This document shows, piece after piece, positions 1 to 52,461 of a stretch of DNA of 52,461 nucleotides (within the stretch, counting starts at the first letter, position 1; each line of letters opens with the position of its first letter). The notes under the pieces were generated by a model that did no database searches, had not been told where the DNA came from, and saw nothing but the letters and a program-made list of their open reading frames with translations. The translations under genes were made by a program, and so were the position numbers. This DNA comes from Oscillospiraceae bacterium (GTDB lineage Bacteria; Bacillota; Clostridia; Oscillospirales; Oscillospiraceae). The stretch is taken from positions 1 to 52,461 of the forward strand of contig JAJBUC010000094.1 of the NCBI GenBank assembly GCA_020860545.1, written 5' to 3'.

Positions 1-102
1 TTGTAATTTTAGACACAAGAATAGAGCTGCAATTAGACGGGAAAGAGAACGAAAGGCGAAAGCATAAGCTGCCTTATAATCCCTTAACGGCCCCAGAATA
101 CG

Positions 103-171
103 AAAAGAAATCCCCATCAAGAGCTTGCCACGAAAGTGGTGCGAAGTACTCTTTGGCGGGGATTTCTTTTT
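103..171. terminator. Bidirectional-looking stem-loop between a truncated upstream ORF (+) and the XRE gene (-)
   Basis: Perfect 13-bp pairing of aaaagaaatcccc (103-115) with ggggatttctttt (158-170). It encloses a CCAC-GAAA-GTGG tetraloop hairpin (128-139). A U-rich 3' arm results on either strand. Confidence 0.45.
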
Positions 172-194
172 GTGTACACGCTGGTAGAGCGGAT

Positions 195-719
195 TTAAGG
201 CGTTTGTTTTGGGGCGTTCTCCGCAAGTTTTTTCATCGTCCGATCAGACGCTTCTTTCAGGAGCTTATTCAGGCGTTGGAAATAGAGATAGTCAGCAATT
301 TCCCAATAGTGTTCATTGCGCCAAGCGAAAATTTGAATGATTTGATCGAGTTCCATTCGTTCGGCGCGTTCATCGCCCTTTTCTTTGGCAATGAGGGCTT
401 TGGCTCGGATTTCCTCGACAATACGCATTGTGTTGGTAAGGTCAATCACAGAAGCGTCAAGGCGTTCCAGCGTCTCTTTTTTATAATCATCAAATTCCCG
501 GCCCTCCTGTAATAAGTCGTTGGGGGTAATTTGCAAAATGGAACAAATATCCAAAAGCTTGTCCAGAGAAGGGGTGTATACGCCACGCTCCATTTTGGAA
601 TAGTTTTGATAATTCATGTCTAACATTTGGGCAAATGCAGTTTGATTCTTTTTTTCTTTTAGCCGAAAGTCTTTGATATTTTTTGCAATGTTGGAGACTT
701 GATGCCTACGGATAAACAT
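195..719 (-). CDS. XRE-family helix-turn-helix transcriptional regulator (element repressor-like), 174 aa
   Basis: The N-terminal motif KNQTAFAQMLDMNYQNYSKMERGVYTPSLDKLLDICSILQITPNDLL is a typical HTH_3/XRE domain. I chose the ATG at 719 (MFIRRHQ...) because AAGGAG lies 7 nt upstream. The track start at 737 is a TTG inside a promoter -35 box. Confidence 0.85.
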   Translation of the reverse strand: MFIRRHQVSNIAKNIKDFRLKEKKNQTAFAQMLDMNYQNYSKMERGVYTPSLDKLLDICSILQITPNDLLQEGREFDDYKKETLERLDASVIDLTNTMRIVEEIRAKALIAKEKGDERAERMELDQIIQIFAWRNEHYWEIADYLYFQRLNKLLKEASDRTMKKLAENAPKQTP

Positions 720-730
720 AGAAACACTCC

Positions 731-796
731 TTGACAAAAATTAGGCCAAATTATTCTAAAAACATATTGACAAATTAGGCGCACAAGAGCTATAAT
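731..796 (+). promoter_or_regulatory. Divergent control region with two direct operator-like repeats and a near-consensus sigma-A promoter facing rep
   Basis: The repeat TTGACAAA(A)ATTAGGC occurs at 731-747 and 767-781. The second copy supplies -35 TTGACA (767-772). After an 18-nt spacer comes -10 TATAAT (791-796). Confidence 0.55.
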
Positions 797-880
797 AAAT
801 TAAGTTCATTTGTTCCAACTGGACAACCAGATTATAACCCAAACGAACCTCTTTTGCAAGATGTTTTAGGTTAATAGGCC

Positions 881-1000
881 AAAAAAGCCCCGGCACCGCC
901 GGGCGCGTACAGCGTGAAAGCGCCAGCGGCGGGGGCCGGGGGGATTTGCGCTCCGCGCAAATCCTGTGTAGGGCGTTAAGTAACACCGCCCTACATATAC
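881..1000. other. GC-rich multi-hairpin module in the rep leader (candidate countertranscript, attenuator, oriT or dso)
   Basis: Three hairpins are present: cccggc/gccggg (889-903) preceded by A6 (881-886), which reads as a hairpin plus U6 on the minus strand; ggatttgcgc/gcgcaaatcc (942-964); and tgtagggcg/cgccctaca (967-995). The island is GC-rich inside an AT-rich element. Confidence 0.4.
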
Positions 1001-1059
1001 ATAACAATTGATAACAAATGCAAGGAATAGCAAGGCTTACAGCACAATTTATTTGTGCC

Positions 1060-1077
1060 GAAAATTCAAAGAAAGGA
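1060..1077 (+). repeat. 18-nt motif GAAAATTCAAAGAAAGGA preceding the rep start; second copy at 2327-2344 before xis
   Basis: GAAAATTCAAAGAAAGGA (1060-1077) and GGAAATTCAAGGAAAGGA (2327-2344) share 16 of 18 positions. Each ends 10-15 nt before an ATG, and each is preceded by a similar t(t)g(t)gcc(c)g. Confidence 0.6.
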
Positions 1078-1087
1078 TGTGCCATAA

Positions 1088-2185
1088 ATGGCAAAACGAT
1101 ATGAACTGGAAATCAAAATTGACTATCTGAGCATGGTCTTTGAGTCGATTTGTGCCGAAGAACTGATTTTACGAGTCATGAATATGCCTCTGGATTTATT
1201 TCTGGTGCAGGACAAAAGAGTAAAGTATAAGGAATACACAAAAATCTATCAGTTGGGTAGTGTTAAAGTGTTTGGCGGAGTACCGGAAAGCGAGGGAAAT
1301 CCCGGCGGCTTGGGTTGCTACCTTGTTCTGAGTGGCAAGGGGTGCGATGAATTTATCAATTGTTTTACACACCACGAAGGATACTTTGGAGATTTTTTCA
1401 GCACGTGCAATATTTATCGCTTTCGCAGTCAACAGGCGTTACGGTTCCATCTGACAAGGCTGGATATTGCCATAGACGACAGGAACCCGGTACCCTATTT
1501 CACAATTGATCAGATTCAAAAGAAATGTCTGAAAGAAGAATTCATCTCCCAAAGCCGAAGCTTCCGTTTTGCGGAAAGCAGCTTTGGAGAAGGGGAAACA
1601 GCAAAGACGGTATATATCGGGGATGGCAAGTCCGATATTTCTTACCGCTTCTATGAAAAGGACAAGGAAATGAGCAGCAAATATAACCTTTCCTATGAGG
1701 AAATGGGTAGCTGGAAACGTACAGAGATACAGCTACGGGATGAAGTTGCGCACAACTTTGCCATGCTGATGGCGGAGGAACCGGATAGATTGGGGATGCT
1801 GACCTTCAATTTCCTTGGTGCGTCCCTGCGCTTTGTGACAAGAGATGCAAGCCAGTCCAATAAAAGCAGATGGAAAACAAGCCGTTTCTGGGCGCGGTTT
1901 CTCGGCGCAATTGAACCGTTAAAAATACGAAAAGATACATCGCCGAATAGTCTGTACGAAACGCAGGATTGGTTGCGGGATGGGGGAGCTATGTCCGCAG
2001 TAAAGGCGTTTCAGTTCTTAGAGGAGAATCATGCGCTGGGTGACTTAATGGATATGAATGTGCTGATGTACAACATACGGTATAGCTCTTCTTTGGCCTG
2101 CAAAATGGTTTCCCATCTGCGTGAGATTGGCAGGGATGATTTAGTCCCCATGATCTATCAGAACACAAAAACATCTTATTTATAA
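1088..2185 (+). CDS. Rep_trans-family replication initiation factor / MobT-type relaxase-like protein, 365 aa
   Basis: The size, the N-terminal IDYLSMVFE-type motif and the overall pattern resemble 'replication initiation factor' (Rep_trans, PF02486) proteins of Firmicute ICEs, IMEs and rolling-circle plasmids. This is recognised from memory, not from a search. Confidence 0.7.
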   Translation: MAKRYELEIKIDYLSMVFESICAEELILRVMNMPLDLFLVQDKRVKYKEYTKIYQLGSVKVFGGVPESEGNPGGLGCYLVLSGKGCDEFINCFTHHEGYFGDFFSTCNIYRFRSQQALRFHLTRLDIAIDDRNPVPYFTIDQIQKKCLKEEFISQSRSFRFAESSFGEGETAKTVYIGDGKSDISYRFYEKDKEMSSKYNLSYEEMGSWKRTEIQLRDEVAHNFAMLMAEEPDRLGMLTFNFLGASLRFVTRDASQSNKSRWKTSRFWARFLGAIEPLKIRKDTSPNSLYETQDWLRDGGAMSAVKAFQFLEENHALGDLMDMNVLMYNIRYSSSLACKMVSHLREIGRDDLVPMIYQNTKTSYL

Positions 2186-2359
2186 CAGGAGCGGAGCGCA
2201 GCCGCCCCCGGCGCAGGCCAACGGCTACTACAGGCGGCAGGCATGGAGGTTCCTGTGGGAAACCCTGTTTTCCATAGGGGGAGCTGTGCCGGTCATAATA
2301 AGGCAACAGACCTCGCCCCATTGCCCGGAAATTCAAGGAAAGGAATTGTATAAACAAGT

Positions 2360-2620
2360 ATGGCAGCTACTGATAACAATATGTTTACTGACTATCCCGA
2401 CATTTTAACAACCGAGCAATTAGCGGAAATGCTTCATATTGGGAAATCCTCCGCTTATGCATTGCTAAAACACAATCAAATCCTGCATGTGCGGGTTGGA
2501 CGGAAGTACATTATTCCGAAACAAGCCGTCATTGGCTTTGTTCAGTCCATGTGCTATAATCATACGCAGATAATTAACGATGGGCTTCAATCAGTCACGA
2601 AGGGAGTAATTGACCAATGA
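2360..2620 (+). CDS. xis: Excisionase / MerR-like helix-turn-helix DNA-binding protein, 86 aa
   Basis: The motif LTTEQLAEMLHIGKSSAYALLKHNQILHVRVGRKYIIPKQAV is the HTH_17 excisionase signature. The stop overlaps the integrase start (ATGA at 2617-2620). Confidence 0.8.
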   Translation: MAATDNNMFTDYPDILTTEQLAEMLHIGKSSAYALLKHNQILHVRVGRKYIIPKQAVIGFVQSMCYNHTQIINDGLQSVTKGVIDQ

Positions 2621-3753
2621 CAGGAAGTCTACGAAGCAATCGGGACAATTTCTATGCCATACTCAATTTAAAGGATGAGTTTGGCAACCGCAAGCAAAAA
2701 TCAATTAATCTACATATTAAGGATGTACCCGGCAACAAACGCAAAGCCGAAAAAGCCTTGCGCGACATCCTGACGGAATACGAGAAGAAGCATATCACTG
2801 TTTACCATAAGGATGTGCTGTTTCACGAATACCTGAACGTATGGTTGGATGACGCAAAAGATAACCTTGCATTTAATACCGTGGAGATGTATTCCTGTAC
2901 GATAGATGTGCATATCGCTCCGTATTTTAAGCAACTGAACCTCACACTTATGGAGGTGGAATATTGCCACATCAAAGGATACTATGCGGCAAAAAGCAAG
3001 ACGTTATCGGTTAGTACGCTGAAAAAGCATCATGCAATCATCAAACAGGTTTTGCGTAAAGCGGTTCAGGATGGAATTATCGAAACCAATCCGGCAAATG
3101 AAATCCGATTTCCAAAGATCGAACGGTTTAGGGGTAGTTTCCTGACTGTGGAGGAGGGCAACCACTTATTGGAGGCTGCCAAAGGAACGCCGCTGGAGAC
3201 TGCTATCATATTTGCCATGATGTATGGATTGCGCCGGTCAGAGATTGCAGGCTTAAAATGGAGTGCAATTGATTTAGCAAATGATCTATTCACTGTTCAG
3301 CATACTGTGACGAAATTCAAAACGGAAATTGCGAAGGATAGCACGAAGAACAAGTCAAGCCATCGCGTGTTGCCGCTGAACAGAGATGTAAAGGCGTATT
3401 TGCTCAAATTGCGCGCTAGGCAAGCGCAGGACAAGCTCATATTGGGGCCGGGATATCAGGATACGGATTATATCTGTCGTTGGCCTGACGGACGGGCAAT
3501 GAAGTGTGATTACGTATCCAGAACATTTAAAAGGTTTCTGATCAAGAATGATCTGCCGCTGATTCGTTTTCATGATCTGCGCCACTCCTGCGCAAGTTAT
3601 ATGATCAAGATGGGGCGCTCCATGAAAGAGGTAGCGGACTGGCTGGGGCATAGCGATATTTCAACCTCAATGAACATATATGCCCATATTGATCTGGACT
3701 CAAAAAAGGATGTGGCAGAATGCTTCAACTCTTTGCTCAATGTAGAAGTGTAA
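2617..3753 (+). CDS. int: Tyrosine-type site-specific integrase, 378 aa
   Basis: It has an N-terminal SAM-like/arm-binding region and the catalytic pattern ...GLRRSEIAGLKWSAID...FHDLRHSCASYM...LGHSDISTSMNIYAH (R...HxxR...H...Y). Confidence 0.92.
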   Translation: MTGSLRSNRDNFYAILNLKDEFGNRKQKSINLHIKDVPGNKRKAEKALRDILTEYEKKHITVYHKDVLFHEYLNVWLDDAKDNLAFNTVEMYSCTIDVHIAPYFKQLNLTLMEVEYCHIKGYYAAKSKTLSVSTLKKHHAIIKQVLRKAVQDGIIETNPANEIRFPKIERFRGSFLTVEEGNHLLEAAKGTPLETAIIFAMMYGLRRSEIAGLKWSAIDLANDLFTVQHTVTKFKTEIAKDSTKNKSSHRVLPLNRDVKAYLLKLRARQAQDKLILGPGYQDTDYICRWPDGRAMKCDYVSRTFKRFLIKNDLPLIRFHDLRHSCASYMIKMGRSMKEVADWLGHSDISTSMNIYAHIDLDSKKDVAECFNSLLNVEV

Positions 3754-3754
3754 T

Positions 3755-3778
3755 GTGTGATGCAAAGTGTGATGCAAA
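3755..3778 (+). repeat. Perfect tandem 12-mer (GTGTGATGCAAA x2) immediately after the integrase stop
   Basis: Read directly at 3755-3766 and 3767-3778. Possible arm-type integrase or Xis binding sites near the element end. Confidence 0.6.
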
Positions 3779-3814
3779 TGGGAATCCTGAAAATCTAACT
3801 TGCCAAAAAGTTAT

Positions 3815-3842
3815 AAAAAAGACCGTTTTCCGAAGAAAACAG
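3815..3842 (-). terminator. Rho-independent terminator of tRNA-Leu
   Basis: On the minus strand, CUGUUUUC-UUCG-GAAAACGG is followed by UCUUUUUU. One pair is G.U on the minus strand but C.A on the plus strand, so the structure is specific to the minus-strand RNA. Confidence 0.65.
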
Positions 3843-3852
3843 CCGTTTTTGA

Positions 3853-3940
3853 TGGTGCGCGAGGCGGGACTTGAACCCGCACGTGCGTAATGCACACTAG
3901 AACCTGAATCTAGCGAGTCTGCCAATTCCACCACTCGCGC
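3853..3940 (-). tRNA. tRNA-Leu (anticodon CAG), class II with a long variable arm and encoded CCA
   Basis: The reverse complement reads GCGCGAG...CTAGA-TTCAGGT-TCTAG...GCGGGTTCAAGTCCCGC-CTCGCGC-A-CCA. This gives a 7-bp acceptor stem, the T-loop GTTCAAGTC, and an anticodon loop TTCAGGT (CAG). Confidence 0.93.
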
Positions 3941-4134
3941 GCATAAGTCAAATTGGACGAAAAAAATAGAGCCAGTAGAGCCAGTACCGTTTTGACCTTA
4001 GTTATTGTAGCGTATCTTTCTAAGAATGTCAATCCTAAATTATTATCGCGCAACGCGCGAAAATGCATAAACAGGCCCGCTGCTGGAAAAACTACCAACA
4101 ATATTGGGGGAATCAGGCAGGAGGCGGCGTGATC

Positions 4135-5670
4135 ATGTCAAATAAGCGTGCAAGGCAGGAGAGCAGTGAAAAGCAAGCGAGAAATGCATATAGGGAAAAG
4201 CTGGGGAAATTGCACTTTTCTCACTCGCTGGAGAAAAATATTGCACTGATAAAAGAGCTGTTTTGCGATGTGGATATTATGAAATATCGCACAATAGAGG
4301 GGCAGCGGAGCTATTGCTTGATTTGGTCGGAAGGCATGGTGTCGTCGGAGCAGATTAACGATTTTATTATTAAGCCGCTGCTGCTTTTTACGCCCTCGGA
4401 GCAGGAGGAGCCGATTCTCGATATGCTGACACACCATGTGCTGCAAGTTAATGAGATCAAAAAGACAGGAGATTTATTTGAGCTTGTCAAGATGCTCTCT
4501 TACGGAGAGACGCTTTTGCTCACAGAAGGGGAAGAAGAGGGGCTGCTGCTTGACACAAAATCCTTTACGACGCGCAGCATCAACGAGCCGGACGCCGAGA
4601 AGATACTAAGCGGGCCACGGGAGGGGTTTTCGGAATCGCTCATGCAAAACCTGTCGCTGGTACGCCGCAAGCTGCGGACAAGTGAACTGAAGTTGAAAAT
4701 GCGGTCGATGGGGCAGCAGAGCAACACGCAGATTTGTGTTGCATATCTGGACGGGATTGTAAAGACGGAAGTACTTGACGAGCTCAACCGAAGGCTGGAT
4801 GCCATTGAAATTGACGCGGTGCTGGACGCAAACTATCTCAATGAGTTGATCAAAGACGACAAACACTCTCTCTTCCGGTCGACGGGATACACCGAACGGC
4901 CCGATGTTGTGGTGTCAAAGATTCTGGAAGGGCGGGTAGCCATTTTTGTCGATGGCTCACCGGTGACGCTCACGGTGCCGTATCTTTTCGTGGAGAACTT
5001 TCAGAGCAGTGAGGATTACTATGTCAATTATTATTATGCGTGCATCTCCCGGTTACTGCGGTTTATGAGTTTTTTTATTGCCATTACCGTTCCGGGACTT
5101 TTTGTTGCAATCCTATCCTATCATCAGGAGATGCTCCCCACGGTGCTGCTCATTCGCATTGCGGTGGATAGCCGCAATGTACCGTTTCCAACTATCATTG
5201 AAACATTTGCACTGCTGATTATGTTCGACATTCTGCGCGAGGCCGGCGCGCGTATGCCCACCGGGGTAGGCCAGGCACTGAGCATTGTCGGTGCGCTGGT
5301 TGTGGGCTCTGCAGCGGTGGATGCGGATCTGGTCTCCGCCAATGTCATCATTATTGCGGCGGCTTCCGGCATCACAAGTTTGCTTGTTACAAGGCTTAAC
5401 GCTGCAATTCCAATTGTTCGGAATCTCCTGATGGTGCTTGCCGCCGCTGCCGGGTTTTACGGTTTGGTACTTGGTATTTCCGTACTGTTCATCCAAATAC
5501 TCAGATTGGAGTCGTTTGGCGTTCCGCAGATAGGCTGGGATACCACCTTGCGCTACCAGAATATTAAGGATACCTTCATCCGCGGGCCGATGTGGCAGAT
5601 GTCCGAGCGGCCGAATGGATTGACGGAGAATAAAGTGCGCCTGCGCACGCGCAGGGGTGGAAAACAGTGA
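4135..5670 (+). CDS. Spore germinant receptor A subunit (GerA/GerKA family), 511 aa
   Basis: It has a GerA-family N-terminal soluble domain (LLLTEGEEEGLLLDTKSFTTRSINEPDAEKILSGPREGFSESLMQNLSLVRRKLR) and a C-terminal multi-TM region. The ATG at 4135 has GGAGG upstream. The track start at 4063 adds a non-homologous prefix. Confidence 0.9.
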   Translation: MSNKRARQESSEKQARNAYREKLGKLHFSHSLEKNIALIKELFCDVDIMKYRTIEGQRSYCLIWSEGMVSSEQINDFIIKPLLLFTPSEQEEPILDMLTHHVLQVNEIKKTGDLFELVKMLSYGETLLLTEGEEEGLLLDTKSFTTRSINEPDAEKILSGPREGFSESLMQNLSLVRRKLRTSELKLKMRSMGQQSNTQICVAYLDGIVKTEVLDELNRRLDAIEIDAVLDANYLNELIKDDKHSLFRSTGYTERPDVVVSKILEGRVAIFVDGSPVTLTVPYLFVENFQSSEDYYVNYYYACISRLLRFMSFFIAITVPGLFVAILSYHQEMLPTVLLIRIAVDSRNVPFPTIIETFALLIMFDILREAGARMPTGVGQALSIVGALVVGSAAVDADLVSANVIIIAAASGITSLLVTRLNAAIPIVRNLLMVLAAAAGFYGLVLGISVLFIQILRLESFGVPQIGWDTTLRYQNIKDTFIRGPMWQMSERPNGLTENKVRLRTRRGGKQ

Positions 5671-6809
5671 GACGATTGATTCAATTCCTGCTGCTTATCG
5701 CTCTGCTGGGCGGATTGCTAAGCGGATGCTGGGATTACCGGAGTATGAATGAGATAGATATTGTGGCGGGCATAGCGGTTGATCGAGATGAGGAAACAGG
5801 GGAATATCAGCTGCTGCTTGAGGTCATTGATCTCAATTCGCTCAAAGAGGGGACTGGAGGATCTAACAGCCTGTATATTGAAACAAGCGGGAAAGACATT
5901 CGAGAGGCCCTGCTTAACACCCAAAGGCGTCTTTACAGTACGCTGTTCTTTAGCAACATGGAGGTGCTGGTCATCAGCAAGGAAATCGCTGAGACGGAAG
6001 GCATTCACGATGTTTTGGAGTTTTTTCTGAGTGGAGCCGAGGTGCGCGAGGCGATGAGTATTGTAATTTCCGGGCAGGACAAGGCGGCGGATATCCTGCA
6101 AGTCAGCGGTTTGGATTCCAAAATCGCCTCTTTCGAAATTGAACAGATGGTGCGCAATTATCAGAAGAATCATATTGGTGCGTCATCGGTAGATATTTTT
6201 CAGGCATACGCGGCGCTGGAGGAGGAGGGCAGGTGTTTGCTTCTGCCTGTATTTAAAACAGAAAAGAACAACAACGATACGATTGTGGAAGCCTGTGCAA
6301 CCGCCTATTTTGAGGAGGATAAGCTGGTCGGTATGCTCAATGAAGAAGCGACGCGTTTTTACTCGCTTCTTGTCGGCGCGCCAACAGAGATTGTACTCTC
6401 CGTGCCGTCGCTTTCCGAACCGGGACAGGACGACTCCTATCTGGTTGATCACTGTATGGACAAGCAATCGGTACGGCTTGAGGAGGGAAAACTGGTGATC
6501 TCCCGTGAACTTGAGCTGGAAGTAACCCCGCAGGTGGTGCATTATTTTGGGATACAATCCAATCAGCAAGAGGTAGAGCTGGAACAATATCTTTCCAAGG
6601 TGCTGGAAGCACGGCTTGAGGGATTTTTCGGCAAGATACAGCGGGAGGTCGGCATAGATGTCTTTGATTACGCGGCGAAGGTATATCAGCAGGATCCGGA
6701 GGCTTATGAGGCGGTAAAAGACAGATGGGGAGAGATATTCCAGGATGCGGAACTTACTGTCAACGCCAATATCCAGATTCGGCCAAACGGAACAATATTG
6801 AGGAAATAG
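5667..6809 (+). CDS. Germinant receptor C subunit (Ger(x)C lipoprotein), 380 aa
   Basis: Signal peptide with lipobox LLSGC followed by WDYRSMNEIDIVAGIAVD, the canonical GerAC N-terminus. There is a 4-nt overlap with the A subunit. Confidence 0.9.
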   Translation: MRRLIQFLLLIALLGGLLSGCWDYRSMNEIDIVAGIAVDRDEETGEYQLLLEVIDLNSLKEGTGGSNSLYIETSGKDIREALLNTQRRLYSTLFFSNMEVLVISKEIAETEGIHDVLEFFLSGAEVREAMSIVISGQDKAADILQVSGLDSKIASFEIEQMVRNYQKNHIGASSVDIFQAYAALEEEGRCLLLPVFKTEKNNNDTIVEACATAYFEEDKLVGMLNEEATRFYSLLVGAPTEIVLSVPSLSEPGQDDSYLVDHCMDKQSVRLEEGKLVISRELELEVTPQVVHYFGIQSNQQEVELEQYLSKVLEARLEGFFGKIQREVGIDVFDYAAKVYQQDPEAYEAVKDRWGEIFQDAELTVNANIQIRPNGTILRK

Positions 6810-6816
6810 GGATTAT

Positions 6817-7041
6817 ATGGGGACGGCGTTTGTAATAATTTTTTATATCGTCTGCATTCCGCTTTATTTCATACCTGTTCAGCGGCATGGGAACCGGGCT
6901 ATTCTGTTGCTAGGTGTGGTTGGATTTGCTGTTAGTTTTGTGCTGCTGCTTATCGTCAGCTGCGATGTGCAGATGCCCAATTTGGTGGAAGAGCTTAATA
7001 GAATAGCGGAGAAATATCATTTGATAAGTGCAGGAGGGTAA
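6817..7041 (+). CDS. Small two-TM membrane protein inside the ger operon (possible germinant-receptor D-type subunit), 74 aa
   Basis: Two hydrophobic helices (AFVIIFYIVCIPLYFIPV and AILLLGVVGFAVSFVLLLIVS) are followed by a short soluble tail. It is tightly packed between the C and B genes, with gaps of 7 nt and 5 nt. Confidence 0.55.
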   Translation: MGTAFVIIFYIVCIPLYFIPVQRHGNRAILLLGVVGFAVSFVLLLIVSCDVQMPNLVEELNRIAEKYHLISAGG

Positions 7042-7046
7042 GCGCG

Positions 7047-8174
7047 ATGCCGAACAGACCGATATCAGCGAGAAATCTGGGATGTCTTATTTCGCTGTTG
7101 GCAATGAGTAGTCTGCTTATCAGCGGGTTTAACCGGTCGGAAAACGATATGTGGTTTACTATGATTGTAACCCTTGTCGGATTTTTTCCACTGATGCTGA
7201 TAACCTGCCGCACTGCAACACTACATCCCGGACGTGGATTATTTGATATTCTGGAGATTCTCTGCGGCAAATGGATTGGCAAGATCCTCACCGTGGCTTT
7301 GGTGATTTACGGGATTGGAATATGCAGTATAGTTTTATGTAATTTTGCGGAATTCCTCAAGGATATTGCATTTCCAGACACGCCATTTTATTTCATTGCT
7401 GTTTGCATGGCTTTGGTGGCTATTTATCTTGCCAACAGCGGGATAGAAAATATGGGGAAGTGGGCGTTGACGGTAACTATTGCCATTTGCACCGTGTTTG
7501 TCATCACCCTACTCCTATCCGTCAACTTAATGGATGTGCAGAATCTTTTCCCCATTCTGCAGGCGAAAAAAAGTACACTGCTGGCGGAAGGCCTTTATGG
7601 CGGAATGATCTGTTACGGAGAGAGTTTTTTGGTCTTGGCCTTTTGCGGAGATCTCAAGCGTGGGGACAGTCCGTATAAGGCATATGGCATTGGATATGCA
7701 ATTGGATTTGTCGTTATGATCGTAACATTTTTGCGCAACGTTTTAATCCTTGGGGGTGTTCTGCTGCAATCCACTGCGTACCCGCCGTACGTTATCGCTC
7801 GTATCATTAAGGTGGGAGAATTTTTAGAGCATGTGGAGAGCATCGTTTCTTTTGTCTATATATTTCTCGGTATTACCAAGGTGGCGGTCTGCTTGCGGGT
7901 TTCCGCGCTCGGGCTGGAAAAGGTAATGCATACAAAGGTAGAGGAGCGGAAGTACCTGAGCCTCCCCATTGTATTCTTTGTGCTGGCGCTTTGCGTCTTT
8001 GTCTCTACCAATGTTGCGCAGATTTTAAAATTTGTTACCGTCTATTTTTATCTGGCGATCCCGTTTTTAGTGGTGCTTCCGGTTGTACTCTGGATTCTAT
8101 CGGAGGTGCGCCATGCGAGGCAAAAAAAAGCGGCTGCACCGGAACGAACGGTGCAGCCACAGCATAGCAAATAG
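7047..8174 (+). CDS. Germinant receptor B subunit (GerAB/GerKB, APC-superfamily-like permease), 375 aa
   Basis: Polytopic membrane protein of typical GerAB size and hydrophobic pattern. AGGAGGG lies 8 nt before the ATG, and the operon context fits. Confidence 0.85.
   Translation: MPNRPISARNLGCLISLLAMSSLLISGFNRSENDMWFTMIVTLVGFFPLMLITCRTATLHPGRGLFDILEILCGKWIGKILTVALVIYGIGICSIVLCNFAEFLKDIAFPDTPFYFIAVCMALVAIYLANSGIENMGKWALTVTIAICTVFVITLLLSVNLMDVQNLFPILQAKKSTLLAEGLYGGMICYGESFLVLAFCGDLKRGDSPYKAYGIGYAIGFVVMIVTFLRNVLILGGVLLQSTAYPPYVIARIIKVGEFLEHVESIVSFVYIFLGITKVAVCLRVSALGLEKVMHTKVEERKYLSLPIVFFVLALCVFVSTNVAQILKFVTVYFYLAIPFLVVLPVVLWILSEVRHARQKKAAAPERTVQPQHSK
8122..8158 (-). terminator. Rho-independent terminator of alaS, embedded in the 3' coding end of the convergent gerAB gene
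   Basis: On the minus strand, GGCTGCACC-GTTCGTTCC-GGTGCAGCC forms a 9-bp stem and is followed, after GC, by an 8-nt U tract (A8 at 8122-8129 on the plus strand). It lies 27 nt downstream of the alaS stop. Confidence 0.75.
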
Positions 8175-8184
8175 TTGCGCTTGG

Positions 8185-10839
8185 TTATGATGTCGCGTCC
8201 AACGCGGCTTGTACGAACTCATCTACCGCAGCCAGAGCATTATCCAGTTTTAAAATATCCCTGCCGCCGCCCATAGCGGAATCGGGTTTGCCGCCGCCGG
8301 AACCGCCGCAGATGGCGCTCACGTGCTTGACAAGTGCGCCTGCCTTGACGCCTCTTGCGATTGCCTCCTTACCGCAGACGGCGAGCAGCGTAATTTTGCT
8401 CTCATTTACAGCGGAGAGAACAGCGACAACGGTGGCGTCCTTATCCCGCAAAAAATCGCCCATCTTATGCAATGCGTCGGTATCGGCCTGGGGCATTGTG
8501 GCAGTTATTACTCTCAGTCCCCCGATGTCTTTTGCGCCGAAGAGGAAACGCTCCGCTTCGCTGAGGGCGTCCTTCACTTGGTATTTTTCCACAGTATGGC
8601 GGAGGGTGCGGATTTCGCCGAGGGTTTGCGTGATTTTGTCGCGCAGGGCGGTGGGCTGGGTTTTGAGTAGCTCTGCCGCGTCGGTAATCATACGGCGGTT
8701 GCGCTGCAACGCCTCCAGACCGGCGGCACCTGTGCTTGCCTCAATGCGCCGTACGCCGGATGCAATGGAGTATTCGCTGGTGAGGAGGAAGACGCCGACC
8801 TTTGCGGTGTTATCGAGATGGGTTCCGCCGCACAGCTCTACAGAGTAGCCATCCCCCATAGTGACGACCCGCACGACATCGCCGTACTTTTCATCAAAGA
8901 GTGCGGTTGCTCCGCTGCTACGGGCGTCGTCCAGGCTCATCTCATCGGTATGGATTTCATACCCCTCCAGAACCGCGCGGTTGACCTCGGCCCAAATGGA
9001 TTCCGACTCTTCCGATGTGAGAGCAGAAAAATGGGTAAAGTCAAAGCGCAGATGGTCGGGGGCAACCAGAGAGCCGGCCTGGTGCACGTGGTCACCGAGC
9101 ACTCTGCGCAGTGCCGCCTGCAGCAAATGGGTGGCGGAGTGGGCACGGGCAATGGCGCGGCGGCGCGCGGTCTCCACCTGTGTGTGGACGTGATCGCCAA
9201 TGGAGAGCGTCCCCTCGAGCAGTGTGCCTTGGTGGAGATATTTCCCGTCGGCAGTTTTTTGCACATCGGAGACGGCGAATCTGGCCGTATCGCTGCGGAT
9301 CAGGCCGTGGTCGGCAACCTGACCGCCCATTTCGGCGTAAAATGGGGTCTGGTCAAGTACCAGCAGCCCTTCCATTCCCGCGGTGAGGGAGGAACACGCT
9401 TCGCCATCGGCAGCAAGAGCGAGAATGACGCCCGCACCGGACAGACCTTCATACCCGGTAAAACGGGTGGGGGTGCTGTCCAGTCCCAGGTCAATACCGG
9501 CCCAAGCGAGATCGCCGAGCGCCTCCCGTGCCTTTCTGGCACGGTTTTTTTGTGCCTCCATCAGGGTGTCGAACGCGGCGCGATCCACCGTCATACCGGT
9601 TTCCTCCAGTATTTCAATGGTGAGGTCAATGGGGAAGCCGTAAGTGTCGTAGAGCTGGAAGGCATCGGCACCGGAGAAGATTCTTGTTTCGGCAGCCTTG
9701 TGCTGCTCCAGCCGCTCGGAGAGGATCCGCATGCCGCCATCAATTGTCCGGGCAAAATTCTCCTCCTCTACCGTGATGACGCGGGTGATGTAATCCTGCC
9801 GTTCTCTGAGCTCCGGATAGTGTCCCGCGCTCTCCTGCACTACGGTATCACAGAGCTGACAGAGAAAGGGCTCATCCAGGCCGAGGAGCTTTCCGTGCCG
9901 GGCGGCGCGGCGGAGCAAGCGGCGCAGTACATACCCCCGCCCCTCATTGGCGGGGAGCACGCCGTCGGATATCATAAAGGTTGCCGAGCGGATGTGGTCA
10001 GTAATGACGCGCAGGGAGATGTCGAACTTCTTGTTCTGCCCATAGTGCGCGCCGGTCAGGCGGGAGACGTGGTTTGTAATATTCATGATGGTGTCCACGT
10101 CAAAGAGGGATGCGACGTCCTGACATACACAGGCGAGCCGCTCAAGGCCCATGCCGGTATCAATATTCTTCTGGGCGAGCTCCGTATAATTGCCCGCGCC
10201 GTCGTTGTTGAACTGGGAGAAGACGTTGTTCCAGACCTCAATATACCGGTCGCAGTCGCAGCCGACGGTGCACTCTGCCTTGCCGCAGCCCCACTGCTCG
10301 CCGCGGTCATAGTAGATTTCCGAACAGGGGCCGCACGGACCCGCGCCGTGCTCCCAGAAATTATCCGCCTTGCCGAAGCGGAAAATGCGCGCCGTCGGGA
10401 TGCCGATCTCCTCATGCCAGATGGCAAAGGCCTCATCGTCATCGAGATAGATGGAGGGATAGAGGCGGTCGGGGTCAAGACCGACCCAATCGGGTGAGGT
10501 GAGGAATTCCCAGCTCCAGGCGATAGCCTCATGTTTGAAATAATCGCCAAAGGAAAAGTTGCCGAGCATTTCAAAAAAGGTGCCGTGCCGCGCTGTGTGG
10601 CCGATATTTTCAATATCGCCGGTGCGGATGCATTTTTGACAGGTACAGACTCTGCGGCTGGGCGGCTCCTGTGCGCCGGTAAACCATGGCTTCATCGGTG
10701 CCATGCCGGAGTTGACCAGCAGCAGGGACTTGTCTCCCTGCGGGATCAGCGAGAAGCTGGGCAGGCGCAGGTGTCCCTTGCTCTCAAAAAAAGAGAGGAA
10801 CATTTCACGCAGCTCGTTCAGGCCAAATTTTTTACTCAT
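8185..10839 (-). CDS. alaS: Alanine--tRNA ligase, 884 aa
   Basis: MSKKFGLNELREMFLSFFESKGHLRLPSFSL... is the canonical AlaS N-terminus. HxxxH/CxxxH editing motifs and a C-terminal DHHA1-like GGGGG region are present. GGAGG lies before the ATG at 10839. The 50-codon track extension is not homologous. Confidence 0.97.
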   Translation of the reverse strand: MSKKFGLNELREMFLSFFESKGHLRLPSFSLIPQGDKSLLLVNSGMAPMKPWFTGAQEPPSRRVCTCQKCIRTGDIENIGHTARHGTFFEMLGNFSFGDYFKHEAIAWSWEFLTSPDWVGLDPDRLYPSIYLDDDEAFAIWHEEIGIPTARIFRFGKADNFWEHGAGPCGPCSEIYYDRGEQWGCGKAECTVGCDCDRYIEVWNNVFSQFNNDGAGNYTELAQKNIDTGMGLERLACVCQDVASLFDVDTIMNITNHVSRLTGAHYGQNKKFDISLRVITDHIRSATFMISDGVLPANEGRGYVLRRLLRRAARHGKLLGLDEPFLCQLCDTVVQESAGHYPELRERQDYITRVITVEEENFARTIDGGMRILSERLEQHKAAETRIFSGADAFQLYDTYGFPIDLTIEILEETGMTVDRAAFDTLMEAQKNRARKAREALGDLAWAGIDLGLDSTPTRFTGYEGLSGAGVILALAADGEACSSLTAGMEGLLVLDQTPFYAEMGGQVADHGLIRSDTARFAVSDVQKTADGKYLHQGTLLEGTLSIGDHVHTQVETARRRAIARAHSATHLLQAALRRVLGDHVHQAGSLVAPDHLRFDFTHFSALTSEESESIWAEVNRAVLEGYEIHTDEMSLDDARSSGATALFDEKYGDVVRVVTMGDGYSVELCGGTHLDNTAKVGVFLLTSEYSIASGVRRIEASTGAAGLEALQRNRRMITDAAELLKTQPTALRDKITQTLGEIRTLRHTVEKYQVKDALSEAERFLFGAKDIGGLRVITATMPQADTDALHKMGDFLRDKDATVVAVLSAVNESKITLLAVCGKEAIARGVKAGALVKHVSAICGGSGGGKPDSAMGGGRDILKLDNALAAVDEFVQAALDATS

Positions 10840-10986
10840 GGGGATTCCTCCAAGTAAAGTAAGACTGTGGGCCAAGGGGATTGGGTTGCAAGACGGTACG
10901 GCTGTGATACAAGTGTGGGAAAAAGGGCCTGCAACGGGAAAGGGGAACCCGCTCAGTGAAAAGGATAAGCTCGTCCGTGACAAGTA

Positions 10987-11019
10987 CACTTCGCCCCTGA
11001 GGCAAACAGGGGCGAAGTG
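10987..11019 (-). terminator. Strong stem-loop just downstream of rpoC (probable terminator or processing hairpin)
   Basis: Perfect 13-bp stem CACTTCGCCCCTG / CAGGGGCGAAGTG with a 7-nt loop, 25 nt after the rpoC stop. The trailing U-tract is poor (UGUACUUGU). Confidence 0.5.
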
Positions 11020-11043
11020 TCGGGTTGCATTGCATCGGGCGGA

Positions 11044-14868
<3,825 letters not shown>

Positions 14869-14886
14869 AGAAATTTATCCTCCCTC

Positions 14887-17800
14887 TTATTCCGAATCGT
14901 TATCCAGATCCATGTCACCATCGAATAGCTCGTCATCGTCCACGTCAAGCTCCTCGTCGTCCTCGGAGAACAGGTCGCTGTCCTCACCGTCATTGACCGA
15001 ATAGCCGGCGGCGGAAAACTCCGCTTCATCGCCCTCCGCGTATCCGAAGTCGTCGATGTCGTTGAATTTATGGGGCTGGTCGCCGTCCTCGTCGTCCTTC
15101 AGCTCAATCTCATCGCCCTTGTCGTCGAGCACGCGGATGTCGAGACACAGGGATTGCAGCTCCTTCACCAGGACCTTAAAGGATTCCGGCACGCCGGGTT
15201 TGGGCACGTTGTGCCCTTTGACAATGGCCTCGTAGGTGCGCACACGGCCGGTGCAGTCGTCCGACTTGACGGTCAGGATCTCCTGCAGGGTATACGCAGC
15301 GCCGTAAGCCTCCAGCGCCCAGACTTCCATTTCGCCAAAACGCTGGCCGCCGAACTGCGCCTTGCCGCCAAGCGGCTGCTGGGTGACCAGAGAGTACGGG
15401 CCGGTGGAGCGGGCGTGGATCTTATCGTCCACCAGATGGTGGAGTTTGAGGAAGTAGACATAGCCTACGGTGACGGGGTTATCAAATTTCTCGCCGGTGC
15501 GCCCGTCGTACAGGTCGCTTTTCCCGTCGGGAGAGAGGCCTGCGAGCTCCAGCGTGTCCTGAATATCCTGCTCGTTGGCACCGTTGAAGATGGGGGTGGC
15601 GACCTGCCAGCCGAGCGCCTTGGCGGCGTAGCCGAGGTGGACCTCCAGCACCTGCCCGATGTTCATACGCGACGGCACGCCGAGCGGGTTGAGTACGATA
15701 TCAAGGGGGGTGCCGTCGGGCAGGAAGGGCATATCCTCCTGCGGCAGAATGCGGGAGACAACGCCCTTGTTGCCGTGGCGGCCCGCCATCTTATCGCCGA
15801 CGGAGATTTTACGCTTTTGCGCGATGTAGACGCGCACGACCATATTGACGCCGGGGGAGAGCTCGTCGCCGTTTTCACGGGTAAAGACCTTCACATCGAC
15901 GATGATACCGCTCTCCCCATGGGGGACTTTCAGGGAGGTGTCGCGCACCTCGCGTGCCTTTTCGCCAAAAATGGCGCGCAGCAGGCGCTCCTCCGCAGTC
16001 AGGTCGGTCTCGCCTTTGGGGGTGACCTTGCCGACCAAAATATCGCCGGAGCGCACCTCGGCACCCACGCGGATGATGCCGCGCTCGTCGAGATCCTTCA
16101 GCGCGTCTTCACCGACGTTGGGGATATCGCGGGTGATCTCCTCGGGGCCGAGCTTGGTGTCCCGCGCTTCGGTCTCGTATTCTTCAATGTGGATGGAGGT
16201 AAATACGTCCTCCTTGACCATGCGCTCGTTGAGCAGAATGGCGTCCTCGTAGTTATAACCCTCCCAGGTCATAAAGCCCATCAGAATGTTTTTGCCCAGT
16301 GCAATTTCACCGTTAGAGGTGGAGGGGCCGTCCGCGATCACCTCGCCCTTTCTCACCTTCTGTCCAACTTCCACGATGGGGCGCTGGTTGATACAGGTGC
16401 CGTGGTTGGAGCGGAGGAATTTAATGAGCTTGTGGTAGTGCACCTCGCCGTCCTGATAGCGTACCGAAATCCCGTCGGCTGAGACGTGGAGCACCTCGCC
16501 GTCGTCGAGCGCCAGAATGGCAACCTCGGAGTCGATACAGTTTTTATGCTCCTGCCCAGTGGCGACGATAGGTGCCTCCGTTGTCAGCAGCGGCACCGCC
16601 TGACGCTGCATATTTGCACCCATCAGCGCGCGGTTGGCGTCGTCATTCTCCAGAAACGGGATCATCGCGGTCGCGATGGAGACCATCATTTTGGGGGAGA
16701 TATCGATATAGTCCACCTGTTCGCGGTCCACATCAATAATCGCCTCGCGGTGGCGGCAGGTGATACGGTCGTGGATGAGGCGGTTATGTTCGTCCACCGG
16801 TTCGGTCGCCTGCGCGATGGTATACTCGTCCTCCACATCGGCGGTCATATAGTCTACCGTATCGGTTACACAGCCGGTTTCCTTATCCACTTTGCGGTAC
16901 GGTGTTTCAATGAAGCCGTAGCGGTTGATGCGGGCGTAGGACGCGAGGTAGGAGATCAGGCCGATGTTCGGGCCTTCCGGCGTCTCAATGGGGCACAGGC
17001 GGCCATAGTGGCTGTAGTGTACGTCGCGCACGTCGAAGGAGGCGCGGTCACGGGACAGGCCGCCCGGGCCGAGGGCCGACATACGGCGCTTGTGGGTCAG
17101 CTCCGCGAGGGGGTTGGTCTGATCCATGAACTGACTGAGCGGGGAGGAGCCGAAAAACTCTTTGATCGCGGCGGTGACCGGGCGGATGTTGATGAGGGAC
17201 TGCGGCGTGACCACATCAAGGTCCTGAATGGTCATGCGCTCACGAATGACGCGCTCCATCCGGCTAAAGCCGATGCGAAACTGGTTTTGTAATAGCTCGC
17301 CCACGCAGCGCAGGCGGCGGTTGCCAAGGTGGTCGATATCGTCCGGCGTGCCGATGTGGAAGGAAAGGCCGTTAAAGTAGTTGATGGAGGCCATGATATC
17401 GTCCACAATGATGTGCTTGGGCACAAGGTCGTCCTCACGCTCGCGGACGGCGTCCTTGAGGGCGGTGCCGCTATACTGGTCGAGCAGCTCCATCAGTACG
17501 GAATAGCGCACCTTTTCGGTGATGCCGCATTCCTCCGGGTCAAAGTCCACAAACCGGGACATATCCACCATGTGGTTGGAGAAGACCTTAACCGTGTGGC
17601 CATCCACCGCGAGGAGCGCCTCGTTGACGCCGCAGGCGTCGAGCTCCTGTGCGCGCTCGCGTGTGAGCACCTCGCCCGCCTCGGCGAGCACCTCACCGGT
17701 GCGGGGGTCGGCAACCGGCGCGGCAAGGGTTTGCCCGTTCAGGCGTGTCCACAGGGCGAGCTTTTTATTGAATTTATAGCGCCCCACCGCCGACAGGTCA

Positions 17801-18591
17801 TACCGGCGGGGGTCGAAAAACAGCGTGCTGAGCAGCGTCTCAGCCGAGTCCACCGTAGGCGGCTCGCCGGGGCGCAGCTTACGGTAGATTTCCAGCAGTG
17901 ACTCTTCGTACGTTTTGCAGGTGTCTTTTTCCAGCGTGGAGACAATGTGCGGGTCTTCTCCGAACAGTTCCAGAATCTCCGCGTCGGTGCGCGGCCCGAC
18001 CGCCCGGATGAGGCACGTGATGGGCAGCTTGCGGTTTTTATCGATGCGCACGTAAAAGATATCGGACAGGTCGGTCTCATATTCCAGCCACGCGCCGCGG
18101 TAGGGGATGACCGTGGTGGTAAAGGTGAGGTTACCTGTCTTGTCGGCGTTGCGCCCGTAATAGATGCCGGGGGAACGGACAATCTGGGAGACGATGACGC
18201 GCTCCGCGCCGTTGATGACAAAGGTACCGCCCTCCGTCATCAGCGGGAAATCGCCCATAAATATCTCCTGCTCCTTGATCTCCTCGGTCTCCTTGTTGCG
18301 CAGGCGTACCATCACCTTGATGGGGGCTGCGTAGGTCGCGTCCCGCGCCTTGCACTCCTCTATGTCGTACTTGGGCGGCTCGTTCATCGTGTGGTCGATA
18401 AAGGACAGCTCAAGATTGCCCGCGTAGTCGGTGATGGAGGCGACATCGCGGAAGACCTCGCGCAGGCCCTTGTCGAGGAACCACTGGTAGGATTCCTTTT
18501 GTACGGCGAGCAGGTTGGGCATTTCCAGCACTTCATCGAGCTGCGCGTAGCTTTTACGCAGGGTGTTGCCATAGTAGACGTCTTTAACCAT
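14887..18591 (-). CDS. rpoB: DNA-directed RNA polymerase subunit beta, 1234 aa
   Basis: [38 protein letters not shown]... together with conserved rif-cluster and catalytic regions. I chose the ATG at 18591. The upstream 17 codons in the track are non-homologous. Confidence 0.97.
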
Positions 18592-18759
18592 ATGGATATA
18601 GCACCTCATTTTCGTTTTGGCGGCAGAGTGGGGGCGACACACACGGGAACGTTGTGTGGAATATTGCAGGTGTACTTGCGCTGCGGGCGGGTCCGTGGTA
18701 TACTAAAAAACAAGTAAAAGCAAAAAACGCGAGGATAATTTTGTGAATAAAAGCATTTC

Positions 18760-18788
18760 AGTATACCACGAAAAAAGGGTAATGTCAA
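18760..18788 (-). promoter_or_regulatory. Near-consensus sigma-A promoter for rpoBC
   Basis: On the minus strand, -35 TTGACA (18788-18783), a 17-nt spacer ending in TGg, then -10 TATACT (18765-18760). This predicts a leader of about 160 nt before the rpoB ATG. Confidence 0.6.
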
Positions 18789-18801
18789 ATGCTTTGCGGT
18801 G

Positions 18802-18828
18802 AAATCTGGAGAAATCCAGATTTTTTTT
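18802..18828 (+). terminator. Terminator-like hairpin plus U8 on the plus strand, 25 nt upstream of the glycosyltransferase-like gene
   Basis: AAATCTGGA-gaaa-TCCAGATTT forms a 9-bp stem that runs into TTTTTTTT (18821-28). A possible plus-strand promoter lies about 100 nt upstream: TTGCGC, 17 nt, then TATACT at 18698-18703. Confidence 0.45.
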
Positions 18829-18853
18829 CTGTGAAAATGGGAGGGAGTACAAA

Positions 18854-20062
18854 ATGGCAGTGATCCTGGTTGCGATGTGCGTCGTGGGTTTTCTAACGCT
18901 GCTCCTTTTGTATCGCAGCGGGATGGGCAGCCGTCCGCTGGTAGCCTGCCTGCTGGCCGTCGCCGCAGCGATTTTCGTCAGGGGGCTATGCCTCTCGTAT
19001 CAGTCGAATGACTATAACGTGTTTTTATCTGAATGGGTGGCGTATTTTCGGGACAACGGCGGCTTTGCCGCGCTGAAGTATTCCATTGGGGACTATAATG
19101 TACCGTACCTCTATTTTCTGGCGGCGATCTCCTACCTCGACGTTTCAGACCTGTACTGCATCAAGCTGTTATCTATTGTCTTCGACTTTGTGCTCGCCTG
19201 GGGCGGCTGGCGCGTGGCAAAGTGCGTCTGCGCAAACGGGAGCCGCCGTCCGGTGGTGGTATTCTGCCTGCTGCTTCTGCTCCCCACGGTGGTGCTCAAT
19301 GGCGCGTACTGGGGGCAGTGCGACGTCATTTACGCCGCGTTTTGCCTGCACGCCGTCGCCTGCGCGCTGGGAAAGCGCCCAGGGCTTTCGGTGGTGCTGC
19401 TCACCATCGCCTTTGCCTTTAAGCTCCAGACCGTTTTCCTCGTGCCGCTCTGGTTCGGGTTCCTTGTGACAAAGCGGGTCGGAGGCCGGCATCTGCTTTT
19501 GGCGGTACCGGCCTACCTTGCCACCTGTGTCCCCGCGCTGCTGCTGGGAAAACCCATGCGGGATATCATCGGGGTCTACTTTGGGCAGGCGTCGGAGTAC
19601 AGCGGCTATCTGGTGTTAAACGCGCCGAGTGTCCATGCCCTTGTCCCGGCGGATATGTCGGCGTACACCGATATGTTTGCGCGGCTGGGGATTGTGGCGG
19701 CATTTGTCATGGTGTTTGTCCTTTTGGGTCTCTTTTGGATCCACAGGCGGCGGCTGACGGCGGAAATGCTGCTGATGGGCGGGGTGATTCTCGCCATCGG
19801 CGTGCCGTTCCTCCTGCCCTATATGCACGACCGCTACTTTTTCCTCGCAGATGTGCTCGCACTCTGCCTTGCGTGCGTGCGTGCGCGGGGCATCTTGCCG
19901 GCGGTGCTGGTGCAGGTGGCGTCGCTCCGGGCATACTATAATTACTTCTTCATCGGCGGACTTAGTTATCCCGCGTGGGGCGTACTCCTTGTCCTCCTCG
20001 CGCTGGTGCTCAGCTGGGCTGCCTTCCTCCGCGGAGCGGCGAAACCACGGAGGGCAACGTAA
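18854..20062 (+). CDS. Polytopic membrane protein, GT-C-type glycosyl/mannosyltransferase-like (PIG-V/COG5542-like), 402 aa
   Basis: It has about 10 hydrophobic segments. An N-terminal loop (QSNDYNVFLSEWVAYFRDNGGFAALKYSIGDYNVPYLYFL) resembles the D/Y-rich first loop of GT-C enzymes. The family assignment is from memory only. Confidence 0.5.
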   Translation: MAVILVAMCVVGFLTLLLLYRSGMGSRPLVACLLAVAAAIFVRGLCLSYQSNDYNVFLSEWVAYFRDNGGFAALKYSIGDYNVPYLYFLAAISYLDVSDLYCIKLLSIVFDFVLAWGGWRVAKCVCANGSRRPVVVFCLLLLLPTVVLNGAYWGQCDVIYAAFCLHAVACALGKRPGLSVVLLTIAFAFKLQTVFLVPLWFGFLVTKRVGGRHLLLAVPAYLATCVPALLLGKPMRDIIGVYFGQASEYSGYLVLNAPSVHALVPADMSAYTDMFARLGIVAAFVMVFVLLGLFWIHRRRLTAEMLLMGGVILAIGVPFLLPYMHDRYFFLADVLALCLACVRARGILPAVLVQVASLRAYYNYFFIGGLSYPAWGVLLVLLALVLSWAAFLRGAAKPRRAT

Positions 20063-20065
20063 AAT

Positions 20066-20093
20066 GAAAGCCGTCTGCGGGCGGCTTTTTTAC
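20066..20093 (+). terminator. Rho-independent terminator of the membrane GT-like gene
   Basis: AAAGCCGTC-tgcg-GGCGGCTTT followed by TTT, starting 4 nt after the stop codon. Confidence 0.7.
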
Positions 20094-20113
20094 AATCACA
20101 TCACGGTTTGATT

Positions 20114-20152
20114 GCAAAAATACTTCAGCTTGCAGACTGTGTCTACAAGCTG
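20114..20152 (-). terminator. Terminator-like hairpin overlapping the dus stop codon
   Basis: On the minus strand, CAGCTTG-13 nt-CAAGCTG is followed by AAGTATTTTT. Confidence 0.45.
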
Positions 20153-21114
20153 AGCCATGTGGGGTCGGCCTCCCTGCGCAGGGGGAGGTTTTGAAAAATA
20201 TTTGCGGTCAGAAGCCGGTATTCCTCAACATTTGTCGTGCGGCGGAGCTTTTTGCCGAGCGCCTCACTGCCGTCAAAGAGGTGAATGAGATAAAACCACA
20301 GTTCCTTCATCCGGAACATGGTGTTGCGGTTACTGCCGTACGTGCCGCGGTAGGCCTCATAGAGCATATCGTGAAAGTCGCGCAGGACTTGACGTGCCTG
20401 TGCTGGCGGCCCTTTTCCGCGCAGGACGTCCAGCAGAAAGGGGGTCCCGATCAGCCCCCGCCCGATCATGACGCGGTCAATGGTGGGAAAGCGGTCGGCA
20501 AAGTCGGCATAGCCGCTTTGGGTGGCGATGTCGCCGTTGTAGCAGAGGGGATTCCGGCTGTGCTCCACGGCGTGGGAAAAGCTGTCCGGGTGAACGGGGG
20601 CACGGTAGAAATCATCCCGCACGCGCGGGTGGACAATCAGCTCTGCGATGGGATAGCGGTTGTATAGCGCCAGCAGGGGCCCAAATTCCGCGATCTCGTG
20701 CATGCCCAGTCTGGTTTTGACCGAAATGGCGATATCCGCTTTGCGGAAGACGGCATCAAAAAAGCGGGCGAGCCCATCCAGGTCGGACAGGAACCCCGCG
20801 CCCTTTCCCTTCGCGGTCACCGTGGCGGACGGACAGCCGAGGTTGAGATTGACCTCGGTATAGCCCAGATCCCGGCAGAGGCCGAGCGCCCAGAGGAAAT
20901 CCTCCGCCACGCGGGAGAGCAGCTGCGGAACCGTGGGAACCCCTGCAGTATTTGCCGGGAGAAGCTCGCGCAGCTCGCGATTGCCGAAGTTGTGGGTCTG
21001 ATTCGTCGAGAGAAAGGGCGTAAAATACTTCTCCACGCCGTGGAAAAAGCGGTGGTGCACGGCGCGAAACTGATAGCTTGTCAGCCCCTCCAGCGGGGCG
21101 AAATAAAAGTGCAT
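20143..21114 (-). CDS. dus: tRNA-dihydrouridine synthase (Dus family), 323 aa
   Basis: MHFYFAPLEGLTSYQFR... and NLNLGCPSATVTAKGKGAGFL match the catalytic Cys loop of Dus/FMN TIM-barrel enzymes. I preferred the ATG at 21114, which has GGAAAGGA upstream. Confidence 0.88.
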   Translation of the reverse strand: MHFYFAPLEGLTSYQFRAVHHRFFHGVEKYFTPFLSTNQTHNFGNRELRELLPANTAGVPTVPQLLSRVAEDFLWALGLCRDLGYTEVNLNLGCPSATVTAKGKGAGFLSDLDGLARFFDAVFRKADIAISVKTRLGMHEIAEFGPLLALYNRYPIAELIVHPRVRDDFYRAPVHPDSFSHAVEHSRNPLCYNGDIATQSGYADFADRFPTIDRVMIGRGLIGTPFLLDVLRGKGPPAQARQVLRDFHDMLYEAYRGTYGSNRNTMFRMKELWFYLIHLFDGSEALGKKLRRTTNVEEYRLLTANIFQNLPLRREADPTWLSL

Positions 21115-21237
21115 GGAGGGATTCCTTTCCGGCTGCATCACTATTCTACGCCAATCATTTCTTTCGGGGAAAATGCAGCAGAGAATGCCCCGGATGAGGG
21201 CAGTGCCACATGGCTCGATGAGCAGATTAAAACAATG

Positions 21238-22491
21238 TTATACGCGCCCGATATCATGCCGGAAGTGCATATCGGTAAAGTGGATGTGTTTTGCGGCTGC
21301 ATACGCGCCGTCAATGGCGGCATCAAGGGTGTCGCCCGTTGCGGTGACGCCGAGGACACGCCCGCCGGCAGTGAGGATTTCGCCGCCTGTTTGCCGGGTA
21401 CCGGCGTGGAATACCGTTGCGGTTTTGCCCGCCTCGTCCAGTCCGCTGATGGGGTAGCCGGTCTGATAGGGACCGGGATAGCCGCCCGACGCAAGCACCA
21501 GACAGCAGGCGGCTCTATTTGACCATTTTATATCCAGCCGGTCGAGGGTGCCGTTGCGGCAGGCGAGGAGGATATCCATCAGATCGGTCTCCAGCAGGGA
21601 GAGGACGGCCTGGCATTCGGGGTCGCCGAAGCGGGCGTTGTATTCGATCACCTTCGGGCCGTTTGCAGTGAGCATCAGCCCGAAATAGAGTACGCCGGAG
21701 AAGGGGCGGCCCTCCGCCTGCAGGGCCTGCATGGTAGGCAGAAAGATCTCCTCCATACAGCGCGCGGCGAGTTCCGGCGTATAACGGGGGGAGGGGCAGA
21801 TGGCACCCATGCCGCCGGTGTTGGGGCCTTTGCCTCCGTCGTAAGCCTGCTTGTGGTCCTGCGAGGGGGGCATGGGGACGATATGCGTCCCGTCGGCAAA
21901 GGCGAGCACCGTCACCTCGGGGCCGGTCATGCACTCCTCAATCACGACGCGGCTGCCGGACGCGCCGAATTTCTGCTCGCCCATCATCTCCCGCACGGCG
22001 GACACCGCTTCAGCCTCCGTCTGCGCGACGACGACCCCTTTGCCCAGCGCGAGCCCGTCCGCCTTGACCACAATGGGCGCGCCCTGCGCGCGGATATAGG
22101 AGATCGCTTCCTCCATATCGGTAAAGGCGCGGTATGCGGCGGTCGGAATGTGGTACTGCGCCATCAGGCCCTTGGAAAAGACCTTGCTCGCTTCAATGAC
22201 CGCGGCGTTTTTGCGCGGGCCGAAAGCGGGGATATTTTTCTCCTCCAGCGCGTCCACGAGGCCGAGCGCGAGGGGGTCGTCGGGCGCGACAACCACAAAG
22301 TCGATGGGGTGGCTGTCGCACCATGCGGTGATGCCCTCCAGATCGGTTGCTTTGAGGGGAAGGCATTCCGCAAGGGCGGAAATCCCGCCGTTGCCGGGCG
22401 CGCAGAAAATTTTATCCACCTTGGGGCTTTTGGAAAGCGCCCAGACGATGGCATGCTCGCGGCCACCGCCGCCGACGACTAAAACATGCAT
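21238..22491 (-). CDS. purD: Phosphoribosylamine--glycine ligase, 417 aa
   Basis: MHVLVVGGGGREHAIVWAL... and the ATP-grasp core give canonical PurD homology. Confidence 0.96.
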   Translation of the reverse strand: MHVLVVGGGGREHAIVWALSKSPKVDKIFCAPGNGGISALAECLPLKATDLEGITAWCDSHPIDFVVVAPDDPLALGLVDALEEKNIPAFGPRKNAAVIEASKVFSKGLMAQYHIPTAAYRAFTDMEEAISYIRAQGAPIVVKADGLALGKGVVVAQTEAEAVSAVREMMGEQKFGASGSRVVIEECMTGPEVTVLAFADGTHIVPMPPSQDHKQAYDGGKGPNTGGMGAICPSPRYTPELAARCMEEIFLPTMQALQAEGRPFSGVLYFGLMLTANGPKVIEYNARFGDPECQAVLSLLETDLMDILLACRNGTLDRLDIKWSNRAACCLVLASGGYPGPYQTGYPISGLDEAGKTATVFHAGTRQTGGEILTAGGRVLGVTATGDTLDAAIDGAYAAAKHIHFTDMHFRHDIGRV

Positions 22492-22506
22492 AATAAGGCC
22501 CCTTTT

Positions 22507-23193
22507 TTATAGAATCGCCCGCAGGAGATAGAGCGCTAAAATGTGCAGCGGGTAGTACCAGTAGAAAAAGTTCGTTCGTCCCCGTCCGCGTTCTCCGTTA
22601 TAGAAACAGAGCGGGATCAGCGCCGCGCAGGCGCAGACGGTGAACAGCAGGTTAAACGGCAGTGGATACAGAGGGAGATAGGTTACGCAGATGCAGATGG
22701 CGAGCGCAATGAGCTGCCGCGTTTTGCTCTCGCCGCAGTAATAGAGCACCACCACCGTCAGCACCCCAAGCAGGCCGTAATCGGTGTGCAGGAACTCTGC
22801 GGCGACGGCCAGCAGCAACGCGGGAAGGAGCGCTGTCGGCAGGGGCAGCTTGTGCGCGAGGATGCGCTGACCCAAATAGATGCCCAGCACGGCGAAGAAA
22901 AAGGTCAGAATGGTACTGCCCCAGCTCCCGGTGGAGAGAAACATGGTCAGCACGTGGCTTGCCCCGCCGAAAACCCCCAGCCGGATGAGATACCGGGGGT
23001 AGTGCTCCGTCTTGCGGCAGCTCTCCGCCACCAGAAAGGCGAATATGGGGAAGGCGAGCCGGCCGATATAATTCAGGAGATAATAGGGTATGCTGCCCGG
23101 TACCGCAACGGTGGCCATAGGGGTGAATACCGTCCCGATATGGTCGACGGTCATGCAGAGGAGGGCGAGGTACTTTAGCTTCGTCGCGTTCAT
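22507..23193 (-). CDS. TraX-family membrane protein, 228 aa
   Basis: The N-terminal [18 protein letters not shown] motif and about seven TM segments are typical of TraX (PF05857). It lies 2 nt after purH and 15 nt before purD, so it is co-transcribed with them. Confidence 0.8.
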
Positions 23194-23195
23194 GC

Positions 23196-24368
23196 TCAGT
23201 GGTGGAACAGGCGCATGCCGGTAAACGCCATGACAATGCCGTATTTGTCGCAGGTGGCGATGACGTGGTCGTCCCGAATGGAGCCGCCCGGCTGGACAAT
23301 ATAGGAAGCCCCGCTCTTGCGCGCGCGCTCGACATTATCGCCAAAGGGGAAGAAGGCGTCTGAGCCGACGGTGACGCCGTTCTGGCGGGCAATCCAATCC
23401 TGTCGCTCCTGCGCGGTCAGCGCCTCCGGGCGGGCGGTAAAGGTCTGCTGCCACGCGCCGTCCGCCAGAATGTCTTCGTATTCGTCGGAGGTAAAGATAT
23501 CAATCGCGTTGTCGCGGTCAGGGCGGCGGATATCGGGGAGGAAGGGGAGCGCAAGCACCTTCGGATGCTGGCGCAAGAGCCAGTTATCCGCCTTGCCGCC
23601 CGCGAGGCGCGTGCAGTGGATGCGCGACTGCTGTCCGGCACCGACACCGATGGTCTGTCCGTCCTTGACATAGCAGACGGAGTTGGACTGGGTGTATTTC
23701 AGGGTGATGAGAGCGAGTATCATGTCCCGCCGCGCATGTTCCGGCAGCGTCGTACATGCGGTCACCACATGGTTTAACAGAGTATCATCAATTTTGAAAT
23801 CGTTGCGGCCCTGCTCAAAGGTGATGCCGTAGACATCCTTGTGTTCCAGCGGTTTTGGGGTGTAGTCCGGGTCGATCTCCACTACGTTGTAGCTTCCCTT
23901 GCGCTTGCTTTTGAGTATCTCCAGGGCGGCGGGCGTATAACCGGGGGCGATCACGCCGTCCGAGACCTCGAGCGCCAGAAAGGAAGCGGTCTGTTCATCA
24001 CACACGTCAGAGAGCGCCGCCCAGTCGCCATAGGAACACAGGCGGTCCGCGCCGCGCGCGCGGACATAGGCGCACGCGATGGGAGAGAGCGCCATCCCTT
24101 CCGCAAAGTAAATCTTCTTCTCAACATCGGAAAGGGGCAGCCCCAGTGCCGCCCCGGCGGGGGAGACGTGCTTGAACGACGCGGCTGCGGGCAGTCCGGT
24201 CACCGCTTTTAGCTCCTTTACAAGCTGCCATGCGTTGAAGGCGTCCAAAAAATTGATATAACCCGGCTTGCCGTTGCGTACCCGGATGGGAAGTGCTCCG
24301 TCCTCCATAAAAATGCGCGCGGGCTTCTGGTTCGGGTTGCAGCCGTATTTGAGTTCCAGCTCCGTCAT
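23196..24368 (-). CDS. purH: AICAR formyltransferase, a short PurH lacking the N-terminal IMP cyclohydrolase domain, 390 aa
   Basis: [20 protein letters not shown]... and [12 protein letters not shown] are AICARFT-domain motifs. There is no MGS-like IMPCH domain. The ATG at 24368 was chosen; the 60-codon track extension is Arg/Pro-rich junk. Confidence 0.92.
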
Positions 24369-24372
24369 GAAA

Positions 24373-25089
24373 TCACGCCTTTCCGCTGTTCTTGTTGATG
24401 ACCACGCTCTTACATGCCCCGCCATCGAGTGGGATATAGCGTACAAAGAGGGACACCCTGTTCTCCGCATTGAGGCTGGCCCAGAGCGCGGAAGCGAGCG
24501 CGGCGGGTTCGGGTGCCGTGAGCGCGACCTGTCTCGGCTCTCCATCAAACGAGGGGAGCGGACTGCCGTCGCGCAGATAGGTATGGATAAAATGTCCCTG
24601 CCCCGCGATGGGGCTTTCGTAGGTATACGTATAGCGGCGGCAGGACGAAGGGTCGCCGTCCGCGCTTTTCAGGATGGAGAGCGCATAATCCCCCGCAGGG
24701 GTGATGACGCCGGAGATGCGGGGCGTGTAGTTCGGCGCGTCCGGCTCAAAGGTGCGGGAGGTGAGGGCTTGCGCCATGGACTGCCCGGCCGTCAGGCCGT
24801 CGTAGATGGTGTCCGTCTGGTCGCCGTTTGTGACGATGGTGTGGCCGCGCGCGATGCGCACCGGGGCGTAAATGATGAGGGAGGGGTCGGTCATCTTTGA
24901 CGGGTCAAACGCCTGCGTTCGGATACCGTCCTCCGTCTCGATAAAAACACGGTTACGGCTGTTTTCGCTGCGGCCCATAATGAAATAGGCGGCCACAGCG
25001 TAGCGGTTGTCCGCCGAGCGGCCGAGTAGAATGCCGCGGCCCGGGTAGGTGTTCTCCGATAAAAGGCTGTCAATATCCTGCGTATGCAT
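24373..25089 (-). CDS. Stand-alone IMP cyclohydrolase (PurO-like family), 238 aa
   Basis: MHTQDIDSLLSENTYPGRGILLGRSADNRYAVAAYFIMGRSENSRNRVF... matches the archaeal-type IMP cyclohydrolase family as annotated in Clostridia. GGGAGG lies before the ATG at 25089. Confidence 0.85.
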   Translation of the reverse strand: MHTQDIDSLLSENTYPGRGILLGRSADNRYAVAAYFIMGRSENSRNRVFIETEDGIRTQAFDPSKMTDPSLIIYAPVRIARGHTIVTNGDQTDTIYDGLTAGQSMAQALTSRTFEPDAPNYTPRISGVITPAGDYALSILKSADGDPSSCRRYTYTYESPIAGQGHFIHTYLRDGSPLPSFDGEPRQVALTAPEPAALASALWASLNAENRVSLFVRYIPLDGGACKSVVINKNSGKA

Positions 25090-25106
25090 ATGTACCTCCC
25101 TGAAAT

Positions 25107-25739
25107 TTATGGTTTTGGCGCGATGGATACCATGCGCCCCGAGACGGAGAGCCGCCCCTGACAGAACAGGCTGACGGCCTCCGGCAGGATGCGCCACTCT
25201 GCCTGCTCCATAACGCGCTTTTGGAGTGCCTCGGCGGTGTCTCCCGGCAGAATCTCCACCGCGCGCTGGAGGATGATGGGCCCGCCGTCCGGCTCCGCGC
25301 TCACGAAGTGTACGGTCGCGCCCGTGATCTTCACGCCGTAATCGAGCGCGCGCTGGTGGACGTTGAGGCCGTAATACCCCGCCCCGCAAAAGGACGGGAT
25401 GAGGGAGGGGTGGACGTTGAGAATGGCGTTGGGAAAGGCGGCGATGATTTCATCCGTCAGTATGTGAAGAAAACCCGCCAGCACAACAAGGTCAATCTTC
25501 TCCTCACGCAGGCGGGACACCAGTGCCTGCGTCATACTGCGGCTATCCGCGTGGGCGCTGCGGGCGACCACGGCGGACGGTATGCCCGCGCGCTCCGCCC
25601 GCTCCAGCGCATACGCCCCCGCTTTGGAGGAGATGACCAGCGCAAGCGCCCCGCCCTGGATTGCGCCGCTTTGCTGCGCGTCAATCAGCGCCTGCAAATT
25701 GGTTCCGCCGCCGGAGACAAGTACGGCGATCCGCTTCAT
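25107..25739 (-). CDS. purN: Phosphoribosylglycinamide formyltransferase, 210 aa
   Basis: MKRIAVLVSGGGTNLQALID... and NVHPSLIP are canonical PurN motifs. Confidence 0.95.
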   Translation of the reverse strand: MKRIAVLVSGGGTNLQALIDAQQSGAIQGGALALVISSKAGAYALERAERAGIPSAVVARSAHADSRSMTQALVSRLREEKIDLVVLAGFLHILTDEIIAAFPNAILNVHPSLIPSFCGAGYYGLNVHQRALDYGVKITGATVHFVSAEPDGGPIILQRAVEILPGDTAEALQKRVMEQAEWRILPEAVSLFCQGRLSVSGRMVSIAPKP

Positions 25740-26779
25740 GAGAGCACGACACCCTCTCTGCCCTCGGTGACGGAGCCGATGATACAGGGGGTCTCTCCTT
25801 CGTCCTGCAACAGCGCCAATGCCCTGTCGGCCTGCGCTTCCGGCAGGGCGAGGACAAGGCCGATGCCCATGTTGAAGGTGTTGTACATATCCCGTGCCGG
25901 GATATTGCCGGTGCGGGATATGAGGTCAAAACTGGGGGGGCCGGGGAAGGACTTGGTTTGGATGCTGGCGGTCAGCCCCTCTCTCATCATGCGGGGGACG
26001 TTTTCATACAGGCCGCCGCCGGTGATGTGGCTGATCGCCTTGATGGAGATACCACCCGCCAGCAGCGCGCGCACGGCGCGGACGTAGATGCGGGTCGGCT
26101 TGAGCAGCTCCTCCCCGACGGTAGTACCAAGGGTATCCTCATAGCGCATGAGGGCTGCGCGGCTGTGGATGCCGAGCACCTTGCGGACAAGGGAAAAACC
26201 GTTGGAGTGCACGCCGTTCGAGGCAAGGCCGATCAGGCAGTCTCCCGCGCAGAGGGAAGCGCCGTCGAGCATATTCGCCTCGTCCACCAGCCCCACCGAA
26301 AAACCCGCGAGGTCATACTCATTTTCGGCGTAAAAGCCGGGCATTTCGGCGGTCTCCCCGCCGATCAGAGCGCAGCCCGCCTGACGGCAGCCCTCCGTCA
26401 CGCCCGCGACAATATCCGCGACCCGTGCGGGAATATTCTTGCCTACCGCGAGATAGTCGAGAAAAAAGAGCGGCATGGCACCGGAGCAGATGATGTCGTT
26501 GACGCACATGGCGACACAGTCAATGCCGACGGTATCGTGCTTGTCCATCAAAAACGCCAGCTTGAGCTTGGTCCCCACGCCGTCCGTGCCGGAGACGAGG
26601 ATCGGTTTTTGCATGCCGGATACATCGGGGGCAAACAGCCCGCCAAAACCGCCGAGGGTACCGATCACGCCGGGTATATAGGTGGATTCTACCATGGGCT
26701 TGATGCGCTGAATGGCCTCATAGCCGGCGGTGACGTCAACGCCGGCAGCGGCGTAGGAATCGGATTTGGAAAGGGACAC
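25736..26779 (-). CDS. purM: Phosphoribosylformylglycinamidine cyclo-ligase (AIR synthase), 347 aa
   Basis: YAAAGVDVTAGYEAIQRIK... and DGVGTKLKLA give canonical PurM homology. Confidence 0.96.
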   Translation of the reverse strand: MSLSKSDSYAAAGVDVTAGYEAIQRIKPMVESTYIPGVIGTLGGFGGLFAPDVSGMQKPILVSGTDGVGTKLKLAFLMDKHDTVGIDCVAMCVNDIICSGAMPLFFLDYLAVGKNIPARVADIVAGVTEGCRQAGCALIGGETAEMPGFYAENEYDLAGFSVGLVDEANMLDGASLCAGDCLIGLASNGVHSNGFSLVRKVLGIHSRAALMRYEDTLGTTVGEELLKPTRIYVRAVRALLAGGISIKAISHITGGGLYENVPRMMREGLTASIQTKSFPGPPSFDLISRTGNIPARDMYNTFNMGIGLVLALPEAQADRALALLQDEGETPCIIGSVTEGREGVVLS

Positions 26780-26799
26780 GGCAAAAAACCTCCTCGTTC

Positions 26800-28230
26800 T
26801 TACTGCGCCACACGCGCGGAAAGGGATATATCTTCAACAGGGACGGGAACGGCGTAATCGCCGGTAAAGCATGCGTCGCAATAACCGATATTTAAATCGG
26901 AAGTGACCGTCTTGAGATCCTCCGTCGCGAGGTATTGCAGGGAGTCCGCGCCGACGAGGCGGCAGATTTCCTCGAGCGTCTTGCCGCTTGCGGCGAGCTG
27001 CCCGCGGTCGGGGATGGCGGTGCCGAAAAAGCAGGGGTTGAGGAATGGGGGAGAGGACACTTTCATATGCACCTCGGTGGCCCCCGCCTCCCGCAGAAGG
27101 GTCACAATGCGCTTGCTCGTCGTACCGCGCACGATGGAGTCGTCGACCATGATCACCCGCTTGCCTTGGACCACAGAGGCCATTGCGTTGAGCTTAATGC
27201 GCACCGATTTCTCGCGGGTGTTCTGTGCGGGCTGGATGAAGGTGCGCTGGATATAACGGTTTTTAACAAGTCCGATGCCGTACGGGATCCCGCTCGCCTG
27301 TGCAAAGCCCTGCGCGGCGGCGAGCCCGGAATCGGGGACGCCGATAACGATATCGCCCTGCGTCTCACTGCGCGCGGCAAGGCACATACCGGCCTTGTGG
27401 CGCGCGAAATCCACCGCCGCGCCGTCAATCACCGAGTCCTGCCGGGCAAAGTAAATCAGTTCAAAGCTGCATAGCGCCGTGCGTGCCTGAATACCGCAGC
27501 GGTGGCTGGTGAGCTTACCGTCCTGCAATACGACGACCTCGCCCGGCTCCACATCGCGAATGAGCTGCCCGCCCAGCGCGTCAAACGCGCAGGACTCGGA
27601 GGCGAAGGCGTAGTGGTTGCCCACCTTGCCGATGCAGAGCGGGCGATAGCCGTTCGGGTCGCGGGCGGCGATGAGCTTTTTGCGGCTGAGGACAACGATG
27701 GAGTAAGCGCCGATCATATAGTGCATGGCGTTTATGATGGCGTCCTCAAGCGTATTGGTGCGCAGATGCTCCCGGATGAGAATATGGGAGATCACCTCGC
27801 AGTCGCTGGTGGTCTGGAAGATGCCGCCGCGCGTCTCGGTCTCCATGCGCAGATGGTGGCTGTTCGAGAGCCGTCCGTTATAGCAAAGAGCCATCGGACC
27901 GGAGGTGTGGCGCACCAGAAGCGGCTGGGCAAAGCCGGAGGAGAACTCCGAATTGGCGTAGCGGACATGGCCAATGGCAGCTTTCGCACCCGAAAGGGAG
28001 GCCAAAACCTCCTTCGTAAAGACCTCCGGGACAAGACCCGCGCCCTTCGTCACGGAGAGGTCCGCGTCCTTACACACGGCAATTCCGGAGCTCTCCTGCC
28101 CCCTGTGCTGGAGGGCGAAAAGCGCGTTGTATACCGCAAGGGCGGGGTCTATGCTATCGTCCTCCGCGACGATGCCGAATACGCCGCACTCCTCATGGAG
28201 CTTGTCCGGCAGCGAATAGGGCGTTTCCAT
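26800..28230 (-). CDS. purF: Amidophosphoribosyltransferase, 476 aa
   Basis: It has the N-terminal nucleophile context HEECGVFGI and the PRTase motif VIMVDDSIVRGTT. C-terminal Cys residues are consistent with an Fe-S type PurF. Confidence 0.96.
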   Translation of the reverse strand: METPYSLPDKLHEECGVFGIVAEDDSIDPALAVYNALFALQHRGQESSGIAVCKDADLSVTKGAGLVPEVFTKEVLASLSGAKAAIGHVRYANSEFSSGFAQPLLVRHTSGPMALCYNGRLSNSHHLRMETETRGGIFQTTSDCEVISHILIREHLRTNTLEDAIINAMHYMIGAYSIVVLSRKKLIAARDPNGYRPLCIGKVGNHYAFASESCAFDALGGQLIRDVEPGEVVVLQDGKLTSHRCGIQARTALCSFELIYFARQDSVIDGAAVDFARHKAGMCLAARSETQGDIVIGVPDSGLAAAQGFAQASGIPYGIGLVKNRYIQRTFIQPAQNTREKSVRIKLNAMASVVQGKRVIMVDDSIVRGTTSKRIVTLLREAGATEVHMKVSSPPFLNPCFFGTAIPDRGQLAASGKTLEEICRLVGADSLQYLATEDLKTVTSDLNIGYCDACFTGDYAVPVPVEDISLSARVAQ

Positions 28231-28943
28231 TACTCCACACCGGTCAGGCGGCGCATGACTTCTTCATACGCCTCTTCCGTGCCGCCGAGATCACGGCGGA
28301 AGCGGTCCTTATCCAGTTTTTCATGGGTTTCGCAGTCCCACAGGCGGCAGGTGTCGGGTGAAATCTCGTCCGCGAGCACAATGCTGCCGTCGCGCAGGCG
28401 GCCAAACTCCAGCTTGAAGTCCACAAGGTCAATGCCGATGGTCTTCATAAACGCCTTGAGCTGGTTGTTGACGGCGTATGCATAGCGCTTGATGGTCGCA
28501 AGGTCTTCCTCGGTCGCAAGCCCTAAGGCGAGGGCGTGCGAGTCGTTGATGAGCGGGTCGCCCAAATCGTCGTTTTTATAGGAAAACTCCAGCGTGGGCT
28601 GGGAAAAGACAATGCCCTCCTCCACCCCGTAGTTCTTGGCAAAGGAGCCTGCGGAGATGTTGCGGATGATGACCTCCAGCGGAATGATCGTGACTTTTTT
28701 GACCGCAGTTTCCCGGTCGGAGAGCTCCTGCACAAAGTGAGTGGGGATACCGCCCTTCTCCAGCTTTTGCATCAGGTGATTGGTCATCTTGTTGTTGATG
28801 GCGCCCTTGCCGGTGATGGTGCCCTTTTTCTGCCCGTTAAAGGCGGTGGCGTCGTCCTTATAGGAGACAATGACAATGTCGCTCTCGTCGGTGGCATAGA
28901 CCTTTTTGGCCTTGCCCTCATAAAGCTGTTCCAGTTTTTTCAC
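28230..28943 (-). CDS. purC: SAICAR synthase, 237 aa
   Basis: [31 protein letters not shown]... gives canonical PurC homology. Confidence 0.96.
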
Positions 28944-29443
28944 AGTGAAAACTCCTCCAATGCCTGTATTTTTTCGTCCTTTGCGCAGACCTCTGCCTGC
29001 ATGTCCGCCTTACACTGTGTTAACCGTTCCGAGAGGTCCGGTTCGGCGAGCGCCAGCATCTGCGCGGCTAAAATGGCTGCGTTGTCCGCGCCGTCCACGG
29101 CGACACAGGCGACCGGTATCCCTTTTGGCATCTGTACCATGGACAACAGGCTGTCGAGCCCTCCCATAAGGGAGGTCTTGATAGGCACGCCGATGACCGG
29201 AAGGGTGGTGTAGGCCGCCAGCACACCCGCGAGATGTGCGGCCTTTCCCGCGGCGGCGATGATCGCGCCGAATCCGTTTGCCGCCGCGCCCGAGGCAAAC
29301 GCCTCGGCCTGTGTCGGGGTGCGGTGGGCGGAGATGATACGCACCTCCACGGGGATGCCAAAGTCTTTGAGCCGCTGGATACAGGGGCGCATGGTGTCCA
29401 GATCACTGTCGGAGCCCATAATGACCGCTACTTTTTTACGCAT
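28940..29443 (-). CDS. purE: N5-CAIR mutase / AIR carboxylase catalytic subunit, 167 aa
   Basis: [14 protein letters not shown]... and [23 protein letters not shown] give canonical PurE homology. Confidence 0.95.
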
Positions 29444-29459
29444 AAATGAAACCCTCCTG

Positions 29460-29494
29460 AAAAAGCGTGCAGGTCACCCGGGGCGGATGACCTG
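29460..29494 (-). terminator. Weak terminator or attenuator hairpin between ireB and purE
   Basis: On the minus strand, CAGGTCA-11 nt-TGACCTG, then CACGC, then TTTTT. It is the only structure in the 80-nt gap. Confidence 0.35.
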
Positions 29495-29523
29495 TTGCGT
29501 CGTTGTCGCTGCCAAAAGCAAAG

Positions 29524-29772
29524 CTAATGCGAAAGATAGAACTTGACCAGCTCCTGCAGCAGCTCGTCCCGGTCCAGGCGGCGTATCAGGGAACGGGCGT
29601 CGTTGTAATTGGTGATATAGGTGGGATCCTCCGACAGGATATAGCCGACAATCTGGTTGATCGGATTATATCCTTTTTCCTGTAAAGAGTGAAAAACAGA
29701 CGTTAAAATCTCCTTGATCTCACTTTCCTGCTCATCACCGAGGCTGAATTTGCGCGTATAATCCAGTTCCAT
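29524..29772 (-). CDS. ireB: IreB-family regulatory phosphoprotein (UPF0297/DUF965), 82 aa
   Basis: [62 protein letters not shown] is the highly conserved UPF0297 core. Confidence 0.9.
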
Positions 29773-29821
29773 AAGAATAAAGCCACCTCACGTTCCGCAT
29801 AAAACACTGATTTTACTACGA

Positions 29822-29850
29822 ATTATAACCGAATTTTGCTCTTGTGTAAA
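29822..29850 (-). promoter_or_regulatory. Sigma-A promoter for ireB (and probably the pur operon)
   Basis: On the minus strand, -35 TTTACA (29850-29845), a 17-nt spacer, then -10 TATAAT (29827-29822), about 50 nt upstream of the ireB ATG. Confidence 0.6.
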
Positions 29851-29965
29851 GAGTTGTGCCTAAAATTTAAGAAAGAAAAACAAAAGTTTTAATATCCAAC
29901 GCGCACCGGCACGGTTTACCTGCAGTTGGAATATATGTGCTAACCCCCTTTTTGTATACGCAACA

Positions 29966-30047
29966 GAAGATAGTGTGAAAAACACCCCGAATGGGTTTCT
30001 TCCACACTATCTTCCGTCTGAGGCCATCCAAACTATAGTTCGGACGG
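29966..30047 (-). other. Two consecutive strand-specific stem-loops downstream of the PII-like gene (terminator or RNA-stability element)
   Basis: Minus-strand hairpin 1 (30047-30024) is CCGTCCGAAC-TATA-GTTTGGATGG, 10 bp including two G.U pairs that would be C.A on the plus strand. Hairpin 2 (30014-29966) has the 12-bp outer stem GAAGATAGTGTG/CACACTATCTTC with further imperfect inner pairing. There is no clear U-tract. Confidence 0.4.
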
Positions 30048-30067
30048 CTGAAAATTTCCGCATATTG

Positions 30068-30793
30068 CTACTGCTTCTCGTCCGCAACGGGTGGCTGCAG
30101 CCCGATCATATCCTCGACCGGGAGGGAAAAGAGAATGCCGCGCGCCTCCGTTGAAAGCCCTGCCGCATGGCTGATCGCCATCATAATCTGCTGTTTTTGG
30201 CTGCGGGGCGTTAAAATGGTGACGATATCCTTCTCCGGCTGGAGGGTAAAGCCAAGCAGATTTTCCACGTCCTCAAAGCCTACGCGGCGGGCATGCAGCA
30301 TCGTACCGCCGCGCGCACCGGCCTCCCGAGCCGCATCCATCACCAAATCCACATTGCCACTGTTGACGATGGCGAGCACCAGATCATAGCGGATTTCCGG
30401 GTGATCCATTTTCTTCTCCTCACTTTCCATTGTAAAAAATGTGTCTGGCACATCGTCCGCTTTGCAGAGTAACTTTGGCAGGTGGCTGCTTACGCCGGAG
30501 AGCGGTATCGTAAACAGAATACCGTGTCCGGGCTTATGCAGCATCAGCTTTTCGTCGGCCTTTTGCATGACCCGTTTTATTTTGAACCGGGGCGCAAGCG
30601 TTAGCACCAGATCCATCTCCGTCGCGGCCAGGCCGAAGTAGTCCAGAATTTGAGACGTCGCGGTGCCGAGAGACATGCAGACATAGTCAAAATGCAGCTT
30701 TTCCTCCCGATACAGGTTCACGATACCCGCGGCCTTGCCCCGTTCCACAATGGTGACAAGCAGCAGCAGGCGCAGCTCTTCCGGTACGTTCAT
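30068..30793 (-). CDS. Tandem PII-like (GlnB-fold) signal-transduction protein, 241 aa
   Basis: It contains two repeats. The second (YDLVLAIVNSGNVDLVMDAAREAGARGGTMLHARRVG...ILFSLPVEDMIG) matches the PII-family proteins that follow DUF1538 genes. The start overlaps the upstream stop (TGATG). Confidence 0.7.
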   Translation of the reverse strand: MNVPEELRLLLLVTIVERGKAAGIVNLYREEKLHFDYVCMSLGTATSQILDYFGLAATEMDLVLTLAPRFKIKRVMQKADEKLMLHKPGHGILFTIPLSGVSSHLPKLLCKADDVPDTFFTMESEEKKMDHPEIRYDLVLAIVNSGNVDLVMDAAREAGARGGTMLHARRVGFEDVENLLGFTLQPEKDIVTILTPRSQKQQIMMAISHAAGLSTEARGILFSLPVEDMIGLQPPVADEKQ

Positions 30794-40110: not shown

Positions 40111-40917
40111 TTGGGGAAGTTTGACGGTGTGCTCTTGGCGAGCGATTTTGATGATACGCTCTACACGCAGGACGGCGTCCTGCCGGATGCGAACCGGCGG
40201 GCGGTGGAATATTTCGTATCCGAGGGGGGTTATTTTACCGTTGCGACCGGCAGAGCGCACCCGACCTTTGCCCCTTGCGCCCACCTCGTCCCCATCAATG
40301 TGCCTGTTGTACTCTCGAACGGCTCGGCGCTCTATGACTTCCGGGCGGATTACATGGTCTATGAGACCTTTCTCCCCTTGCGCGTTGCAGAGGATATGGC
40401 GCAGGTGGCCGCGCGCTTTCCCGCGCTGGGCTTTGAGGCCTATCATGGGGATGATATCTATGCCTATAATCCAAATCTTGTGACGGAAAATCATCTGGCG
40501 CGCTCGAACAGCAGCTGCATATGCTGCCCGATTGCCAACATTCCACTGCCATGGAACAAGGCGATTTTGCAGCAGAATAACGGGCTTCTGCGGCAGGTGC
40601 AGAATGACATGCTCTCCCGGTGGAGTGAGCATTATGAAGTGATTTTCTCTAACGAGGTGCTCCTTGAGCTGACACGAAAGGGGAGCAATAAGGGCGGCAT
40701 GGTGCGCTATCTTGCCGATTTGCTTGGGGTTACATCGCAGCATATCTACTGCGTGGGGGATAATCAGAACGATTTGCCGATGCTGGAAATTGCGGCGGTC
40801 GGATTCGCACCGGCGAACTGCGCGGACGAGGTGAAAAAGCTGGGCGTGAAGCGCCTCTGCCCCTGTGAGGAGGGGTGCATTGCCGAGGTGGTGGAATTTT
40901 TGGATCGGCGGTATTGA
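40111..40917 (+). CDS. Cof-type HAD-IIB family hydrolase (sugar/pyrimidine phosphatase-like), 268 aa
   Basis: Contains DFDDTL (motif I), a cap domain, and GDNQNDLPMLE (motif IV). The start is a TTG with GGGAGG 8 nt upstream, 18 nt after thiT. Confidence 0.85.
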   Translation: MGKFDGVLLASDFDDTLYTQDGVLPDANRRAVEYFVSEGGYFTVATGRAHPTFAPCAHLVPINVPVVLSNGSALYDFRADYMVYETFLPLRVAEDMAQVAARFPALGFEAYHGDDIYAYNPNLVTENHLARSNSSCICCPIANIPLPWNKAILQQNNGLLRQVQNDMLSRWSEHYEVIFSNEVLLELTRKGSNKGGMVRYLADLLGVTSQHIYCVGDNQNDLPMLEIAAVGFAPANCADEVKKLGVKRLCPCEEGCIAEVVEFLDRRY

Positions 40918-41023
40918 TACAATATCGTTTGCCATTTGTGGAGGGGGGTTCCCTCCGGCAAGCAGTACAGGCGAACAATATGGCCAACAGCCCTACTTTT
41001 TGCTATGATTTCACAGAGCTTTG

Positions 41024-41032
41024 TGATATAAT
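41024..41032 (+). promoter_or_regulatory. Extended -10 promoter element (TGaTATAAT) upstream of the ABC-F gene
   Basis: Read directly. There is no good -35 at 17 nt, which is acceptable for extended -10 promoters. Confidence 0.45.
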
Positions 41033-41068
41033 TACAAATCAATCACTTATATAAGGAGCACAGCGGCA

Positions 41069-42667
41069 ATGATTACAGTTTCGGATTTAGGCCTGCAGTA
41101 CAGCGGGCAGGCTCTTTTCACCCATGTGGATTTACAGTTTGTCAAGGGCAATTGCTACGGTGTCATCGGAGCAAACGGCGCGGGCAAATCGACGTTTTTG
41201 CGCATCCTGTCCGGCACGCTGGAGCCGACGTCCGGTGAGGTGTCCATCCTACCAAAAACCCGCATGTCGGTGTTAAAGCAGGACCAAAACGCCTACGACG
41301 CCTACAGCGTCATGGACGCGGTCATTATGGGAAATCCCCGCCTCTACGAGATTGGCGTGCAGAAGGAAGCGCTCTACGCCAAAGAGGAGATGACCGAGGA
41401 GGACGGCATCCTCGCCTGCGAGCTGGAGGAGGAATACGCCGAGCTCGGCGGCTGGGAGGCGGAGAGCGAGGCGTCGCGTATTCTGCAGGGCCTCGGTATT
41501 CCGACGGACTATCACCAGATGGGGATGAAAAATCTGGATGCCCGCATGAAGGTGAAGGTGCTGCTGGCGCAGGCGCTGTTCGGCAATCCCGATATCCTGC
41601 TGCTTGACGAGCCGACGAACAACCTTGATATCAACGCCGTCAACTGGCTGGAGGATTTTCTGCTGGATTTTGAGGGCACCGTGATTGTGGTGAGCCACGA
41701 CCGCCACTTCCTCAACACCGTCTGTACCCATACGGTGGATATTGATTTCAATAAGATTAAAATGTATGTCGGCAACTACGACTTCTGGTATGAGTCCTCT
41801 CAGCTGATGCAAAACCTTATGAAAAATCAGAATAAGCGCAACGAGGATAAAATCAAGGACTTGCAGGACTTTATCACCCGCTTTTCCGCGAACAAATCCA
41901 AGAGCAAGCAGGCGACTTCCCGCAGAAAGCTGCTCGAGAAGCTGACGGTGGAGGAGATGCCCGCCTCCTCCCGCCGCTACCCTTGGGTGGGCTTCAGCCC
42001 AGACCGCGAGGTGGGGAAGGACATTTTGTTTGTCACCGACGTCTCCAAGACGATTGACGGCGTGAAGGTGCTCGACAAGGTCAGCTTTACTGTAGAGCAC
42101 GGGGATAAAATTGCGCTGGTCGGCGACAATGAAAATGCCCACACGGCGCTCTTCCGGATTTTGGCGGGAGAAATGGAGCCGGATGAGGGCACGGTCAAGT
42201 GGGGCCAGACGGCGACCTGCTCCTATTTTCCAAAAGACAACACACCCTATTTTCAGGACTGCGACGACAATCTCGTGGAGTGGCTGCGGCAATACTCACC
42301 TGACCCACACGAGGCGTATCTGCGCGGATTTTTGGGGCGGATGCTCTTTTCGGGCGATGACGTCTATAAGCCGGTCAAGGTGCTCTCCGGCGGCGAAAAG
42401 GTGCGCTGTATGCTCTCGCGCATGATGCTCTCCGGCGCGAATGTGCTGATGCTCGACCAGCCGACCAACCATCTGGATCTTGAGTCCATCGCGGCGCTCA
42501 ACAACGGGCTTGAGGCGGTGCGCTGCAATATCCTCTTTGCCTCGCATGACCATCAGCTGGTGCAGACGGTGGCCAACCGGGTGTTTGACTTCACCGTCGA
42601 CGGCGGTCTGATCGACCGGAAGATGGCCTATGACGAATATCTTGCGCGTGCGGCGGCGGAGGCCTGA
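41069..42667 (+). CDS. ABC-F family ATPase (two ABC domains, no TMD; YbiT/EttA-like translation factor class), 532 aa
   Basis: Two Walker A motifs (GANGAGKST and an atypical second site), two LSGGE signatures, and an inter-domain linker. No membrane domain is present. Confidence 0.9.
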   Translation: MITVSDLGLQYSGQALFTHVDLQFVKGNCYGVIGANGAGKSTFLRILSGTLEPTSGEVSILPKTRMSVLKQDQNAYDAYSVMDAVIMGNPRLYEIGVQKEALYAKEEMTEEDGILACELEEEYAELGGWEAESEASRILQGLGIPTDYHQMGMKNLDARMKVKVLLAQALFGNPDILLLDEPTNNLDINAVNWLEDFLLDFEGTVIVVSHDRHFLNTVCTHTVDIDFNKIKMYVGNYDFWYESSQLMQNLMKNQNKRNEDKIKDLQDFITRFSANKSKSKQATSRRKLLEKLTVEEMPASSRRYPWVGFSPDREVGKDILFVTDVSKTIDGVKVLDKVSFTVEHGDKIALVGDNENAHTALFRILAGEMEPDEGTVKWGQTATCSYFPKDNTPYFQDCDDNLVEWLRQYSPDPHEAYLRGFLGRMLFSGDDVYKPVKVLSGGEKVRCMLSRMMLSGANVLMLDQPTNHLDLESIAALNNGLEAVRCNILFASHDHQLVQTVANRVFDFTVDGGLIDRKMAYDEYLARAAAEA

Positions 42668-42687
42668 GCACATTGCGAGATGAAAGG

Positions 42688-43536
42688 ATGGAACAGAAAG
42701 CTATGCGGAAAGAAATTGTGTTGCCGGTCATCGCGGCTGCAGGTGGTGTGGCGGGATTTTTCCTGCGCCGTTGGGAGCTCGCCACCGCGTTTGAAAGCGA
42801 CACCGGGCTGCAGATTGCAGGGATGCCCGCGACGTACGCGCTCCTTTTGCTCTCCGCCGTGATGGTGGTGGTGTTTCTGCTGCTCGGGCGCAGTAAAGCA
42901 CCCTTTCAGGGCGGGTATTACGAGGCGTTTTACATGAAGGGAAACCGGGTTTTCGCAGTCATCAACACGGTGGCGGCGTTTCTGCTGCTGATTTCTGGGT
43001 TCCTGAACCTGTATGGCTATGCGAGCCATACCCACACCTCTTTGATCCGCGTGCTGCTGGGATTTTTGTGTATTATCACCTTTATTTTTGTCCTCGTGCT
43101 TACGCGGGATAATCTGCGCGGCTTAGGCAGCGGAAAGTTCCGCTTTTCCCTGCTGGTGCCGGCGTATAATTTCTGCCTGTGGCTGATCTGTGCCTATCAG
43201 GAGCGGGCGGTTGACCCGGTTATCGGCGACTATGTCTACCAGATGTTTGCGATTATCGCCTCGCTTCTGGGGCTGTACTTTATCGCAAGCTTTTCCTTCG
43301 GGCGGGGCAGAGTGGCGGCGACCGGCATTATGTCCGGCCTCGGGGTTTATTTTTCTATCGTCGCGATGGCGGATCGCACTGACACCGCGACAAAGCTGCT
43401 GCTCGGGTTTGCCATCCTCTATCTGCTGGTCGGGATGGTGTCCATGTATGCAAATATCCGCTGCCGCACAGGTGCGCCTGTGGCGGAGGCAACAGAGCCT
43501 GAAATGACAGAGGAGGCGCCTTCTCATGAAACGTAG
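42688..43536 (+). CDS. Polytopic membrane protein of unknown function, about 282 aa
   Basis: It has about seven hydrophobic segments. The start is ambiguous (TTG 42673, ATG 42688 or ATG 42703). The 3' end overlaps metG by 11 nt. Confidence 0.65.
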   Translation: MEQKAMRKEIVLPVIAAAGGVAGFFLRRWELATAFESDTGLQIAGMPATYALLLLSAVMVVVFLLLGRSKAPFQGGYYEAFYMKGNRVFAVINTVAAFLLLISGFLNLYGYASHTHTSLIRVLLGFLCIITFIFVLVLTRDNLRGLGSGKFRFSLLVPAYNFCLWLICAYQERAVDPVIGDYVYQMFAIIASLLGLYFIASFSFGRGRVAATGIMSGLGVYFSIVAMADRTDTATKLLLGFAILYLLVGMVSMYANIRCRTGAPVAEATEPEMTEEAPSHET

Positions 43537-45463
43537 GCAATATTATATTACAACACCCATCTACTACCCGTCCGACAAGCTGCACATCGGGCATGCATAC
43601 TGCACCGTCGCGGCAGACGTTATGGCGCGCTATAAGCGACTGCAGGGCCATGACGTGATGTTCCTGACGGGTACGGATGAGCACGGGCAGAAGATTGAAC
43701 AGAAAGCGCGCGAGGCGAAGGTCTCCCCGCAGCAGTTTGTCGACCGGGTTGTCACGGGCAAGGGCGGCGTGCTCGACCTGTGGAATCTGATGAATATCAG
43801 CAATGACCGCTTTATCCGCACGACTGACGACTACCATGTGGAGTCGGTGCAGAAGATCTTTCGCAGGCTGCATCAGCAGGGGGATATTTATAAGGGCAAG
43901 TACGTCGGAAAATACTGCACCGACTGTGAGGCGTTCTGGACGGAGACGCAGCTGCAGGACGGGAAATGCCCCGACTGCGGACGGCCCGTAAAGGACGCCG
44001 AGGAGGAGGCGTACTTTTTCCGCCTGTCCAAGTATCAGGACAGGCTCGAGAAGCTGTATGAGGAGAATCCGACGTTTTTGGAGCCCGCCTCCCGCCGCAA
44101 CGAGATGATCAATAACTTTTTAAAGCCGGGGCTGGAAGACCTGTGTGTCTCGCGCACCTCCTTTTCGTGGGGCATCATGGTGGACTTTGACCCGAAGCAT
44201 GTGGTCTACGTCTGGGTGGACGCGCTGACCAACTATATCACGGCGCTCGGATATCAGAACGGGAAGTATGAGGATTTCCATGCCTTTTGGCCTGCCAACG
44301 TCCACTTTGTGGGCAAGGAGATTGTCCGCTTCCATGCCCTCATCTGGCCTGCGCTTTTGATGGCGCTGGATCTGCCCCTGCCGGAAAAGGTGTTTGGTCA
44401 CGGCTGGCTTCTGCTCGACGGCGGGAAGATGTCCAAGTCCAAGGGGAATGTGGTCGATCCCTATCTACTCGCAAACCGCTACGGTGTGGACGCGCTGCGC
44501 TATTTCCTGCTGCGCGAATTCCCCTTCGGGACGGACGGGAACTTCTCCAATGAGGCGCTCATCTCCCGCATCAATGTGGATCTTGCGAACGATCTCGGCA
44601 ATCTGGTCTCCCGCACCATTGCGATGGTGGACAAATATTTTGGCGGGCAGCTGCCGGAGACGCAGGCGGAGGACGAGGCGCAGGACAGGGAACTGACCGA
44701 TCTCGCGCGTGCGCTGCAAAGCGCCTATGAAGCGCAGATGGAGGCATTTGCCTTCCAGAACGCGCTTGTGGAGATCTTTCAGCTGATTGGGCGGGCCAAT
44801 AAATATATCGACGAGACGGCACCGTGGGTGCTCGCCAAGGACGAGGCAAACCGCCCCCGTCTCGCGCGCGTGCTCTACAATCTGCTGGAGAGCATCCGTA
44901 TTTGTACGGTATTGCTCACCCCCTTTCTGCCCAAAACTGCGGAGGAAATCTTTCTGGAGATCGGTGCCGCGCCGGAAAACACGACGTGGGAATCGGCAGC
45001 GGAGTGGGGGCTTTTGCCGCGCAATGTCGTCATCGTAAAGGGCCCGGCTCTCTTCCCGCGCATTGACGCGGAGCAGGAGCTCGCGGCGCTCTCGGCGCTT
45101 GCGCCGTCCGCCGGCGCGCAGGAGCATGCGCCCGCGGAGGAGATCGGCTTTGAGACGTTCGAAAAGGTGGAGATGACGGTCTGTAAGGTGCTCGCGTGCG
45201 AGCGGGTGAAAAAGAGCGATAAGCTGCTGAAATTCACGTTGGACGACGGCACGGCTCAGCCGCGCCAGATTCTCTCCGGCATCGCGAAGTACTACGCGCC
45301 CGAGGAGCTGGTGGGAAAAACCGTCGTGGCGTGCACCAACCTCGCGCCCCGCAAGATGATGGGACAGCAGTCCTGCGGTATGCTGCTCTCGGCGGAGCAG
45401 GGGGAAAGCCTGACGCTGCTGCTGCTCGACGATGCGATCCCCGCGGGGGCAAAGCTGTGCTGA
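43526..45463 (+). CDS. metG: Methionine--tRNA ligase with a C-terminal tRNA-binding (Trbp111/EMAP-like) domain, 645 aa
   Basis: Contains the HIGH variant (KLHIGHAY), KMSKS, the Zn knuckle CTDCEAFW...CPDCG, and a C-terminal segment KVEMTVCKVLACERVKKSDKLLKFTLDDG. Confidence 0.96.
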   Translation: MKRRQYYITTPIYYPSDKLHIGHAYCTVAADVMARYKRLQGHDVMFLTGTDEHGQKIEQKAREAKVSPQQFVDRVVTGKGGVLDLWNLMNISNDRFIRTTDDYHVESVQKIFRRLHQQGDIYKGKYVGKYCTDCEAFWTETQLQDGKCPDCGRPVKDAEEEAYFFRLSKYQDRLEKLYEENPTFLEPASRRNEMINNFLKPGLEDLCVSRTSFSWGIMVDFDPKHVVYVWVDALTNYITALGYQNGKYEDFHAFWPANVHFVGKEIVRFHALIWPALLMALDLPLPEKVFGHGWLLLDGGKMSKSKGNVVDPYLLANRYGVDALRYFLLREFPFGTDGNFSNEALISRINVDLANDLGNLVSRTIAMVDKYFGGQLPETQAEDEAQDRELTDLARALQSAYEAQMEAFAFQNALVEIFQLIGRANKYIDETAPWVLAKDEANRPRLARVLYNLLESIRICTVLLTPFLPKTAEEIFLEIGAAPENTTWESAAEWGLLPRNVVIVKGPALFPRIDAEQELAALSALAPSAGAQEHAPAEEIGFETFEKVEMTVCKVLACERVKKSDKLLKFTLDDGTAQPRQILSGIAKYYAPEELVGKTVVACTNLAPRKMMGQQSCGMLLSAEQGESLTLLLLDDAIPAGAKLC

Positions 45464-45482
45464 CTTGGTGCTGGAATAGCCC

Positions 45483-45523
45483 GCGGCGGTGCCGAAAAAT
45501 GGATCCGGGCACCGCCGCTTTTT
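45483..45523 (+). terminator. Rho-independent terminator of metG
   Basis: GCGGCGGTGCC-14 nt-GGCACCGCCGC forms an 11-bp stem and is followed by TTTTT. Confidence 0.85.
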
Positions 45524-45531
45524 ATGTATTG

Positions 45532-45750
45532 ATTGACAATATCCATTTTTTATGAAATACTTTAACTGAATAAAATAGATCTTCGAGCGTATCCGGCTAA
45601 GGGCGATGCCTAGGCCGGGTGCGCCAGGCAGTGACAGCTGCCTCGGGGCTTTTGCGGAAACGCGAATGCCTGCCCACGTTGCGCAGGAGATTTTCAGAAT
45701 GGTCCGTTATCCATGGGCGCATTCCGCATCTTCTGATGCGGAATTTTTTA
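45532..45750 (+). promoter_or_regulatory. Promoter-like site plus a long structured leader ending in an intrinsic terminator (riboswitch/attenuator-like) upstream of the 880-aa protein
   Basis: TTGACA (45532-37), then 17 nt, then AATACT. In the leader, gcgtatccggc pairs with gccgggtgcgc over 11 bp including two G.U pairs. The terminator is ATTCCGCATC-ttct-GATGCGGAAT plus TTTTTT (45721-45750), 38 nt before the GTG start. An alternative pairing GCGAATGC / GCATTCCGC could act as an antiterminator. Confidence 0.5.
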
Positions 45751-45788
45751 TTGTCCGCATTATTTATATCATTGGGAGGAAAATAACT

Positions 45789-48431
45789 GTGAAAAAAAGA
45801 TTGCTACCCTATCTGCTCAGCGCTGCCCTGGTGCTGGCAATCGCGCTGCCCTTGGTGCCGGCATATGCGGCGGATACATATTCCCCGCGTTTTCCGACTG
45901 GAGCAATGGATGTTACCAGCACAACCGATGGCTCGGCACGCTATCTCACCACACTGACCCAGCAGGACGCCAGCTTGATTCCTCTCGTGTTTGGAGTGAA
46001 TGTCATAGGCGGCGATATGGACCCGATGTTTCAAGAATTGGCGGGGACGGAGGTGAATATTTACCCTGACCCCTATGTGTGGAACTACAATTACGAGGAA
46101 AATACCGGGCGTTTACTTCCAGACGGCACCGCTTATAGCGACTTCGGCAACATAGGTGTGGACGCAAACGGTTTGTTCGCCTCCGGCGGTGCCAACCAGA
46201 CCTACGTTGAGCCGCAGGAGGACTATGGTGGTACAGGCTATGCGGTTGGTTGCCGCTCCGACGTTATCATCGGCTTTCAGTCCCTGTTATATGACCAGAT
46301 AGACCTTGTCAACTCATGGCGTGCAGGGTATGAATTTTATCAGGCAGGGGATGAGGACTACCGTCCGCTTATCCTCGATGTGCAGACCGGCTCCGTGACC
46401 TCCCGCCTGTACGCGTGGGCGGAGATGGGGCAGGCGCTCTCCGCATATCTGGACGCAGATGAGAATGAAGACATGGGCGTCCGCTATGGCGATCCCCATG
46501 CCATTGCGGTGGATCTGGAGGCGTTTTCCGCCGGGATCCCCTACTACATCGCGTCCCTGATTGCGAGCGGAGATATAGATAAGAAAACCATGGCCTATAT
46601 TGCTTCGATTGATGGTGCAACCTTGACCGCTGTGGATCCCGGTATGCTGGGGAATGTTACGTCCGACCTTTTTGCCGAGGTGAACAATTTCAACTTTCTG
46701 GAGGGCCATTGCACCCTTTCGGATCTGATGGCTGCGGACGTAGACGTCATTGTCCTTGGCGTCTTCGGCAACAGCTATGTCGGCGGAGGGGAGGAGAACA
46801 GCAAAGTTGACGCCGACAAGCTTAGGATCATCAACGACCTGTATGACTTGGGTTATTCCGCCGAGGAGTTTCCCCTGATCATGGACGCTGACACCATCAG
46901 CGTTATGGTTGGAGAATACGGCTACGGCAACTCCCCCATTACGCCCCTGCTCATGCCATACATTCAGGCGTATGCTTATATGGATGAGCTGGATAGCATT
47001 AATTCAGCTATCAATCCCGTGGCCATGGTTCAGTTTGCAACAGAAATGTTCTTCCATACAACAGAAGATGCCGCCGCTGATGTTGCCGGCTACTACATTG
47101 ACGCGCACTGGGATTCTGTCGCCCCGTACTATGACCAGGTTCCGGAGCTGGAAAACTATACGTATGACAAAAATGCCATCATCGCGGCGATACAGGAGGG
47201 CGTTCAATACGCACTTTCCGGTGCAGCAGAGAAGAACGGCAATCTGCTGCTGGGGGCCTACCGGACAACAGACAATGCCTACTCCATCCTGACGGAATAT
47301 ACGCAAAATTACAAAACAAGTCAAGCTAATTACATAAAACTTACGGTGGAAGGTCAAACCAGATATCTGGATTTAGACGCCCTGTCAACCGCTTCCATAA
47401 ACGATGCTTCCGGTAGCGCAATCATTTCCTATTATGAAGATGGTGTTTTCAACTACGGCGCCGACCTTCAAACAACCCTGCAAAACTATGCCGACCACAT
47501 GCAGGAGCACGTTTGGCAGCCCGACACGACTGTTCCCGGAACCTGCTGTTACGGGATGACAGCCGACACGAACAATAGTAGTGATAGTCAACTGTCAGAA
47601 GGCACGCAGGTGTTGCTCAGCGCCGGTTGGACACAGGAGGAAATTGATGATTTGCTTTCAGACGATGTGATCAGGGGCTATGCGGACACAACATTCGCCG
47701 GAGAGTCAGAAAAGCAGTACTTCAAAGTGTCGGACGATGGAACGATTTATTCGCTGTCTGAAACGGACTGCCTGCAGCAGGTCTTTGCGATTAAGCAGCA
47801 GGAGGCGGCATCTAACCTGATCTCTGCGGCGAGCATCGCCGTAGGGGATACAGATCAGTCTGAAGTAACTACTTCAGATGGCTACATGGTCTACTATGTA
47901 CAGGCATATAGAAAGAGCAATGATGAGTTTATTATATCCGCAAGATTTGAATGGATTATCACTCCTTTTTATAAGAATGTCGATGTGTTCGGGTTGGGGC
48001 ATGACGACAAACTGACGCAAATAGATGATAGTGCGTACTACGCATTTAAGTATACAGTTTACGAGACCATGGGCGGCAAGTCTTACCCCGTCGATTATTA
48101 TTCCACAAACACACCCACCAAAATACAAGTAGATGAAGGCGGCACCGTAATCAGTCAGGATCTATCTGCCAATTGGTCTGTTTGGGGTACGCATACCGGA
48201 CTGGTGCGCAAAAACTTCACGGGATATATTCAGTATCAGGTAAGAGCAGCATATACGAATACCGCCACCATCAATACAGCAGCATTGATCTACGCTGAGT
48301 ACTATCATCAGAAAAAGGCCGTGAGTGTATCACCGTCCATCGGCTATCCGGCGAATGTGTCCATATCAGCCAATATGGAAAGTTACTTTGACCAGATGAG
48401 CCCGAATCCGGCTCTCACTTTGGTATTTTAA
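45789..48431 (+). CDS. Secreted protein of unknown function, 880 aa
   Basis: The GTG at 45789 lies 8 nt after GGGAGGA. The signal peptide is KKRLLPYLLSAALVLAIALPLVPAYA/AD. The gene is more AT-rich than its flanks. I recognised no anchoring or catalytic motif. The 61 upstream in-frame codons in the track cover the leader and terminator and are not taken as coding. Confidence 0.8.
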   Translation: MKKRLLPYLLSAALVLAIALPLVPAYAADTYSPRFPTGAMDVTSTTDGSARYLTTLTQQDASLIPLVFGVNVIGGDMDPMFQELAGTEVNIYPDPYVWNYNYEENTGRLLPDGTAYSDFGNIGVDANGLFASGGANQTYVEPQEDYGGTGYAVGCRSDVIIGFQSLLYDQIDLVNSWRAGYEFYQAGDEDYRPLILDVQTGSVTSRLYAWAEMGQALSAYLDADENEDMGVRYGDPHAIAVDLEAFSAGIPYYIASLIASGDIDKKTMAYIASIDGATLTAVDPGMLGNVTSDLFAEVNNFNFLEGHCTLSDLMAADVDVIVLGVFGNSYVGGGEENSKVDADKLRIINDLYDLGYSAEEFPLIMDADTISVMVGEYGYGNSPITPLLMPYIQAYAYMDELDSINSAINPVAMVQFATEMFFHTTEDAAADVAGYYIDAHWDSVAPYYDQVPELENYTYDKNAIIAAIQEGVQYALSGAAEKNGNLLLGAYRTTDNAYSILTEYTQNYKTSQANYIKLTVEGQTRYLDLDALSTASINDASGSAIISYYEDGVFNYGADLQTTLQNYADHMQEHVWQPDTTVPGTCCYGMTADTNNSSDSQLSEGTQVLLSAGWTQEEIDDLLSDDVIRGYADTTFAGESEKQYFKVSDDGTIYSLSETDCLQQVFAIKQQEAASNLISAASIAVGDTDQSEVTTSDGYMVYYVQAYRKSNDEFIISARFEWIITPFYKNVDVFGLGHDDKLTQIDDSAYYAFKYTVYETMGGKSYPVDYYSTNTPTKIQVDEGGTVISQDLSANWSVWGTHTGLVRKNFTGYIQYQVRAAYTNTATINTAALIYAEYYHQKKAVSVSPSIGYPANVSISANMESYFDQMSPNPALTLVF

Positions 48432-48907
48432 TGATGAGAACGAAAATGATTGGGTTGCTGTCCGTTCTATGCTGTGTGCTGTTCGTTATCCTCCTTATTT
48501 TGGGTCGGCAATATACGTATCTGCGTGGTGAGCGAGACTTTATTTTACATAATGTGGATACCATATTTGAATCCACATTCTCCCGCTTATATACAGATAT
48601 TTTTCAAAATGACAATTCAAGCATTGACCCTGCACGCGATGCCACCTATGCGGCGGACGGGAAGTATTGCCGGACGCTCTATACCCTGAGTTCCTATTCA
48701 GACCAAAACAAAATGTTACAATCAATTGTATATGCCATGGCGGGGATGGTGGGACCAAACCCAGAAAACCGATCTTATGAGGTAATCACAGACCAGGAGT
48801 TGATAGCCGATTTATCATATTTACGTTTACACCTTGACGATGTGGACCTGACAAACGAAGTATGGGAAAGGCTTTCCGCGCAGCTAATACCTATAGAGTC
48901 GGAATAA
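48431..48907 (+). CDS. N-terminally membrane-anchored protein of unknown function, 158 aa
   Basis: The start overlaps the upstream stop (TAATG). There is one TM helix (IGLLSVLCCVLFVILLILG) followed by an acidic soluble domain. I recognise no family. Confidence 0.7.
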   Translation: MMRTKMIGLLSVLCCVLFVILLILGRQYTYLRGERDFILHNVDTIFESTFSRLYTDIFQNDNSSIDPARDATYAADGKYCRTLYTLSSYSDQNKMLQSIVYAMAGMVGPNPENRSYEVITDQELIADLSYLRLHLDDVDLTNEVWERLSAQLIPIESE

Positions 48908-49093
48908 GAACACTTCCCCCTGCAAAGGGATATTGTAACATTGAGAGACTAGTTAGCATATGACATTGACGACACGGAAAAACAGCTGAAATGCTTGCTG
49001 TATTCAAAGCCCAACTGCAGCCGATAGAGACAGCTGAGTGAGTAGAAAAAGCGCTGCCGTACTATAAATTATTACAAGGTAATTTAAAGGCGA

Positions 49094-49134
49094 GCCGAGG
49101 GACTGTTTTACAGACGCCTCGGCTTTGCTTTGTT
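49094..49134 (+). terminator. Rho-independent terminator closing the two-gene cassette
   Basis: GCCGAGG-16 nt-CCTCGGC is followed by TTTGCTTTGTT. Confidence 0.6.
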
Positions 49135-49248
49135 GTAAGGAATTCTCTTACCTCAATTTTGCCTGTACCTCTGTGCGGATGATCCGCATTTCTGCATTAA
49201 TAAAGAGCCAATCCTGCAATAATGCATGCCATTATAGGGCAAATTTGC

Positions 49249-49277
49249 TTGACAGGGACGCGGATGGGCTATAAAAT
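49249..49277 (+). promoter_or_regulatory. Sigma-A promoter upstream of rny
   Basis: -35 TTGACA (49249-54), a 17-nt spacer, then -10 TAAAAT (49272-77). Confidence 0.55.
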
Positions 49278-49341
49278 AGAACTGTATAGAACTTTTTGTG
49301 AATTTGGCATAGCATTAAGTAAACTGTACATAGCTGCATGA

Positions 49342-52461: not shown

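Follow-up and report, generated by a model that had tools for sequence, protein, structure and literature searches.

A Moco riboswitch-led gene for a chimeric secreted protein and its membrane-anchored partner in an Oscillospiraceae genome

In Gram-positive bacteria, the Isd/NEAT relay runs from a wall-anchored receptor through the lipoprotein IsdE to the FecCD permease IsdF, and BslK of Bacillus anthracis is an SLH-anchored example of this type of receptor. Another arrangement of surface proteins is found in Streptococcus, where the TelC/TipC system pairs a secreted toxin with a membrane-anchored extracellular immunity protein. Haemophilus influenzae possesses a type II (FecCD-type) importer of molybdate and tungstate, MolBC-A (HI1470/71/72), which works with the class III binding protein MolA (PMC4031551). 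Riboswitches of the RF01055 class are found in versions with and without a P3 stem, and those containing P3 accompany Moco, not Tuco, genes (Regulski et al., 2008; PMC2408646). In Eubacterium limosum, RF01055 elements also precede transporters of the “Fe ABC-type”, one of which was induced by tungsten limitation, and iron uptake was proposed to be coupled in this species to the needs of molybdo-/tungstoenzymes rich in Fe-S (PMC11725836).

The window analyzed here, a whole contig of 52,461 nt from an Oscillospiraceae bacterium, contains between metG and rny a transcription unit of two genes, A and B, of which the first encodes a chimera of two protein families (Table 1). The original prediction of two reading frames joined by a TAATG stop/start overlap, with a promoter-like site and a terminator of their own, was confirmed at 45533-49135. 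Gene A (45789-48431, 880 aa) begins with a GTG 9 nt downstream of the RBS GGGAGG (45774-45779). It encodes the expected Sec signal peptide (MKKRLLPYLLSAALVLAIALPLVPAYA/AD), presumably cleaved after AYA, and the protein has no LPXTG and no lipobox, while SLH stays below the Pfam threshold (E = 0.14). Genes for FecCD permeases, ATPases or binding proteins were not found on the 52-kb contig, so that the importer that A would serve is unseen. The succession of metG and rny (rny at most 10 kb downstream) was found in 0 of 80 related genomes.

Table 1. Coordinates of the features of the transcription unit in the window.
Feature	Position	Strand	Description or basis
metG terminator hairpin	45483..45524	+	GCGGCGGTGCC ... 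GGCACCGCCGC then TTTTTAT; read from sequence; upstream boundary of the unit
Sigma-70-like promoter	45533..45561	+	TTGACA, 17-nt spacer, AATACT, TG before -10; 10/12 positions, consensus match only
Moco (molybdenum cofactor) riboswitch aptamer, Rfam RF01055, P3 stem present	45569..45705	+	Covariance-model match
Expression platform, intrinsic terminator	45721..45754	+	10-bp hairpin, loop of 4, then U-run; 15 nt past the aptamer
Start of gene A and Sec signal peptide, residues 1-28	45789..45872	+	GTG start, RBS, signal sequence
N-module of A, residues 29-589	45873..47555	+	Homologues, AF2 model, Foldseek, operon contexts
Ser/Thr/Asn-rich short junction, residues 590-600	47556..47588	+	Two homology regions meet; alignment ends
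C-module of A, residues ~601-880	47589..48428	+	Short helical head (GWTQEEIDDLL) and beta-sandwich
Gene B, 158 aa, single-pass membrane protein, acidic helical ectodomain	48431..48907	+	ORF call, homologues
Frameshifted remnant, last ~36 codons of a second B-like partner gene	48941..49048	+	Similarity to L001
Terminator-like hairpin, end of unit	49093..49135	+	AGCCGAGG ... CCTCGGCT, hairpin 49093-49124 then U-rich tail; read from sequence

The leader, described earlier as long and structured, folds with z = -4.2 relative to shuffles and consists of a Moco riboswitch of full length with a terminator hairpin behind it. The cmscan match to RF01055 covers model positions 1-135 of 135 and scores 70.2 bits (gathering score 36; E = 4e-16). 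RNAfold recovered the stems of the aptamer, among them P3 as a hairpin of 7 bp, and P3 is likewise part of the cmscan alignment. By analogy, the switch is predicted to have OFF polarity, with repression when Moco is plentiful. It agrees with the RF01055 class in its full-length match, P1-P5 with P3 and terminator-type platform, and it likewise occupies the 5' leader of a gene related to uptake, but the gene controlled here is not a mod, tup, moa or molybdoenzyme gene; it encodes a large secreted binding-protein-like chimera and no transporter gene adjoins it (Regulski et al., 2008; PMC2408646). The fetABC1/2 loci of E. limosum, also a gut Firmicute, are similar by description, since RF01055 (with a terminator hairpin in fetABC1) precedes an iron-annotated ABC transporter and induction occurs when the cofactor metal is limiting. 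However, their riboswitches lack P3 and are of the Tuco type, whereas that of the window has P3, and the main text of that paper contains no wall-anchored solute-binding-like protein, MoxR module or moeA (PMC11725836).

The N-module is predicted to resemble a divergent class III solute-binding domain of about twice the usual size. In its AF2 model (pLDDT 88, pTM 0.92), alternating beta/alpha segments flank two long helices (model residues 179-198 and 212-236), and the top 15 Foldseek matches in the PDB are all class III siderophore/haem binding proteins, with weak scores (E 2e-3 to 6e-2; TM 0.26-0.45 normalized to target). The likeness of the N-terminal half to Peripla_BP_2 proteins, suggested earlier, appears to hold for the modelled fold and for the FecCD gene context of the family, but not for the family HMM (PF01497), which matched neither A at E ≤ 1 nor ten N-module homologues at E ≤ 0.01. 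The family comprises ~38 homologue clusters in Clostridia, and 46 of its 46 invariant residues are kept in A. Most homologues carry SLH and are anchored by it; because the C-termini of the relatives differ (SLH, Choline_bind_4 or FIVAR/FG-GAP-like), the anchor position in the family appears from sequence to be exchangeable.

The operons of the N-module homologues encode an ABC ATPase, a lipoprotein binding protein, two FecCD permeases, DUF58, DUF4129 and MoxR proteins, and in some cases MoeA. Two FecCD genes with the ATPase gene occur at 6 of 8 N-module loci, and FecCD permease(s) with an ATPase stand beside the N-module at 6 of the 7 homologue loci, the window being without them. Operons L096 and L098 (proteins P0003 and P0004, 58-60% identical and the closest among the homologues whose operons were examinable) have RF01055 at their start and moeA at their end. 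At L095, the operon is adjoined by moeA and by feoAB. RF01055 is absent from L011, L012 and L095 even at permissive thresholds, and L011, L012 and L093 show neither RF01055 nor moeA. The lipoprotein is a class III binding protein (PDB 4ovk, E = 4e-9; weak Peripla_BP_2 matches). A sequence relation to MolA was not detected. The L098 permease matches FhuB, HmuU, HI1471 and BtuC equally well (HI1471 match, E = 4e-24). These operons share with MolBC-A the FecCD-type permeases, a class III fold and a link to molybdenum (PMC4031551). The type II permease is present in the homologues' operons only, and the Mo/W link is a genetic one, consisting of RF01055 in the window, L096 and L098 and of moeA in L095, L096 and L098. 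Unlike MolBC-A, a Gram-negative, periplasmic system with a single small binding protein, the N-module operons encode two candidate binders by sequence or model, one a lipoprotein and the other wall-anchored and ~570 aa long, together with MoxR, DUF58 and DUF4129. As in Isd/NEAT, the gene for an outer receptor anchored to the wall adjoins those for a FecCD importer and a class III binding protein that is a lipoprotein; unlike in that system, the receptor of these operons is binding-protein-like in fold and has no NEAT, and a relay of ligand between the components is putative.

The unit had originally been regarded as a single foreign, AT-rich two-gene cassette composed of an orphan protein and a partner of no known family. 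The shift in composition is real, but it is a gradient, and it becomes strong only past codon ~590 of A: GC3 and CAI are 0.720 (sd 0.074) and 0.682 (sd 0.070) in the 24 other window genes, 0.619 and 0.605 in the N-terminal part of A, 0.522 and 0.528 in its C-terminal part, and 0.472 and 0.444 in B, and the B-rny spacer has 41% GC. Strongly atypical composition is limited to the C-module, B and the remnant, a 3' part that finds a 79% nucleotide match in another MAG, whereas the riboswitch and the N-module match a lineage-typical operon. Gene A is not half of one cassette; it is a chimera in which the wall anchor has been exchanged for the C-module and its partner B. The fusion is probably genuine, since two further contigs have calls for proteins that fall into the 90%-identity clusters of A and B. 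Both modules of A have families of their own, so the label of orphan falls as well, and homologues of B stand beside every full-length C-module examined. The Moco identity of the riboswitch, the homologues of both proteins and the B-like remnant in the B-rny spacer had gone unmentioned in the original prediction.

The C-module is beta-rich in the AF2 model (pLDDT 71.5), as had been anticipated for this part of A, and belongs to a family of 487 representative clusters whose members are stand-alone secreted proteins of ~300 aa without an anchor of their own (LPXTG in 0 of 98, lipobox in 3 of 98). Among the best 150 of the 487 matches, the long fusion is found in the window protein only and the C-module is alone in every other, which makes it unlike a general anchoring domain. 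Neither a Pfam family nor a sequence relative in the PDB was found for it, and an hhalign comparison of its family with the SLH region of the N-module homologues was negative. The invariant residues of both the N-module and the C-module families are all kept in A. As predicted, B has a single hydrophobic helix at its N-terminus and is acidic in the rest of its length (pI 4.35); a B-like gene lies directly 3' of the C-module gene in 12 of 12 full-length copies examined, mostly with 4-nt overlaps. B is under purifying selection, since its dN/dS against P0041 is 0.16. The remnant is 80% identical at the nucleotide level to the 3' end of a 155-aa partner paralogue at L001, where two intact partner genes lie beside C-module stubs of ~30-40 codons; orphan partners and remnant are represented by one locus of each kind (L001 and the window, respectively).

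The original prediction offered a capture module held by its partner or an effector with its partner, and these are still the right pair of hypotheses. We tentatively favor the former, a Moco-repressed unit for a chimeric surface capture protein docked on the membrane protein B, and give it somewhat less than an even chance. Transcription would start at the sigma-70-like promoter and the leader would fold into the Moco aptamer; judging from the computed aptamer and terminator, and from analogy for the OFF polarity, the adjacent terminator would form when the cofactor is plentiful, and read-through would occur when it is scarce. The signal peptide suggests that A would be exported by Sec. Its N-module, a putative much-enlarged class III binding-protein fold from a family otherwise wall-anchored via SLH or choline-binding repeats, might capture the importer's substrate, most likely a molybdenum or tungsten species, outside the cell and pass it to the lipoprotein binding protein. 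In A, the wall anchor would be replaced by a beta-sandwich module that elsewhere appears as a separate secreted protein with a B-like gene, and the ectodomain of B may bind this module so that A stays on the outer face of the membrane. Against the capture reading stand the L011, L012 and L095 operons without RF01055, the contig without an importer gene, and an N-module that fails the Peripla_BP_2 HMM and has weak Foldseek scores.

The same architecture might serve an iron chelate (siderophore or haem), the pyranopterin riboswitch then linking the uptake of iron to the needs of molybdo-/tungstoenzymes rich in Fe-S, which we consider rather unlikely. The structural neighbors of the N-module all bind siderophores or haem, the FecCD permease is as close to FhuB, HmuU and BtuC as to HI1471, feoAB adjoins the L095 operon, and the authors of the E. 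limosum study called the two transporters downstream of RF01055 iron transporters (PMC11725836). On the other hand, moeA is found inside two N-module operons and adjoining a third, fetABC1 responded when tungsten was limiting, in a study that did not measure its substrate (PMC11725836), and molybdate transport by a FecCD-type importer has a precedent in MolBC-A (PMC4031551). The main rival, unlikely in our judgment, is an effector-immunity pair, in which the C-module would act as an antibacterial or lytic effector exported through Sec, and B would be the matching immunity protein, anchored in the membrane and facing outwards; fused in A behind a nutrient-receptor-like domain, the effector could target cells with the matching importer and would be made when Moco is scarce. 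As in TelC/TipC, a small outward-facing single-pass membrane protein is encoded right after a secreted protein, but no LXG or other delivery domain and no recognizable toxin fold is present here, and any toxicity would be putative. The downstream gene is small, tightly coupled and fast-evolving (partners are 15-35% identical, C-modules ~40%), C-module and B are atypical in composition, the insertion sites of the pair are scattered and non-syntenic, the C-module proteins are secreted without an anchor, and the partner profile weakly resembles helical-repeat binders. Additionally, a remnant of a second partner gene lies in the window, B has a low dN/dS against P0041, and the persistence of two intact partner genes beside the L001 stubs suggests that the partner is of use even where the cargo is missing, as would be expected of immunity more than of anchoring. 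However, searches of Pfam, NCBIfam, PHROGs and PDB sequences found no toxin or enzyme domain, Foldseek gave only weak, generic adhesin, pilin and lectin beta-sandwiches (TM ≤ 0.38), and, unlike polymorphic toxins, the C-module is almost never on other trunks among the best 150 of 487 matches; arrays of alternative C-termini are absent and plasmid or phage copies were not found.

The least probable reading is that of a recent accidental fusion without a function of its own, in which an N-module gene led by a riboswitch became fused, through deletion or recombination, to a mobile unit of C-module and partner, yielding a product that is now decaying. The uniqueness of the fusion among the best 150 C-module matches, the composition step at the junction, the adjoining partner pseudogene as a sign of an eroding locus and the lack of the cognate transporter on the contig would fit it; nevertheless, the 880-codon frame, the RBS, the signal peptide and the overlap with B are intact, the invariant residues of both families are kept, B is under purifying selection and same-cluster proteins were called on other contigs.

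Returning to the capture reading, the riboswitch and the chimera point to an unstudied molybdenum/tungsten (or iron) acquisition route in gut Clostridia. In a wider and very doubtful extension, the N-module family, A included, would be the outer receptor of an unrecognized Mo/W acquisition route of anaerobic gut/rumen Clostridia: a binding-protein-like scavenger tethered to the wall or membrane would capture Mo/W in a form that is not free molybdate (e.g., thiomolybdate, a metal chelate or the pterin cofactor) and feed a type II (FecCD) importer, with feedback by the Moco riboswitch and a MoxR-type chaperone module and MoeA downstream, and the window would hold a variant tethered by an undescribed two-protein docking pair.

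A 941-aa version of A starting at ATG 45606 was rejected because this start falls within the riboswitch aptamer. The metG terminator was left unlisted by a simple terminator scan because its loop exceeds 8 nt, and the hairpin 49093-49124 was not among the calls of such a scan either. The three short motifs of A quoted in the original prediction were located at residues 157, 266 and 316.

Gene A, which encodes the 880-aa secreted protein between metG and rny, is a chimera. Together with gene B, which lies on the same strand and encodes a 158-aa single-pass membrane partner, it forms the two-ORF block of atypical composition described in the original prediction. That block is real: the ORFs and their TAATG overlap are present, and GC3 drops stepwise from 0.619 in A codons 1–590 to 0.522 in A codons 591–880 and 0.472 in B, compared to 0.720 (sd 0.074) in 24 other genes of the window. 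The adaptation index is 0.605 for the N-terminal part of A, 0.528 for its C-terminal part and 0.444 for B, versus 0.682 (sd 0.070) for the other window genes. The gerA/gerC/spore-permease operon (window 4063–8174) is low in GC3 too (0.52–0.60 versus 0.69–0.80 in housekeeping genes), so low GC3 is not confined to the A/B cassette on this contig. The protein features read from the sequence were likewise recovered, since A has a signal peptide, contains the short motifs quoted for it and shows neither LPXTG nor lipobox, and the ectodomain of B is acidic (pI 4.35). A 941-aa ORF starting at ATG 45606 would have the aptamer and the terminator of the leader within its first 61 codons and was rejected, since a reading that passes through the aptamer is not the gene. 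A 910-aa call of A was found in public data; both annotations should be corrected to 880 aa.

Coordinates of the metG-rny unit in the window
Feature	Position	Strand	Remarks
metG terminator hairpin	45483–45524	+	upstream of the A/B unit
Promoter-like site	45533–45561	+	upstream of A
Moco riboswitch RF01055, full-length	45569–45705	+	Rfam scan
10-bp hairpin followed by U-run	45721–45754	+	15 nt downstream of the aptamer
ORF A	GTG 45789–48431	+	880 aa; RBS GGGAGG 9 nt upstream
ORF B	48431–48907	+	158 aa; TAATG overlap with A
Hairpin with U-rich tail	49093–49135	+	downstream of B

The leader of A harbors a member of RF01055, the Rfam family of Moco (molybdenum cofactor) riboswitches, which scored 70.2 bits in the Rfam scan (gathering score 36; E = 4e-16). 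The aptamer possesses the P3 stem, which was tied by Regulski et al. to versions responsive to Moco and not to the tungsten cofactor (PMC2408646). The succession of aptamer, hairpin and U-run suggests transcription termination, and the minimum-energy fold of the leader recovers both the aptamer stems and the terminator (z = -4.2). From riboswitch to receptor, the window's gene is a self-contained unit that can be cloned. Elsewhere in the window, a TPP riboswitch (RF00059, 39322–39435, + strand; 64.9 bits versus a gathering score of 54.3) is located just upstream of the ORFs at 39361–40092 and 40111–40917, overlapping the listed start.

The description of A as an orphan was not borne out, since 38 clusters match its residues 1 to ~590 at 37–58% identity. 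All 46 invariant positions of this family, whose conserved part in A is a class III solute-binding-like N-module (residues 29–589), are kept in A. The homologues are mostly proteins of ~800 aa with three C-terminal SLH domains; the remaining ones carry choline-binding repeats or FIVAR/FG-GAP-like C-termini, or end at ~580–600 aa. The AF2 model of the N-module is confident (pLDDT 88, pTM 0.92) and its top 15 PDB neighbours in Foldseek are class III binding proteins, including YiuA, CeuE, FhuD, FepB, BhuT and PiaA, with weak scores (E 2e-3 to 6e-2, TM to target 0.26–0.45). The Peripla_BP_2 HMM did not match the N-module, neither Pfam nor NCBIfam gave a match for A or B, and PDB sequences compared with the C-module, partner and N-module families gave only SLH, a signal-peptide match and weak designed-armadillo matches.

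Homologues of the N-module are encoded in importer operons with the same gene order in six independent loci (L011, L012, L093, L095, L096 and L098): an ABC ATPase, one or two N-module genes, a 563–626-aa lipoprotein, two FecCD genes, DUF58, DUF4129 and MoxR (the ATPase is not seen in L093, which starts within the operon). The lipoprotein is a class III binding protein (PDB 4ovk, E = 4e-9; weak Peripla_BP_2 and BtuF matches); its candidacy as an N-module paralogue was rejected, as hhalign aligned the signal peptides only. The permease is about equally close to FhuB, HmuU, HI1471 (MolB) and BtuC. No FecCD, ATPase or binding-protein gene was found on the window contig, and A is a riboswitch-led paralogue separated from the usual operon. 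Tandem duplications of the N-module protein were observed, with two SLH versions in L011 (7346–12460) and two choline-binding versions in L093 (10001–15460). In L094 (5135–16856) a stand-alone homologue of 573 aa (P0037) adjoins genes of the MotA/ExbB-like and DUF2149 types as well as an ORF of 2984 aa or more, with MoxR and a transglutaminase-core protein upstream and no FecCD gene within view. L098 also carries a second, canonical importer (Peripla_BP_2, ABC_tran and two FecCD; 233–4217, - strand), divergent from its riboswitch-led N-module operon.

The operons of the two closest homologues that could be examined start with RF01055 and end with moeA (P0003 in L096, 61 bits; P0004 in L098, 69 bits), and in L095 moeA is located divergently upstream. 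No RF01055 or other riboswitch was found in L011, L012, L093, L094, L095 or the stand-alone C-module loci, RF01055 being absent from L011, L012 and L095 even at permissive thresholds. Across eight loci, the link to Mo consists of the riboswitch in three, moeA in three and either of them in four. Both the riboswitch class and its link to ABC transporters with an iron-transporter annotation are already known. In Eubacterium limosum, two "Fe ABC-type" transporters are preceded by RF01055 elements, one of them with a terminator platform and induced under tungsten limitation (PMC11725836). MolBC-A is a molybdate importer of the FecCD type (PMC4031551). The substrate would be a Mo/W species or an iron chelate, and we lean to Mo/W because moeA is within the operon. 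A FecCD-type importer under Moco riboswitch control, with an additional surface-exposed receptor resembling binding proteins and moeA in one operon, is a directly testable candidate. Molybdate has been described as the sole known bioavailable Mo source, and sulfidic anoxic habitats turn it into thiomolybdate (PMC11484787); the question is raised of how gut and rumen anaerobes in such habitats are supplied with Mo/W. No description of the large wall-anchored family resembling binding proteins, or of the operon with MoxR and moeA, was found in the literature.

Residues ~601–880 of A (the C-module) match a separate family of stand-alone secreted proteins of 290–370 aa that includes members from Vallitalea guaymasensis. 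When 1.84 billion representatives were searched with a profile, 487 clusters (defined at 50% identity) were found at E 1e-3 or better, and among the best 150 of these 487 matches the window protein is the only long fusion. No Pfam family or PDB sequence relative was found for the C-module of A or for 99 relatives, nor any Pfam match for 11 partners, nor any PHROGs match for C-module and partners. The AF2 model, built on a shallow alignment and with pLDDT 71.5, has a beta-sandwich and a short helical head, with weak adhesin, pilin or lectin-like Foldseek matches only. The GWTQEEIDDLL head was considered as a degenerate SLH motif and rejected (hhalign against the SLH region of the homologues, probability 0.04). 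C-module family members carry no anchor themselves. A protein homologous to B (143–158 aa, one N-terminal hydrophobic helix) follows all 12 full-length C-module genes with downstream sequence (the window, L003, L004, L007 and eight metagenome loci), most pairs overlapping by 4 nt; truncated C-modules lack the partner. The partner profile shows a weak likeness to armadillo-type helical repeats. The pair is a widespread two-gene module in Clostridia that is not in Pfam and is a family to define; neither this family nor the fusion in A was found described in the literature. In V. guaymasensis (CP058561, L003), a 57-aa protein (7486–7659) that weakly matches Phage_holin_5_2 is located 340 nt upstream of the stand-alone pair, with a CI-like repressor and an SH3_3 protein close by.

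In the proposed origin of A, the riboswitch and N-module would derive from a Moco-linked importer system, and the usual wall anchor would have been swapped for the C-module, which would have brought its partner gene along. As a whole, a Moco-linked capture protein tethered via the C-module and B is tentatively favoured, since the C-module occupies the exact place of the wall anchors of its relatives and a capture protein must stay surface-bound. The main rival, in which the C-module and B form an effector–immunity pair, appears rather unlikely; intact partners stand next to C-module stubs, the partner evolves fast and the C-module is otherwise unfused among the best 150 of the 487 matches, but the pair is without any toxin signature. 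Under both hypotheses we infer that the ectodomain of B binds the C-module, and the natural fusion in A offers a handle on whether this is a docking or an effector–immunity pair. That A is a decaying accidental fusion is improbable because its frames are intact and its residues conserved.

The history of the 3' half of the A/B unit can be followed in L001, a locus of another Oscillospiraceae MAG (GCA_021201735.1). Its positions 5720–6305 are 79% nucleotide-identical to window 48312–48897 (the final 39 codons of A plus the entire B gene), and B and its homologue there show dN/dS = 0.16. Positions 5616–5724 form the end of another partner paralogue (155 aa) and are 80% identical to window 48941–49048, a stretch of the B-rny spacer in which a second partner gene resembling B survives as a frameshifted remnant (LAYDIDDTEK / TAEMLAVFKAQLQPIETAE*). 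L001 5148–6321 comprises two tandem units, each with a C-module 3' stub (the first match being very weak, E = 4.4) and an intact partner gene. The two partner types stand in a different order from that in the window, pointing to a past tandem array. Upstream of the tandem units are genes for a 409-aa SLH protein and for a secreted protein of 1127 aa that has a Peptidase_C39_2 domain at its C-terminus, and the same MAG harbors elsewhere (L010) a truncated 206-aa C-module without partner. No C-module relatives were found in IMG/VR viral contigs, GenBank phages or PLSDB plasmids, nor by Foldseek among viral structures (TM <=0.24).

Regarding the locus, the 10 kb that follow metG contain rny in none of 80 related Oscillospiraceae/Clostridia genomes (window 43526–50952 against L013–L092), so the A/B cassette sits at a synteny break; neither A nor B was found near metG in these 80 loci. 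MetG reaches at most 71% identity among species representatives, so the species collection contains no close representative of the source organism. Two further contigs carry protein calls that fall into the 90%-identity clusters of A and B, which argues against an assembly chimera. At the other end of the contig, a low-GC block (1088–3940, GC 0.44) contains a rolling-circle Rep (Rep_trans and Rol_Rep_N, 1088–2185) and a tyrosine integrase (2617–3753) adjoined by a tRNA gene (3856–3940, - strand), and resembles a small element integrated at a tRNA.
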